64,000 nucleotides of DNA, taken from an uncultured Bacteroidales bacterium. GTDB lineage: Bacteria; Bacteroidota; Bacteroidia; Bacteroidales; CAYFUP01. The DNA lies in assembly GCA_964346235.1 (NCBI GenBank), contig CAYFUP010000001.1, forward strand, positions 5,136 through 69,135, in the 5' to 3' direction. The notes beneath the pieces were generated by a model. It was not told the DNA's origin and did no database searches. It saw only the letters and a program-made list of their open reading frames with translations. Within the stretch, counting starts at the first letter, position 1; the number at the start of each line of letters is the position of its first letter. Of this stretch, positions 1-64,000 are shown one piece after another. Made by a program: the position numbers and the translations under genes.

Positions 1-466
1 TGTTCTAAAGAGCTGGGTGTTGTAAATAATAAGTTTAAATAGTTTTTTGCTAACTAGCTTGATTACAAATATATAGCATTACAAACTGATATGCTTGATA
101 AACAGCTTCAGGGTGTGGACAACAGCCTCTTTAAAAGGCACAATTTCAGGCATGGTCACACTGATTCTTATTAAAAGCTTGCTACATATTTTATTTGGTT
201 TTGGTATGTATATCTGTGAAATTTTTCCTTGTTTTACCTTGACCGAGGTTATTTGTTTTAACGTCTCTAAGGCTTCTTTAACGGTAATATCCTATGCGCT
301 GGATTTATAAAGTTGTTGGCGAGCTTTCAGGCAAATATCCTGAAATAGAAAATGCATGCGCAGTGTGTACATTCTTTGGTTTTGATCTTCCATTGATTAC
401 CAATAATGCTACTGCACAAGAAAACAAGATGTATCTTACAAACAATGTATTTTTTGAGTTTTTTTC

Positions 467-540
467 TTTTTTACTTTTTCCTTCTTCCTTTTTACTTTTT
501 CCTTCTACCTTTTTCCTTTTTCAATTCTTCCTTCTACCTT
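467..540. repeat. Pyrimidine-rich 21-bp tandem repeat (two good units plus one degenerate unit) immediately 3' of the histidine-kinase stop codon
   Basis: Read directly: tttttactttttccttcttcc / tttttactttttccttctacc / tttttcctttttcaattcttccttctacc. The period is 21 (landmark a at 473 and 494). Confidence 0.7.
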
Positions 541-3500
541 TTATCTTCCCAACACAGGAAGCCTGACATAGAAACTGGTCCCCTTCCCCACTTCCGATTC
601 AAACCAGATTTGTCCATCCAGGCTTTCGATAATGCTTTTCACAATGGCCAGTCCAAGTCCCATACCACTCGATTTCGTGGTAAAACTGGGCTGAAAAAGC
701 TTATCTCTGGCATCTTCATTGATGCCTTTGCCATTATCACTCACTTTCACTGTCACAGCAGCCTTCTCTGCAGTTCCTTCAGCATCATGAACCACAGCAT
801 CTTTTTCAATATTCCCATCATCATCATGACCTTCAGCACCCTTTTCAATATTTCTATCATCATGACCTGAAACAACATCATCATGACCTGCAGTTTCCTC
901 ATCACCTCCGGTAATAGCAGCACCCTTTTCAGCATCAGCAGTTCCACTTATGGCAACAGGAGCTTCACCGGAATCAGCAAAATGATTTTCTTCAGAACCA
1001 GTTTCATTGTTGGCGCCACCAACATGGCCGTCACCAACATCTCCCTGATCTGCCAGCACTTCAACTGTTATTTTGCCTTCCCTCGACTTCGGAATGGCCT
1101 GTATGCCGTTTTTTATCAAATTCGAGAAAACCCTGATCAATTGTTCTCTGTCAGCATACACCCTGATGTCCCCTTCTTGATCATACTTAAGCTCAAAGCT
1201 TACATGATCATACTCTGAAAACAATTGAACCGAGTAATTAATGATGGAAATGATATTGTTTTCCCGGTTTTTAGCCCGGGGCATTTTGGCAAAATTGGAA
1301 AACTCCGTGGCGATGTACGACATGTTATCGATTTGTTCAACCAACGAATTGGTAATTCTTTCGAAATTTTCCTCCCAATGGGCGCTTTTGGCTTTCCATG
1401 ATCGTTTAAGGTGCTGAACACTCAGTTTCATGGGTGTTAACGGATTTTTTATTTCATGGGCAATCTGTTTGGCCATTTCACGCCAGGCACTCTCCCGTTC
1501 CGACTTGGCTAATTTCTCTGCACTGACCGATAATTCGTTCACCATGCGGTTATAATCCTTTATCAAATCACCAATCTCATCATCACTTTCATAATGAATG
1601 GGTTTGTTTTGTTTCTTCAGGCTGATTTCCCGAATCCGGTCCTGTATCAAACGAAGCGGTTCCGTGAGTTTGTTGGAAATGAAAATCGCAATCAAAATCG
1701 ATAATGCAATCAGCACGGCATAAATGTTCAGCAGGGCGATGGCAATGGTATATATTTCATTGGTCAGGGCATTTTGCTTGGTGAAGTATGGTAAATTGAT
1801 GTATGCCAACACCTTGTTATCCATATTCATAAAAGGAACATAAGCTGATATATAGTCCAGCTTTCCGATGTTTTCTTCATGAATATACCTGGCCTTGTTT
1901 TTAATGATCAAATGATAAAAAGCTTCCTGGTTCATGCGCTCACCTATGAGTCCGCGACGATAAATTTCCGGTCTGGATGTAGCCAGCAATTCCCCCCGCT
2001 GGTTAAATAAATTGATATCGGTATAAAATATATTTGATAGTTCCCGCAGCAAATAGGTCAAATAGTTTTCCCACCGGTTATCAAAGCTTTGTTCAAAGCC
2101 AAGCTCATTTTCCAGCTCCACCAAGACGGATTGTATCTTCTCGTTAATCCGTTCATAATGATTCCGTTCCGATTGATGAATGCTGTAGATGATGGTGGCA
2201 GCTGCTGTAATCACCAAAGAAAGTAACATAATGCCGATCATGGAAAGCTTGATTTTGTTCTTGAAATTATTGCGAAAACCTTTAAAGATCCATGGAAACT
2301 CGGTAAAAAGGGAAAGAATGTTCAACAAAATAAACAAAAAGATAAATATATAGGTAAAGGAAGCAATGGCATCCCTCACCTTTAATCCCGGGTAGTTAAG
2401 TATAATAACATTCTCATCATCAACATTGTATATCAGAAAGCGATGATGATTTTCCCTGAACTCAGCAAATTCCTTATCAATGGCACACATTTCCATACAT
2501 TTGAGCTTGAAAGAATAATCACCATACCGGGTAATCAGATTTCCGTTATGATACTTGGCATAGGAATAATTTTCAAGATACCTGGGCTGGTTTAAATTAT
2601 CTGTCAGCAACAATTCGGGATATCCCAGCTGTTCAGAGATTAACTTGGAATCCAGTGAAATAAACAAACTGATATCCGGATTATCGGTCACTTCAAAGAC
2701 CAGCCTTCCAAGGTAACTGATGCGGCCATTTAAATTCTCCAGAAAATAGAAACTGGTATTGGGTACTTCTATGCCTTCTTCATCAATCATATCCTCAAAG
2801 AAGGAATAACAATGCACCATTTCATCCGTGTTCTCAAGCAGCAGGTTATGTGTGGAGTCACAAATGGTCACCTGCATATCGTATTTATTATAATAGCCGG
2901 TAAAATACTTTTCCTGCAGATAGGCTTCAAGTCGCGTATCACTTTCAATCGGCCCTTTTACAAACTGGTTTACGAATTTATCATTCTTGACTTTGGATTC
3001 TATTTCCTTGAACAATATCTCTGCAATTTGATCCCTTTCATTGGCAAGATTGACGGCCAGGACTCTGCTTTCCCTTCTCATTTTCTGCCTGGTGGTATTT
3101 TCAATAAAAGCCAGGGTATATAAGGCAAGAATTAAGATGATTAATGCAAAATGCGCATAGTGATAGGGTTTTCTGTTTTGCCGGCTATAAATAACGGCAA
3201 TGGTGAACAAACCATAAAAAATCACAGAATAAAGAGAAACCAGTTCGGTTACGAAAAACAAAACGATCATGGCCATAGCAGGCGGTAACAAAATATAATA
3301 CAGCAAGAAAGATTTGCTGGAAGAGCCGGAAAAGGAATAAATGATCTTATCGGTTATAAGCATAAATGACGCCAGCAGCAAGGCAATAACCAAAAAGCCT
3401 GTCAGCGATAAATAATTAATATTTAGTATTCTATAAAATTCAAAATTAATGGTGGAGTCATTGATTAAGCTTTTAAACAACTCGAGAAGAAATAAAAAAT

Positions 3501-4506
3501 ACCCCCCCATGCTTAGTCCGGCCAATACCGCTGCAAAAGGTTTGGCCATCCTTCTCAAGTTTCCGGGGAATAACCCTGCATGACGGTATATAAGCCATGC
3601 AAAGAAAAATATCAATAAGGCATTAATGAATAATGCCCCTAATGAGTTGAAGCATAATGAATGGGCGTAATGGCGGGAGTTAAATAAATCAATGCCATGA
3701 AATTCTTCAGGCATATTCATTTTAATCATCAGAAAACGCAATCCGGAGACTACCAAAATAATAAACAGCAAAATGAGATTCTTCCGAAGCGATGGTATTT
3801 TTTTCTTTAACCATTCATTGAAGAAAAGGAATAAACCAATCATTGAAAGCAAAAAAAAGATAAAAAACAGATTAAGATAAACGGATTTTTTATCCTCAGA
3901 TTCCGGAGGTTTCAGGGCAAAAAGATATTCACCATATTTAGAATGGATTTTAAGGCCATCTGCATGATTTGCCGTATCAATGGATACCTTGTCACTGATG
4001 TTAAAATCCTGATGGTAATGATTTGTTAAAAAAACATTTTCATAGGAGTATACTCGTTTGATTAATATTAGTCCAAGCAGGGTTGTTTCTCCCAAGGTTT
4101 TCTTCTTCACGACAAACCATCCGTTATCCAGCTGAATGACCGGCCGGTTTAATAACTGAGGGGAATAAGTTTCAGGTACAGTAATTGAATTATCTGTCCA
4201 GAACCTTAAGGTATCCTTTTCATATATAAAAAAAGTGATTCCTTTTTCAGTAAATAGCTGGTAATATTTTGATGCCGATTGATAGAGAATCTCCTGGAAG
4301 TTTTCTTTTTGACAATGACGGGCAAATGACTGAATGATTTGATGGGTATATTTTTCTTTCTCATGCAGGGTTTTATATATATTTTCCTTATCAACCCGGT
4401 ACCGGTTCGAATGATGGTATTGAAAATGAAAGAACGCATTTAAAAGGATAAACCCAATAAACACAATAAAAGCTTTGCTTGTCCGGTTCAAACCACCAAA
4501 ATTCAT
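541..4506 (-). CDS. Large multi-pass membrane sensor histidine kinase (NtrY-like HisKA + HATPase_c) with a low-complexity insertion in the ATPase domain
   Basis: 1321-aa ORF. The N-terminal ~900 aa contains many hydrophobic segments. H-box is AHEIKNPLTPM, N-box NLIKNGIQA, G1 DNGKGI, G2 GMGLGLAI. A 96-aa acidic/His-rich segment lies between the N-box and G1. Confidence 0.9.
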   Translation of the reverse strand: MNFGGLNRTSKAFIVFIGFILLNAFFHFQYHHSNRYRVDKENIYKTLHEKEKYTHQIIQSFARHCQKENFQEILYQSASKYYQLFTEKGITFFIYEKDTLRFWTDNSITVPETYSPQLLNRPVIQLDNGWFVVKKKTLGETTLLGLILIKRVYSYENVFLTNHYHQDFNISDKVSIDTANHADGLKIHSKYGEYLFALKPPESEDKKSVYLNLFFIFFLLSMIGLFLFFNEWLKKKIPSLRKNLILLFIILVVSGLRFLMIKMNMPEEFHGIDLFNSRHYAHSLCFNSLGALFINALLIFFFAWLIYRHAGLFPGNLRRMAKPFAAVLAGLSMGGYFLFLLELFKSLINDSTINFEFYRILNINYLSLTGFLVIALLLASFMLITDKIIYSFSGSSSKSFLLYYILLPPAMAMIVLFFVTELVSLYSVIFYGLFTIAVIYSRQNRKPYHYAHFALIILILALYTLAFIENTTRQKMRRESRVLAVNLANERDQIAEILFKEIESKVKNDKFVNQFVKGPIESDTRLEAYLQEKYFTGYYNKYDMQVTICDSTHNLLLENTDEMVHCYSFFEDMIDEEGIEVPNTSFYFLENLNGRISYLGRLVFEVTDNPDISLFISLDSKLISEQLGYPELLLTDNLNQPRYLENYSYAKYHNGNLITRYGDYSFKLKCMEMCAIDKEFAEFRENHHRFLIYNVDDENVIILNYPGLKVRDAIASFTYIFIFLFILLNILSLFTEFPWIFKGFRNNFKNKIKLSMIGIMLLSLVITAAATIIYSIHQSERNHYERINEKIQSVLVELENELGFEQSFDNRWENYLTYLLRELSNIFYTDINLFNQRGELLATSRPEIYRRGLIGERMNQEAFYHLIIKNKARYIHEENIGKLDYISAYVPFMNMDNKVLAYINLPYFTKQNALTNEIYTIAIALLNIYAVLIALSILIAIFISNKLTEPLRLIQDRIREISLKKQNKPIHYESDDEIGDLIKDYNRMVNELSVSAEKLAKSERESAWREMAKQIAHEIKNPLTPMKLSVQHLKRSWKAKSAHWEENFERITNSLVEQIDNMSYIATEFSNFAKMPRAKNRENNIISIINYSVQLFSEYDHVSFELKYDQEGDIRVYADREQLIRVFSNLIKNGIQAIPKSREGKITVEVLADQGDVGDGHVGGANNETGSEENHFADSGEAPVAISGTADAEKGAAITGGDEETAGHDDVVSGHDDRNIEKGAEGHDDDGNIEKDAVVHDAEGTAEKAAVTVKVSDNGKGINEDARDKLFQPSFTTKSSGMGLGLAIVKSIIESLDGQIWFESEVGKGTSFYVRLPVLGR

Positions 4507-4531
4507 CTGTGATAAATGTTATGTTAAACTC

Positions 4532-4645
4532 TTGTATTTCAATTATATAAATTAAATAAAGTCAACTATTTCGTTTCAAATGCCGATGGAGCCCTCATGT
4601 TTATCTCAACTCATTTTGTGAACGGGCGTTGATGAGGGGTTCATA
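4532..4645. repeat. Intergenic repeat family R2, copy A (structured, contains gagccctcatg ... gcgttgatgaggggttcat)
   Basis: Aligns with 7193..7335. Shared segments are ttgt(a)tttcaattatataa, gagccctcatg, ctcatttt and gcgttgatgaggggttcat, with an internal inverted repeat ccctcat/atgaggg. Confidence 0.75.
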
Positions 4646-4674
4646 ATGTAGTCTTTCTGCAATAACATTCCTTA

Positions 4675-5145
4675 TTATTCATGATGGTAGGATTCCCCCT
4701 TAATGATGGTAAGCGCCCTGTATAGCTGTTCAACAAACACCAGCCTGATGAGTTGGTGTGAAAAAGTCATTTTCGACATCGCTATGTTTTGGTACTTACT
4801 TTTCAGTTCATCCGTGAGCCCAAATGCACCTCCTGCCACAAATAACATCCGTTTTTTTCCATAATGGAAACATGTTTCCATATATTTTGCAAAATCAATC
4901 GAATCAAATTCCTTGCCTTTTTCATCCAAAAGAATCACAAAATCATCTTTTCTGATTCTTTTTTCGATGGCCTCCGAATCCTGTTTTTTATGATGATCAA
5001 TACCAGGCTTCCCTGCAATTTTTTTTTCCGGGATGACTTCCAGTTCGAAAGGCAAATAAAATTGAATTCGCTTTGCATAAAGGTCAATCCCTTCCTGTAA
5101 ATACTTTTGATTGGTTTTTCCTGTCATCAATAAAACAATCTTCAT
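4675..5145 (-). CDS. rlmH: 23S rRNA (pseudouridine1915-N3)-methyltransferase RlmH (SPOUT family)
   Basis: 156 aa. It has the typical RlmH length and the C-terminal signature ...MTFSHQLIRLVFVEQLYRA..I..G..YHHE. Confidence 0.9.
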   Translation of the reverse strand: MKIVLLMTGKTNQKYLQEGIDLYAKRIQFYLPFELEVIPEKKIAGKPGIDHHKKQDSEAIEKRIRKDDFVILLDEKGKEFDSIDFAKYMETCFHYGKKRMLFVAGGAFGLTDELKSKYQNIAMSKMTFSHQLIRLVFVEQLYRALTIIKGESYHHE

Positions 5146-5274
5146 ATACGCTATTTTTTATCTTTGCACGATATTTGTAAAATTAAGTTATTAAAATTAA
5201 TATTTTTGATTTCTATATCTCAAATTCGGACTGATAATTGTACGGAAAAAATATAAACCATAAAGAACAAGAGG

Positions 5275-5679
5275 ATGCGCCTTAGCAAGAATTATTTCAT
5301 GCTTTTATTTTGCTTATCGCTCAGCCAGTTTAACACCTCTCTGGCTCAAGACCTACCAAAAGATATTATGGTTGCTTTTAACGACGGAAATGCACGCATG
5401 CTTGCCGGCTTTTTTAACACCCGCATCGAACTGACCATTTTTGATGAAGAAAACATATACAGCAAAACCCAGGCGCATCAGATCCTTGAAAGCTTCTTTC
5501 ACCAGTTTCCTCCAAAAGATTTTTATTATATTTATCATGGCGGAAAAGACAAAAGCAAATATGCCATAGGTGAGTTTAATTGTACAAAAAATAAGTTTAG
5601 GGTAACCATTTATTTAAAAAACAGCAACAGAAAATTTTTAATTCATCAGTTACGCATCGAGCATGACAATAATCAATGA
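5275..5679 (+). CDS. Secreted DUF4783-like protein
   Basis: 134 aa with an N-terminal signal peptide. It overlaps the nadC start by 17 nt, and I recall the DUF4783-nadC pairing as common in Bacteroidota (from memory, not searched). Confidence 0.55.
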   Translation: MRLSKNYFMLLFCLSLSQFNTSLAQDLPKDIMVAFNDGNARMLAGFFNTRIELTIFDEENIYSKTQAHQILESFFHQFPPKDFYYIYHGGKDKSKYAIGEFNCTKNKFRVTIYLKNSNRKFLIHQLRIEHDNNQ

Positions 5680-6514
5680 GTCATATCTGAATACATTCAT
5701 AGATATTTCCCTGCAGGAAGACTCAGGAGACGGGGACCATACTTCATTGGCCTGTATTCCTGCAGAATCTCAGGGTATGGCAAATCTTATCATCAAGCAG
5801 GATGGTATTATGGCAGGCATGGAAACGGCTGAAAGAATATTTGAAAGAACGGATAAAAACCTGGAGATGATTCCATATCTGGAAGACGGGCGTCAGATAA
5901 AAGCAGGAAATATTGCTTTTTTGGTGAAAGGGAAAGCGCAATCCATTCTGAAGGCTGAACGGCTGGTGTTAAATGTCATGCAAAGAATGAGCGGGATTGC
6001 GACCGAAACCCATAATTACGTGAAAGCCATTGAGGGCTTAAATGCAGTGATACTAGATACCCGGAAAACAACTCCGGGAATGCGTTTGCTTGAGAAGGCA
6101 GCCGTAAAAGCAGGTGGTGGAGAAAATCACAGAATGGGGCTCTATGACATGATCATGATCAAAGATAACCATAAATATTATGCGGGTGGCATCGAAAATG
6201 CCATTAAGGCTGTTAAGAACTACTTAAGGGATAACAATAAGGCATTAAAAATTGAGGTAGAGGCCCACAGCCTTGAAGATGTAAAAGAAATAACGGACAC
6301 CGGCGGAATTGAACTCATTCTGCTTGATAATTTCAGCATTGCTGAAACCAGGGAAGCTGTCAAGATCATCGATGGCCGCTGTAAAACGGAATCTTCCGGG
6401 GGCATTACGATGGATACCATCAGAAAATATGCGGAATGCGGAGTGGATTACATATCGGTGGGTGCTTTGACGCATCAAATTAAAAGTCTGGACATGAGTT
6501 TAAAAGCCATTTAA
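5663..6514 (+). CDS. nadC: Nicotinate-nucleotide pyrophosphorylase (carboxylating), quinolinate phosphoribosyltransferase
   Basis: 283 aa. Motifs seen are ILDTRKTTPGMRLLEKAAV..GGG.NHR.GLYD..MIKDNH and a C-terminal ESSGGI...YISVGALTH. Confidence 0.92.
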   Translation: MTIINESYLNTFIDISLQEDSGDGDHTSLACIPAESQGMANLIIKQDGIMAGMETAERIFERTDKNLEMIPYLEDGRQIKAGNIAFLVKGKAQSILKAERLVLNVMQRMSGIATETHNYVKAIEGLNAVILDTRKTTPGMRLLEKAAVKAGGGENHRMGLYDMIMIKDNHKYYAGGIENAIKAVKNYLRDNNKALKIEVEAHSLEDVKEITDTGGIELILLDNFSIAETREAVKIIDGRCKTESSGGITMDTIRKYAECGVDYISVGALTHQIKSLDMSLKAI

Positions 6515-6518
6515 TAAT

Positions 6519-7157
6519 ATGACCAACATTTCAGCAATCAGAAAAGAATATAAACTTCACCAACTGGATGAAGTCCACATGGATAAAGATCCATTCAAGC
6601 AGTTTAAAAGGTGGCTGGAAGAAGCCTTGCATGCCAAGGTACAGGAACCCACGGCCATGAGTCTTTCAACCATTTCAGATGAGGGAAAACCTGCTTCGCG
6701 GACTGTTTTATTAAAAGATATCTATGATGATGGATTTGTGTTTTTTACCAACTATGAAAGCAAAAAGGCCAGGCATCTGGATAGCAATCCCAATGCATCC
6801 TTATTATTTTTCTGGCCCGAAATGGAACGCCAGGTAAGAATTGAAGGGAAGGTAAACCGCATTGCCAGCGAGGAATCTGATAAATATTTCCACAGCAGGC
6901 CTAAAGAAAGTAAGATTGGTACCTGGGCTTCCCCTCAGAGCCAGGAAATACCTGACAGGGAATATCTGAATAAACTGAAAGAAAAGTTTGAAAAAAGGTT
7001 TGGCTCCATTATGCCAAAGCGGCCTGACACCTGGGGAGGTTATATCCTAATCCCCGCCGTATTTGAATTCTGGCAAGGGCGTCCAAGCAGGCTGCATGAT
7101 CGCCTGGAGTATTATCTGAAAGAAGAAGAATGGAAAATCAGACGCCTCGCCCCCTGA
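6519..7157 (+). CDS. pdxH: Pyridoxamine 5'-phosphate oxidase
   Basis: 212 aa. Motifs seen are RTVLLK, FFTNYESKKA, QVRIEG, EFWQGRPSRLHDR and a C-terminal RLAP. Confidence 0.92.
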   Translation: MTNISAIRKEYKLHQLDEVHMDKDPFKQFKRWLEEALHAKVQEPTAMSLSTISDEGKPASRTVLLKDIYDDGFVFFTNYESKKARHLDSNPNASLLFFWPEMERQVRIEGKVNRIASEESDKYFHSRPKESKIGTWASPQSQEIPDREYLNKLKEKFEKRFGSIMPKRPDTWGGYILIPAVFEFWQGRPSRLHDRLEYYLKEEEWKIRRLAP

Positions 7158-7192
7158 GGTTTTTTTATACAAGATAAATATTGAATTAAACC

Positions 7193-7335
7193 ATTGTTTT
7201 TCAATTATATAATCAATTCTATAACTATCCCTTAGTTTTCAAACCGTATAGAGCCCTCATGGTTATTTGCCTCTGACGAGCTCGCAAGCTCGGTTCATCT
7301 CATTTTTTAAATGAGCGTTGATGAGGGGTTCATCA
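7193..7335. repeat. Intergenic repeat family R2, copy B (carries a ~30-bp insertion with a perfect 6-bp hairpin)
   Basis: Collinear with copy A at 4532..4645. The extra segment around 7267..7296 contains cgagct-cgca-agctcg (7277..7292). Confidence 0.75.
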
Positions 7336-7525
7336 TAACATTGCATAAACCGAAACTTCAGTCATAATTATTTCCTCAAGATTAAATTAGTTTTTTATTT
7401 TTGCTTTTCACTGAATTTAATACCAATAGGCGAGCAAGGTTAAGCAGTTAGCTGATATGGAATGGTTTAACGCTTCTTACTGCAGTTTAACAGAAAGGGA
7501 AATTGAACACTGAAGCAAATTCTTA

Positions 7526-8674
7526 ATGAACATAAAAGATAAATATGATGTCATAATAATTGGTAGTGGACCTTCCGGATCAATCTCCGCTTATTATCTT
7601 GCCAGAAATGGTATTAAATGTCTGCTTATTGAAAAGGCCATACTTCCCAGGTACAAACCCTGTGGAGGAGGTTTGAGCTATAAGGCCAAAAGTTATCTCC
7701 CCTATAATATCAAGAAAATAATAGAGCGGGAGTTCAATCAGATTCTCATATCAATGGATAAAGGCGAACCAAATGCCATAAAGAGAAGTTTTCCTGTCAT
7801 TTCAACCATTATGCGGGACAAACTGGATTATTTGATGGCTCATGAGGCAAGGATCGCGGGGGTGGATTTAAAAGATAACTGTGCCCTTGAAAAACTTGAA
7901 AAAAACAATTATTATCTGGTTCACACCTCAAGAGGCCTGTTCCAGTCAAAATTTATTATTGCCGCAGATGGCGTAAACAGTAAGGTAGCAAAACTGTTAA
8001 ATGTCAAAGAAAAAGTTCAGAAGGTAAGTGCCTTGCAGGGGGAAGTCACCCTGTATGCCGGTCAGCATGATCATTTGTTTGAAAACCTTAGATTCGATGT
8101 GGGTTTTGTTCCGAACGGATATAGCTGGACCTTTCCCAAGAAAAGCCATCTTTCCATTGGGGTCTTAAGCATGAAAAAAGACCATCTCAATTATAAGGAA
8201 ATATATGCTGATTATCTCCGGTACCTGGGGATTAAAAAAGTAAAAAATCAGTCCATTCATGGATATAGTATTCCCATGACCCCTAGGAGGAAAACCCTGT
8301 TTTTCGAAAACATCCTCTTTGTCGGAGATGCTGCAGGATTAGTTGATCCAGTCACTGCAGAAGGAATTTCCAATGCGATCATAAGTGGCAAAATAGCCAC
8401 AGAAGCCCTTATTGAAGGAAAGCTATTCTCGGAAGAAGTGAAAAACATATATTTATCCAGGATTAATCAAGAAATCATATACCAGCTCAAACATACCAAA
8501 ATCATCGCAAAACTTTTTTATACACAGGACTGGTTAAGGAAATCAATGTTTAACAGATACGGGGATCTGCTTGTTCAAACCATGACAGACATATCTAGCG
8601 GCTATAAAAATTATCCGAACCACATATCCACGTATTTAAAATACTATTTAAAAGCCAGATTGGTAAAACAATGA
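7526..8674 (+). CDS. FAD-dependent oxidoreductase, geranylgeranyl reductase family
   Basis: 382 aa. It has the N-terminal dinucleotide fold DVIIIGSGPSGS....LA..G, plus PCGGGL and a GDAAGLVDP motif. Confidence 0.8.
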   Translation: MNIKDKYDVIIIGSGPSGSISAYYLARNGIKCLLIEKAILPRYKPCGGGLSYKAKSYLPYNIKKIIEREFNQILISMDKGEPNAIKRSFPVISTIMRDKLDYLMAHEARIAGVDLKDNCALEKLEKNNYYLVHTSRGLFQSKFIIAADGVNSKVAKLLNVKEKVQKVSALQGEVTLYAGQHDHLFENLRFDVGFVPNGYSWTFPKKSHLSIGVLSMKKDHLNYKEIYADYLRYLGIKKVKNQSIHGYSIPMTPRRKTLFFENILFVGDAAGLVDPVTAEGISNAIISGKIATEALIEGKLFSEEVKNIYLSRINQEIIYQLKHTKIIAKLFYTQDWLRKSMFNRYGDLLVQTMTDISSGYKNYPNHISTYLKYYLKARLVKQ

Positions 8675-8680
8675 CAGCTT

Positions 8681-8962
8681 ATGGAAAACAATAAACAACA
8701 TATCAATATTTCTATTCATGGAATGGTGCAAGGAGTTGGTTTCAGGTTTTTTGCAAAAAACCAGGCAAGAATGCTCGGAATAAAAGGATTTGTCAAAAAT
8801 ATGAGAGACGGATCCGTTTATATTGAGGCCGAAGGAAATCCAACCCAAATAAATGAATTCATCAAAGCTTGCAAAAACGGTCCTTCTTCAGCAAGGGTTT
8901 CCAATGTAGAAACCACTGAAGACAAGGTAAAAAATTTTGTTCACTTTGATGTCAGTTTCTGA
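8681..8962 (+). CDS. acyP: Acylphosphatase
   Basis: 93 aa with V.G.VQGVGFRFF....A..LGIKGFVKN..DGSV.IEAEG. Confidence 0.85.
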   Translation: MENNKQHINISIHGMVQGVGFRFFAKNQARMLGIKGFVKNMRDGSVYIEAEGNPTQINEFIKACKNGPSSARVSNVETTEDKVKNFVHFDVSF

Positions 8963-9035
8963 TGAATTCTCAATATCGGTTCGATGATTTCAGTACGAAC
9001 GTGCCATTGGGAAGAGTGGGTGGTAAACCACTAAT

Positions 9036-9806
9036 CTAAATCTGTTCGATACTTGCGGCACGAACCCAACCTTTGTTTCCATCGCTGAGCTTTATTTCAC
9101 GCCATTCCCCCACCTCATCTTCCACGGTCACTTTCAGTCCCTCATGGATTACAAACAGATCGGTTCCGTTTTCATCCGGCGTACTTTTTGCTGTTAATGA
9201 AGGAGCAGTTACAATGGCCTGATCATGAGCCAATAATAGTTGCTTATGCTGATAGGAAAAGGTGTAAGTTAAGATGGCAAAAAGTAAGAATAATGCAGCC
9301 AGCCAAAAGCTTATTTTCTTTAAAGAGAATTTTTTGGAAAAAAAATAAACCAGAAAAAAAATCAGGGCGGCCAGAAAAATAAAAATGCTGATGAATGCCC
9401 AGGAAACAAGTTTTAATATCCTCACAATTTTATGATACCAGGATTTTAAAAAGAAATCAGGAATGGTTTCCAGTTTGTCCACAACCAGACTGCGGGCCAA
9501 TTCAAGGTTGTATTTTATATCCTCATCCCTCGGATCAAGCAATTTCGCACGTTCATAATGCAAAATGGCCTGGGATAAGGAGTGGGTTTTGTAATAGGCA
9601 TTGCCCAGGTTGAAATAAACATCAGCTGCTTCATAACCTTTGGCCAGGATTTGTTGATAGAGGTCAATGGCCGAATCATATTTCTCCGATTGATAGGCTT
9701 CATTGGCTTTCATGTACAAGGAGTCCTGTGCCTGAAGCGAAACCGGAAAAAAAGCAACCAGCATGTATATAACGAAGATTAGTATTTTTTGCATCTCAGC
9801 GTTCAT
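9036..9806 (-). CDS. batE: BatE-like TPR + C-terminal SH3b domain protein (aerotolerance operon)
   Basis: 256 aa with a signal peptide, TPR repeats, TM segments and a C-terminal ...WREIKLSDGNKGWVRAASIE (SH3b-like). It is the last gene of the Bat operon. Confidence 0.75.
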   Translation of the reverse strand: MNAEMQKILIFVIYMLVAFFPVSLQAQDSLYMKANEAYQSEKYDSAIDLYQQILAKGYEAADVYFNLGNAYYKTHSLSQAILHYERAKLLDPRDEDIKYNLELARSLVVDKLETIPDFFLKSWYHKIVRILKLVSWAFISIFIFLAALIFFLVYFFSKKFSLKKISFWLAALFLLFAILTYTFSYQHKQLLLAHDQAIVTAPSLTAKSTPDENGTDLFVIHEGLKVTVEDEVGEWREIKLSDGNKGWVRAASIEQI

Positions 9807-9855
9807 TTATATAAGATTCATTATTTCAACAGTTTCAAACTATTTCTATCATTTA

Positions 9856-11700
9856 TTATTTAATCTGGCCCTGTAACCGGCTTATCAGCCTTACTGTCTG
9901 GGAGTAGATCTTCTCCATTTCCCCGTCCTCCGAGACAGGAGCATACCGGGCAAATTCGCAATTGTTAATGATATTAAACAGTTCATTGACCAGTTCATTG
10001 GAAATCTTTTGCTGTTCCAGTTCATTTTTGATTTTATCCTTAGAAAGTTCTGAAATGGGAATATTCATTTTATCGCTCAGGTATCCCCAGATGGCTTTCA
10101 AGGTTTCATCATAAAATGCATGTTTATCATGTTGCTTTAAAAAGGTTGCTGCTGTTTTCAACCTTTTCTTGGCAAATTTATTGGCCCGCCTATTCTTAAC
10201 CCTGCTTATATCAGCATTTTGCCGGATTTTTCTTCTCATCAGAATGATGATGGCCACGAAAGCCAAAAAGCTAACAAGATAAATCAAATGAAAACCGGTT
10301 TTTGAAACAAGGTAATCTCCTTTCTTTCTAAATGATACATTCCCGGTCTTTATATACCGTATATCCTTACCCAGAAATTTAATATCTTCTTTGGATAATC
10401 CTGTGATCACATTCGTCCCTTCTCCGGTTTCCCCTGGCTGCACCTCAATATCAAAACCTGATGAACGAAGGGTTTGGTATTTTCCTGTAGCCGGATTGAA
10501 ATAGCTGAAAACCAACGGTGGAATCATGTAATTTCCTGCATGACGGGGTATCATTAATATTTCAAAGGTTTTGCTTCCGGATACACCCCTGACTGAGGTT
10601 TTGCTATTCAGGCTTATCTCGGGATCATAGACTTCAAAGTCAGGCGGAAAACTGATATCCGGAGCATCGATAATTCTCATATTTCCATTCCCGGATACCC
10701 TGATTGTCATCGTAATGCCCTCGTTGGCTTTTACCTGGTTCTTATCAATAGAAGCAGAAAAATCAAATTTTCCCACAGCACCGGTAAAACTGGCAGGTTT
10801 ATTATCAGGCAGGGGTTTCACCCTGATGGTCAAAGGATCGCTCTTGATGGTGGTTTTCGCATTTTCGTATGTACCGAAGAAATCATCAAAAATGCTGCGG
10901 GATCTTCCGGATACCCTTTTTTTATAGATACAATCCATCTCATAAGGCTCTATGACTATTTCCCCGCTATGCTGCGGAAAAATGGCGAAACGTTGAATCA
11001 CCCCTGTACCGTATATTTCACCGTTCACATTTTCCCTTTCAAGGGAATGCAGATCCGGGGTTTCGATATCCTCCTTGAAGAAACCCTGAAATGAGGGTTG
11101 CTTTACATTCTGTATGCTGGAAAGGTTCACTTTGCTATATATTTTGGCGGTGGCGATGATGACTTCTCCCTGGTAAACATTACGCTTATCAGTTAATACC
11201 CTCAGGAACAGGCCTTCGCCCCGGTTGCCTGACTTTCCGGCGGAACCACCCTGTGATGATGAAGCAGAAGCAGTACCCGATGAAGACCGGTTTCCAGAAG
11301 AAGCAGAAGAACCCGAACCGACCACTTCAATTTGCAGTGGGTTGGATTGGTGGGTTTGTCCTTTGACCTGAATCTTGGGAGGATTAATGGCAAACTGCCC
11401 GCTTTCGGTCGCCTGAAGGTAATAGGTATAAGCATAGGAGTAATTCCGGGTAACTTGTCCGTTGACTATCTGAACGGATGATGAGCTGGAGGTTGAGGGT
11501 CCTGCCAGTATATTGAAACTTTCCGGAAAGCCGGGCTGCATAAACTTGCCTGGTTTGGCATTGGCTTTGTAAGTAACGGAAAAACGCTCTCCCACCTTGA
11601 CTGCCTGGGGTCCCGAAGCAGTGAATGACACATCCTGCGTCCACCCGGTCAGGTTGGTTATCAAAAAAACTATGACTGCCATTTTCTTTTTCACGGGCAT
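9856..11700 (-). CDS. batD: BatD-like oxygen-tolerance protein
   Basis: The ORF track gives 9856..11769. I prefer the ATG at 11700 (MPVKKKMAVIVFL..., signal-like), which removes the overlap with batC. It has Ig-like N-terminal domains, a TM segment near the C-terminus and a Ser/Gly-rich linker. Its position in the operon is between batC and batE. Confidence 0.75.
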   Translation of the reverse strand: MPVKKKMAVIVFLITNLTGWTQDVSFTASGPQAVKVGERFSVTYKANAKPGKFMQPGFPESFNILAGPSTSSSSSVQIVNGQVTRNYSYAYTYYLQATESGQFAINPPKIQVKGQTHQSNPLQIEVVGSGSSASSGNRSSSGTASASSSQGGSAGKSGNRGEGLFLRVLTDKRNVYQGEVIIATAKIYSKVNLSSIQNVKQPSFQGFFKEDIETPDLHSLERENVNGEIYGTGVIQRFAIFPQHSGEIVIEPYEMDCIYKKRVSGRSRSIFDDFFGTYENAKTTIKSDPLTIRVKPLPDNKPASFTGAVGKFDFSASIDKNQVKANEGITMTIRVSGNGNMRIIDAPDISFPPDFEVYDPEISLNSKTSVRGVSGSKTFEILMIPRHAGNYMIPPLVFSYFNPATGKYQTLRSSGFDIEVQPGETGEGTNVITGLSKEDIKFLGKDIRYIKTGNVSFRKKGDYLVSKTGFHLIYLVSFLAFVAIIILMRRKIRQNADISRVKNRRANKFAKKRLKTAATFLKQHDKHAFYDETLKAIWGYLSDKMNIPISELSKDKIKNELEQQKISNELVNELFNIINNCEFARYAPVSEDGEMEKIYSQTVRLISRLQGQIK

Positions 11701-11749
11701 ACTTTTTTTCACGAGAATAATTTTAATATAATTCATTGCCTCGCAGCAT

Positions 11750-12496
11750 TTACCAATCTTTGAGTACATTTATTTGCTGGGCTTTGGCTTTTTCTTTTTC
11801 CACTTCTTCTTTTACTTCCCGTTCTTCATTCTCCAAAGCCTGCAGTATTCGTCTGGCATCCTCCTTGGATATTTTTTGTTGCTGATTTTGCCGTTGTTGT
11901 TCTTGCTGTTGTTGTTTCTGTTGTTCCTGGTTGCTGGCTTGTTGACGTTGATTCTGATTCTGTTGATCTTGTTGGCTCTGTTTATCCTGGTTCTTTTGCT
12001 GCTGCTGATTTTGATCCTGGTTTTTATTGTTTTGTTGATTTTGGTTTTTGTTCTGCTGTTTATTTTGCTGCTGTTTTAGTTGCTTCAGGGCAAGCGACAG
12101 ATTGGTCTTTGTCTGCATATCTGCCGGATCATTTCTCAGGGCATGTTTGTATGCTTCAATGCTTTCCTGCAATTTATTCATTTTATAGAAAGCATTGCCC
12201 AGGTTATAATAAGTCTTTGCTTTATCATTTTTACTGGTGTTATTATTCGCAATGGATTCAAATTCTTTCATTGCTTCTTCGTACTTTTCCTGCTTGTAAC
12301 TGGAATTGCCCAGGTTGAAAGTGGCTTCATAAGAATCCGGCTTGTCTTCCAGGGCTTTGCGATACATTACTTCGGCCTCTTCAAAATTTTCTTCCTGGTA
12401 ATCCCTGTTTCCTTTACGGATGTCCTTTCTTTCTTTTTGTCCATAAGAAACCTGCAAAATAAAAAGCAACAATAATATCATCCAGTATGCGCTCAT
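11750..12496 (-). CDS. batC: BatC-like TPR protein with a long Gln/Asn-rich tract
   Basis: 248 aa with a signal/TM segment and TPR repeats (YNLGNAFYK...), followed by QQQNKQQNKNQNQQNN...QQKQQQQEQQRQNQQQK and an acidic C-terminus. Confidence 0.75.
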   Translation of the reverse strand: MSAYWMILLLLFILQVSYGQKERKDIRKGNRDYQEENFEEAEVMYRKALEDKPDSYEATFNLGNSSYKQEKYEEAMKEFESIANNNTSKNDKAKTYYNLGNAFYKMNKLQESIEAYKHALRNDPADMQTKTNLSLALKQLKQQQNKQQNKNQNQQNNKNQDQNQQQQKNQDKQSQQDQQNQNQRQQASNQEQQKQQQQEQQRQNQQQKISKEDARRILQALENEEREVKEEVEKEKAKAQQINVLKDW

Positions 12497-12526
12497 AACT
12501 CAGCTAATTTTAATCATGTTTAACAT

Positions 12527-13567
12527 TCACTTTTCAAAACCACCAAACAAATTTAATTGTTTCAACCATTTATTTTTTCTTTCCAGCACAAAAGCTTCGA
12601 TCACAAGGAAAAACAAAGCAATTCCAACAATCCAGGGAAACTGGTCATCATACTCGGAATAAATTTTCGACTCAATCTCTTTCTTTTCCATTTTATTGAT
12701 TTCATTGAATATGGTGTTTAAACCTATTTCTGCATTGTTGGCACGAATATAGGCTCCATTTCCTTCCAGGGCAATATCCTGCAACATTTTTTCATTGAGT
12801 TTCGAGATCACTGTATTCCCCTGCCTGTCTTTTCTGAATGATTTTGAACCATATCTTCCGCTGACCGGAATTGGGGCTCCTTCAGGCGATCCCATTCCGA
12901 TTGTGTGCACGATAATGTTTTTTTCAGATGCTTTTTTCACCGCCTTCAGTGCATTTCCTTCATGGTTTTCACCGTCCGTAATGATAATCAGGGCTTTATT
13001 AAGCTCACTTTCTGACGAAAAGGATCTGACACCCAGGTCAATGGCCGACCCTATGGCAGTACCCTGTTTCGGAACAATATCCGGATCAATGGTGTTAAGA
13101 AATATCTTTGCTGCCGTGTAATCTGTGGTAATGGGAAGCTGTACATAGGCATCCCCTGCAAAAACGATAAGCCCTACTTTATCATTTTGCAGTTTGCTCA
13201 GCAACCGCGAAATAGCCCTTTTTGATTTCTCAAGCCGGTTGGGTTGTATATCTTCCGCCAGCATGCTGTTTGACACATCCAGTGCTATTACAATTTCCAC
13301 TCCTTTTCTTTTCACTTCCTGCAGTTTTGAACCAAATTGAGGCCTGGCCATGGCAAATATCAAGGCTGTCATGGCCAATAAGGTTAGCATAAATTTCACA
13401 AAAAGCTTGGAATGGGAAGCATCGGGCATGAGTCCTTTTAACAGAAGCGGATTTCCAAAACTTTTTATGGCTCTTTTCCTTAAGCCGGACATGACCCAAT
13501 AAAATATCAGTAATACGGGAATGACTGAAAGTACATATAATATTTCCGGATTTGCAAACCTAAACAT
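12527..13567 (-). CDS. batB: BatB-like von Willebrand factor A domain membrane protein
   Basis: 346 aa with N-terminal TM segments, a VWA MIDAS motif (IALDVSNSM) and a C-terminal TM segment. Confidence 0.85.
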   Translation of the reverse strand: MFRFANPEILYVLSVIPVLLIFYWVMSGLRKRAIKSFGNPLLLKGLMPDASHSKLFVKFMLTLLAMTALIFAMARPQFGSKLQEVKRKGVEIVIALDVSNSMLAEDIQPNRLEKSKRAISRLLSKLQNDKVGLIVFAGDAYVQLPITTDYTAAKIFLNTIDPDIVPKQGTAIGSAIDLGVRSFSSESELNKALIIITDGENHEGNALKAVKKASEKNIIVHTIGMGSPEGAPIPVSGRYGSKSFRKDRQGNTVISKLNEKMLQDIALEGNGAYIRANNAEIGLNTIFNEINKMEKKEIESKIYSEYDDQFPWIVGIALFFLVIEAFVLERKNKWLKQLNLFGGFEK

Positions 13568-13582
13568 AGTCCTCCATTCTAT

Positions 13583-14575
13583 TTAAGGTATTTTTCTCAA
13601 AAGGGTATTTCTCATCAATATATCAATGACTAACAAAATAAATGCCGCAATGGCAAATGGCAAATATTCTTCTTCTTTTTTACTGAATTCTTTTACTTCA
13701 ATTTTCGATTTTTCCAATTGATCGATTTCTTCATAAATATTTTTCAGTTTTTGGTTGTCAGTAGCCCTGAAATATCTGCCATTGGTATAATTGGCAATTT
13801 CGCGAAGCACATCCTCATCAATTTCAACTTCCACATTTCTGAATTGCATTCCAAAAGGGGTTTTTACCGGATATGGTGCAGTACCCCTTGAACCAACCCC
13901 TACAGTATATACCCTTATTCCAAAAGATTGAGCCAGCTCAGCAGCAGTCAGGGGCGCTATGGAGCCTTTGTTATTCACCCCATCTGTAAGCAAAATGACA
14001 ACCTTGCTGATGGCTTTGCTGTCTTTAAGCCTGTTGACCGCATTGGCCAGTCCCAGTCCGATGGCCGTGCCATCCTCAATCATGCCGCTTTCAATGTCTT
14101 TTAACAAATTAATCACCACCGCATGATCGTTGGTCAGGGGTGCCTGGGTGAAGCTTTCTCCGCTGAACACCACAAGACCGATGCGGTCGTTCGGTCTGCC
14201 CGAAATAAAATCGATGGCCACGTCCTTTGATGCCTCAAGCCGGTCAGGTTCAAAATCCTTTGCCAGCATACTGCCGGAGATATCCATGGCAAGTACCACA
14301 TCAATTCCCCTGGTGGTTCTGTTCTCCCAGTTTTCAGATGATTGCGGTCTGGCTATTATGATGATGAGCAAGGCAATGACCATTAAACGGAAAGCAAACA
14401 AGACATGTCTCAGATGTTCCTTATAAGAACGCGGAAGCTTTTTAAATGCCTTTATGGTGGATATCTGGAGACTGGCTTCTCTGTATTTCAGCTTCCAGAT
14501 ATACCATGCAATAATGGGAACAAGGATCAACAATAAGTACAAAAATTCCGGTTTGCCAAATTCTATATTGCTCAT
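13583..14575 (-). CDS. batA: BatA-like von Willebrand factor A domain membrane protein
   Basis: 330 aa with N-terminal TM segments, a VWA MIDAS motif (LAMDISGSM) and a C-terminal TM segment. Confidence 0.85.
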   Translation of the reverse strand: MSNIEFGKPEFLYLLLILVPIIAWYIWKLKYREASLQISTIKAFKKLPRSYKEHLRHVLFAFRLMVIALLIIIIARPQSSENWENRTTRGIDVVLAMDISGSMLAKDFEPDRLEASKDVAIDFISGRPNDRIGLVVFSGESFTQAPLTNDHAVVINLLKDIESGMIEDGTAIGLGLANAVNRLKDSKAISKVVILLTDGVNNKGSIAPLTAAELAQSFGIRVYTVGVGSRGTAPYPVKTPFGMQFRNVEVEIDEDVLREIANYTNGRYFRATDNQKLKNIYEEIDQLEKSKIEVKEFSKKEEEYLPFAIAAFILLVIDILMRNTLLRKIP

Positions 14576-14647
14576 GCTTTACAACTCAATTAATGGTTTA
14601 TCCAACATTCATAATTAATTTCTTTCATGCCCCTAATTATGGTATCT

Positions 14648-15907
14648 TTATTGTTCCTTCTCATTCTCGCCACTTTCTTCATGCCCATTTTGGCTACCTT
14701 TTTCTGTATTTTTTTTATGACCACGTTGATTATCTTTTTCTGTGGTTTTTTTATGACCATTTTGGTCATCTGTTTCTATGGATTTCTCGTGCACATCTTG
14801 GTTGCCTTCTTCTATCTTGTTTTCATGACCATCCTGGCTGCCTTCTTCTGCATTGTTTTTAGTTATAGTTTCCCCTTCTTCTTTCTCATCTTCTGCGTTT
14901 GTTTCAATATATTTGGTTCTTCTCACAAAATTGTAGGCCTGATGAAAGCTTCTGTCATTCTCCTCAGGCAATGGTGTTGCTTTGGCAAATTTCACAAAAT
15001 CAGCCAGTGTAAGCAGTGATTTTAACTCATCAAATGCCTCATTCGGAATATCATGTTTCATCAAAGCCTCTATGATCTCATCCGAAGTCTGTTCCATGGC
15101 ATGCACCTGGTATCTTCCTTCAATATACTTTCTAATGATTTCAGTCAGCAGGGAATAATATTCCTTCAACCTGCCCTGTTGCCATAATTTCTTTTCGCTT
15201 AATGCATTTAATTCTCTTAGCGCAGCCACATGCGGAGGTTCAAGCGGTTTTTGCCTTTTAAATACCGGTTCGTTCTTTTTTCGTTTCTTTATAACAAAAT
15301 ATGCCAGCAAGATGATGAAAACAATAAGCAAACCGATGGCAATGTAAGGCACAAGCTCGGCAAAACTCAGCGGCGCTTCATATGGCCCTTTAATATCGAG
15401 TATTTCAGTCAGGGTATCCACAGGCATGGTATGAACCGTCAATGATAAGGGGCGCGACTGCATGGAGTCTTTCCGGTTGGCCGATTCAACGATAAATTTC
15501 ATCGGAGGCACATAGTGAAAACCACTGTCAAATGATGTCACCAGATAATCTTTTTCGACATGAATCTCCGTGTTTGTAATCCAGGTGGTATCCTTGTCCT
15601 GTTCCTCCAATATTTCAATGGCCCGGGTAATGGTATCTTTGAACTGAGGAAAAAGCACACTAAGATTGGGTGACTGCTTTACATCAATGCGCAAATGCAC
15701 CTGATCACCAACCAATATATTGCTGGAATCAATTTTAGCGGCAATTTCCACCTTTTGTGCATTCATTAATGAGGCAAAAGAAAACATCCACAGGAGCAGA
15801 AGTATCTTTTTGTCCTGAAATTTCTTCAAAATATGGGTTATTTCAATTATAAAGTTGCTTTTCATTTCCGGTTTCAAATCGATTTTATCTGTCTGACCAT
15901 TGGTCAA
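14648..15907 (-). CDS. Bat-operon membrane protein (DUF4381-like position) with five C-terminal 12-aa His-containing repeats
   Basis: 419 aa with a signal-like segment, a central TM segment (LVPYIAIGLLIVFIILLAYFVI) followed by KKRKK, and the tail EEGSQDGHENKI/EEGNQDVHEKSI/ETDDQNGHKKTT/EKDNQRGHKKNT/EKGSQNGHEESG. The true start is uncertain. Confidence 0.6.
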   Translation of the reverse strand: MTNGQTDKIDLKPEMKSNFIIEITHILKKFQDKKILLLLWMFSFASLMNAQKVEIAAKIDSSNILVGDQVHLRIDVKQSPNLSVLFPQFKDTITRAIEILEEQDKDTTWITNTEIHVEKDYLVTSFDSGFHYVPPMKFIVESANRKDSMQSRPLSLTVHTMPVDTLTEILDIKGPYEAPLSFAELVPYIAIGLLIVFIILLAYFVIKKRKKNEPVFKRQKPLEPPHVAALRELNALSEKKLWQQGRLKEYYSLLTEIIRKYIEGRYQVHAMEQTSDEIIEALMKHDIPNEAFDELKSLLTLADFVKFAKATPLPEENDRSFHQAYNFVRRTKYIETNAEDEKEEGETITKNNAEEGSQDGHENKIEEGNQDVHEKSIETDDQNGHKKTTEKDNQRGHKKNTEKGSQNGHEESGENEKEQ

Positions 15908-15951
15908 TTCTTTGATTTTTCTCTCTTCCTTGTTATGCCATAAGAAAACCT

Positions 15952-16836
15952 TTAACTTCTTCTTTTAAACAATGTCATCAGTGGTTTTACATAATCGTCA
16001 TCCGCTTCAATGTCCACCGCGTCAACCCCCGCCTTTTTAAACAGGTAACTGGTACTGCTGCTGGTTTTCTCCCAAAACTCACGGAATGCTTTCCTTACCT
16101 TTTTATTGGAAGAATCAACCCAAATGGGCTGACCGGTTTCTGCATCCATAAGTTTAACCAGGCCTACAGAAGGCAAAGTTGTTTCCCTTTTGTCATATAC
16201 TTTTAATGCCACCACATCATGTTTATTGCCTGCTACCTGCAATGATTTGCTGAAATTCGGCTCGTAATGGTCATCATGATCAATAAAATCAGATATAATA
16301 AAAGCCGTACATCTTTTCTTAACCACATTCGTCAGGTAACGCAGGGGCTCCGATATATCGGTCTCTTTTTCACCCGGCTCAAATTCAATCAATTCCCGGA
16401 TAATCCGAAGAATATGTTTGCGATCCTTTTGAGGGGGAATGAATTTCTCTATTTTATCGGAAAACAGGATTACCCCGATTTTGTCATTGTTTTGGATAGC
16501 GGAAAAAGATAAAACCGCTGCAATTTCCGTTATCACGTTCTTCTTTAGATTTTGTCCGGTTCCAAAATCCCTGGATCCGCTGATATCTACAAGGAGCATT
16601 ACCGTTAACTCCCTTTCTTCTTCAAAGATTTTAATATAGGGATGATTAAACCTTGCCGTCACATTCCAGTCAATGTTACGGATATCATCCCCTACCTGGT
16701 ATTCCCTCACTTCAGAGAATGCCATCCCCCTTCCTTTGAAGGCGCTGTGGTATTCTCCGGCAAATATCTGCCTAGTCAGGCCCCTGGTCTTAATCTCAAC
16801 TTTTCTTACTTTTTTCAGTAATTCTTTCGTTTCCAA
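15952..16836 (-). CDS. DUF58 domain protein (MoxR-associated, VWA-like)
   Basis: 294 aa with G.H.S.FKG.G..F.E.R.Y..GDD.R.IDW..TAR and DISGS. It sits in the canonical position downstream of MoxR. Confidence 0.85.
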   Translation of the reverse strand: METKELLKKVRKVEIKTRGLTRQIFAGEYHSAFKGRGMAFSEVREYQVGDDIRNIDWNVTARFNHPYIKIFEEERELTVMLLVDISGSRDFGTGQNLKKNVITEIAAVLSFSAIQNNDKIGVILFSDKIEKFIPPQKDRKHILRIIRELIEFEPGEKETDISEPLRYLTNVVKKRCTAFIISDFIDHDDHYEPNFSKSLQVAGNKHDVVALKVYDKRETTLPSVGLVKLMDAETGQPIWVDSSNKKVRKAFREFWEKTSSSTSYLFKKAGVDAVDIEADDDYVKPLMTLFKRRS

Positions 16837-16839
16837 AGC

Positions 16840-17253
16840 CTAATTATTTTTTCTGGTCACCACCGTAAAAAACCAATCGCGTTTCTTCATCCTAATTTCA
16901 AATTTTTCCCCGTTCTTTTCCGCATTCCATGTTGAATCCGATGTGTTTACATATTCCCGGTTCAGTTTATCCTGAATGTCACTCAAATATGTATAATCAT
17001 ACATGAGCACAAAATATTCACATCGTCCCTCATCATTCATTACATATATCAATGTTTTATCGCCTCTGGAATCAATATATTTTAGAAACTTTACCCTTCC
17101 GTTATCGAATTCCTTATCAAAATGAAAATCCGTTTTTTGCTTTTCTAATTTTTCTCTGATGCTGCTGCCTGTTTCCCCAATAAAATTTAAATCGCTGGGG
17201 TCATAGTTGAACGATAATAAAAGAAAAAGCCGTATAATGATGATTAATTTCAT
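16840..17253 (-). CDS. Small secreted hypothetical protein inserted between moxR and the DUF58 gene
   Basis: The ORF track gives 16840..17286. The ATG at 17253 gives MKLIIIIRLFLLLSF..., which is signal-like. I recognise no motif. Confidence 0.5.
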   Translation of the reverse strand: MKLIIIIRLFLLLSFNYDPSDLNFIGETGSSIREKLEKQKTDFHFDKEFDNGRVKFLKYIDSRGDKTLIYVMNDEGRCEYFVLMYDYTYLSDIQDKLNREYVNTSDSTWNAEKNGEKFEIRMKKRDWFFTVVTRKNN

Positions 17254-17292
17254 CACGGGATTTTTATATAATATATTTAAGAACAAATTCCA

Positions 17293-18288
17293 TTACGGCA
17301 CTTCTATGACGTTGAGGATTTCCGTAATGATGTCTTCTGTGATGATGTTTTCCGCTTCGGCTTCATAAGACAGGCCAATCCGGTGCCGCATCACATCATG
17401 GGCCACTGCCCGCACATCTTCGGGGATAACATATCCCCTTCGTTTTATGAATGCATATGACTTGGCAGCTCGAGCCAGGTTGATGCTGGCACGTGGTGAA
17501 GCCCCATAGTTGATCATATGCTGAAATTTCTCAAGTTCGTATTTCTCCGGAAAACGGGTAGAGAAAACAATGTCCACAATATATTTCTCTATTTTTTCAT
17601 CCAGGTAAACATCATTGACTACCTGTCTGGCTCTGACAATGTCTTCCGGGTTTATCACCTGGTTGGCACGGGGGAATTCTTTGGCGAGGTTTTGCCTGAT
17701 GATAAGGTTTTCTTCCTCTTTTTCAGGATAAGAAATCACCACCTTAAGCATAAACCTGTCCACTTGAGCTTCTGGCAACGGGTAGGTACCTTCCTGTTCA
17801 ATGGGATTTTGAGTGGCCATGACCAGGAAAGGTTCCTCCAGGGGAAACGTTTCGGCTCCAATGGTAACCTGACGTTCCTGCATGGCTTCCAGTAAAGCAC
17901 TCTGAACTTTTGCAGGAGACCGGTTGATTTCATCCGCCAGAATAAAGTTGGCAAAAATGGGTCCTTTCTTCACGATGAATTCTTCGTTCTTCTGGCTGTA
18001 GATTAGCGTCCCGAGCAAGTCAGCCGGCAACAAGTCAGGCGTAAACTGGATACGATTAAATTTTGCATTGATACTGGTGGACAAGGTATTAATGGCCAGT
18101 GTTTTTGCCAGTCCGGGCACCCCTTCCAGCAGCATATGGCCGTTCGACAGTAATCCGATGAGCAGGCTGTTAAGCAGGTGTTTTTGACCCACGATGACCT
18201 TGTTCATCTCGATGGTAATCATTTCAACAAAAGAGCTTTCCTTTTGAATCAGATCATTGAGTGCCTTAATGTTTTCCGTTTCATTCAT
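17293..18288 (-). CDS. moxR: MoxR-family AAA+ ATPase
   Basis: The ORF runs to 18345. The ATG at 18288 (MNETENIKALN...) matches the usual MoxR N-terminus. Walker A is GVPGLAKT, Walker B ILADEINR, with a typical MoxR C-terminus. Confidence 0.92.
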   Translation of the reverse strand: MNETENIKALNDLIQKESSFVEMITIEMNKVIVGQKHLLNSLLIGLLSNGHMLLEGVPGLAKTLAINTLSTSINAKFNRIQFTPDLLPADLLGTLIYSQKNEEFIVKKGPIFANFILADEINRSPAKVQSALLEAMQERQVTIGAETFPLEEPFLVMATQNPIEQEGTYPLPEAQVDRFMLKVVISYPEKEEENLIIRQNLAKEFPRANQVINPEDIVRARQVVNDVYLDEKIEKYIVDIVFSTRFPEKYELEKFQHMINYGASPRASINLARAAKSYAFIKRRGYVIPEDVRAVAHDVMRHRIGLSYEAEAENIITEDIITEILNVIEVP

Positions 18289-18390
18289 TTTTTCCGCTTT
18301 ATATAGTTTCTTTAAAGGTTTTGATAATGGATACAAATAACGCAATTATCGCTTTAGAATCTATAAAAGCGGTGTTAAAAAATGTTAAAT

Positions 18391-18515
18391 AGTGGTTCTA
18401 AGAAAACGTTAATAACCGTGTTATGGTCACCTTAAGCACCAGTCATTTACGACTAGTAAACTCATGGCACTTAAGGATTCGCATGCCTTGTTCTTGACGC
18501 CTTCTTAGAACCACT
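18391..18515. repeat. Intergenic repeat family R1, copy 1: 125-bp imperfect palindrome with 14-bp perfect terminal inverted repeats
   Basis: agtggttctaagaa ... ttcttagaaccact. By eye it is roughly 90 percent identical to 57000..57123. Internal arms ccttaag.../...cttaagg and tttac/gtaaa give one long hairpin. Confidence 0.85.
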
Positions 18516-18601
18516 TTAGCATAATTTGTTAGTTTTCTTAGTGTCACTAAATAGGCAAGGCCATAGATATGCGGTTCATTAAGAAAATCCCGTACAATAA
18601 A

Positions 18602-19633
18602 TTATTTGCTTTTTTCCATTTGATTTACCATATCCACAAGGGTTTTTTCAAGCGGCTGGTATTCCATGCCCAATTCCTTAATGCTTTTGGAAGTATTAAG
18701 TTTTATGGGGTATCCAACATTCTTTCGCACAAATTTTACTGAAAGACCAAAAACCCATCCCATCAGATAAAGCATGAATTTGGGTGTTTGGGTGACAGGC
18801 AATTTGTATTTGCCGTCAAAGTTTTTCTTAATGATGCTGGACAAGTCATATAATGACCCGGTCCGCTCAGCCAGGATATGCCGGCCGGAAGCTTTGTCGT
18901 TTTCCAGGCCAAGAACATGAGCGTGTGCCACATCCCTGACATCCACATATCCGAAATGCAATTCCGGAACGCCCATGTAATATTTTCCGGACAACATATC
19001 CCTGATAAGTTTGAGGCTTTCCGAGGAAGAAGAATATTCAGAAAGTGCGGGGCCGAGAACAAAGGATGGATTGATAACCACTAGTTTCCATTTGGACTGG
19101 GCATCATGCATTTTCCAGGACTCTTTTTCCGCCAGCACTTTAGAATAACTATAAGGCTGGTGCTTCAAAGAACTGGATTCGTTAAAGTGTTCCTCAGTAA
19201 ATTCCGGAAGGTTTTTTTCGTACATGTCATAACTATCGCCATGAACAGCAGCCACACTGCTGGTCAATACCACTTTTTTGACGGTTTCTGATTGATTGGC
19301 TGCATTCAATACATTCCGGGTTCCGGACAAGGCCGGATCGATAAGTTCACGTTGGGCATCTTTGATATCAAGTCTGAAAGGTGAAGCAATGTGAATAATG
19401 GCTTCCGCATCTTTGGCTGCTTCATCGAAAGCATGTTCCTTCAATAAATCAGCTTCCCAAATCTCCAGCTTGCCTTTTGCATTATCAGCCAGGGATAATA
19501 AATGGGCATATTTTTCAGAATTGGATTTATCACGTAGTGTAGTCCTTACATGGTATCCCTTTTCAAGAAGTTCTTTCACCACCCAGGAACCAATATATCC
19601 GGTTCCGCCTGTCACTAATATTGTTTTACTCAT
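18602..19633 (-). CDS. NAD(P)-dependent extended SDR (epimerase/dehydratase; aldehyde/dihydroflavonol-reductase-like)
   Basis: The ORF runs to 19651; the likely start is MSKTILVTGGTGYIGSW at 19633. It has the Rossmann TGGTGYIG motif and a YSYSK catalytic motif. Confidence 0.85.
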   Translation of the reverse strand: MSKTILVTGGTGYIGSWVVKELLEKGYHVRTTLRDKSNSEKYAHLLSLADNAKGKLEIWEADLLKEHAFDEAAKDAEAIIHIASPFRLDIKDAQRELIDPALSGTRNVLNAANQSETVKKVVLTSSVAAVHGDSYDMYEKNLPEFTEEHFNESSSLKHQPYSYSKVLAEKESWKMHDAQSKWKLVVINPSFVLGPALSEYSSSSESLKLIRDMLSGKYYMGVPELHFGYVDVRDVAHAHVLGLENDKASGRHILAERTGSLYDLSSIIKKNFDGKYKLPVTQTPKFMLYLMGWVFGLSVKFVRKNVGYPIKLNTSKSIKELGMEYQPLEKTLVDMVNQMEKSK

Positions 19634-19755
19634 TTTATTTGTTTGTTTCATTAATACAACAAATACAATTTTTATCTAAAATCGTTCATTTCTTTTGCAA
19701 TTCGAGTCAGGTAATAAAAAACAAATGCATTCTGTTTGTTCTTTGATGTATTCAA

Positions 19756-19792
19756 ATAAAAAAGGGAGCTACATTTTAATTTTGTAACTCCC
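19756..19792 (-). terminator. Rho-independent terminator after the tRNA
   Basis: On the minus strand: gggagttac-aaaattaaaat-gtagctccc followed by ttttttatttg. The stem holds one G-U pair. Confidence 0.6.
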
Positions 19793-19803
19793 TGTTTTTC
19801 AAG

Positions 19804-19877
19804 TAGCGAGACCCGGAATTGAACCGGGGACCTCATGATTATGAATCATGCGCTCTAACCAACTGAGCTACCTCGCC
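19804..19877 (-). tRNA. tRNA with CAT anticodon (elongator Met; Ile2/lysidine type cannot be excluded)
   Basis: The reverse complement is GGCGAGG TA GCTC AGTTGGTTA GAGC G CATGA TTCATAA TCATG AGGTC CCCGG TTCAATT CCGGG TCTCGCT A. This is a full cloverleaf with no encoded CCA, and it is not initiator-like because the anticodon stem lacks a GGG/CCC. Confidence 0.9.
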
Positions 19878-20192
19878 AAATATTTTTCTCGACTAAATCA
19901 CCCCGTATTCAAAGTCGTTCGCTTTGCAACAAAATGCAATACCCCTCGAAGTTATTTCGTCGTTTTTTTGGAGGGGCAAATTTAATATTTTATTCCTTTA
20001 TTGCAATATATTTTCATAAATTGTGGCATGGTAAGATCCTTACAATGCCATAACATGCCCATTTTTTTGATTTCAGATTATTCCCCTTTAATGAAAACCA
20101 CTGCTTCTTCGGAAATGATCCAACAAAATATAAAAATGAAGGCATGTTCATCCTGGTTATTATTCCGGAAAGCCTGTTTCATTTTTACCAAA

Positions 20193-21227
20193 TCAACCCT
20201 CGCTGTTCTCTTGAAAATAAAGCGTAAAAATAATCGCTTTAAGCTGCCGGAGCATTTCCCTTTTATTGTTGCGCGGTGCATAGACATAACCTTCCACAGT
20301 CACCACCCGGTTACTGGCTTCATCAAGCGTGGTATAGCTGATAAACGGACCACCCATAAAATAGCCTTCTACCCGCCACAATCCTTTGATATGGGCAAAA
20401 TATCTTCCTTTGTAGGTGATTTCCTCAAATTTGGGCTCATAACGGTATTCAGTAGTCATGTAGGTACCATCCTTTGGACCCGGCACATGATTCTTTAAAA
20501 TCCGGTCGCGCTTATTCAACAAAAAATCCTTGGAAAACGTCTTTGGATTGGTATAATCATAATGGTATATGATAACACCCTGACTGCTTTTTGGGGTTTC
20601 ATGGGTTATCCAGATGAAATTGTTCTTGTTTTCCTTGATGGCATATCCTTTTGGAAAATACATGCCAAACCCGTGTTTTTCAACCAACTTTTTTCTGATC
20701 GCTGTTTCTTCATAACTTTTGTAATAGTTTATAAGCCGGTTGCGCTCTGCCTGGTTGAAGATGTTTATAATCTTTTCTTCCTCTTTCTTTAAGGTACTGA
20801 CCAACGCTTCTTCACTGCCGGCTTTAACCTCCACCACTATTTGAGGTTTTGCCCATTCATCTCTTTTCACCGCCAGTTCCGGCTTCTGGTATCCGCTGTT
20901 TATCCGGACGACCATGATGTTACGGCTGCTTTTGACCAGATCCTTAAATGCAGTGACCGGCATAAAGGATAGATCAAAGATAGATTCAGGCTGCGGAAGT
21001 CCATACAATCCCTGTTCAAAGATATTGCGGAAAGTTTTGCCCACCTCACCGTTCCATCGTTCTTCGGTCGTTACCACCAGGATATCGCCTGATTTTCCGG
21101 TGACATTTGGAAGAAATCTTTTTGAGCTTCCTCCACCGCTGCCCTGACTGCCTTGCTGGGTCTGATTCTGGCAGGCTATGAGTGATACAAGGGCAAGGAT
21201 TAGAATAAAACGAATTGTCTTTATCAT
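20193..21227 (-). CDS. Lipoprotein, DUF4837-like
   Basis: 344 aa with a lipobox-like LVSLIAC followed by a Gly/Ser/Gln linker. The family assignment is from memory of DUF4837 sequences and was not searched. Confidence 0.5.
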   Translation of the reverse strand: MIKTIRFILILALVSLIACQNQTQQGSQGSGGGSSKRFLPNVTGKSGDILVVTTEERWNGEVGKTFRNIFEQGLYGLPQPESIFDLSFMPVTAFKDLVKSSRNIMVVRINSGYQKPELAVKRDEWAKPQIVVEVKAGSEEALVSTLKKEEEKIINIFNQAERNRLINYYKSYEETAIRKKLVEKHGFGMYFPKGYAIKENKNNFIWITHETPKSSQGVIIYHYDYTNPKTFSKDFLLNKRDRILKNHVPGPKDGTYMTTEYRYEPKFEEITYKGRYFAHIKGLWRVEGYFMGGPFISYTTLDEASNRVVTVEGYVYAPRNNKREMLRQLKAIIFTLYFQENSEG

Positions 21228-21281
21228 ATTAAATATTTAAAGTTACCAGTAGAACAACAAAAAACGGACTGCTTTTATTAT

Positions 21282-22382
21282 TTAAAACAAATGATATCCC
21301 TGCCCGTTCATTTCAGCGGATAAAAACATTTCATATTTCTCAGCATCAAACGGATAATCCCAACAGCCCAGTCGATGAAAAATGCGACCGCCAAAACCTG
21401 TCTTAAACCGGTGTAATCCATAAAGCGGATGGCCGGGATTGGGATGGGGAGCTACCCCAAACATGTCATATTCTTTATATCCTTTGGCTTTTGCCCTTCT
21501 TATTGCATCCCATTGCAAGGCATATGTAGCCATGTGATTCCTTTTGGCGGATGAAGAGGCACCGTAAAGGTAGGAAGCCCGCTGACCGGAATAACTTAAA
21601 AACATGGCAGCAAGTGACTGTCGGTTTTTTTCCGCAATCAGGAGTTCTACCTCTGCCGGCGATAGAGAGTTGTCTGCTACTGTGGCCAACACCGTCTTAA
21701 AATATTCGAAATCATGAAGGTTGATTTTATTCCTTTTGCATGTTTCCTTATAAAGTTTATACCAGGTATCCAGCTCATTAAATGAAGCTTTTCTGATTCG
21801 GACCCCTCTACGGTATGACAATTTGATGTTATACCGGGTTTTGGCTCTCATTTGCCTCAACAGTTCTTCTTCCGTTTGGCTTAGATCAATAAAAAGCGTA
21901 TCCGATGGCAAAATATTGGTGCTGGACTTTCTCAGGTTCCATTTCTTTGTATTAAAATTAATCCGAAGTTCCTGGTTCATGACTGGAGGCGGACCTTTCC
22001 AGGTGTTATTCTCTTCATAAAAAGCATCATCTTTTGCCCAGAAAGACTCCCATGATAGGTCATAGCGAAGCGCAATGCACCGGTCTTTTATCCGAGGCCT
22101 TATCAATTCAGACAACTCCTCAAGGAATGCACCCTGAGACTCCTCGTCAGGAACCATGGTTGGACCGTAAGGTACATAGCCTATCCGGAAACCATTCCCT
22201 ATATTCTGAAAGACCATTAGCAAATCATCAATGATAAAATGATCATTCCTACGGACTCTGATATCAAATGCCTTAGGTTCAAATCCCTGCTTTCTTTTAA
22301 CTTCCGACCAGTAAGCTGTCTGCTGTAATACAGAAGTCCGCCCGATTTGTTTTGGATGTTTCTTTTCTACCTGAATATCCAT
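21282..22382 (-). CDS. FemAB-family (peptidoglycan bridge-formation-like) aminoacyltransferase homologue
   Basis: 366 aa. It has the ...KTRYNIK...R.GV... motif followed by a helical insert and a GNAT-like C-terminal half (LYGASS...R...A.YALQW.AI..AK..G...YD..G). Confidence 0.65.
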   Translation of the reverse strand: MDIQVEKKHPKQIGRTSVLQQTAYWSEVKRKQGFEPKAFDIRVRRNDHFIIDDLLMVFQNIGNGFRIGYVPYGPTMVPDEESQGAFLEELSELIRPRIKDRCIALRYDLSWESFWAKDDAFYEENNTWKGPPPVMNQELRINFNTKKWNLRKSSTNILPSDTLFIDLSQTEEELLRQMRAKTRYNIKLSYRRGVRIRKASFNELDTWYKLYKETCKRNKINLHDFEYFKTVLATVADNSLSPAEVELLIAEKNRQSLAAMFLSYSGQRASYLYGASSSAKRNHMATYALQWDAIRRAKAKGYKEYDMFGVAPHPNPGHPLYGLHRFKTGFGGRIFHRLGCWDYPFDAEKYEMFLSAEMNGQGYHLF

Positions 22383-22652
22383 GATCCTTTAAAAAGTTTT
22401 TTGTATTCAATCAAATGGAGGCTATAAAAAAACTGTCCCTTTTCATAAAAATGGTTTTAATAGCCTTTCTATAATCAAGCGTTTACAAAAGAAAAAAATA
22501 TATAATAAAATTAAAATGATCTGTTTATCTTAAAGAAAATTGACTGTCAGAAGGAACCGCATGATTTAAGAACCATTAATCAGGTTGTTCGCACTATGGT
22601 TTCAACAAGTTCTCATTTGGGTATAATAATTTTTTTAATCCCACTTGTTTCA

Positions 22653-22660
22653 TACCTTTG
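22653..22660 (+). promoter_or_regulatory. Bacteroidota -7 promoter box TACCTTTG (TAnnTTTG) upstream of the DEAD-box helicase
   Basis: The motif is read directly, 26 nt upstream of the ATG at 22686. It lies inside the longer ORF-track prediction, which argues for the downstream start. Confidence 0.4.
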
Positions 22661-22685
22661 CGGCTCATTTAACACAAAATATAAA

Positions 22686-24389
22686 ATGTTGACATTTAAA
22701 GAATTGGGTGTTAGCCCCCATTTGATGAGCGGAATTGAAGAACTTGGATTTGAATCACCGACGCCCATTCAGGAAAAAGTAATACCCATCGCTTTGACGA
22801 CCGGGAAAGATATTATTGGACTGGCCCAAACCGGGACTGGGAAAACAGCGGCATATGGACTTCCAATCATTAACCAGATAAATATTAATAACCGGAAGGT
22901 ACAGGCCATAATATTGGCTCCAACCCGGGAATTGTGCATTCAGATTACAAAAGACCTGGAAAAATTTTCAAAATTTTTCAAAGGACTCAGAATCGTGGCG
23001 GTTTATGGTGGTGCAAGCATTGAAACACAAATAAAAGGACTAAAAAATGGCGCACACATTATTACTGCTACGCCTGGCCGGATGAATGATTTGCTTAACC
23101 GGAAAGTTGCAAATATCAGTGAAATTAATACCGTAGTCCTGGATGAAGCCGATGAGATGCTGAATATGGGATTCAGGGAAGAACTGGATCAAATTCTTGG
23201 CCTTACCCCTGAATCAAAAAGGACATTTTTATTCTCTGCCACCATGCCAAAAGAACTTAGCAGAATTGCAAAAAACTATATGCAGGATCCTGTTCAGGTA
23301 ACCATTGGCAAACAAAATTCAGGCGCTGAGAATGTCCGGCATATTTATTACCAGGTTCATGCCAAAGACAGATATCTGGCATTAAAGCGAATTGCTGATA
23401 TAAATCCGGATATCTATTCCATTGTATTTTGCCGGACAAGAATGGAGACCAAAGAAGTGGCTGAAAAATTAATCAAAGACGGATATAATGCTGATGCCAT
23501 ACATGGAGACCTTTCACAGGCGCAGCGGGATCATGTTATGAAGCGGTTTCGTGAAAAATCCCTTCAAATGCTGGTAGCTACCGATGTGGCTGCCAGGGGA
23601 ATCGATGTAACGGATATATCCCATGTTATCAATTATAATCTCCCGGATGACAATGAGATTTATACCCATCGAAGCGGACGAACAGGCAGGGCAGGAAAAT
23701 CAGGAATTTCCATTTCCATTGTCAATTACAGGGAAGTTAGCAGAATTCCTCAAATAGAGAAAATGACAAATAAGAAATGTGAGAAACATCCCATACCTTC
23801 CGGAGAGGAAGTCTGCCAAAAAAAGTTTTACAATCTTATAGACCGAATGGAGAATGTACAGGTTGATGAAAAGCAAATTGCACCCTTTATGGAAACGGTC
23901 AACAAAAAACTGGAATGGTTAAGCAAGGAACAAATTATTAAACATTTTGTATCCCTTGAATTTAACCGGTTTTTGGAATATTATAAAGATGCCCGTGATC
24001 TGAATGATCATAAGCCTGCCATGAAAAACAAGGGAAAAAACAAAGAAAAGGGGAATTACAAGATGCAAGGCGGTCAGCGCGACTTATCACGTATTTTCAT
24101 CAATGTTGGCAAAAAGGATAAATGTCAACCGCAACAAATAATTGGCCTGATTAATGATGCAACGGGGGACAGGAATATCAAAATTGGAGATATTGACATC
24201 AAAGATAATTTTTCCTTCTTTGAAGTCAGTATGCAAGTTGCAGATAGCGTGCTAAATGCGCTTAACGGGGAACAGTATAAGGGAAAGAAAATTATTAGTG
24301 AATACGCAAACGCTCCTAAGAATTCAAAGACCGGCAAGAAAAAAGAAATGCAAGAAAGCCAAAAGAAAAGAAGAAAAAGCAGAATGTAA
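22686..24389 (+). CDS. deaD: DEAD-box ATP-dependent RNA helicase (DeaD/CsdA-like) with C-terminal DbpA-type RNA-binding domain and basic tail
   Basis: Motifs seen are Q-motif region FESPTPIQ, AQTGTGKT, PTRELC, DEAD, SAT and HRSGRTGRAG. The ORF track starts at 22596, but MLTFKELG at 22686 matches helicase N-termini. Confidence 0.92.
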   Translation: MLTFKELGVSPHLMSGIEELGFESPTPIQEKVIPIALTTGKDIIGLAQTGTGKTAAYGLPIINQININNRKVQAIILAPTRELCIQITKDLEKFSKFFKGLRIVAVYGGASIETQIKGLKNGAHIITATPGRMNDLLNRKVANISEINTVVLDEADEMLNMGFREELDQILGLTPESKRTFLFSATMPKELSRIAKNYMQDPVQVTIGKQNSGAENVRHIYYQVHAKDRYLALKRIADINPDIYSIVFCRTRMETKEVAEKLIKDGYNADAIHGDLSQAQRDHVMKRFREKSLQMLVATDVAARGIDVTDISHVINYNLPDDNEIYTHRSGRTGRAGKSGISISIVNYREVSRIPQIEKMTNKKCEKHPIPSGEEVCQKKFYNLIDRMENVQVDEKQIAPFMETVNKKLEWLSKEQIIKHFVSLEFNRFLEYYKDARDLNDHKPAMKNKGKNKEKGNYKMQGGQRDLSRIFINVGKKDKCQPQQIIGLINDATGDRNIKIGDIDIKDNFSFFEVSMQVADSVLNALNGEQYKGKKIISEYANAPKNSKTGKKKEMQESQKKRRKSRM

Positions 24390-24611
24390 TCATATATTTT
24401 CAGACGATACATAGAAAATAATAAAGATAAGGGAGCAAAGAATTAATTTATAACAAATTATAAAAGTAGCGAAGCATGGAAGTTATGAACTAATATATTA
24501 AGGACATAAGAAGTCATGAACGTAAACTAAAATTTATTAATAAATTAAATCAATAAAACATTAGAAGTTTGCTGTACCTGTCTAGAATAAATATGTTTTT
24601 TTGCGGCAGTG

Positions 24612-25019
24612 TTAAATCACTTTCACATTGACAGCCTTTAATCCTTTCATTCCCTTTTCAGTAGTGAATTCCACCTTTACACCGGCATCAATATCATCAA
24701 CACAATCGTTCACATGAACAAATATTGAATCTTTTGTTTTGGAATCGACAATAAAGCCATATCCCTTTGAGTCATCATATTTATTGACAACTCCATTCCG
24801 GGTTTTATCATCCTCATCATCATCTTTTTTCGGAACGCCAATTTCAATGCTTTCAGCATCAATCTCCTCCTTATTCGATTCATCAGGAGGTGTTGAGGTT
24901 ATATCGCCATTTTCATCCACATAGGCAATCATATCATCCATGTTTTGTTTGCCCTGTTCCTTTTTTTCTAACCGGCGATTCTCTTTATTTTTGCGCTTTT
25001 TTGCCTGTTTGCTGCGCAC
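24612..25019 (-). CDS. Cold-shock-domain protein with a long basic-then-acidic N-terminal extension
   Basis: The C-terminal ~65 aa is NGVVNKYDDSKGYGFIV......IFVHV (a CSD with an RNP1-like KGYGFI). The N-terminus is KKRKNKENRR... then DDDEDD. An alternative start is ATG 24941. Confidence 0.75.
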   Translation of the reverse strand: MRSKQAKKRKNKENRRLEKKEQGKQNMDDMIAYVDENGDITSTPPDESNKEEIDAESIEIGVPKKDDDEDDKTRNGVVNKYDDSKGYGFIVDSKTKDSIFVHVNDCVDDIDAGVKVEFTTEKGMKGLKAVNVKVI

Positions 25020-25105
25020 TTCTTTTTCCCATAAGTTTCCCTGGATCGGCCCATATATTACATTAATTTTAGTTTACCTGAACTGAAGTATTTAATGAAA
25101 TACCA

Positions 25106-25140
25106 ATACCCATTCCTCCCAGAAAGATCGGAATGGGTAT
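25106..25140 (-). terminator. Hairpin terminator downstream of the cspA-like gene
   Basis: A perfect 11-bp stem, atacccattcc / ggaatgggtat, with a 13-nt loop. A T-containing tract follows on the minus strand. Confidence 0.55.
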
Positions 25141-25180
25141 TTATAAATCTTAAATTCGTAATGATTTTAAATGCTATTTT

Positions 25181-25372
25181 TTACTTTACATTAAAGGCAA
25201 TCTCGCCTTTATCTCCTTGTTTGGTTTCGAAAACTACCTCCTGGCCTTCGTCCAGGCCATTATACGGACTTAACAATCCTGAGCGATGAACAAAAACATC
25301 ATTGCCTTCTTCTGTTTTGATAAAACCGTAACCTTTGGTTTCGTTATACCATTTAACCGTGCCTTTACTCAT
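25181..25372 (-). CDS. cspA: Cold-shock protein, CspA family
   Basis: MSKGTVKWYNETKGYGFIKTEEGNDVFVHRSGL... (RNP1 KGYGFI, RNP2 VFVH). The ORF track extends to 25402, but the ATG at 25372 gives the canonical 63-aa protein. Confidence 0.9.
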   Translation of the reverse strand: MSKGTVKWYNETKGYGFIKTEEGNDVFVHRSGLLSPYNGLDEGQEVVFETKQGDKGEIAFNVK

Positions 25373-25373
25373 G

Positions 25374-25625
25374 TTAAAATCGTTTTTTGGGACGTGCTTC
25401 ATTAACTACCATCTTCCGGTTTTCCAGGGTAGCATCATTTAGTTCGTTAATCGCTTTCTCAGCTTCGGTTTGATCCTCCATCGTCACAAAACCAAAGCCT
25501 TTGCTTTTTCCACTGAATTTATCTGTTATGACTTTTGCGTCAGCAACAGAACCATACTCTTCAAAAATACCTTTTAAATCATTTTCATTTACCTGATAAT
25601 CAAGGTTTCCTACATAAATATTCAT
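25374..25625 (-). CDS. RRM-type RNA-binding protein (RNP-1/RNP-2)
   Basis: 83 aa. IYVGNL is RNP2 and KGFGFVTM is RNP1. Confidence 0.88.
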   Translation of the reverse strand: MNIYVGNLDYQVNENDLKGIFEEYGSVADAKVITDKFSGKSKGFGFVTMEDQTEAEKAINELNDATLENRKMVVNEARPKKRF

Positions 25626-25941
25626 AAAAAATTAATTTTAAGGCGATATTTCATGCTTGTTTAAGTTTTATGCAATAAATGCCGCCGGGTTATTACTTCG
25701 TAGTAATCGGGAATTTAAAATTCGATAAGTACAAATTGTGTTTCTCTCTTTTTATAAGCCTCAGCACTACGTATTATTTAAAAATCGAAAAGAAAAAAAC
25801 ATCTAAAATTTTATTTGGAAATAAATTATGAAGAAGTGTCATTTTTCTATTTCAAATTCGGAGCAAAAATAGTATAATAATTCTGAATAAAAAAAGAAAT
25901 ATCTATTTATTTAACTATTTTTGCCTATAGAAAATAAATTG

Positions 25942-26142
25942 ATGGAAGATAAATCAAAGTGTACTGTTTGCGCAAATACTGATTTCGAAGCTGTAAATGA
26001 AACACCTGTAAATTCTAACTTTGAATTGATATTTATTCGATGCGCGTCTTGCAAAACAGTGGTTGGTGTGATAGATTATTACAATGTCGGGGCACTTGTC
26101 AAAAAACTTGCCTCAAAGCTTAAAATAGACCTTGATAAATAA
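25942..26142 (+). CDS. Small zinc-ribbon protein (CxxC...CxxC), function unknown
   Basis: MEDKSKCTVCANTDFE...IRCASCKTVVG. A TATTTTTG -7 box at 25916..25923 favours the ATG at 25942 over the TTG at 25921. Confidence 0.55.
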   Translation: MEDKSKCTVCANTDFEAVNETPVNSNFELIFIRCASCKTVVGVIDYYNVGALVKKLASKLKIDLDK

Positions 26143-26158
26143 TTTTTTTGCGTAATTG

Positions 26159-27007
26159 ATGACAGATAGTAGATTAGATCAGTTTTTTACCTTAACCAAA
26201 AAGTATTTTAAAATATACCTCGGTATTGGTATATCGGTATTTTTCTTTATATTATTTTTTCAACCTTTTGCCGTTGAAAAGCTTGATTTCGAAAACAAGT
26301 TATTGTTTATTGCCGGATTTGGAATTATTATTTTTGTTATCCTGTTTTTAAATCAAATTATTTTTCAAAATCTATTGTCACAAAAAGAAAAAGATGAACA
26401 ACCGAACGATTCGTTGATATCTTCCCTTTACTATTTAAGCCTGACCGGATTAACCAGTCTGGCTTTTATTTTTTACTTACGGTATGTCGGACAAGGTGAG
26501 ATTTCTATATACATTGTGGCAAAAGTGATATTTATTTGTATCAGTCTTCCGGCTACCATTCATTTGCGAAATAAGATTGATGTATATCAGCATCGCTTAA
26601 AAACCCTTCAGCAAGAGAATCATTCATTCCAAAACAAGCTAAAACAATCTTATGAGAACGACAAGAATAAGTTTATTGAGTTAATTTCTGAGAATGAATC
26701 GGAAAATTTCCAGATACAGGTGTCAAAGATTGTTTTTGTAAAATCCGCTGATAACTACGTGGAAGTCGGTTTCCAAAATGAAGGAGAACTTAAAAAAAAG
26801 ATGATCCGAAACACCCTGAAAAACATTGAAAATCAGCTCAGAAAATTCAATAATTTTATCCGTACCCACCGGACCAGTCTGGTAAACGCAGATTTTATTG
26901 AAAAACTCAACAAAAATTTTAATACCTATTGGTTAAGCCTGGATAATACCAAAGAAACCATTCCGGTATCAAGGCAGTATTTATTATCAGTTAAAAACAT
27001 GCTATAA
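26159..27007 (+). CDS. Membrane-anchored LytTR-family DNA-binding protein
   Basis: About 4 predicted TM segments in the N-terminal half, then a coiled-coil-like linker (LKTLQQENHSFQNKLKQ), then a C-terminal LytTR domain (IVFVKSADNYVEV.......IRNTLKNIENQL....FIRTHRTSLVN...I). Confidence 0.8.
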   Translation: MTDSRLDQFFTLTKKYFKIYLGIGISVFFFILFFQPFAVEKLDFENKLLFIAGFGIIIFVILFLNQIIFQNLLSQKEKDEQPNDSLISSLYYLSLTGLTSLAFIFYLRYVGQGEISIYIVAKVIFICISLPATIHLRNKIDVYQHRLKTLQQENHSFQNKLKQSYENDKNKFIELISENESENFQIQVSKIVFVKSADNYVEVGFQNEGELKKKMIRNTLKNIENQLRKFNNFIRTHRTSLVNADFIEKLNKNFNTYWLSLDNTKETIPVSRQYLLSVKNML

Positions 27008-27014
27008 AGGGCAA

Positions 27015-27044
27015 AGGGGTGAATTTCATTCACCTCTCTTTTTG
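27015..27044 (+). terminator. Rho-independent terminator after the LytTR gene
   Basis: aggggtgaat-ttc-attcacctct followed by ctttttg. Confidence 0.6.
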
Positions 27045-27125
27045 CCACTTATCATAACGAATTACCCTTTATCCCAAAAAAGGCACCGCTAATCCCTTTC
27101 TTTTTTCTTTAATTGAAGCCTAACC

Positions 27126-27133
27126 TACCTTTG
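27126..27133 (+). promoter_or_regulatory. Bacteroidota -7 promoter box TACCTTTG upstream of the desaturase
   Basis: The motif is read directly, 31 nt upstream of the ATG at 27164. It is the identical octamer to the one upstream of deaD. Confidence 0.4.
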
Positions 27134-27163
27134 TACCAATTTTAAAACTATTATTATTCCAAA

Positions 27164-28306
27164 ATGATAACACTACATTATTCAAAAAACAACACGGATT
27201 TTACTACTGAACTAAGAAAGTCGGTAAAAGAATATTTTAAAGAAAACAACATTCAGAAATATGGCAATACGGAAATCCTGATAAAAACCGTTTTCATGTT
27301 GCTGGTTTATTTAGTTCCCTATTTCCTGATGATTTCAGGTAGCATTGTTTCGATACCATGGGTAATAACCTGCTGGGTCATTATGGCTCTTGGAATGTCG
27401 GGATTGGGTGTGGCCACCATGCATGATGCCAATCATGGTTCCTTTTCAAAGCACAGGTGGGTAAACAAATGGTTTAGCAAATCATTATATTTACTTGGTG
27501 GATATCCGCCCAACTGGCAACATCAGCATAATACCCTGCATCATGGCTATACCAACATTGAAGGACACGATGAAGATATCGGTCATGAAGGGGTTTTAAG
27601 GTTTTCGCCTCACAAACCCTTAAAAAAAATCTATAAATTTCAGCAAATCTATGCCTGGTTTTTTTATGGACTCATGACAGTATCATGGATTACCCTGAAA
27701 GATTTCAAGCGCTTAAAAAAATATAAGGATTCAGGAGTCGTTTTAAGCGGCAATAACAATTACAGGAAAATGTTTGCTGAATTGCTTGTTTCAAAAGTTT
27801 TTTATTACATCATATTTCTGGTATTGCCTATGCTTCTTGTTCCGGTTGCCTGGTACTGGGTCTTAACAGGTTTTTTGCTGATGCATTTTATAAGCGGCCT
27901 TATTCTAAGTACCATCTTTCAATCAGCTCATGTGATGCCGACTTCGGAATATCCATTGCCTGACGAGCAAAATAACCTGGATTATAATTGGGCCGTGCAT
28001 CAATTATATACTACCGCTGATTTTTCCCCTAAAAGCAAGGTTTTTACATGGTTACTCGGTGGTTTGAACTACCAGGTCGAACATCATCTTTTTCCGAATA
28101 TCAGCCATATTCACTATCGAAACATGGCTGAGATAGTTCAAAAAACAGCCAAAAAATATCAGTTGCCTTATCATGTGAATGAAAGCTTTCTGAAAGCCAT
28201 CCAACAGCATTATAAAATGCTCAAATGGTTGGGCAGAACAAAGAACATCAATAAGGTAGCCGCAAATACAATTTACGCAAATAGGGTCGTCGCTGAGCAC
28301 AAATAA
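27164..28306 (+). CDS. Membrane fatty-acid (acyl-lipid/acyl-CoA) desaturase
   Basis: 380 aa with three His boxes, HDANH, HNTLHH and QVEHHLFP, plus TM segments. Confidence 0.88.
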   Translation: MITLHYSKNNTDFTTELRKSVKEYFKENNIQKYGNTEILIKTVFMLLVYLVPYFLMISGSIVSIPWVITCWVIMALGMSGLGVATMHDANHGSFSKHRWVNKWFSKSLYLLGGYPPNWQHQHNTLHHGYTNIEGHDEDIGHEGVLRFSPHKPLKKIYKFQQIYAWFFYGLMTVSWITLKDFKRLKKYKDSGVVLSGNNNYRKMFAELLVSKVFYYIIFLVLPMLLVPVAWYWVLTGFLLMHFISGLILSTIFQSAHVMPTSEYPLPDEQNNLDYNWAVHQLYTTADFSPKSKVFTWLLGGLNYQVEHHLFPNISHIHYRNMAEIVQKTAKKYQLPYHVNESFLKAIQQHYKMLKWLGRTKNINKVAANTIYANRVVAEHK

Positions 28307-28318
28307 TAAACTCAACCA

Positions 28319-28480
28319 AGGGTTTGATGCAAAATAAACTGTGCAGAATAAACGAAGTTATTTTGTTCTTTGCCAAGGCGCAAAAACTGCGAATAGCATT
28401 GACTATTTAATGCATTTTGCAACGCAGGCAAAGGACAAAAGAATAAGTTTAAATGTACAGTTTATTTCGTTTCAAACCCT
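28319..28480. repeat. 162-bp imperfect palindrome between convergent genes (possible bidirectional terminator or miniature element)
   Basis: Left arm: agggtttgatgcaaaataaactgtgcag...ttgttctttgcc...gcaaaa. It pairs with right arm ttttgc...ggcaaaggacaa...tgtacagtttatttcgtttcaaaccct. Confidence 0.7.
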
Positions 28481-28560
28481 AAGCATACGGGAAGCATGGC
28501 ATTTTAGTTATAAGTTAAAACAATAACTTCCAGGTTTGCTTTAAATGTTCCATTACCTCT

Positions 28561-31500
28561 TTATTGAACTATTAGCTCTTTCACCACCCTGTTTCCCTCA
28601 AAGCTGACCCTGTAGAGGTACATGCCTGAGCTGAGGTTAAACCGGGATTTGTTAATCCTTATCAGATGGTTACCAGCGGGGAAATCCTGATTGATGATGG
28701 TGCCTGCTTTCTCTCCCGTGATATTGAATAATTCAATGATCAGTTGGCCTCCTTCGGGCAATTTCAACGGAATGCTGGTAATGGCATTAAACGGATTCGG
28801 ATAATTATTGCCCACATAAAACTCATTCGCTAAGGAAACGATTTCGGTGGACTCATAATTACCGGATAAATTAACCACTGTTGATCCAAGAGACTTGTAA
28901 CGTTGCTCATATTGCGGATGAAAAGTCACATCCAAGGCGTCGATTGGTTGGTTCAAATCCTTATCCCATGCCTTCAGCACTATTTCATTGTTTTCTGCAA
29001 ACCCGTCTTTTTCTTCTGTATATGGGTCATCCTGACTAACTTTCAAAGTGATCATTCCATTTCCATTATTGAAGTCCCCCCTATCGTATTTCACAATTCC
29101 AACACATACATTGCCGTCAAAGGCAGCCAGTTCATCCCCTTCTTCCAGGTTTACTCCATTGATTTTTGCCCCGGTGATGTAGATGTTCATGTGGTTGTAG
29201 CCATTCCCTGTCCACGAAGGACTGAAGTATTCATAAGATAGATCCGGAACTGATACGGGGCTGGCACTTTTCTTCGTCAAATCCATATACAGGGTCGAGT
29301 TGTATCTCACCCTCAGCTTATACCCTTCTCCAGGTTTCAGACTGTCAATGTTTTCGATGTATCCCACCGGGTAAACGTATTCATAACTGGCCCCTGTCTC
29401 ATCCTGGAGTTTTTGGAAGTTATAGTAATTCTGATATCCATTCAAGGCATCCGATAGCTGTTTTACGGTATCCGACGGATAGCTGATTACATTCCAACCG
29501 GCTTTTATGGGAACCTGGACATTTTCTGCCAATGAGGTTCCTTCCACTTCCAGATGGGTATTATTGCTGACGTTGATGTAATAACCTTCTGTGGTTAGAT
29601 GCACCTGTATCGTATTGACCCACTCCCCGAGGATATTTTCCAGGGCATTTCCCTGCTCATCCTGGACTTTCACCAGGGATCCTTCATCAATAAGTGGCTG
29701 CACAATGTCTCTGATATTTGTATCCAGCGGTTCTAAATAAAAGGACATGATATTCCAGCCTGAATATAGCGGGATGTTTTGATGATAGAGTTCCCTGTAG
29801 ATGAAATTCTTAATATGAGTCAATGAAGTTCTGCCTTTTTCATCGAATGCCCTTACGAAAAGTTTATGCTCCCCATACTCCAGTGTATCCAACTGAACGG
29901 TGAAGGAAGTATCGATGATTTCATCAGGACTGTAAGCAATTTTATAGGCATTGCCCGGACCGGGATCTTCATTAAGGAAATATTCCAGTCGTGTTATTTT
30001 CCTGTTATTATCAGTTCCCTGCATGAAGAAAGGTCTCCGGTATGTCTGACTCCAGTTTCCGCTGGCATCTTTGGTACGGACATACGCGGTATGGATACCG
30101 TTGGAAACTCCGGAAAGATCGATTGTAAAATCATGACTCAACACCGCATCGGAAAGCACAGGGAGACTTATTGCTTTGCCCAAACCGGGATCAGTATCGA
30201 GGAAATATTCGGCAGCTGTTATGTCGGGCCTGTCTAAAGCAGAAACCACCAAAAATGGCATTCTTTGGTTTAAGCTGTAATTCCCGTTAGCATCCTTCCC
30301 TCTCAAATGAAGCATATGAAAACCCGGTTCATAGCCAGTAAGATCCACGGCAAAGTTCATGGTAGCCATGGAATCAGCCGGCAGCATGACCTTCTCCCCC
30401 ATTCCAAATCCGGGGTCGTCATTGATAAAATATTCCAGCTCAACCAGGTTGGGCGGACTGGCAGGTTTGAACACCAACAGGGTTTTGGCCTGGGTGAGAC
30501 TGTATTGGTTGTTTTCATCTTTGGCCCGGAGGTATAATTTATGAATGCCTTCGCTTAAGCCGGTAAGATCGACAGGAACGGTGGTTTCAACCAAAGAATC
30601 GGCAGGGATGACGATACTATTTCCCTGACCTGCACCAGGATCAGTGTCAAAAAAATATTCAATACCGGTGATTTGGGCTGCAGTCTTCATTCCGGCAAAA
30701 AAGAACGTTTTATGATAGGTTTGTGTCATCGCATTGTTTTCATCGATTCCCCTGACCATCAGGTTATGGATGCCGGGACTGATTCCGGATAAGTCCACCA
30801 GAAATTCAGCCTCAATGTTGCTGTCCGGAGATAATAATAACGACTGCGCCGATTCGAAGACCGAATCGTTGTCAAATGTATATTCAATCCTTTCCAGGTT
30901 GGGATATTCCTTATCACCTATGACAAAAAACGGCAAATGCAAAGTCTGGCTGATATTGCCTTTATCATTGTATGCCCTGACAAACAGATGATGCGTTCCG
31001 GGTGCAAGACCTGTCAGATCGACATCAAAACCGAAAGTCAGGTTGGAAGTATCCACCGAAGGTACCTGACTGGATGCCATTCCAGTGCCAGGATCAACAT
31101 CAATGAAATATTCAATTTGGGATATATTGGCATTTTCGGAAGCATCAACTACCATAAAGGGCCGGCTTAGGGTATGGCTAAAATTGGCATTTTCATCTTT
31201 AACCCGTATATAAAGGGTATGAAATCCGGCTTCCAGTCCGGCTATATCAATATTTTGCTTAACATTTACAGAGTCAGCACTGGCCAAAGAGATTTTATTT
31301 GCCTCATCAAAGCCATCATCCATATCAAAAGCATACTCCAGGGATTGAATCGGGGCATATAATTTCTCACCAGTCATCATAAACGGATGTATGGTGGTTT
31401 GCGACCAACGGGAAGAATCATCCTTAAACCGGATGCCAAAATACCGGATTCCTTTATTGGAAGAAGATAAAACCGCATCAAAGTCTATGCTGACGGAGTC

Positions 31501-31641
31501 ATTTGAGGCAATGACAAGCGGGGTCGCATTGCCGTAACCCGGATCGGTATCAATATAATATTCGGCCTGTATGACATTGGGTTGCTGGGAATAAGCGAGT
31601 ATATAAAGTACGGAAAGTAATAATGTTGTAATATACCGCAT
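28561..31641 (-). CDS. Secreted T9SS cargo protein with eight tandem 75-aa modules and a type-A C-terminal sorting domain
   Basis: It has a signal peptide. The EY(F/Y)xDxDPGxG motif occurs at residues 27, 102, 177, 253, 328, 403, 478 and 553. The C-terminus is NYPNPFNAITSIPLKL...GMYLYRVSF...KELIVQ. Confidence 0.85.
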   Translation of the reverse strand: MRYITTLLLSVLYILAYSQQPNVIQAEYYIDTDPGYGNATPLVIASNDSVSIDFDAVLSSSNKGIRYFGIRFKDDSSRWSQTTIHPFMMTGEKLYAPIQSLEYAFDMDDGFDEANKISLASADSVNVKQNIDIAGLEAGFHTLYIRVKDENANFSHTLSRPFMVVDASENANISQIEYFIDVDPGTGMASSQVPSVDTSNLTFGFDVDLTGLAPGTHHLFVRAYNDKGNISQTLHLPFFVIGDKEYPNLERIEYTFDNDSVFESAQSLLLSPDSNIEAEFLVDLSGISPGIHNLMVRGIDENNAMTQTYHKTFFFAGMKTAAQITGIEYFFDTDPGAGQGNSIVIPADSLVETTVPVDLTGLSEGIHKLYLRAKDENNQYSLTQAKTLLVFKPASPPNLVELEYFINDDPGFGMGEKVMLPADSMATMNFAVDLTGYEPGFHMLHLRGKDANGNYSLNQRMPFLVVSALDRPDITAAEYFLDTDPGLGKAISLPVLSDAVLSHDFTIDLSGVSNGIHTAYVRTKDASGNWSQTYRRPFFMQGTDNNRKITRLEYFLNEDPGPGNAYKIAYSPDEIIDTSFTVQLDTLEYGEHKLFVRAFDEKGRTSLTHIKNFIYRELYHQNIPLYSGWNIMSFYLEPLDTNIRDIVQPLIDEGSLVKVQDEQGNALENILGEWVNTIQVHLTTEGYYINVSNNTHLEVEGTSLAENVQVPIKAGWNVISYPSDTVKQLSDALNGYQNYYNFQKLQDETGASYEYVYPVGYIENIDSLKPGEGYKLRVRYNSTLYMDLTKKSASPVSVPDLSYEYFSPSWTGNGYNHMNIYITGAKINGVNLEEGDELAAFDGNVCVGIVKYDRGDFNNGNGMITLKVSQDDPYTEEKDGFAENNEIVLKAWDKDLNQPIDALDVTFHPQYEQRYKSLGSTVVNLSGNYESTEIVSLANEFYVGNNYPNPFNAITSIPLKLPEGGQLIIELFNITGEKAGTIINQDFPAGNHLIRINKSRFNLSSGMYLYRVSFEGNRVVKELIVQ

Positions 31642-31671
31642 GACTGTTTGTTTAAAATTTCATATTATGAC

Positions 31672-32694
31672 CTATTTGTTTGACCGGGCTTTTATGCTAA
31701 TGGACAAGCCTTCCGTTGCCGAGCCGGTTGTGGCTGCATTAAAGAAGTAAACACTGGGAATGTTTGGTATGCCCGACAGTTTGTAAGGTTCCAGACCGCC
31801 ATACATACCGCAGTCTTCTCCGTTTACCCCGGCTCCTTCAGCCACAGAGCCGCCAAGTATCTGCCACTTTCCGTCCGTCGTATTACAAGTTGCACAAGTA
31901 GTATCAAATACCGTGCTCATATCAACGAATTCCTGATTATCTGTACCGGATGGAAAATCCCGGTGACTAATATTATGGCTAAATGTATTGCCTGTGCCGC
32001 GAATGGTGTCATCCACCATGATGTTGTTCTGGACCACGCTGTTATATATTTGTATGTGGCCGTCAATGACATTGTTGATGATTTCAGCGCCGGCGTTGGA
32101 TTCCATTTCGATCGCTAAATAAGTATTGCTGCGATCATTCTTGATAAAATTGTTCTTAATCAGAATATTGGAACTGTTGTTTCGCAGAAAAATACATTCA
32201 TAATCATTCTCTGAATAAATGAAATTCTGAATAACATAAATATCGGATAATCCGTCAACCTGCATATATATTCGTTTTATCCTGTTTCGTTTGACAACAA
32301 TACTATTGTCGAATAAATCCAGTTTGTCTATGGTACAACCCATTATAACACTGCCTGCTGTACCCGTTTCAAAATCAATTTCCGTGATTCTCGCCGGGGC
32401 AATGCTGGCTCCATTGGTATTGTTTTCACCAAGTAAATATCCTGGACCAATAATAACCAATGGTTTATATAAGTTCACACTCCCGTAAGTTCCACCGGCA
32501 CCTTCCAGGTACAAGGTGTCATTGGCCTGTACATAAGAAGAATCAAAAGCGCCCCGTAAAGTATGAAAATCCGCATCCATAGCGGTGTTCTTGTTAACCC
32601 GCCACTTTGCAGAATATCCATTGACAATCATGAAAAATGCCATGCATACAACCTGAAGGATAATGAAAAGTTTTATATTGTTTTTTTTCTTCAT
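31672..32694 (-). CDS. Secreted right-handed parallel beta-helix repeat protein (paralogue 1)
   Basis: 340 aa with a signal peptide. WRVN...DADF...GDT-like N-terminus, repeated NN(F/I)I turns and a conserved C-terminal FDTTCATCNTTDGKWQI...CGMYGG..PY.LSGIPNIP. Confidence 0.7.
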   Translation of the reverse strand: MKKKNNIKLFIILQVVCMAFFMIVNGYSAKWRVNKNTAMDADFHTLRGAFDSSYVQANDTLYLEGAGGTYGSVNLYKPLVIIGPGYLLGENNTNGASIAPARITEIDFETGTAGSVIMGCTIDKLDLFDNSIVVKRNRIKRIYMQVDGLSDIYVIQNFIYSENDYECIFLRNNSSNILIKNNFIKNDRSNTYLAIEMESNAGAEIINNVIDGHIQIYNSVVQNNIMVDDTIRGTGNTFSHNISHRDFPSGTDNQEFVDMSTVFDTTCATCNTTDGKWQILGGSVAEGAGVNGEDCGMYGGLEPYKLSGIPNIPSVYFFNAATTGSATEGLSISIKARSNK

Positions 32695-32778
32695 CAGTGT
32701 AAAGTTTAATTTTCAATTATTCGCTTAAGCTTATAAAGGCTATACCTGTTTTCAGATGACCGCATCATCACACAAGTT

Positions 32779-33804
32779 TTAACGGTTGGACTTAATCTTA
32801 ACTTTCACCGGCAAGCCGGATTCTGCAGTTGCTGTATTCGGCGCATATAAATAAAAGATGGAAGGTATTTCCGGAATCCCTGACAACACATAGGGATTTA
32901 CACCGCCATACATGCCGCAATCCACACTGTCAATTCCAAATCCTGCGGCGGGACCGTCATCAAAGATCTGCAGCTTGCCGTCCGTTGAATAACAAGTCGC
33001 ACAAGTGGTATCGAAGACAGCAGTCAAATCAACATTTACCTGGTTCGGATCAGGATATTTAGAAGTATCTATGGGTTCTTCCCCAAATATATTATTGGAA
33101 ATCTGATTATTAGAACCTGTATAACTTCCCCGCATGAAAATATTATTAGAAAGCACCGATAAACTTACATCCAGGTTGCCTGCAATGACATTGTTTGAGA
33201 CAATGGCCGAAGCTGTTCCATAGGTTTCAATCGCATTATAGGAGGATGATAAATAAGTATCCCTGAGGAGGTTGTTCTGAATAAAGATGTTGTTGCTCCC
33301 ATTGGCAACGTAAATGACATCGCTGTTATATACCTCAATATAATTTTGTATTATCAATACATTGGATACACTGTTTTCTACATCAATTCCATAATTGCTG
33401 ATGTGATTTCTTTTTATCACCACGTCACTGGCAAAAATTTCTATGGAGTTGGTGACTTCAAACCCGGCAAATACGGAACCTTCCGAACCCACTTCAAAAT
33501 CAATGCTGCTAACGGTGGCATTGGACGGATTGGCCTGGGTCTGCGGATTTTCATTTAAATAATAGCCCGTTCCGAAAATATAAAGTTGTTTATAGATATC
33601 CGCACTGCCGTAGTTAATGGCGGAGCCTTCCACAAGGATGGTATCCCCGGGGAGCACATAGGAAGAATCATTGACCTGCTGTAGATTAGTGAAATCTGCA
33701 TCAACATTGGAATTGTTGTTTACCCGCCAGATAGATCCATACAGACTGGAAGTGATAATCAAGAAAACCAGGGTCAAAACTGAGGTGTTGTATAAATATT
33801 TCAT
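32779..33804 (-). CDS. Secreted right-handed parallel beta-helix repeat protein (paralogue 2)
   Basis: 341 aa, collinear with 31672..32694 along its whole length (WRVNNN..DADF, FDTTCATCYSTDGKLQI, CGMYGGVNPYVLSGIPEIP). Confidence 0.7.
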   Translation of the reverse strand: MKYLYNTSVLTLVFLIITSSLYGSIWRVNNNSNVDADFTNLQQVNDSSYVLPGDTILVEGSAINYGSADIYKQLYIFGTGYYLNENPQTQANPSNATVSSIDFEVGSEGSVFAGFEVTNSIEIFASDVVIKRNHISNYGIDVENSVSNVLIIQNYIEVYNSDVIYVANGSNNIFIQNNLLRDTYLSSSYNAIETYGTASAIVSNNVIAGNLDVSLSVLSNNIFMRGSYTGSNNQISNNIFGEEPIDTSKYPDPNQVNVDLTAVFDTTCATCYSTDGKLQIFDDGPAAGFGIDSVDCGMYGGVNPYVLSGIPEIPSIFYLYAPNTATAESGLPVKVKIKSNR

Positions 33805-33997
33805 GATTAAAGCTTTTAAGTGTTAAATTCAAAATATTTTTGTTGCAAGTTACGGAAAAAGATATATAAATTCCAGACTTGATGATATCAATTAATTCTT
33901 AATTACTTATTAAATGAATATATAATGAATTTCTGTTTATGAACAGGTTAACCCTGAAGAAAGACAGATTTATCTGCAGTTTTTAAATAAGGGTATA

Positions 33998-34017
33998 AAT
34001 AGTGGCACTTAGAAAAC
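33998..34017. repeat. Solo copy of the R1 terminal motif (aaatagtggcacttagaaaac)
   Basis: It matches the left end of R1 (aaatagtggctctaagaaaac) with small differences. No partner arm lies nearby. Confidence 0.4.
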
Positions 34018-34169
34018 TAAAAAGCAGCATGTCTGTCTGCCGCCGGTAAAGTTATAAACACTTTTTACCTCCAAAAAATATCAAGTTCTTTTTTTATGTT
34101 CTAGACCGGAACTCGGGCGAATGTAGGGTTGATATTGATTTAACAGATTGGATAAATGATGTGCGTTTT

Positions 34170-37127
34170 TTAAAAATCCCTGTCATACCAGCTTTCCCTG
34201 GGTTTGTCATATTTAAGATCCTGCAGCAGAGAGGCCTTAGCGCTGATGGTAAAGCCGTAGCTGCGCATTCTTCCAAAAGGTATAAAATAGAAGTTCATTT
34301 GCCAGCAATGCAAATCCCTGTAAATGTTAACCCGGGTATAGGTTAACTCCCGATTATCAAAATCATAGCCGGAACTGAAGTTGATTTTCCAATTCTTCGT
34401 TAAACTGACGTTTCCGTTAAAACTTAATGTCTGGGTAATCCTTGATTCTTCATAGTTCTTCCGGTAATTCAGATTATAGTTAAATCCAAAACTCCATGGC
34501 ACATTGAAATATCCGTATACCGGACCGGTCTCTGCTGCCTCTTCTGATTCCTCCTCGCCTTCTCCGCCTCCAAAAGTGTTGTTAAACGATGACCCCATGG
34601 AGATGGAAGCCCGGGTGATCCGCAACAACTTATCCGAGTCCTCCCAAACATACCTGTCAACCTCACTAAAACCATTCTCGGTCCTGACATAATCATACAT
34701 ATCGCCTGTTGCCGATAACCGGATGCTTAATTTCCGGTTAAAGAGATTCGTATTGGCACTCATTGAGACAGGTGCCCAACGCATAGAGTCCTTAAAGAAA
34801 TTATAATTCGTACTCATGTTCAGGTTATCGATAATTTTCACTTTCTTCACTTCAGCAGCCGTATCGCTTTTAGGTTTTAACTTCATCTCCAGGTTGTTTC
34901 TCAGGCTAAGACTAAGGGATGCATTTCTCCGGCTGTAATTCGGAACATTGTATAATTCCTGTTCGTACCTGCTGTATGTCTGGATTCTTCCGTTGCTCTG
35001 GTTTAAAACGGTATCCCGGTAACTTTTAACGAAATCCGACATATTCGGAATGAAATTGATGCTGGCAGAAGGATCAATCACATGACGGATGGCATTAATC
35101 CTGAAATCCTCCCTGAAACTGTACATCCCGTAAAGGGTGGGATTAGCCGAAACAGATGCGGATGGGGCATAAGTGTGGGCATAACTTATTTTTTCCTTTC
35201 GCTCTGTAACAACGCTTCCATATATATCACCCTCATTATCAACCGAATCAGTCACCCATTTCTTTTCCGTTTGATGGGTAAATAAACGACCATAATAATT
35301 GACGGAGGGTGAGAAATTAAAAATTCTTAAAAATTTAAAATTAACGCTCATGGGAATATCATGACGAAACCCGGATTTCACATCTTCAAATTCGAAATGA
35401 TTAAACAACAATGAATCTCTGGTTTGCATCCGGTTTTTCATGTTGGCCCGGTAAGATACCTGTATTCGCTGATACCATTTGTCGCCACCTGTTTCACCCA
35501 AATTTTTAAAAGGATACTGGGTATTCATATTGAAGGATACATCGGGAAGGGTAAAATCCACGGACTCATTGAGACTGTTCTGGGAGTGTCTCAAGTTAGC
35601 CGACAGGTTAAACGGTCGACCCGGCCAGGATCTGCTGTAATTGACGCTGGATGACTTTGTGTTACGGAGATGATTATCAGGATTACGGGTATGATTCCGA
35701 TCATACGTCTGCGTACTGAAATTGACATTAGCCGAAAAACGCTGATTCGGATTGGCTTTGCTCGACTGGGCATGCGACCAGGTAATTGATAAGTCGTTGC
35801 TCCTGTTGAAATCATCTGGAATATCACGATCTCCGGTGGCATTGGAAAAATAATTGATGTTCAAACCGCCATTAAATTTGTATCTGACCAGGTAGTTATA
35901 ATCTGCACTAATTCCCCATGTACCTTTGGAAAAAACGCTTCCCCTCAGTTCCAGATCCATATAATCATTGATGGCAAAATAGTATCCGCCATTTCTCAGG
36001 AAAAAGCCCCTGTTTTGTTCCTCGCCATACTCAGGAACAAGCAATCCCGAAGAGTGCTTCTTTGTATTGGGAAAAAAACCAAACGGTATAAAAGGAAAAT
36101 AAAGGGGGACATCCTCGATCACGAGGTAGGCCCTGCCGGAAACTATTTTGTCATTGGGTATCACTTTGGCCTTGGTCAGTGCAATATAAAAGTGCGGATG
36201 CTTTTTGTTGCAGGTGGTGAATTTACCCCCGCTCAAATGTATTTCTTTGTTGGAATGCCTTTTTGTTTTCTCGCTGTGTAAATACCCCTCAGGCTGCTCT
36301 GTGATAATCTCCTTAATGATTCCGTTTTTTGTTTCAAAATTATAGCGCATTTCCCTGGCCCTGAATTCATCGCCCCCATCCTTGAAATGAGGTTCTCCGG
36401 CCATTTCCCCGGTGCTGTCGGGCAAACCTTTGGCAAACACCTCGTTGGTTTCCATATTGAACTCAATATAATCCGCTTTTAATTCCATGTCTCCATAAAT
36501 AATCACTGCATCTCCATATAGATAAGTCTTATCTTCTACCATGGAAAAGATCAGGGAATCTTCGGCAGAATAATCGATTGGATATTGCAATGACTCTTCC
36601 TTCCCGGCAGTATCGGCAGCAAGGCTATCATGAGAAGCGGAATCCGAGGCAAAGGATTGAAAGGCGGAGGTATCTGCCAAAGCAGAATCTGATGCGTAGT
36701 AATAGCTGGAAGCTGTGTCTGCTGAGGTTGAATCTGATCCGTTAGCATAGCTGGAAGCTGTGTCTGCTGAGGTTGAATCTGATCCGTTAGCATAGCTGGA
36801 AGCTGCGTCTGCTGAGGTTGAATCTGATCCGTTAGCATAGCTGGAAGCTTCGTCTGCTGGGGCTGAACCTGATCCGTTAGCATAGCTGGAAGCTGCGTCT
36901 GCTGGGGCTGAACCTGATCCGTTAGCATAGCTGGAAGATGCGTCTGCTGGGGCTGAACCTGCCCGAATACTGAGCGCACCAACAATAACATTCTCATCAG
37001 AAAAAAATAAATTCTCTGTGAAAACGTTCAATAATGTTTTCCTGTCTGGTTTATTAGAAAAAACTAAATTGTTAATAACTACCAAAAACAAGAGGATAAA
37101 AACAAATCTGATGAATTTCAAATACAA
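34170..37127 (-). CDS. lptD: LptD/OstA-like outer-membrane LPS-assembly protein with an N-terminal tandem-repeat insertion
   Basis: 985 aa with an apparent TTG start and a signal-like N-terminus. There is an OstA-like segment (GDMELKADYIEFNMETNEVFAKG ... HFYIALTKAKV) followed by ~600 aa rich in aromatic/Gly/Asn beta-barrel-type sequence. This is assigned from memory of the Bacteroidota LptD family. Confidence 0.65.
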   Translation of the reverse strand: MYLKFIRFVFILLFLVVINNLVFSNKPDRKTLLNVFTENLFFSDENVIVGALSIRAGSAPADASSSYANGSGSAPADAASSYANGSGSAPADEASSYANGSDSTSADAASSYANGSDSTSADTASSYANGSDSTSADTASSYYYASDSALADTSAFQSFASDSASHDSLAADTAGKEESLQYPIDYSAEDSLIFSMVEDKTYLYGDAVIIYGDMELKADYIEFNMETNEVFAKGLPDSTGEMAGEPHFKDGGDEFRAREMRYNFETKNGIIKEIITEQPEGYLHSEKTKRHSNKEIHLSGGKFTTCNKKHPHFYIALTKAKVIPNDKIVSGRAYLVIEDVPLYFPFIPFGFFPNTKKHSSGLLVPEYGEEQNRGFFLRNGGYYFAINDYMDLELRGSVFSKGTWGISADYNYLVRYKFNGGLNINYFSNATGDRDIPDDFNRSNDLSITWSHAQSSKANPNQRFSANVNFSTQTYDRNHTRNPDNHLRNTKSSSVNYSRSWPGRPFNLSANLRHSQNSLNESVDFTLPDVSFNMNTQYPFKNLGETGGDKWYQRIQVSYRANMKNRMQTRDSLLFNHFEFEDVKSGFRHDIPMSVNFKFLRIFNFSPSVNYYGRLFTHQTEKKWVTDSVDNEGDIYGSVVTERKEKISYAHTYAPSASVSANPTLYGMYSFREDFRINAIRHVIDPSASINFIPNMSDFVKSYRDTVLNQSNGRIQTYSRYEQELYNVPNYSRRNASLSLSLRNNLEMKLKPKSDTAAEVKKVKIIDNLNMSTNYNFFKDSMRWAPVSMSANTNLFNRKLSIRLSATGDMYDYVRTENGFSEVDRYVWEDSDKLLRITRASISMGSSFNNTFGGGEGEEESEEAAETGPVYGYFNVPWSFGFNYNLNYRKNYEESRITQTLSFNGNVSLTKNWKINFSSGYDFDNRELTYTRVNIYRDLHCWQMNFYFIPFGRMRSYGFTISAKASLLQDLKYDKPRESWYDRDF
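36704..36962. repeat. 45-bp tandem repeat, ~5.7 units, inside the LptD-like CDS
   Basis: The unit is agctggaagctgtgtctgctgaggttgaatctgatccgttagcat. It encodes (GS[GD]S[AT][PS]AD[AET]ASSYAN)n. Confidence 0.9.
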
Positions 37128-37205
37128 CTTTTATATTTTATTTTTGTATCATACAGGTAAAAAAAGAACCTTCAAAACTATTAAAAATTAAAACAGCAAT
37201 CACCG

Positions 37206-38315
37206 ATGGTAAATAAATTAATAACCAAGATTATTAAATATCATGTACCATATCTTACGGTAATTTTATTTATTTATTGTACGTGCCATGCTGTTAATGC
37301 GCAGGATGAGGGTCATAAACTTAACAAGGTAGTCATTGATGCAGGCCATGGAGGAAAAGATTCAGGTGCCAGGGGTTCAAAATCCATGGAAAAAGACATT
37401 GTGCTATCTATTAGTCTGAAGGTTGGCCAATACATTGAGAAATACCTTCCGGACGTAGAAGTCCTATATACCCGCACGGAAGATGTGTTTGTCCCGTTGC
37501 ATGAGCGGGCTGAAATCGCCAATAAAAACAATGCGGATTTGTTTATTTCCATTCATGCCAATGCAAATCCCAGTTCCAGGCCATACGGTACAGAAACCTA
37601 TGCCATGGGATTGCATAAATCGGATGAAAACTTGAGGGTAGCGCAACTTGAGAATTCAGCCATTTTATATGAAGAAAATTATGATTCCACTTATGGAGGG
37701 TTTGAACCCAATTCCGCCGAATCCTACATAATCTTCTCTTTAATGCAAAATACATTCCTTGATCAAAGCCTGAATTTTGCTTCCTATGTGCAACACCAAT
37801 TCCGGGAACGGGTTAACCGTAAGGATCGGGGTGTAAAACAGGCAGGGTTCCTGGTGCTATGGAAAACCACCATGCCCAGCGTATTGTTGGAAACGGGATT
37901 TATCAGCAACCCCAGGGAAGAAAAATTCCTAATGTCCGAACAAGGACAGGATTATCTGGCATCGGCAATATTCAGGGCATTCAGGGATTACAAAGAATGG
38001 TATGATGAAAAAAATAAACTGCCTGAGCCCGCCGAGAAGCCGCAGATGACTTCGAACGAAATAGAATTCAAAGTACAGGTTTTCTCTTCACATAAACAAA
38101 TTCCATTAAATTCACAACATTTTAAGGGCCTTGAAAATGTAGAAGAAATAAAAACTTCCGGGTTATATAAATATGCGGTTGGAGAAGCCAATAACTATGA
38201 AGAAATTATTGAAGTGAAGGAATCAGTTCGCGAAGAATTCCCGGGTGCCTTTATTATTGCCCTGAGAAATGGAAAAATCATATCTTTGGACGAAGCTTTA
38301 AGTCAGAAAAAATAG
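37206..38315 (+). CDS. N-acetylmuramoyl-L-alanine amidase (Amidase_3) with C-terminal SPOR-like domain
   Basis: VVIDAGHGGKDSGA, SIHANA and GFL.....PSVLLE.GF.SN motifs. The C-terminal ~80 aa is F.VQV.S......YKY.VG.......A, which is SPOR-like. Confidence 0.85.
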   Translation: MVNKLITKIIKYHVPYLTVILFIYCTCHAVNAQDEGHKLNKVVIDAGHGGKDSGARGSKSMEKDIVLSISLKVGQYIEKYLPDVEVLYTRTEDVFVPLHERAEIANKNNADLFISIHANANPSSRPYGTETYAMGLHKSDENLRVAQLENSAILYEENYDSTYGGFEPNSAESYIIFSLMQNTFLDQSLNFASYVQHQFRERVNRKDRGVKQAGFLVLWKTTMPSVLLETGFISNPREEKFLMSEQGQDYLASAIFRAFRDYKEWYDEKNKLPEPAEKPQMTSNEIEFKVQVFSSHKQIPLNSQHFKGLENVEEIKTSGLYKYAVGEANNYEEIIEVKESVREEFPGAFIIALRNGKIISLDEALSQKK

Positions 38316-38340
38316 TCAGAAAAAATAATACCTGCATCAC

Positions 38341-39318
38341 ATGAACATTCCTAAAGAGGTAAAGATAGGAGGAGTAGCAGTAATTGCTGTATCATTAATG
38401 ATTTGGGGATTCAATTACCTCAAAGGAAAAAATATTTTAAAGCAAACCAATATATACTATGGGGTGTACCATAACATTGAGGGCCTGGCTGAAACTGCCC
38501 CTGTATTGTTAAAAGGCTATAAAGTGGGACAGGTGGACGAAATCTATTTCAATACCCAATATGCTCCGGATCGGCTTATCGTGAAGTTTTCCGTTGAAGA
38601 CAGAATTATGATCCCGAAAGGATCTGTAGCCAATATTTTTAGTTCCGACTTGCTTGGAACCAAAGCGGTGAAACTGTTGTTGAGCGAAAGTGATGAATAC
38701 CTTGAGTCCGGAGATACCCTCGTGGCTGCTGTGGAAACAGATTTAAAAGAGCAGGTTAGCATCCAGATGCTGCCTTTAAAAAACAAAGCAGAAGATTTAA
38801 TGGTAGAAATGCAGGAAGCCCTTGAGGTAGTTCGGTATGTGTTTAATGAAAATACCCAAAAAAACCTGAGAAAAAGTTTTGAAAGTATTAAAAACACCAT
38901 TGCCAACCTCGAAAACACCACATCAAACTTAGATACATTGCTTAATGAGGAAAAAAAGCAGTTGGCAGGAATCTTTCGAAACGTAGAAGCCATCACAGCC
39001 AATATACGTGATAACAATGAAGCCCTGTCCATGGCCATCCAAAATATTTCCAATATATCGGACTCGCTTGCCAAAGCAAACCTGAATCAAACCATGAGAA
39101 ATGCAGAGAAGGTATTTTTACAGACCGGTGAAATCATGGAAAAAATCAATCAGGGAGAGGGGTCAATTGGCATGTTGGTGAACAATGATACCTTATATTA
39201 TAATTTACAATCCACCAGCAAGGAATTGGATAAACTCATTCTGGATATTCGGAATAATCCCGGAAAATATTTAAATTTCTCAGTCTTCGGAGGCAAAGAC
39301 AAATCCAAAGAAAAGTAA
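38341..39318 (+). CDS. mlaD: MlaD/MCE-domain protein
   Basis: N-terminal TM segment, then an MCE domain (GL...APVLLKGYKVGQVDEIYF), then a long helical C-terminus. Confidence 0.8.
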   Translation: MNIPKEVKIGGVAVIAVSLMIWGFNYLKGKNILKQTNIYYGVYHNIEGLAETAPVLLKGYKVGQVDEIYFNTQYAPDRLIVKFSVEDRIMIPKGSVANIFSSDLLGTKAVKLLLSESDEYLESGDTLVAAVETDLKEQVSIQMLPLKNKAEDLMVEMQEALEVVRYVFNENTQKNLRKSFESIKNTIANLENTTSNLDTLLNEEKKQLAGIFRNVEAITANIRDNNEALSMAIQNISNISDSLAKANLNQTMRNAEKVFLQTGEIMEKINQGEGSIGMLVNNDTLYYNLQSTSKELDKLILDIRNNPGKYLNFSVFGGKDKSKEK

Positions 39319-39439
39319 ATCCTGACTCGAAAGAGTGCATTTTCATTAAGCGATTGAACATCATATCAATGATTAATTATTGACTATAAGAAAAATAACA
39401 AATTATTCTAAAGTGGTTTAAAGGACCTGAGTGTAAATC

Positions 39440-39478
39440 ATCACAAACAAAAAGAACCCCGCGGGCAAAGCGAGGTTC
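39440..39478 (-). terminator. Rho-independent terminator of the V-ATPase operon
   Basis: On the minus strand: gaacctcgc-tttgcc-cgcggggttc followed by tttttgtttg. Confidence 0.7.
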
Positions 39479-39510
39479 ATTTATACAATCAATTCCCAAC
39501 AATGTCCGAA

Positions 39511-39621
39511 ATCATCAGATAATCATTTATGATTCAAAGATTCCCTGAATTCTTCAGATATTTTTTATCGGTCAGGAATTCCCTGAATTCTTCAGATAAT
39601 TGCTTATCGGTCAGGAATACC
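39511..39621. repeat. ~38-bp direct repeat, about 2.7 units, in the 3' region of the V-ATPase operon
   Basis: gattccctgaattcttcagatattttttatcggtcag / gaattccctgaattcttcagataattgcttatcggtcag / gaatacc, plus a degenerate unit upstream. Each unit holds ctgaa-ttc-ttcag. Confidence 0.75.
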
Positions 39622-39628
39622 TTTCGAA

Positions 39629-40093
<465 letters not shown>

Positions 40094-40102
40094 CTATTAA
40101 TA

Positions 40103-42118
40103 TTAAAAATTATTCTTATCCATTAAAGGTTTATACTTCTTTCCACCACCGGTAAAACCGGCATTATTGCTGTAAAATTCCACAAATGTCAAACGCAGGG
40201 GGTGAACAAACGCCCCCAATCCTGACATAAAAATGTTTATGCTGTGGCCGAACAACAAGATGATAATAAAAATCAAGTGGCTTACCACAGGAATATTTCC
40301 ACTCATATTGACAGCCAGATCGTTGAACACAAAACCCAGGATGGCACTTGAGATGCCAAGGGCAAACAATCGGATATAGGAAAGTATATCCCCGAGCACC
40401 CCGGTCACCATATTATACGTATCCCAAATGCCTGTGCCGACGTTGATTAAAGGATTTTTTCTGATATCATTCAGGATAAATATCGCTACCCCACTGATGC
40501 CCAATATTACGTATAATAATGACTGAAAAGACTGCTGGTCAATCGCCGCATTTTGCCTTAACAAGTAAAGCAGTCCACCCCCGATGGCCAGCAATATCCA
40601 ACCTATGGTGGACACCGCTGCATGAAATCCTTCCTGTTTAATTTGATTGGCTGCTTTAATAAACCAGCCCAATAATATCTGGATTACCCCAAAAACAAGG
40701 GAGAGGTTGAACATCTGATTGGGATCCAATAACATATGTCTGAACTTATTTATCCATTGGTAATCAGCCTCTGTAAACTTAACAATTGATTCGGAATATT
40801 TCTCAAAATTTTCTTCAGAAAGCAAATCTTCCAGCTTTCCTTCAAAATTGGACTTTGTTTCGAAATGGGTACCTTTTATGGATTCAATTTTTGTAAGAAC
40901 ATGTTCAGGCACATTTTCCTGTTGAACATATTCCATCGTCTGGTTGGTCACCTTATAGCCGGTATCGATCAGATTTATACCAAAAAAGGTTCCGGTTATT
41001 GCCCCAAACAATACAGTGGCCAGACCCAAAAATGAAATCAGGTAAGCAATTCTTTTTGATTTCAGGTCCTTGATTCGCGATGCAAAATAAAGCGCTGCCC
41101 CTATCATTAGTAATCCGTATCCTGCATCTCCCAGACAAAATCCGAAAAACAACATAAAAAAAGGAGCAAAAAACGGCGTTAAATCTATTTCTCCATACTT
41201 AGGCAAGGAATATAGCTCCCCTACGGGTTCAAACAACCTGGCAAATCGGTTATTTTTCAAAAGGACCGGTGGTTTATCTCCCTTTTCCGGTTCTCCTTTC
41301 ACGGCCAAAGCATTGGTTTCTGCCAAATAGGAGGTAAGACTGGATTCTTTTGATTCCGGGATCCATCCTTCCAGCAGCATCACTTTATCCTCAGCCTTTT
41401 TCTCAGTGTTTTCAACCGCCAGCTGAAAATCCGTTTTGCTTTCGATTTTATTGATGGTATGCTGCAATACATCCAAATATTTCGAAGCGTATTCATCAAG
41501 CTCCTTTTCAAGTTCTTCTTTATGATTCTCAATGGAAGTTTTCTCCAGTTGATATTCCGAGACCGGCTTTTCTGGTTTTTTAACCTCATCAGCATTTTCC
41601 AATTCAAACCCATCATCGGCTTTTTGGAAGGCAACAAAATAAAGGGATTCCCCAATTTTATTGACTTCCTCAATATAATGCTTTTCCTTCCATGCAGGAT
41701 CAAAATTCTTTTCAGAACATATAAAAAACCTTATTTTGACTCCTTGTTTTTCAAGCTTCTCGATGGTTTCATTTGAAAATTCCCCCCAGGGTTCGGCCAA
41801 TAAGATTTGTTTCTTTACATTCCCCAACTGTTGCTGCAGCCCCTCTATCTCATTTCTTTTCTCAGTAACTTCTTCAAGTATTTTCAAACCATCAGCTTTG
41901 TCTGTAGCAACCGGATTAAAATCAACGTCACGCTTTTTAAGAAATTTGATGGTTTCCTTAATGCGTTGAATGGTTTGAAATGATTGCCTGAGCTCCTCAC
42001 TAATTTCTTCCTTCTTTTCGACAATATGTAATACGCCTGCATCCTGTAAACCTTTCAGAAAAGACATATGGTCCTCATGATAGGTCAAAAAAGCGTATTT
42101 CTTCATTGGTACAATCAT
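40103..42118 (-). CDS. ntpI: V-type ATPase subunit I (a-subunit)
   Basis: 671 aa with a soluble coiled N-terminal half and a multi-TM C-terminal half ending ...LRLTFVEF. Operon position supports the call. Confidence 0.88.
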   Translation of the reverse strand: MIVPMKKYAFLTYHEDHMSFLKGLQDAGVLHIVEKKEEISEELRQSFQTIQRIKETIKFLKKRDVDFNPVATDKADGLKILEEVTEKRNEIEGLQQQLGNVKKQILLAEPWGEFSNETIEKLEKQGVKIRFFICSEKNFDPAWKEKHYIEEVNKIGESLYFVAFQKADDGFELENADEVKKPEKPVSEYQLEKTSIENHKEELEKELDEYASKYLDVLQHTINKIESKTDFQLAVENTEKKAEDKVMLLEGWIPESKESSLTSYLAETNALAVKGEPEKGDKPPVLLKNNRFARLFEPVGELYSLPKYGEIDLTPFFAPFFMLFFGFCLGDAGYGLLMIGAALYFASRIKDLKSKRIAYLISFLGLATVLFGAITGTFFGINLIDTGYKVTNQTMEYVQQENVPEHVLTKIESIKGTHFETKSNFEGKLEDLLSEENFEKYSESIVKFTEADYQWINKFRHMLLDPNQMFNLSLVFGVIQILLGWFIKAANQIKQEGFHAAVSTIGWILLAIGGGLLYLLRQNAAIDQQSFQSLLYVILGISGVAIFILNDIRKNPLINVGTGIWDTYNMVTGVLGDILSYIRLFALGISSAILGFVFNDLAVNMSGNIPVVSHLIFIIILLFGHSINIFMSGLGAFVHPLRLTFVEFYSNNAGFTGGGKKYKPLMDKNNF

Positions 42119-42119
42119 C

Positions 42120-42719
42120 TTAGGCTGCCTCCGCTTTTTGTTGCTTTGATTTAACGATTTTTTGTGCCGATTTGGAAAGGTTTTCTTCGTCTTCCAAAAA
42201 GCGTTTTATTTTTCTGATGGCATTTTCATAATCCGGTATCTGAACTTTTTCATAAAGATTCACTTTCTGGGTGGTCTTCTTTCTGGCATAATTCAGTATT
42301 TCCATTTTTTTGGTAAAAATATCCCGTTCAATGGCTATTTTCAAAAGTTCCTTTAATATCTCTATGCCATCCGGAAACCATGAAGGGTTATTGAACTGGC
42401 TGAATGGTTTTACCTCAAAATAGACGTCCTCATAGACAGGGGTATTGACACCGGCAATCTTTTTCTTGGAATATTTCACTTCTTTTACCTGCACCAACGA
42501 TCTATCGAACTCTGCCCATAAATTTGTAATGTTATCATACTCCGCCATCTTTTCATTCAACTGTCTGTCAAGCATGTTAGCCCGGTCCTTTGCCTTCTTT
42601 ACTTCCACCCGCAAAGCAGCTTCCTTACTCTTCAGAATAGGAAGTGCTTTTTGCCGCATGGCAAGCTGTTTATTGATTTGTTGAAGCGCTGTTTTATTAA
42701 ATTGAACTTTAATGGCCAT
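42120..42719 (-). CDS. ntpD: V-type ATPase subunit D
   Basis: 199 aa, a long helical protein (TALQQINKQLAMRQKALPILKSKEAALR). Operon position supports the call. Confidence 0.88.
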   Translation of the reverse strand: MAIKVQFNKTALQQINKQLAMRQKALPILKSKEAALRVEVKKAKDRANMLDRQLNEKMAEYDNITNLWAEFDRSLVQVKEVKYSKKKIAGVNTPVYEDVYFEVKPFSQFNNPSWFPDGIEILKELLKIAIERDIFTKKMEILNYARKKTTQKVNLYEKVQIPDYENAIRKIKRFLEDEENLSKSAQKIVKSKQQKAEAA

Positions 42720-42780
42720 ATTAAACTGCTGTTGTTATTGGTTTTTTAATGCTATCCGTTGAATTTATTAATTGGAGATC

Positions 42781-44103
42781 CTAATTCTTCGGCCAGTACT
42801 TGTCCACCATCTCCTGCTTGATACCCACTTCTGCCACATCAAAATGCTTATTAAACAGTTGCCATCCGATATCAAGCATTTTTTCCGCGTCAATATTCAC
42901 ATCAATGGCCAAAAGTTGCTCGGAATACTCCTGGGCAAAATCCAGGGTACGTTTGTCATATTCGGTAAGGTCAAACCCATTCTCCAGCTTTGTCCGGGCA
43001 TTGGCAGCATCTGCATACAGCCTCACTGCTGCATTCATCACCTGCGGATGATCTTCCCTGGTCTGCTTACCAATCACCAACTGCTTCAAACGCGACAAAC
43101 TCCTGAATGGATCCACAATGACTTTGCCAATATCCGTATCCTGGCGCAGGAACAACTGACCTTCAGTAATATACCCAGTATTATCGGGAATGGCATGGGT
43201 AATGTCCCCACCGGATAAGGTTGTCACAGCCACAATGGTAATGGACCCCCCATCAGGAAACTGCGCAGCTTTTTCATAAATCTTCGCCAAATCGCTATAA
43301 AGGGAGCCTGGCATACTGTCTTTTGAAGGAATCTGGTCCATACGGTTTGAAACAATGCTCAATGCATCCGCATAGAGCGTCATATCTGTCAGAAGTACAA
43401 GCACCTTTTCCTGCTTACCGGCAGCAAAATATTCTGCTGCAGTCAGCGCCATATCTGGCACCAGCAAACGTTCCACAGAAGAATCTTCGGTGGTATTCAC
43501 AAAACTGATGATACGATCAAGGGCACCGGCACTGTCGAAAAGATTCTTATAATAAAGGTAATCGTCGTTGGTCAATCCCATTCCTCCGAGGATGATTTTA
43601 TCCGCTTTGGCCCTGAGTGCCACCATGGCCATCACCTGGTTAAAAGGCTGATCAGGATCAGCAAAGAAAGGTATTTTTTGTCCCGTCACCAGGGAGTTGT
43701 TCAGGTCTATGCCCGCAATTCCGGTTGGGATGAACTGGGAAGGCTGTTCACGGCGTACCGGGTTCACTGTTGGACCGCCAATTTCAGTTTCATCTCCCTC
43801 AATTTCCGTACCCCCATCGATTGGGTCACCATAGGCATTAAAGAACCTTCCTGCCAGTTCATCGCTCACCTTTAAGGAAGGAGCTTTCCCGAGAAAAACC
43901 ACTTCGGCATTGGTGGGAATGCCCTCTGTCCCTGAAAATACCTGCAATGTAACATTATCCCCGATGATTTTTACCACCTGGGAAAGCCTGCCATGCACAA
44001 TAGCAAGCTCATCATAACCCACACCCGTTGCCTTAAGCGAACAAGTAGCCTTGGTAATCTGGGATATTTTCTTATATACCTTTTGAAATGCTTGTGTCTC
44101 CAT
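42781..44103 (-). CDS. ntpB: V-type ATPase subunit B
   Basis: 440 aa, a typical non-catalytic B subunit (GQKIPFFAD..., LTDMT.YA.ALS). Confidence 0.93.
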   Translation of the reverse strand: METQAFQKVYKKISQITKATCSLKATGVGYDELAIVHGRLSQVVKIIGDNVTLQVFSGTEGIPTNAEVVFLGKAPSLKVSDELAGRFFNAYGDPIDGGTEIEGDETEIGGPTVNPVRREQPSQFIPTGIAGIDLNNSLVTGQKIPFFADPDQPFNQVMAMVALRAKADKIILGGMGLTNDDYLYYKNLFDSAGALDRIISFVNTTEDSSVERLLVPDMALTAAEYFAAGKQEKVLVLLTDMTLYADALSIVSNRMDQIPSKDSMPGSLYSDLAKIYEKAAQFPDGGSITIVAVTTLSGGDITHAIPDNTGYITEGQLFLRQDTDIGKVIVDPFRSLSRLKQLVIGKQTREDHPQVMNAAVRLYADAANARTKLENGFDLTEYDKRTLDFAQEYSEQLLAIDVNIDAEKMLDIGWQLFNKHFDVAEVGIKQEMVDKYWPKN

Positions 44104-44107
44104 TATG

Positions 44108-45877
44108 TTATTGTTTCTTTCTTTCGTCTATAATTTTGTTTAATTCTTTCTCATAGCCATTAAAGTCATCCAACTGAAAATCAGAATAGTTCATCTGTTT
44201 TAACTGGTTTATCACCCTTTTGAAATATTTGTTGACTTCTTCAAAGTTTTCAAAATCGAACTCAGTACGATAAATGTCCAGCACCAATTTCATCATATAT
44301 TTTTGACGCTCCAGGGGAGAAGAATAATCAATGTCGTCAAAGGCATCCTGCTGCAGAATAACGAAATCAATGACTTCTGACTTCCAGAAAGTGATATGAT
44401 AATCCACAGGTACCCCATCATCCCCAAGAATGTTAATTTGCTCAGAAGCCTCCTTTCCTCTTCTGAGAATATTCTTCACCAGGTTAATCTGATCAATCCA
44501 GTCCGGGGACACCTTTTCATCAATATATTCTTTAAACTCATCATATTCAATATATTTCGAATAGCTATCAATGGGATTGATGGCAGGATAACGTTTACTG
44601 TCGGCCCGGGCCTGTTCAAGCGCATAGAAGCAACGGGCTGCTTTTTTGGTGGACTCCGTTACGGGTTCTTTCAGGTTACCACCGGCAGGTGATACGGTAC
44701 CGATAAAGGTAACCGAACCGGTTTCCCCGTTGTTCAGATAAACATAACCGGCGCGTGAATAGAAGTTCGATATGATGGCAGGCAGGTCCATCGGAAAAGC
44801 ATCCTGTCCGGGCAATTCCTCCATTCTGTTTGACATTTCCCTAAGCGCCTGCGCCCAACGCGATGTAGAATCCGCCAACATCAGCACCCTCAGGCCCATG
44901 GCGCGGTAATACTCCGAAATGGTCATGGCCGTGTAAACCGAGGCTTCACGGGCTGCCACCGGCATGTTAGAGGTGTTGGCAATGATGGTGGTTCGTTCAA
45001 TCAGTTTTCTTCCCGTACGCGGGTCATCGAGTTCAGGAAACTCTTTAAAAATCTCTACGACCTCGTTTGCCCTTTCACCGCAAGCTGCAATCACAACAAT
45101 ATCGGCTTCCGCCTGTTTCGATAAAGCATGCTGCAATACGGTCTTGCCCGAACCGAAGGGTCCAGGGATAAATCCGGTGCCTCCTTCCACCATCGGATTC
45201 AGCGAATCAATCGTCCGTATGCCGGTTTCAAGAAGCTTGAAAGGACGGGGCTTGTCTTTATAAACTTTGATGGGTACTTTTACCGGCCATTTTTGTATCA
45301 TGGTCACCGGTATCTCTTTATTGTCTTTATCAATCAGTGTAGCAATGGTATCCTTAGCAGGGTAACTTCCTTCCGGCTTAATGTCCTTGATGAAATATTT
45401 TCCTGAAAAACTGAAAGGCACCATGATTTTGTGCGGCACCCAGTTTTCCTTCACTTCACCCAGCCATGAACCGGGGACAACCTCATCACCTTCTTTCACC
45501 ATGGGTGTAAAGTCCCATTTCTTCTCTTCATTAATGGCGGCTGTGTATTCTCCTCTTTTAAGGAAAACCCCCTCCATGGTGTCCAGGTCGTTTTGCAGTC
45601 CGTCATAATTTCGTTGCAATAATCCGGGACCAAGTGATACTTCAAGCATATGTCCCATGAATTCCACCTCATCATGCACCCTGAGTCTTCTGGTATTTTC
45701 AAAAACCTGAACATATACATAGGTTTCAAAAACTTTAATTACCTCAGCCATTAATCGCTCATCTCGCAATTTGATGTAGGCAATCTCGTTTTGTTGTACC
45801 GGTCCGTCTACCTCAACCGATACCAGGTTGGCGATTATCCCGGTTACTTTACCTTTTGTTTTATTGTTGTTATCCAT
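44108..45877 (-). CDS. ntpA: V-type ATPase catalytic subunit A
   Basis: 589 aa with Walker A GPFGSGKTV, the ADSTSRWA..LRE motif and the non-homologous insert typical of A subunits. Confidence 0.95.
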   Translation of the reverse strand: MDNNNKTKGKVTGIIANLVSVEVDGPVQQNEIAYIKLRDERLMAEVIKVFETYVYVQVFENTRRLRVHDEVEFMGHMLEVSLGPGLLQRNYDGLQNDLDTMEGVFLKRGEYTAAINEEKKWDFTPMVKEGDEVVPGSWLGEVKENWVPHKIMVPFSFSGKYFIKDIKPEGSYPAKDTIATLIDKDNKEIPVTMIQKWPVKVPIKVYKDKPRPFKLLETGIRTIDSLNPMVEGGTGFIPGPFGSGKTVLQHALSKQAEADIVVIAACGERANEVVEIFKEFPELDDPRTGRKLIERTTIIANTSNMPVAAREASVYTAMTISEYYRAMGLRVLMLADSTSRWAQALREMSNRMEELPGQDAFPMDLPAIISNFYSRAGYVYLNNGETGSVTFIGTVSPAGGNLKEPVTESTKKAARCFYALEQARADSKRYPAINPIDSYSKYIEYDEFKEYIDEKVSPDWIDQINLVKNILRRGKEASEQINILGDDGVPVDYHITFWKSEVIDFVILQQDAFDDIDYSSPLERQKYMMKLVLDIYRTEFDFENFEEVNKYFKRVINQLKQMNYSDFQLDDFNGYEKELNKIIDERKKQ

Positions 45878-46733
45878 TTATAATAAATTCTTTTGGAAAT
45901 TCGTAACTATTTTGCAGCTCATTGACAATGCTTTCAAATGCCTGTCTGCCTTTTTCAGCATCCAGGTTTATCCATCTTTCAATGATATGTAATTTAATGA
46001 TATAAGCCAAAACTTTCTCGATGGTGAAATAATGAAAAGTAATTAAACCATTCAGGTAATTCCATCTGACCAAATCAATTTGCTTTTCTCTCTCAAGCAG
46101 GTTTTGATTTTCATAAGCATTTAATACGGGTATCAGGTAATCCAAATCCTGAGTAAGTCCGAAATCCTTGGATTTTGACGTCTTAATGGTATGAGCGACA
46201 TCATCATTCCCGATAATCTTTTCCTCCAGGTTAAATTCATGTCTTTTGGCATTCTGGCCCGTAATGAAGTTCTTTAAATTCCTTTCAAAATCAAACCAAC
46301 GATAAACAAATGCATTTTCTACCTTCAGAAGAATAAACTGGTAAAAATATTCTGTCAGCTGATCTTCAAAAGAAAGATTCGGATTTAAAGGCATTTCATT
46401 GTTATAATGAACGATAAAACTGTGGATGTATTCCAGTGGTGTATTGGGAAATTCCTGGGAAGGCCCCTGCTCTTTAGTGTTTAATTCATATTCCAGGACT
46501 TCTTTCGAAAAAATGCCACGATCATCGAAAGGTTTATCATTCTTCTTTAATAGATTCATCAAGTTTTTATTATCATAAGGCAGGAAAAACAATTCGACCA
46601 ATCCATAGTCTTTGGGCGTAACTTCAGGTTTCAGGTTTTCCTGGAAGTCTTTTATGTTAAAAGGCAGTTTTGTTTGCTGAAAAACAAGTTCAGGCAAACT
46701 TGATACAAGATAATAATAACTTGTTCCCGGCAT
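45870..46733 (-). CDS. DUF2764-family protein (putative V-ATPase C/d-like subunit)
   Basis: 287 aa in the conserved second position of Bacteroidota V-ATPase operons. It overlaps the ntpA start by 8 nt. Confidence 0.7.
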   Translation of the reverse strand: MPGTSYYYLVSSLPELVFQQTKLPFNIKDFQENLKPEVTPKDYGLVELFFLPYDNKNLMNLLKKNDKPFDDRGIFSKEVLEYELNTKEQGPSQEFPNTPLEYIHSFIVHYNNEMPLNPNLSFEDQLTEYFYQFILLKVENAFVYRWFDFERNLKNFITGQNAKRHEFNLEEKIIGNDDVAHTIKTSKSKDFGLTQDLDYLIPVLNAYENQNLLEREKQIDLVRWNYLNGLITFHYFTIEKVLAYIIKLHIIERWINLDAEKGRQAFESIVNELQNSYEFPKEFIING

Positions 46734-46744
46734 ATCATTGGTTT

Positions 46745-47362
46745 TTATTCTTCGTCAAAAAGTAATTCAGCGGTTTTGGGTCTGAGGTAGGATTTAAAAA
46801 GATTTTGAAAATCTTCATCTGCGAAGCTTATGACATAAGAACCTTCTTTTGGACCAATTTTAAATCCGCCTTTCATGCTGGAATCAAATTCTACGGACAA
46901 TTTCCCATTGAGCAGCTCATTGGCTTTTCCTTTAAAATATTCCCCCAATGCTTTTTCTTCTTTCTCCGGGAGCAGGATAGAGAGTGAAATGGGATCATTG
47001 CTTTGAGAATCCCAATTCTTAATGGCCGTTTCGATGATGTTTTTCACAAAATCATTATCATTAAAAGCCTCATCCACAGATGATTCAACAAATTTCGCGG
47101 TAATCAGTTCTGTGATTTCCTGCTTTAGTGCCCGAATAGACTGATGTGAAGCCTGCTTTACCTCCGATTCAATTCTGCCCCGGTATTCTTTGGCTTTGCT
47201 TTCCGCCTCTTTTTGAATTTGAGAAGCCTTCTCCTCGGCTTCTTTTACCATCTTATCCGCTTTCTCTTTGGCATCGTTGATTATTTGTTCAGCTTCCTCA
47301 TTGGCTTTTGACACACCCTCATTGTAAAGCTTTTCAGTTAGTTCTTGTAGTTTTTGTTGCAT
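46745..47362 (-). CDS. ntpE: V-type ATPase subunit E
   Basis: The ORF runs to 47401; the ATG at 47362 gives MQQKLQELTEKLYNEGVSKANEEAEQIINDAKEKA, a typical E-subunit helical N-terminus. Confidence 0.85.
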   Translation of the reverse strand: MQQKLQELTEKLYNEGVSKANEEAEQIINDAKEKADKMVKEAEEKASQIQKEAESKAKEYRGRIESEVKQASHQSIRALKQEITELITAKFVESSVDEAFNDNDFVKNIIETAIKNWDSQSNDPISLSILLPEKEEKALGEYFKGKANELLNGKLSVEFDSSMKGGFKIGPKEGSYVISFADEDFQNLFKSYLRPKTAELLFDEE

Positions 47363-47550
47363 GATGATGAAAATATTGTTTTCAAAAAATAAGCGCTGCA
47401 AATCTAAAAACTATTTTTATATTTCTTTAATTTTTTCTATTTAAAATAACTAAGGATGTAACATAAAATATATTATTGAATATTAGCATAGTAAATAAAT
47501 CATATGTTTAATAAAATATAATTTCCTTAATAAAAAATTAATCCATTTTA

Positions 47551-47754
47551 ATGAAAAATTATATTATCTTCAACCCCTTCATGAAATCAAACAAGGAAGA
47601 TGTTAAGAACCTGGCCAACATTATTGCCGGGAATGCACCGGGACGAACCATCTATGGGGCAACAGAACCTTTCAGCATTCAGGAAGTGATCATAAATAAT
47701 TCATTTCCTTTGGAATTAGAAATACCTGAAAAAACTTATATTACTAAAAAATGA
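47551..47754 (+). CDS. Small hypothetical protein (67 aa), weak call
   Basis: The only support is that the ORF sits in an otherwise empty 480-bp gap. I recognise no motif. Confidence 0.25.
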   Translation: MKNYIIFNPFMKSNKEDVKNLANIIAGNAPGRTIYGATEPFSIQEVIINNSFPLELEIPEKTYITKK

Positions 47755-47884
47755 AAATAAGAAGTCCATTTACCCGGTTTAATCGAATATCCCCTTTTAT
47801 CCAAAATATTGCTTCCCGGAAAATAATCATGTTATTAATAAGATCACAACTATATCGCATTATTCATTAAAATAAAAACATCCC

Positions 47885-48325
47885 ATGCAAATTTACCTGG
47901 CAGGCCCATTATTTTCCATTGCAGAAAAAGAATTTAACCTTACGCTGGCAGAAAAGCTGAAATCATTGATGGATGAAATTGAAATCATCATTCCCCAGCT
48001 TTACAGTCAACATATTCTTTCTGATCCGGATTTCACCGATAAAGTTTTTAATTATTGCACAAAAAGTATCACGGATTGTGATTTGGTTGTAGCCATTCTG
48101 GAGGGTTCTGATGCCGATTCAGGAACCTGTATTGAGCTGGGAATGGCCTATGCGCAGCAAATCCCTGTCATTGGGGTTCGCACAGATTTCAGAAGTTCGG
48201 AAGACAGGGGGTTGAACCTTATGGTATCCAATGTTTGCCGTGCATTGATATGGAATTCATCTTTTAACCTGGATGAACTGGCCAAAGAGATTAAAAATAA
48301 AATAGACGATTTGGGCTTATCCTAA
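47885..48325 (+). CDS. Nucleoside 2-deoxyribosyltransferase-like protein
   Basis: 146 aa with MQIYLAGPLFS N-terminus and D.DSGTCIELGMAYA...PVIG, the signatures of the NDT/Rcl fold. Confidence 0.7.
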   Translation: MQIYLAGPLFSIAEKEFNLTLAEKLKSLMDEIEIIIPQLYSQHILSDPDFTDKVFNYCTKSITDCDLVVAILEGSDADSGTCIELGMAYAQQIPVIGVRTDFRSSEDRGLNLMVSNVCRALIWNSSFNLDELAKEIKNKIDDLGLS

Positions 48326-48385
48326 CGCATCAGCTCTTAACCCTGGAAATGGCAAAGAATGGCTTTACATTATGAAAACCTGATT

Positions 48386-48796
48386 CTAACTGTATATCGT
48401 TAAAACCAGTCTCCGGCTTCCGGCATGATTCCTGAATTCACAAAGATAAATGCCCTGCCAGGTACCCAGGTTAAGGCTGCCATTGGTGATGGGTATGGTT
48501 ATTTCCTGGCCCAAAATGGAAGATTTCAGGTGGGCAGGCATGTCATCGCTTCCCTCCAGCGTATGTGTGTAATAGGGTTCATTTTCCGGAGCCAGGTGAT
48601 TAAAATACGACTCAAAATCCCTTCTTACAGAAGGATCTGCATTTTCATTCATGGTTAAACCGGCAGAAGTATGCTGGATCAGGATGTTCAACAAGCCTTT
48701 ATCAGGCAAAGCAGGCAATTTGCCTGTTATTTTATTCGTTATTAAATGAAAACCCCGTGGAAAAGCGGGCAATGTTATTTCAAGCTGTTCAATCAT
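48386..48796 (-). CDS. yjbQ: YjbQ/UPF0047 family protein (secondary thiamine-phosphate synthase)
   Basis: 136 aa with HTSAGLT.NEN.DP.V..D, D.MPAH.KS...G and G.L.LGTWQGIY..E.R. Confidence 0.85.
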   Translation of the reverse strand: MIEQLEITLPAFPRGFHLITNKITGKLPALPDKGLLNILIQHTSAGLTMNENADPSVRRDFESYFNHLAPENEPYYTHTLEGSDDMPAHLKSSILGQEITIPITNGSLNLGTWQGIYLCEFRNHAGSRRLVLTIYS

Positions 48797-48962
48797 TATA
48801 CATTCTTTTTGTGGTAAACTTATAAAAAAAATGATTGTTTAAAGATTATCATATCAACCAATTATTAAATCCTTGTAAATTTGTCATGTTAAAGAAAAGA
48901 ATTATAATGAATTTTTGGGGTTCAACGGGTTGAAGGATAGGGTTTAATCTGATAAAACATTG

Positions 48963-49583
48963 ATGAAAGGTAAGGCATCAGGAATATTTGTAATATTGAT
49001 ATGCATTCAACTGCAGGCCAGTGAAGTTATCCAGTTTCATGGTCTGGTGCTGGATGAAAGCAACGATGAGCCCCTGGAATTCGTAAACATCATACTCCAT
49101 CATAAAAAAGGCACCATATCCGATCAATTCGGCCGGTTTTCCTTCCTGGTAGATCGCCAGGACACGGTGATTTTTTCATCCATGGGCTTTAAACGAGATA
49201 CCGTTATCATCCCCGATACCTTAAAAGAGCCTTTTTACCAGGCAGAGGTTGCCCTGCGCAGAGATACCATTGCCATCGATTCAGTGGTCATCTTACCCTG
49301 GAAAAATTATAAAGAATTTAAAGAAGCTTTTCTTGAACTTGACCTGCCTGACGATGACCTTGAAAGGGCCCGGAAAAACATTGCCCTGATAAAAACCCAA
49401 ATGAAACTGGAAGGGGAACCCAATCCGGAAATCAGTTTCGATAACATGATGAAAAAACAATATCACGAAACCTTTACCTACGGGGAAATCTATCCTTATA
49501 TCAGCCTGCTCGACCCGGTTGCCTGGGCAAAATTCTTTAAGGCTATAAGAGAAGGGGATTTCAGAGATAAAGAAGAAGATTAG
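48963..49583 (+). CDS. Carboxypeptidase-regulatory-like domain protein (secreted)
   Basis: Signal peptide, then FHGLVLDESNDEPLEFVNI....KGTISDQFGRFSF. The ORF track starts at the TTG at 48960. Confidence 0.6.
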   Translation: MKGKASGIFVILICIQLQASEVIQFHGLVLDESNDEPLEFVNIILHHKKGTISDQFGRFSFLVDRQDTVIFSSMGFKRDTVIIPDTLKEPFYQAEVALRRDTIAIDSVVILPWKNYKEFKEAFLELDLPDDDLERARKNIALIKTQMKLEGEPNPEISFDNMMKKQYHETFTYGEIYPYISLLDPVAWAKFFKAIREGDFRDKEED

Positions 49584-49696
49584 CCCTCATTACTCAAATC
49601 TTTTTCAAAAATTTTATTTTACTTTTCGGCTTTATTTTTTACACCTGAACAATTTTTAACACGCTGAGTAGTTTTTTATTGAATACAGCCAAAAGA

Positions 49697-52198
49697 ATGA
49701 ACTTTGTGAGGATATTCATACCGATTCTTGTACTTTTTTGTGGATTTAGTGCCTATGGACAGGAGGTATCCGAAATAAAGGGAACCATCACCGATAATAA
49801 CGGCAAGCCGGTCTCCCTGGCCAATATTACGATAAAAGGAGAAAACAGGGGAACTGTCTCGGAGATGGACGGAAAATATTCCCTGGAGGTCGAAAATCAG
49901 GGAAAGGTTACCCTGGTTTTTTCCTGTGTGGGGTATGAAACAAAAGAAATGGAGATTATCCCCGAAGGAGAATCCCCCCTGGAGATCAACCCGGTATTGA
50001 ACTTTTCATCCAAAAGCATAGAGGAGGTATCCATCCGGAGCAGGTTTGAAAGTTCTTCGCGTTTCAACCGGATAGATGCCAAAAATGTAAAGAAAATTCC
50101 CAGCACCTCAGGAAACTTTGAAGCGGTGATCAAAACCCTTCCCGGAGTTACCTCAACCAACGAGCTTAGCTCGCAATATTCCGTCAGGGGCGGAAATTAT
50201 GACGAGAACCTGGTGTATGTGAATGACATTGAGATATACCGGCCGTTTTTAATTCGTTCCGGCAAGCAGGAAGGACTGAGTTTTATCAATTCCGATTTGA
50301 TTTCAGCCATCAAGTTTTCAGCCGGAGGCTTTGATGCTCAATATGGAGATAAGCTGTCCTCCGTACTGGACATTCAATACAAAAGACCGGTTCGATTCGG
50401 AGGTTCGGCTTCCATGAGTTTTTTAGGCGCTAATACGCACCTGGAAGGCATTTCTGACAACCGGAAGTTTACTTACATTGCCGGTGCCCGGTATAAAACC
50501 AATCAGTACATGCTCAACAGTCTGGCCACCCAAGGGGAATATGAACCAAATTTTGGTGATTTTCAAAGTTTTATGACATATGACCTTAGTCCCTCTTTAG
50601 AAATCAACTTTTTGGGATATTACTCCCTGAACAGTTACAGGTTTTACCCGGATGAGCTGAAAGAATCTTTCGGGACATTTAATAACCCTTTAAGCCTGAA
50701 CATCTATTATGACGGAGGTGAGGTTGACCGGTATCAGACCTTTACCGGTGCATTATCCATGATTTATCAACCCATGGAAGATTTGAACCTGAAATTTATT
50801 GCATCCGGATTTCAAACCGATGAGCGTGAAACCTTTGATATTCAGGGGCAGTACTTTATCAATCAGCTGGATGCAGATATTGGTTCGGGAGAATACGGGG
50901 ACAGCCTCCTGAACATTGGCGTCGGAACATTTTTGGATCATGCGCGCAATCATTTGAATGCCAGGGTATTGTCATTTAGCCATAAAGGAAGTTTTACGAA
51001 CGATCTGAGAAAAACCCAATGGGGTCTGAAAGTTAGAAAAGAATACATTCAGGATGAGATGAATGAATGGCGAATGATCGATTCGGCCGGATTTTCCATC
51101 CCCCATAACGAATATTTTGCTTTTAGCGGGGACAGCATCATCATTGTACCCCCATCATCCGTGCCCATATTTCATAATGTAAAATCTTCATCCGACATCA
51201 ATGCCACCCGGTTTACTGCTTATTTACAAAACATTTATTCCTTTAAGATTCTGCAATCCGAATTCGGGGTCACCCTCGGGGCCCGGACCCATTATTGGGA
51301 TGTCAACCGGGAATTGCTGATTAGTCCCCGTGCCTCGGTTTCATACAATCCTTTCTGGGCACCCCGCCTATTGTTTTATTTTTCCTCCGGGGTTTATTAC
51401 CAGCCTCCTTTTTTTAAAGAATTACGCGACTTAAAAGGCAGAATAAATAAAGACATCAAGGCTCAAAAGTCAATCCATTACGTTCTTTCAGGAGAATACT
51501 CCTTTACAGCATGGAACCGGCCTTTTAAATGGACCACCGATGTATATTACAAAGAACTCGACAACCTTATTCCTTATAAAATCGATAATGTTCAAATCAG
51601 GTACTCCGATGAAAACAAAGCAAAAGGGTATGCCACCGGACTTGATATGAACATCAACGGAGAATTCGTGGAGGGAATGGAATCCTGGGCAAGCTTGTCC
51701 GTTCTAAGCACCAAAGCCAACATTCCCAACGATTTCTATTTTACCAGGGAAGGTGAAATGGTGGAACCGGGGAAATATCCCAGGCCGACTGATCAGCTTT
51801 TTAATTTCAGTTTGTTTTTCCAGGACTACCTGCCCAACAACCCATCCTATAAAATGTCACTTAACCTGGCCTATGGAAGCCGTATTCCCTTTAGCTCGCC
51901 TTTCTCCGACAGGTTTGATAAAGGCGTACAGGTGGAGTTACCTCCCTATAAGCGGGTGGATATTGGTTTTTCGAAAATATTCAAGCAATCCGGTCAGACG
52001 GCAAGCTGGGATTTTCTGAATCATTTTAACCAGGTATGGCTGAGTGCAGAAGTCTTTAACCTTTTTGGCATCAGAAATGCCATCTCCTACATGTGGGTCA
52101 AGACCCTCAGCAACCAGGCAGGCGTTCCAAAAGAATTTGTGGTAGCCAATCACCTGACTTCAAGGAGAATAAACCTTAAATTGAATGTAGAATTTTAA
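49697..52198 (+). CDS. TonB-dependent outer-membrane receptor with N-terminal carboxypeptidase-regulatory-like domain
   Basis: Signal peptide MNFVRIFIPILVLFCGFSAYGQ, then GTITDNNGKPVSLANITI, a plug region (VRGG..DENLVYVNDIEIY) and a beta-barrel ending in an aromatic residue (VEF). Confidence 0.85.
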   Translation: MNFVRIFIPILVLFCGFSAYGQEVSEIKGTITDNNGKPVSLANITIKGENRGTVSEMDGKYSLEVENQGKVTLVFSCVGYETKEMEIIPEGESPLEINPVLNFSSKSIEEVSIRSRFESSSRFNRIDAKNVKKIPSTSGNFEAVIKTLPGVTSTNELSSQYSVRGGNYDENLVYVNDIEIYRPFLIRSGKQEGLSFINSDLISAIKFSAGGFDAQYGDKLSSVLDIQYKRPVRFGGSASMSFLGANTHLEGISDNRKFTYIAGARYKTNQYMLNSLATQGEYEPNFGDFQSFMTYDLSPSLEINFLGYYSLNSYRFYPDELKESFGTFNNPLSLNIYYDGGEVDRYQTFTGALSMIYQPMEDLNLKFIASGFQTDERETFDIQGQYFINQLDADIGSGEYGDSLLNIGVGTFLDHARNHLNARVLSFSHKGSFTNDLRKTQWGLKVRKEYIQDEMNEWRMIDSAGFSIPHNEYFAFSGDSIIIVPPSSVPIFHNVKSSSDINATRFTAYLQNIYSFKILQSEFGVTLGARTHYWDVNRELLISPRASVSYNPFWAPRLLFYFSSGVYYQPPFFKELRDLKGRINKDIKAQKSIHYVLSGEYSFTAWNRPFKWTTDVYYKELDNLIPYKIDNVQIRYSDENKAKGYATGLDMNINGEFVEGMESWASLSVLSTKANIPNDFYFTREGEMVEPGKYPRPTDQLFNFSLFFQDYLPNNPSYKMSLNLAYGSRIPFSSPFSDRFDKGVQVELPPYKRVDIGFSKIFKQSGQTASWDFLNHFNQVWLSAEVFNLFGIRNAISYMWVKTLSNQAGVPKEFVVANHLTSRRINLKLNVEF

Positions 52199-52253
52199 CC
52201 ATTCAAAAAATACATTGTTATATTAAAAATAATAAGTTTGTACAAAAACCGAT

Positions 52254-54626
52254 ATGAAAGACAAGCATTTTCCATACCAGTTTGCCATAATGGCCATGAT
52301 TGTCCTAATACTAATAAGTTGTAAAAATATGATGAATAAAAATCGATCTGACGAAATGATTGAAACCTTCTATGTGGATTCATCCGTGGATCCGGGAAAA
52401 GATTTTTACCGGTTTGCCAATGCCGGCTGGCTCAAAAACACCGAAATACCTGAAGATTATAGTCGTTATGGGGTGTTTGAAGAATTGATGGAAAAAAACC
52501 AGGAAGATTTAAAATATATTTTTGAGTTAACCGTCGAAAAAAACCACCCAAATGGTTCGAAAGAACAAAAGATGGCCGATTTTTATTTATCCGGACTGGA
52601 TACAGTTAGCATTGAATCGCATGGCAAAGCGCCCCTGGATCCCATTTTTACGAAAATCAATGCCCTGGTTGAAGAAGGTCAAAAAGAAGCACTGCTTGCC
52701 TTTTTACATGAATACCAGATCAATGCCTTTTTCAACCTGTTTGTCGGTCAGGATGCCAAAAGCAGTCAGGATATGATTTTAAATCTCTATCAGGGAGGTT
52801 TGGGACTGCCTGACAGGGATTATTATTTTTCAGAAGATTCCAGGTCTGAAAACATCAGGGATTATTACCACGCGCATTTGGGAAATATGTTTCAGTCGAT
52901 TGAGCTGAACAATTATTCAGAACAGATTTACATGCTGGAGAAGGGATTGGCCGGAGCATCCATGACCCGTCTTGAAAGGAGGAATCCCTATAACACTTAT
53001 CATAAGATGCCATTGGATTCCCTGCAGGAACTGGCACCCGATTTTGACTGGGCAGCCTATTTTCATCATTTGGGAATTGACAACCCGGGCGGAATAAATG
53101 TCGGTCAGCCGGAATTTTTTAAAACATTCAACCGTATCATCAGCGATATCAGTCAGGAAAAACTAAAAGCCTACGCCAAGATTAATGTGATGCGGAAGGC
53201 AGCGCCCTATTTAAATGCTGAAATAGAACAGGAACATTTTGACTTTTACGGAAAGAAGTTGTCCGGTAAGCAAAAGCAGAGGCCCAGATGGAAACGGGTA
53301 ATCAGCGCCACCAACAATTACCTTGGGGAATTGGTCGGACAGGTGTATGTAGAGCACTTCTTTCCACCGGAAGCGAAAGCACGCATGGAAGATATGATTA
53401 AAAACCTGAAAGCTTCATTGCATGAAAGGATCCAGGGACTCACCTGGATGAGTGAAGAAACGAAAAAGGAAGCGCTGGCCAAGTTGGAAGTGATGAATGT
53501 GAAGATAGGGTACCCGGATAGCTGGAAGGATTATTCCAGTCTGCAGGTGTCCAGGGACAGTTACATAGCCAATGTCATGGAAGGCAGGAAGTTTGATTTC
53601 CATGACAACCTTTCCAAACTGGGAAAGAAAGTAGATCCCGATGAATGGCACATGTATCCTCAAACGGTCAATGCGTATTACAATCCATACTCCAATGAAA
53701 TTGTGTTTCCGGCGGCCATCCTGCAACCACCTTTTTTCAATATGGCAGCAGATGATGCGGTCAACTACGGGGCCATCGGTGTGGTTATCGGTCATGAAAT
53801 GACTCATGGATTCGATGATATGGGAAGAAAGTTTTCCAAAGAAGGCAATCTGGAAAACTGGTGGACCAAAGAAGATGAAGAACGTTTTAATGAGAGAACC
53901 CGTTTGCTTGTGGGGCAATACAATCGTTTCATGGTTTTTGATTCACTGAATCTGGGAGTTGACGGAGAGCTGACATTGGGTGAAAACATTGCGGACGTTG
54001 GAGGCTTAAAAGTTGCCTATCATGCATTGTTAAAAGCCATGGGAGAAGAAACAGATGAAGGCAATGCGGTATCAAGGATGAAAAAATCGGCGGTTGCCGG
54101 GGAGAAATCCGCAGATGCCTCGGAAAAAACAGCAGTTGACCCAAAAGATTCAGCAGTTGGTTCAGAACAATCATTAATTGCTGCGGAAAAATCAGCCATT
54201 TCATCGGAAGAGCCGGCCATTGAGGATAATAAATCAACCACCCGAGAAGAGAATGACAAGGTATCAGAAAGAGGCAAGACAACGGAAACAGATCAGCAGG
54301 AGAAAAATCGACGAGAGAAAACCCAGCATGAAAAATCCCATCAGGACAAAACTCAGCAAAAGGATAGCCAACAAGAAAAGATTCAACAAGAGAAAATTCA
54401 CGGTTTAACATACCAGCAGCGGTTTTTCCTTTCCTATGCAAATATATGGCGGCAACACATCAGGGAAGAAGAATTGATGAGGCGTTTAAGGGAGGATGTG
54501 CATTCCCCCGGCAAATACCGGGTAAACGGCGCCCTTTTTAACATCCCTGAGTTCTACACTGCTTTTCAGATAGACAAAGAAGATCACCTCTACCTGTCCC
54601 CGGAAGAAAGGGCGAAGATTTGGTGA
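52254..54626 (+). CDS. pepO: M13-family zinc metallopeptidase (PepO/neprilysin-like) with a ~120-aa low-complexity insertion
   Basis: VIGHEMTHGFD (HExxH), GENIADVGG (ExxxD), NAYY and a C-terminal ...VNGALFNIPEFYTAF. The insertion lies between ENIAD and the GLT..Q.FF..YA..W segment. Confidence 0.9.
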   Translation: MKDKHFPYQFAIMAMIVLILISCKNMMNKNRSDEMIETFYVDSSVDPGKDFYRFANAGWLKNTEIPEDYSRYGVFEELMEKNQEDLKYIFELTVEKNHPNGSKEQKMADFYLSGLDTVSIESHGKAPLDPIFTKINALVEEGQKEALLAFLHEYQINAFFNLFVGQDAKSSQDMILNLYQGGLGLPDRDYYFSEDSRSENIRDYYHAHLGNMFQSIELNNYSEQIYMLEKGLAGASMTRLERRNPYNTYHKMPLDSLQELAPDFDWAAYFHHLGIDNPGGINVGQPEFFKTFNRIISDISQEKLKAYAKINVMRKAAPYLNAEIEQEHFDFYGKKLSGKQKQRPRWKRVISATNNYLGELVGQVYVEHFFPPEAKARMEDMIKNLKASLHERIQGLTWMSEETKKEALAKLEVMNVKIGYPDSWKDYSSLQVSRDSYIANVMEGRKFDFHDNLSKLGKKVDPDEWHMYPQTVNAYYNPYSNEIVFPAAILQPPFFNMAADDAVNYGAIGVVIGHEMTHGFDDMGRKFSKEGNLENWWTKEDEERFNERTRLLVGQYNRFMVFDSLNLGVDGELTLGENIADVGGLKVAYHALLKAMGEETDEGNAVSRMKKSAVAGEKSADASEKTAVDPKDSAVGSEQSLIAAEKSAISSEEPAIEDNKSTTREENDKVSERGKTTETDQQEKNRREKTQHEKSHQDKTQQKDSQQEKIQQEKIHGLTYQQRFFLSYANIWRQHIREEELMRRLREDVHSPGKYRVNGALFNIPEFYTAFQIDKEDHLYLSPEERAKIW

Positions 54627-54879
54627 TGAATATGGATTAGATAATCAAGCAGTTACAAATTAAAGCCCGGCATAAAATCTAAAGGAGAAAACGGCTGACG
54701 AACAATAAAAAAATCCGGGAAAACCGGGGTGGTGACTCCGGCGGGATTATATTAACACCGGTCATTCGGTTTTACCTTCCCTTTTAACCGATTTTAATCG
54801 CTCAATAGCCAAAAAGCTTACGAAAAGAGCCAGGATGATTTGCAGTTGATCTGCGATACCAAAATTCAGGACTTAATAA

Positions 54880-54940
54880 ATCAAAGACTCAAGTTTCGGA
54901 GCAACTTTAACGCAGTTATTGACGTGTTCTTAGAGCCACT
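54880..54940. repeat. Partial, inverted fragment of repeat family R1
   Basis: cgcagttattgacgtgttcttagagccact is the reverse complement of the R1 copy-2 left end, with one mismatch. Weaker similarity extends ~30 bp further left. Confidence 0.65.
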
Positions 54941-55248
54941 AGTTAAAATGAATAGAAGCAAAATATGAAATTTTATAATTATAATTATATTGAATTATGC
55001 ATTTCCTAAAATCCGCAGGTCAATAAAAAAAATTTGGCAGGCGGATTTTAGCTTATAACAAAATGTATGATATAAATCATTGAATCTGCATAAACTTTTA
55101 TCATGCCTGTCTTGCTTTATGATTTTTAAAATATAAGAATCATTGATTCATCAATCCATATGGTAAATTTACCAATATTATTATTTGGGCTTCTTATTTT
55201 TTTATATATTTAGAACCTGATTTGGATGTTACATGCATAACATTTAAC

Positions 55249-56997
55249 ATGTTTAAACTGAACAAGATATTACCCAATATCATTCATAAATCTGCAGGTA
55301 AGCTAAGTAATGGACAGGGAATCAAAATGGCCGGATTATACTGGTTTAGTCTATTCACGCTGTTTTTTATTTTATGGTTCAGCATTACCAGCATTTTGAG
55401 TAATCAAATGATTTATGGTTTTATCCTGTTGGGAGCATTCTTTTTATTGTTGGTTAATCTGATTTACACCATCAGAAAGAAGTATTACAGTCCGGGCAAT
55501 TATCTCTATATTATCATCGCGGGGTTGTTGATTTTGTATGTGCTGACTTTGGAGCAGCATGAAACCAACGGCATCTGGGTTTCTTTTTTTCCGTTGGCAA
55601 TATATTTGTTGGCAGAGAAAAAATACAGAAATCTCATTTCAGCCCTTTTTGTGGGCCTGGTAATCATTGTTCTTTTTTTACTGCCGGTTTTTGAACTTTT
55701 CAGTCTCACTTATAACTTTTTCCATAGAATCGTCATGGTCATCGCCCCGGTGGGAATGCACCTGATCATATTTACTTTGGATTATTTCTACCGAACAGAA
55801 ATAGAGAGAATGAACAACGAGATTGAATCTGCTAAGAAAAAAAATTCTGAAAAGGATTCGTTTTTATCAAAACTCTCCCACCAGGTCAGAACCTTGTTAA
55901 ATAACATTGTGGTGGTGACCAATTTACTGGATAATACGACCCTGGAAAAAAAACAAAAAGACCTGATTGAAACCATTCAGGCCTCTGCCAACAATCTGGC
56001 TGATGCCATCAATAATATTTCTGAGCTTTCGAAACTGGATGTCATAGAAAGCATTGATTACGATGTTGAATTTGATTTATTCTCTACCATTTCCAATACC
56101 CTGAACTTATTTACCAAGCAGGACGGCGCCCAGAATCTTATATTTGATATTGATGCCCCGGACGATATCCCAAGGCATGTTATTGGCAATCCAATCAAAA
56201 TCAAACAGATATTTCTGAACCTGATAGAAAACTTGCTAAAGAATAAATCTGGCAGCAATGCTGAATTTATAATCAGGATAAGCGATCAGGGAGAAATGGA
56301 CAACCTGATAAAACTCCATCTTGAAATAATCAGTTCCCAGCCCATACAAATTCAATACAGCAAAGCCCAGCGACAGTTTATAACAAGTTCCAGAAACCTG
56401 CAGGAAACCAACTTATCAGAGCTGATCAACGTTCTGGATCTGGCCATTGCCAATCGATTAATCGAACAAAAAGGAGGAAAGCTGGAAATAAAAAACACGT
56501 CCAACAGTTCTGCCTTCTTATTCGATTACACATTCATTAAAGCATCAGAAGAGGAAGAAAAACCAGAAGAAGCGGAATCCTTCATTAGCAGTAAGAAGAA
56601 ACCAAAAGTTGCACTCGAAGATTCGAACATACTGTTGGTAGAGGACAACCTCATTAATCAGAAGATCATCATGCTCAGCCTGAAAAAACGTGTTAAAAAC
56701 ATTGACATTGCTAATAATGGAAAAGAAGCCCTGGATTTATTCGGGTCTTCAAAATATGATTTAATATTAATGGATATTCAAATGCCGATAATGAATGGTC
56801 TGGTAACCGCCAAAAAAATCCGTGAAATAGAAGCCAGCACCAATTCGCATACCCCCATCATTGCCATCACCGCCAACGCCCTTCTTGGGGATAAAGAAAA
56901 TTGCCTGGCTGCAGGCATGGATGACTATATCAGTAAACCGTTTCAAATAGAGGTGTTAACCAAAAAGATACATGAACAACTTGAGCGGGAAATCTAA
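55249..56997 (+). CDS. Hybrid sensor histidine kinase/response regulator with a degenerate ATP-binding domain
   Basis: N-terminal TM segments, H-box FLSKLSHQVRT, and an intact REC domain (LLVEDN..., LILMDIQMP, ISKP). The G1 and G2 glycine boxes are not recognisable. The ORF track starts at the TTG at 55222. Confidence 0.8.
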   Translation: MFKLNKILPNIIHKSAGKLSNGQGIKMAGLYWFSLFTLFFILWFSITSILSNQMIYGFILLGAFFLLLVNLIYTIRKKYYSPGNYLYIIIAGLLILYVLTLEQHETNGIWVSFFPLAIYLLAEKKYRNLISALFVGLVIIVLFLLPVFELFSLTYNFFHRIVMVIAPVGMHLIIFTLDYFYRTEIERMNNEIESAKKKNSEKDSFLSKLSHQVRTLLNNIVVVTNLLDNTTLEKKQKDLIETIQASANNLADAINNISELSKLDVIESIDYDVEFDLFSTISNTLNLFTKQDGAQNLIFDIDAPDDIPRHVIGNPIKIKQIFLNLIENLLKNKSGSNAEFIIRISDQGEMDNLIKLHLEIISSQPIQIQYSKAQRQFITSSRNLQETNLSELINVLDLAIANRLIEQKGGKLEIKNTSNSSAFLFDYTFIKASEEEEKPEEAESFISSKKKPKVALEDSNILLVEDNLINQKIIMLSLKKRVKNIDIANNGKEALDLFGSSKYDLILMDIQMPIMNGLVTAKKIREIEASTNSHTPIIAITANALLGDKENCLAAGMDDYISKPFQIEVLTKKIHEQLEREI

Positions 56998-56999
56998 AT

Positions 57000-57123
57000 A
57001 GTGGCTCTAAGAAAACGTCAATAACTGCGTTATGCTCCCCTTAAGCACCAGTCATTTACGATTAGTAAACTCCTGGCACTTAAGGCTTGCATGCCTTGTT
57101 CTTGACGCCTTCTTAGAACCACT
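57000..57123. repeat. Intergenic repeat family R1, copy 2
   Basis: By eye, roughly 90 percent identical to 18391..18515. It begins 3 nt after the stop codon of the hybrid kinase. Confidence 0.85.
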
Positions 57124-57336
57124 AATTAAGTACCTGCAGAAGGCCTTGCCCCGATATGGAATAGGTCCTTCAAAAGTCTTTGACTTTGGTGGCACTATTT
57201 AAAACGTTAAAGCAAAACCCCGAAAATTCCGGATTTTTTATTGGAAGAACAATAATCCCTCCACCCTTATTCTTTTAAACAAATTTCTTTTAAATTTGCT
57301 AAATTATTTACTAGTCATCATCTAAACCTTAAAACT

Positions 57337-58797
57337 ATGCCGGACAATCTGCAAACCCTTAGACCGAAAAACATTTGGAAGAATTTTGAGGAACTTTGTA
57401 AAATTCCAAGGCCTTCCAAAAAAGAACAGCAAGTAGCTTCCTTTATAAAAAACTTTGCTGAAAACCTAAATCTTGATTACAAGGAGGACGAAACAGGCAA
57501 TATTGTGGTAAAAAAGCCCGCCACACCAGGCATGGAAAACAAGAAAAAAGTAATCCTGCAGGGACACCTCGATATGGTGCCCCAAAAAAACATGGATAAA
57601 GAGCATGATTTTGAAAAAGACCCGATTGAGCCAATCATCGACGGGGATTGGGTTAAGGCCAACGGGACAACCCTTGGTGCTGATAATGGAATTGGAGTAG
57701 CCGCAGCCATGGCAGTCCTGGAATCGAAAGACCTCCCCCACCCCTCTGTGGAGGCCTTATTCACCATGGACGAGGAATCAGGGATGACCGGGGCTTTCGG
57801 GTTAAAACCAGGATTTCTGGATGGAGACATTTTGCTGAATATGGACTCAGAAGAAGACGGCGAACTGATCATCGGATGTGCGGGAGGAATGAATTCATCG
57901 GCTGAATTTGCTTTGCCCAACGTGAAAACCCGCGATGGTTCGGCATACTTTCATATTGCAGTGCAGGGACTCAAAGGAGGACACTCCGGAACTGAAATAA
58001 ACATTGGCCGGGGCAATGCCAATAAAATATTGATAAGGTTGATTTGGGAAACTTATCGGCTTTTCGATATTCAGGTAAGCAAAATCGAAGGAGGAGGCAT
58101 GCGCAACGCCATCCCCCGGGAAGCTTTTGCATGGATTGCCATCCCTGAAAACAAAGCGAAACCTTTTAAATCCTATTTTCAGCAATTTACCCAAAAAGTA
58201 AAATCCGAATTACAGTCCAGTGAACCCGATTTATACCTCACCCTCAAAGAAACCAAAGCTTTTTCCAATGTCTTTGAAACTTCGGTACAACAAAAAATCA
58301 TCAATGCCGTGTATGCCTGTCCCCATGGAGTAATCAGGTCAACACCCGGCATGCCTGAAGCTCCGGAAACTTCTACCAATTTGGCTTCATTGCAAACCAA
58401 TGAAAACAATTTCAAAGTTTTTAGTCTCATGAGAAGTTCGGTGGATACCGCCAAAGAGGATTTGGGCAACCAGATGAAAGCCCTCTTTGAACTGGCAGGG
58501 GCCAAAGTAGAAAATTCCGGTGCTTATCCGGGATGGCAGCCAAAACCGGATTCTTCCATTTTAAAGGTGATGCAGGACATATACGTCAAAAAATTCAAGG
58601 AACAACCGAAAGTGGAAGCCATCCATGCCGGACTGGAATGCGGAATCATTGGCAGTGTTTATCCAAACCTAGATATGATATCATTCGGACCGACCATCCA
58701 GTTTCCCCATTCGCCGGATGAAAGGGTGAAAATAAAAGCAGTTGAAAAATTCTGGGATTACCTGACTGAAGCCTTGAAAAACATTCCGGAAAAATAA
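57337..58797 (+). CDS. pepD: Aminoacyl-histidine (Xaa-His) dipeptidase PepD, M20 family
   Basis: 486 aa with LQGHLDMV, GADNGIG, FT.DEE.GM.GA and a C-terminal GP....PHSPDERV. Confidence 0.9.
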   Translation: MPDNLQTLRPKNIWKNFEELCKIPRPSKKEQQVASFIKNFAENLNLDYKEDETGNIVVKKPATPGMENKKKVILQGHLDMVPQKNMDKEHDFEKDPIEPIIDGDWVKANGTTLGADNGIGVAAAMAVLESKDLPHPSVEALFTMDEESGMTGAFGLKPGFLDGDILLNMDSEEDGELIIGCAGGMNSSAEFALPNVKTRDGSAYFHIAVQGLKGGHSGTEINIGRGNANKILIRLIWETYRLFDIQVSKIEGGGMRNAIPREAFAWIAIPENKAKPFKSYFQQFTQKVKSELQSSEPDLYLTLKETKAFSNVFETSVQQKIINAVYACPHGVIRSTPGMPEAPETSTNLASLQTNENNFKVFSLMRSSVDTAKEDLGNQMKALFELAGAKVENSGAYPGWQPKPDSSILKVMQDIYVKKFKEQPKVEAIHAGLECGIIGSVYPNLDMISFGPTIQFPHSPDERVKIKAVEKFWDYLTEALKNIPEK

Positions 58798-58889
58798 TCT
58801 GCTGATAGCAACCCAAACCATAAACGCTGAATCACAACCAATAAAAAGCAATATCGCACCCTAATAATTAAGTAGATTTAATAGCCATC

Positions 58890-59417
58890 GTGAAACCAGA
58901 TTTTTATGAAGCATTATCTGCTGACAGTTCAAGGGTGCTGGCAGATATGCTCGTGAAAGCCATTGGAAATCAAACTGAATACTTTGAGGAAGTGTATCAA
59001 ATTGTCTTGAAGGATGAATTTCAGGTATCTAACCGGGCAGCCTGGGTATTATCGCTGACTGCAGAACAAAATCCCAAACTTGCTGTTCCCTATTTCAAAG
59101 ATATGGTCAACAGGGTAGATGGTTTTTCCATATCCGGAATTCGCAGAAGTTTATTAAAAGTGCTGTTACATGTTAAATGGCCTGAAGATGAAGATATATT
59201 GGGAGGTTTAACAGAAAAATGTTTTACGTTCCTGGAGAATGAAAATGAACCGGTAGCAATCAGAAGTTACGCCATGATGATCCTTTATCAGGTTTGCAAA
59301 ATTTATCCTGATTTAAAATATGAGTTGTCGGCATGCATCGAAAAAAATAAACCAACCGGTTCTGTTGGATTCAGGATGCAAGCCAAAAAAATATTGATGG
59401 AATTAAAAAAATTATAA
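58890..59417 (+). CDS. Hypothetical helical-repeat (HEAT/ARM-like) protein
   Basis: 175 aa with an apparent GTG start. It has an all-helical character with no diagnostic motif. Confidence 0.4.
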   Translation: MKPDFYEALSADSSRVLADMLVKAIGNQTEYFEEVYQIVLKDEFQVSNRAAWVLSLTAEQNPKLAVPYFKDMVNRVDGFSISGIRRSLLKVLLHVKWPEDEDILGGLTEKCFTFLENENEPVAIRSYAMMILYQVCKIYPDLKYELSACIEKNKPTGSVGFRMQAKKILMELKKL

Positions 59418-59432
59418 CGAAAAAGTTCTGTA

Positions 59433-61232
59433 ATGGAATCGAATCTAATAGGATTGACGAGTATTTTATTGCTCGGCATTGGCGCACAATGGATTGCCTG
59501 GAGGGTGAAATTTCCCTCTATCCTTTTCTTGCTGCTCTTTGGGTTCATTGCGGGACCGGTAACTGGTTTCCTGAATCCCTCTGAGTTGCTCGGCAATTTT
59601 CTCTACCCTTTTGTTTCGGTTTCCATAGCGGTCATATTGTTTGAAGGCGGACTCACCCTCAGGTTGAAAGAACTTAGAACCATTGGGAGAACAGTGCTTT
59701 CGCTGGTTACCATCGGAGTACTGGTCACCTGGGCCATCTCAACAGCAGCTGCTTATTATTTGCTAAACCTTAGTTTCCAGGTTTCCCTGCTGCTGGGTTC
59801 TATCCTTGTCGTAACCGGTCCCACCGTTATCGGGCCACTGCTAAGACATATCAAACCCGTGGGGAAGTCCGCCAATGTGCTAAAATGGGAAGGCATCGTC
59901 ATTGATCCCATCGGGGTTTTGCTTGCCGTGGTCGTTTTTGATGCCATATTAATCGGCAAACTCCAGGAAGCAGGAACAGTCGTCATGCTGGGAATCGCCA
60001 AAACACTTATATTTGGAAGCTTAATTGGAATCGGATTCGCCTGGTTGCTGCTGATGCTTATCAGAAAGTACTGGATACCAGACTACTTACAGGAAACAGT
60101 CACCCTGGCCACAGTGGTCGCTGCCTTCCTGATATCTGATTTAATTCAAAAAGAATCCGGACTGGTGGCCGCAACCCTTATGGGCATCATGCTTGACAAT
60201 CAAAAGCTTGTCGCAGTTAAACACATTGCAGAATTTAAAGAAAACCTTCGCATCCTAATCATTTCCAGTTTATTTATCATTTTGGCTGCTCAAATAGATA
60301 TCGAAAGCATAAAACAATTATCCTTTAACAGCATTACGTTTCTTTTCGTTTTGATTTTCCTGGCCAGGCCCCTTTCTGTATTTATTTCAACCTACCGGTC
60401 TGGGCTTAAACTCAATGAAAAAATATTTCTCTCATGGATGGCCCCGCGCGGCATCGTTGCAGCCGCCATATCCTCCATTTTTGCCCTGGAATTATCAAAA
60501 GCCGGCATGGTACAAACGGATTTACTGGTGCCCATTGTCTTTATCGTTATCGTTGGAACAGTTCTCATTTATGGCATCACCGCCATGCCCCTTGCCCGGC
60601 GGTTAAAGCTTTCGCAGACAGAACCGCAGGGCGTTTTATTTTTGGGGGCACATCCCTGGGCGGTCGAGATGGCCAGTCATCTTAAATCGAAAGGATTCCA
60701 TGTGGCCATGATTGATACCAACAGAAACAGTATCAACAAAGCCAAAATGCAAGGTTTGCCTGCTTACAACGGCAATGTGATGTCTAGCAATGTGATCGAC
60801 AACGTTGATCTCAGTGGCATAGGCAGAATGGTAGCGCTGACCTCCAATGATGAAGCCAATTCCCTCGGAGTGCTCCATCTCGAAGACCTGTTCAGCAGAG
60901 AGGAACTATATCAATTGCCAACGGTGAACGAACAAAAACCGGAGAATAAAGACAAAAGGCCTCAGCATCTGCATGGCCGGTTCCTTTTCGGCAAAAATTA
61001 TAACTTTTACCATATCAATAACCTATACCAGGAAGGGTATGTGATTAAAACAACAAGGCTGACAGATGAATTTGATTATCAAGCCTTTAAAGCTTATTAT
61101 GATAATTCATTGATTCCGATGTTTATCATAAAAGAGAATAAAAAGTTCATTCCTGTTACCATAGATTTTAAAATGGACCCTAATCCGGGAGATTACATCA
61201 TTGCCATGGTTTATGACAAGACTGATAAATAA
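59433..61232 (+). CDS. CPA1-family Na+/H+ (cation:proton) antiporter with C-terminal cytoplasmic regulatory domain
   Basis: 599 aa with ~12 TM segments, LFEGGL and PRGIVAAA motifs, then a ~190-aa soluble tail (GAHPWAVEMASHLKSKGFHVAMIDTN, Rossmann/TrkA-N-like). Confidence 0.85.
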   Translation: MESNLIGLTSILLLGIGAQWIAWRVKFPSILFLLLFGFIAGPVTGFLNPSELLGNFLYPFVSVSIAVILFEGGLTLRLKELRTIGRTVLSLVTIGVLVTWAISTAAAYYLLNLSFQVSLLLGSILVVTGPTVIGPLLRHIKPVGKSANVLKWEGIVIDPIGVLLAVVVFDAILIGKLQEAGTVVMLGIAKTLIFGSLIGIGFAWLLLMLIRKYWIPDYLQETVTLATVVAAFLISDLIQKESGLVAATLMGIMLDNQKLVAVKHIAEFKENLRILIISSLFIILAAQIDIESIKQLSFNSITFLFVLIFLARPLSVFISTYRSGLKLNEKIFLSWMAPRGIVAAAISSIFALELSKAGMVQTDLLVPIVFIVIVGTVLIYGITAMPLARRLKLSQTEPQGVLFLGAHPWAVEMASHLKSKGFHVAMIDTNRNSINKAKMQGLPAYNGNVMSSNVIDNVDLSGIGRMVALTSNDEANSLGVLHLEDLFSREELYQLPTVNEQKPENKDKRPQHLHGRFLFGKNYNFYHINNLYQEGYVIKTTRLTDEFDYQAFKAYYDNSLIPMFIIKENKKFIPVTIDFKMDPNPGDYIIAMVYDKTDK

Positions 61233-61334
61233 TGGCTTTTAGTCATATAAAAAAAGAAAAACAACTTTTCAAAAACCATCTATTGATTTTATTGTTACTT
61301 ACAATGTAAGTTTAACCAAAAAATCTTAAAAAAA

Positions 61335-61811
61335 ATGAAAAACAAGACATTAGTTTCGATATGTGCCCTTTTTTTAATGCTTTTTGCCCTGAGCAACAAA
61401 TCATTTGCTCATTGTGAAATTCCTTGTGGAATATATGGAGACTCTATGCGAATTGACATGATTGAGGAACATATCCGGACCATTGAAAAGTCAATGGACC
61501 AGATCATTGTACTTTCAGAAGAGGACGATGAAGATTATAACCAGATTGTTCGCTGGGTTGTGAATAAAGAAGAACATGCCAAAAAGATTCAGGATATTGT
61601 GAGCCAGTATTTCCTTCATCAAAGAATCAAACCGGTTGATCCTGGACAGGGTGAAATGTATGAAAAGTACATCAAACGTTTATCCTTGCTTCATGAATTG
61701 ATGATTTATGCCATGAATGCAAAGCAAACCACTGACATGCAATTCATTGAAAAAATGAGAAATACCCTCAGGGAGTTCGAAGACAGCTATTTCCACACCC
61801 ATGAACATTAA
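61335..61811 (+). CDS. sodN: Nickel-containing superoxide dismutase (NiSOD) with a 25-aa signal-peptide-like leader
   Basis: The nickel-hook motif HCEIPCGIYGD follows directly after MKNKTLVSICALFLMLFALSNKSFA. The four-helix-bundle-length body ends in HTHEH. Confidence 0.85.
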   Translation: MKNKTLVSICALFLMLFALSNKSFAHCEIPCGIYGDSMRIDMIEEHIRTIEKSMDQIIVLSEEDDEDYNQIVRWVVNKEEHAKKIQDIVSQYFLHQRIKPVDPGQGEMYEKYIKRLSLLHELMIYAMNAKQTTDMQFIEKMRNTLREFEDSYFHTHEH

Positions 61812-62136
61812 AACCAGGGGAGCCAAATCAAATAAGATTTAAAACATTCCATTTCTTTGCGAATTAGCACAGGCATGAATCAACTTAGTGCTTGTAGTAA
61901 GTTGTCTTTTATATCAAAATGGTTTTAAGAGAACCATCCGATTATCCTAAAGTGGCACCATGCTACATTCAACTCATTAAAAATAAGAAAAACACTACAT
62001 TTAATGTATGTGAGTGCAATGTAAACCTTTGCTGTAAGAAACAGAAATGATTTTCGTTAACTGACAACAAACTTTTGTCATCCATCCATATGCAGTTTTT
62101 TCATTGGCCAGAAACGATAATCGTCAAAGCTGCCAT

Positions 62137-62613
62137 CTAATAATCCAGCGTAATTATCCTGCCGTCAACGAAATTAAACATTTTCTTTTTGTCAGCCAGC
62201 TCCACCCCGTCAATCAGGTAAGCTTCATCGTATCCAGCGACTTTCAAACAGGTCGGACAAACCATTATCTCTACATTTTCATTGGAAATCAGCTCGTCCA
62301 GTTGTTCTTTCAGGGATGGAAAATGTCGATGGGTTACCTCCTTCGCACTGTTTATAACCAAATTTGGTGCTTCAATGTCAAGGTAAATCAATACCTTCTT
62401 ATCTTCTGCCATAATGGAAGCCATTTTGAGCGGCATTAGTACCTTGTGGGCATCATTTTCACCACCGCTGATGTGAATCAACACACCATCTTCTTTTTTT
62501 TCAGGTTGAAGTACTGCAGCATTTTCTCCTGGCTCTGAGGCTTTATTCTCAGGGTTTTGAAAAGCACTCGAAGCCAAAAACATTATTAATAATGCAAAAA
62601 CTAAATTTCTCAT
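62137..62613 (-). CDS. Secreted DsrE/DsrF-like family protein
   Basis: 158 aa with a signal peptide and the pattern VLIHISGG..D.HKV.M.L.MA......V.IYLD...P.LV.....EIMVCP.C. The family call is tentative. Confidence 0.45.
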   Translation of the reverse strand: MRNLVFALLIMFLASSAFQNPENKASEPGENAAVLQPEKKEDGVLIHISGGENDAHKVLMPLKMASIMAEDKKVLIYLDIEAPNLVINSAKEVTHRHFPSLKEQLDELISNENVEIMVCPTCLKVAGYDEAYLIDGVELADKKKMFNFVDGRIITLDY

Positions 62614-63025
62614 AATTTAAAGGTGTTTATTGGTTATTGATAAAATATTAAAAATAATGAATTTTATCCAGGTATCCACATAAAAATATATTTAACTCAA
62701 AAAAATTTAATACTGCAACCCAATCTGGATTTTTATAATGTAAGGAGAAACCATACCGGCCGGTTTGGGTGAAAAAATATGAACATAAATAGTTGTATAT
62801 TAATAATTACCTCTGATAACTTGCGGATTTAAGGTATAAAAAATCATTTAAAGAATTTTTAACAGATGATCTTTTCAAAGAACATTTAATTATTTTACTT
62901 TTAAACCCTGAAAGAATTAAAAACATATTTCCATGAATGTTATCAGCCAGGGTAAACCAAAGCATATATGTTCATAAGGCATGCATGGTATTGAAATACA
63001 TTCGTTAACCATAAAATTTATTCCA

Positions 63026-63901
63026 ATGAAGAAAGTTGTATTGCTCTCATTTATTTTCCTTGCAGGTGTTCTCCTTTATGCAAAAGAGGATGATATCACG
63101 GAGGAACAGTTTAACAAATTTTTGAGAACCAAAACATTGGTTGTATTGGAAGATAATCCCATGTCAGGTTTTAATTTTATGATAAAGGAATTGGTGAAGA
63201 AACAATGGGAAATTACTGAATATGATTTTATTACATTCTCAGAATTTAAAGAAGTCTTTACCAATCCTGACTATTCTTTTTTATTGCTCTCGCAATATAA
63301 GTTTAAGAATGACAGGACAAAGCCTCAATATAACTTCCTGAGCGTTTGGCTTGGAAAAGAGGATGTTATTCTTTACAAAAATTTGCCTGAAGTGATTGGT
63401 GTACCCATTTCCTATAAAACAGTGGATGAGGATACTTATTTATACAAACTTGGAATTTTAATACGTTTCATTCAAAATCATGTCAGGTGGTTACAAGATA
63501 ATCCTAAACTCATCGATAAAAACAATGTATTGAAACATTACAATGAGAATGTCGGGGACGTAAAAACCAAAACCCTGTATATAACCAAAAATGATTTGTC
63601 CCCGGAAGTCAATACCCTCGAAAAAATCCACCACTATTATCCGCATGAGGTAAAAATTGTCAGTCGCGAAGAAATAAAGAAAGCCATCGATGAAAAAAGG
63701 GAAGATGTGGTGTTTCTGCATAAAATTGGCCCTGAAGGCACCAGGCTTTCTGCAAGATGTTATAAAGTGCTTGTCGGGGCTGCCGATGCGAAGTTTTATT
63801 ATTTTGATTATCACATGATTGATAATGATAAACCGGATTCTTTTTTGCCAAAGGATTTCAAGCGTATATCAAGAAACGGATTTTTCAGGTTCTTGTGGTA
63901 G
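63026..63901 (+). CDS. Secreted hypothetical protein
   Basis: The ORF track starts at 62981. The ATG at 63026 gives MKKVVLLSFIFLAGVLLYA, a signal peptide. I recognise no motif. Confidence 0.5.
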   Translation: MKKVVLLSFIFLAGVLLYAKEDDITEEQFNKFLRTKTLVVLEDNPMSGFNFMIKELVKKQWEITEYDFITFSEFKEVFTNPDYSFLLLSQYKFKNDRTKPQYNFLSVWLGKEDVILYKNLPEVIGVPISYKTVDEDTYLYKLGILIRFIQNHVRWLQDNPKLIDKNNVLKHYNENVGDVKTKTLYITKNDLSPEVNTLEKIHHYYPHEVKIVSREEIKKAIDEKREDVVFLHKIGPEGTRLSARCYKVLVGAADAKFYYFDYHMIDNDKPDSFLPKDFKRISRNGFFRFLW

Positions 63902-64000
63902 CGTGATGTGCGCAGGCCTTAATAAAAGACGTATCGAACCTTTTGGATTGTGGGGGCATATGTCATGATTAAGTTATGGAATGTCAGTAGTATGTCTTGT

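Follow-up and report, generated by a model that had tools for sequence, protein, structure and literature searches.

A divergent nickel superoxide dismutase from Bacteroidales with a predicted Sec-type signal peptide directly before its nickel hook

A sodN-like gene was located on the forward strand at positions 61335-61811 (stop codon included) of the window, by which we mean the whole 64-kb stretch of DNA that was analysed. The list of open reading frames (ORFs) and the sequence gave an ATG start, a TAA stop and a product of 158 aa, which belongs by Pfam to the nickel superoxide dismutase (NiSOD) family PF09055, Sod_Ni. From the N-terminus onward, the precursor consists of a 25-aa leader, the hook sequence HCEIPCGIYGD, a four-helix bundle and a HTHEH tail; the leader MKNKTLVSICALFLMLFALSNKSFA runs directly into HCEIPCGIYGDSMR, and the protein ends in ...SYFHTHEH. 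The predicted mature enzyme, comprising the hook and then the four-helix bundle seen in an AlphaFold2 (AF2) model and by Foldseek, has 133 aa and is encoded at 61410-61808 (+). The window has a G+C content of 39.7% and a gene content typical of Bacteroidota.

Upstream of the gene, a protein with Na_H_Exchanger and TrkA_N domains (Pfam) was encoded at 59433-61232 (+), and the other flank was occupied by a convergent 158-aa gene of the DsrE family (Pfam) at 62137-62613 (-), the product of which has a signal-peptide-like N-terminus of its own. The original prediction had described a nickel superoxide dismutase with the hook HCEIPCGIYGD and a His-rich HTHEH tail, lying between a Na+/H+ antiporter and a secreted DsrE-like protein. 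The ORF positions and the Pfam domains matched the neighbours so named, the tail is present at the end of the protein, and the Pfam match, the intact hook and a NiSOD fold in the model bore out the family assignment. A protein of identical sequence was found on metagenome contigs with the same neighbours, including one microbial-mat metagenome. The nearest named relatives among the matches listed were Bacteroidales and Marinilabiliales (Sunxiuqinia, Marinilabilia, Roseimarinus, Draconibacterium and Tangfeifania).

A perfect 15-bp palindrome, ACTTACA-A-TGTAAGT, was seen in the sequence and by a palindrome scan at 61297-61311 (no strand assigned), starting 38 nt and ending 23 nt upstream of the sodN ATG. 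It was not kept at the other 81 loci covered by the scan, and because of this we do not claim it as an operator, possible as that role is, and regard it as a doubtful member of the feature. A scan for sigma-70-like promoters and for terminators gave no match associated with the sodN-like gene; for sigma-70 this was expected, since the promoters of Bacteroidota differ.

The protein matched PF09055 with 103.5 bits against a cutoff of 25 (E=1.5e-29), over residues 23-155 and profile positions 3-126 of 127, while NCBIfam TIGR02753, the classical sodN equivalog, gave 38.7 bits, below its cutoff of 90. When the PDB was searched with phmmer, NiSOD was matched at E=0.31 through the hook alone, so the family had to be confirmed by comparing folds. 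The AF2 model, built from an alignment of 52 sequences, had a mean pLDDT of 92.2 and a pTM of 0.79; it contained a separate N-terminal helix at residues 4-18, then a loop bearing the hook, and then four long helices at precursor residues 36-61, 68-97, 103-131 and 136-153. The top 15 Foldseek matches of this model in the PDB were all Streptomyces NiSOD (probability 0.99-1.00, 15-20% identity, target-normalised TM 0.67-0.75), and the remaining matches listed were mostly generic helical bundles with lower scores.

The hook (61410-61442, +) covers precursor residues 26-36, which would be mature residues 1-11, and aligns with HCDLPCGVYDP of the Streptomyces NiSOD 1q0d. The motif His-Cys-x-x-Pro-Cys-Gly-x-Tyr is found as HCEIPCGIY at residues 26-34, and His1, Cys2, Pro5, Cys6, Gly7 and Tyr9 of the classical NiSOD are all kept. 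In the 52-sequence alignment (A1), H26, C27, P30, C31, G32 and I33 were invariant and Y34 was at least 90% conserved; the mature protein has no cysteine outside the hook. The codon of His26 lies at 61410-61412, and with the cleavage site predicted below His26 would become mature residue 1. On these data we regard the protein as a true NiSOD family member, though a divergent one. Judged by its hook and fold it would be expected to bind nickel and to dismute superoxide; the latter activity is extrapolated, since the TIGR02753 score lies below the cutoff and the identity to the solved enzyme is 15-20%.

The leader (residues 1-25; 61335-61409, +) was assigned as a predicted Sec-type signal peptide from feature scores, from conservation among homologues and from the helix in the AF2 model; the features were computed by hand, and the call is made from them and from conservation. 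Its n-region is MKNK, its h-region TLVSICALFLMLFAL and its c-region SNKSFA. K2 and K4 lie in the n-region, and the net charge over the first eight residues is +2; a hydrophobic stretch of 15 residues follows, with a best 10-residue Kyte-Doolittle mean of 2.95; and the c-region is polar, six residues long and ends in S-F-A. The same measure spans 2.66-2.99 for the leaders of E. coli OmpA, PhoA and SodC, and it was 0.84 for the 14-residue propeptide of Streptomyces NiSOD (MLSRLFAPKVKVSA), which was read from genomic loci. The predicted type I signal peptidase (SPase I) site lies between A25 and H26, with Ser at -3, Ala at -1 and His at +1. The leader thus combines a charged n-region, an h-region, a polar c-region, small residues at -3 and -1 and a +1 position free of Pro, as a Sec/SPase I substrate does, and it has the features of neither an SPase II lipoprotein nor a Tat signal. 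Similar N-termini were seen on other exported proteins of the window. The basic n-region, hydrophobic core and S-F-A site of a 25-residue leader had been part of the original prediction, and all of them could be seen in the sequence and in the scores.

The 120 closest homologues, 61-100% identical overall, were compared over the same region. The leader stood directly before His in 116 of them, and the other four were N-terminally truncated gene calls. Mean identity among these homologues was 27% for the leaders and 73% for the first 120 mature residues. Every one of the 116 full-length leaders had A or G at -1, S, A, T, G or V at -3, and a hydrophobic core scoring at least 2.2, and the n-region carried a positive charge in 111 of the 116. 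A variable sequence with a conserved physicochemical pattern is what would be expected if the general Sec and SPase I machinery recognises the leader, and we regard this evolutionary pattern as a stronger argument for the predicted signal peptide than the features of the single leader. The original claim that a Sec-type leader takes the place of the SodX-cleaved propeptide is therefore supported by a comparison in which relatives keep the architecture and not the sequence.

The phylogenetic distribution of signal-peptide-bearing sodN, proposed as a check along with the original prediction, was covered by searching 1.84 billion cluster representatives (50% identity) exhaustively with HMMER. With a threshold of E <= 0.001 there were 866 matches among these clusters, and a threshold of E <= 1e-10 left 476. 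At the 90%-identity level, at least 2023 clusters were matched. Among the best 150 cluster representatives the hook was present in 134, and in 118 of these 134 a signal peptide stood directly before the His. The leader is no chance feature, because the same architecture recurs in the close homologues and in the cluster representatives. At least 598 relatives were confirmed in species-representative genomes, and the best 80 of them spanned at least 14 phylum-level groups, as labelled in the records: Bacteroidota (many orders), Planctomycetota, Ignavibacteriales (Ignavibacteriota), Calditrichota, Zixibacteria, WOR-3, KSB1, Omnitrophota, Lentisphaeria, Verrucomicrobiota, Acidobacteriota, Thermodesulfobacteriota and Deferribacterales, with two metagenome-assembled genomes labelled Bacillota and Eubacteriales. 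These best 80 and four loci of close homologues made up a set of 84 related loci, about 80 of which had the junction of signal peptide and HC. The wide recurrence of this design means that the trait belongs to a large clade and not to this gene; as far as sequences tell, members of a very large NiSOD clade normally have the signal-peptide leader, and the window's gene is one ordinary member of this clade.

Taken together, the data suggest that the gene probably encodes an exported NiSOD that is matured by Sec and SPase I. The predicted Sec-type signal peptide would target the 158-aa precursor, which would cross the inner membrane unfolded, and the housekeeping type I signal peptidase would cut after Ser-Phe-Ala25 and leave His26 as the new N-terminus. 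The nickel hook would close through the alpha-amine of His1, the amide of Cys2 and the thiolates of Cys2 and Cys6, which could happen after cleavage only. Since the hook needs the freed alpha-amine of His1, nickel would have to enter after cleavage, outside the cytoplasm. The folded four-helix bundle, presumably a hexamer by analogy, would then remove superoxide in the periplasm, a role comparable to that of Cu,Zn-SodC in other Gram-negative bacteria, and a dedicated SodX peptidase would not be needed. The His-rich tail at the C-terminus may assist in nickel capture.

This tail (HTHEH, residues 154-158; 61794-61808, +) is part of a conserved ...YFHxHxH ending: at least two His were found within the last 10 residues of 120/120 close homologues and 42/99 full-length representatives, and of 0/120 classical actinobacterial NiSODs. 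The confidence of the AF2 model was lower at this C-terminal end (mean 72). A role of the tail in capturing nickel near the hook is plausible, because both termini of an up-down four-helix bundle share one end. It is also conceivable, though unlikely, that the protein is exported and processed in the manner described and serves mainly in periplasmic nickel binding, buffering or delivery through its hook and tail, rather than in superoxide dismutation. Such a function would agree with a tail that all 120 close homologues keep and classical NiSODs lack, with a score under the sodN equivalog cutoff and with the position of some relatives within clusters of NikR and nickel-transport genes. In two related loci (L004 and L005) the gene order was NikR, periplasmic binding protein, FecCD permease, ABC ATPase and sodN; in a third, of Sunxiuqinia (L006), it was sodN, NikR, TonB-dependent receptor and a thioredoxin-like protein with its own signal peptide and a WCSWC motif (CxxC). 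NikR was found by an HMM search in these three loci only; no NikR was present in the window, and neither the NikR HMM nor Pfam revealed a recognisable nickel-uptake gene adjoining the window's sodN. The adjacency of NikR and transporters in relatives lends indirect support to nickel dependence, and a nickel-dependent enzyme predicts linkage to NikR equally well. The whole catalytic hook, Pro5 and Tyr9 included, is invariant or nearly so and the bundle has the NiSOD fold, whereas such residues are not required for nickel binding alone. The Sunxiuqinia arrangement hints at nickel import through the outer membrane and at a periplasmic thiol reductant that could keep Cys2 and Cys6 reduced.

A partner-gene test was performed by all-against-all clustering of 818 neighbour proteins encoded no more than 6 kb from sodN, taken from 85 sources (the 84 related loci and the window). 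No conserved partner gene was found by this clustering: the largest neighbour cluster occurred in 9/85 loci and reflected lineage synteny. The DsrE-like protein and the Na+/H+ exchanger next to the window's gene are therefore not functionally linked to it by this test.

Somewhat less probable still is that the leader serves as a propeptide or membrane tether cut by a SodX-like peptidase encoded elsewhere in the genome, which would leave the enzyme in the cytoplasm or at the cytoplasmic face of the membrane. SodX is itself a member of the signal-peptidase superfamily, and a small-x-small ending (V-S-A or V-R-A) is found on the classical propeptide too, so the pattern at -3 and -1 alone does not discriminate between the two peptidases; the view of this genome, moreover, spans 64 kb. 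As a positive control, three classical sodN loci of Streptomyces and Nakamurella were used, and in 3/3 a Peptidase_S24/S26 gene of 133-167 aa (sodX, with a GPSM.PT motif) lay divergently upstream of sodN. A SodX HMM was run on ORFs of at least 50 aa from the window and 90 loci; among these 5965 ORFs it matched just the three control genes (E <= 10), as a narrow model of two actinobacterial sequences that a very divergent peptidase could escape. There was no match at E <= 10 in the 64-kb window, and this HMM found no sodX-like gene up to about 10 kb away from sodN in the 84 related loci. By Pfam, no Peptidase_S24/S26 domain was present in the 25 of 52 putative window genes that were scanned, all the small unassigned ones among them. 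A regular expression for S26 peptidases (G.S[ML].P[TNS] with GD[NH]) matched the three control sodX genes and, apart from them, a single ORF of 428 aa in another locus (L049). The original prediction had stated that no sodX-like gene flanks the sodN-like gene, and this holds for the 64-kb window by HMM and for the scanned genes by Pfam.

The leaders themselves also speak against a SodX-like peptidase. The classical propeptide is 14 aa long, weakly hydrophobic and conserved in sequence, MLSRLFAPKVKVSA or MFTRLFAPKVKVSA being found in 58/120 actinobacterial proteins, as expected of the substrate of a dedicated peptidase; the leaders of the present family are 20-28 aa long, strongly hydrophobic and variable. 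The traits of the classical sodN/SodX system, namely a TIGR02753 score above the cutoff, a short conserved propeptide and a linked sodX, were all absent from the window's gene.

We consider it very improbable that the start is misannotated and that translation begins at Met15, which would give a cytoplasmic enzyme with the 11-aa leader MLFALSNKSFA. An in-frame ATG does lie at codon 15, and the short leader would superficially resemble MLSRLFAPKVKVSA and be comparable to it in length. Most homologues, however, have no Met at this position (for example P0003 and P0004), and an MK..K and hydrophobic N-terminus, with a length of 22-27 aa, is kept at 27% identity in 116 homologues and across many phyla. 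The Met15 start was rejected because conservation of this kind is not expected of untranslated sequence.

There is equally little to be said for a lipoprotein, or for a protein secreted beyond the outer membrane (e.g., by the type IX secretion system), in place of a soluble periplasmic enzyme. A Cys does lie one residue past the predicted cleavage site, and many Bacteroidota proteins are exported to the cell surface. The leader has no lipobox, because His occupies position -1 of Cys27 (Ile is at -1 of Cys10), and lipidation of Cys27 would ruin the hook; the 133-aa mature protein is all Sod_Ni bundle, with no C-terminal sorting domain. A Tat signal was rejected, as the leader has no twin-arginine motif; an RR-type motif was found in 1/270 leaders of the family.

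Export through Sec and processing by SPase I is thus the reading that we prefer for this protein, and a broader one may be put forward tentatively. SodX is a soluble S24/S26 homologue of signal peptidase. The signal peptide with SPase I may be the majority route of NiSOD maturation and perhaps the ancestral one, and the cytoplasmic SodN/SodX pair an internalised derivative; we hold this to be possible rather than probable. The 14-aa propeptide, which still ends in V-S-A, would then be a vestigial signal peptide. It would follow that a Ni-thiolate redox enzyme is assembled and works in the periplasm as a matter of routine, and that it receives its metal there without a cytoplasmic chaperone, possibly with help from its His-rich tail and from periplasmic thiol reductants. 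Two points have been counted against a periplasmic NiSOD: its two catalytic thiolates would lie in a normally oxidising compartment, and copper and zinc compete for the hook.

Textbooks present NiSOD as an enzyme of the cytoplasm, found in Streptomyces and cyanobacteria and dependent on its own protease, SodX. Reviews of 2025 still assign Ni-SOD to Streptomycetota and cyanobacteria. SodX was described as the NiSOD maturation protease, and sodN as occurring in bacteroidetes, planctomycetes and other phyla, by Boden et al. (2021). In the study on 'Signal-strapping' (Nat Commun 2025, PMC12537917), the excerpted text reports that the signal peptide of the Sod_Ni of Roseiconus lacunae (WP_230780104.1), MTRLLTATLALMFTASIASA directly before H, was used as a BLAST bait and 'retrieved many Ni-superoxide dismutases'; there the signal peptide served as a search bait, and the excerpted text contains no analysis of localisation, SodX independence, metalation or distribution. 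A full-text literature search found a mention of a Sod_Ni signal peptide only in this article, as far as the excerpts returned extend, and older NiSOD papers may already comment on it. No experimental study of a periplasmic NiSOD was found by the literature search. As far as could be determined, NiSOD of the signal-peptide type can therefore already be seen in the databases and has drawn passing notice, but is uncharacterised.

In a much larger NiSOD clade than the classical one, ordinary secretion appears to replace SodX and the enzyme would be extracytoplasmic, which contradicts the textbook account of its biogenesis. If this is true, a second type of periplasmic SOD exists beside SodC, and the survival of a nickel site and two catalytic thiolates in an oxidising compartment that contains copper and zinc becomes a testable matter. 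Periplasmic expression without SodX would offer a simple route to active recombinant NiSOD, and signal peptidase and SodX would appear to be linked in evolution.

Compared with known systems, the protein shares with Streptomyces NiSOD (SodN; PDB 1T6U, 1Q0D) the Pfam family, the hook H-C-x-x-P-C-G-x-Y, the four-helix-bundle fold, the need for leader removal to free His1 and the small residues at -3 and -1. It differs from Streptomyces SodN in an identity of 15-20% over the bundle and a missed TIGR02753 cutoff; in a hydrophobic, variable leader of 25 aa where Streptomyces has a conserved propeptide of 14 aa; in the lack of an adjacent S24/S26 sodX gene; in a mature part of 133 aa, with an acidic loop and a His-rich tail, against 117 aa; and in a predicted periplasmic rather than a cytoplasmic location. 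The SodN of Prochlorococcus marinus MIT9313 reportedly required co-expression of its cognate SodX for activity in E. coli. The present protein resembles the cyanobacterial SodN/SodX system as a NiSOD of a Gram-negative cell for which N-terminal processing would be needed for activity, whereas no sodX is linked here and the leader is a predicted general-secretion signal.

SodC carries a Sec signal peptide, is periplasmic and is presumed to defend the cell against superoxide, which is unable to cross the inner membrane. By functional analogy, the signal peptide, the periplasmic location and the presumed role would be common to both proteins; SodC has a beta-barrel and other metals, and the N-terminus made by cleavage is not a metal ligand in it. 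The Sod_Ni of Roseiconus lacunae likewise has a signal peptide, ending ...SIASA, directly before an N-terminal His in the excerpted text of PMC12537917, and its host is a member of the Planctomycetota. With LPMOs, CopC, DUF4198 and others described in the same excerpts, the protein would share the generation of His1 by SPase I and the binding of a metal by its amine and imidazole. Those proteins have a histidine brace without thiolates that binds mostly copper (nickel in DUF4198), whereas the protein described here would present the N2S2 (+His) hook of NiSOD on a helical bundle.

A subgroup of nickel superoxide dismutase (NiSOD) homologues from Saprospiraceae and Chitinophagales carried a signal peptide followed by an extra spacer of about 20–27 aa before the hook His, for example ...NKIALLEKMIASIELGDD. 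This arrangement was found at four of the loci of related sodN genes (L026, 9972–10499; L045, 9788–10402; L078, 9857–10402; and L080, 5766–6305) and in two further proteins (P0128 and P0132). The residue at position −1 of the His was D, V or P, a poor fit to signal peptidase I, so these precursors would need a second cleavage besides removal of the signal peptide. No peptidase gene common to the neighbourhoods of the spacer-type loci was seen. Among the representative NiSOD proteins, five (P0173, P0175, P0196, P0209 and P0227) displayed a hydrophobic N-terminus and then a Pro/Ala-rich spacer ending in ...APV or ...AVV before the His, and several of these homologues were far longer, at 281–302 aa. 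They may be targeted or processed in another way, or may be of eukaryotic origin.

At a locus from a Lentisphaeria MAG (L049), an ORF of 428 aa (12350–13636, + strand), which lies some 2 kb downstream of sodN, matched a permissive S26 motif regex. Its length exceeds that expected of the maturation peptidase SodX, and the SodX HMM did not match it; it could be LepB or a chance regex match.

In three relatives, the signal-peptide-type sodN was adjoined by genes for NikR and nickel-transport-like proteins: NikR and ABC importer genes at loci L004 (2103–5562) and L005 (1872–5331), and NikR with a TonB-dependent receptor in Sunxiuqinia (L006, 10583–13361). A desulfoferrodoxin (superoxide reductase) gene was located 5.5 kb downstream in both L004 and L005, and the Sunxiuqinia neighbourhood also encoded a thioredoxin-like protein with a signal peptide and a WCSWC motif.

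Upstream of sodN, Draconibacterium-type loci (L019, L023, L024, L027, L032, L039 and L041) shared the motif TTGTTATA(C/A)AG-N-(C/A)AGT(T/A)ATTAA, about 30–60 nt from the gene; a related sequence, TTATTGTTAC, was present in the window at 61290–61298. The motif could be a candidate promoter or regulator site. The window also contained a perfect 7-1-7 palindrome, ACTTACA-A-TGTAAGT (61297–61311), whose first base lies 38 nt upstream of the sodN ATG, and this palindrome was not conserved at the other sodN loci compared.

Convergent to sodN in the window was a gene for a DsrE-family protein with a signal-peptide-like N-terminus (62137–62613, − strand; Pfam 27.7 bits, cutoff 22.7). The gene also sits beside an identical sodN on further contigs from this organism, and clustering of neighbour proteins across loci indicated that it was not conserved as a sodN neighbour in other taxa.

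Elsewhere in the window, a run of genes at about 9036–18288 (− strand) included a TPR/SH3 protein and several membrane proteins. From their N-termini and domains, these genes may belong to an operon of the Bat (Bacteroides aerotolerance) type that includes a MoxR-type ATPase, a tentative label based on gene order; the domain scan within this run covered the TPR/SH3 gene and one ORF, the latter without a match. Seven co-directional genes at 39629–47362 (− strand) resemble a V-type ATPase operon in gene sizes and N-termini. Together with the Na+/H+ exchanger adjoining sodN, this putative operon would fit a saline or mat-dwelling source organism.
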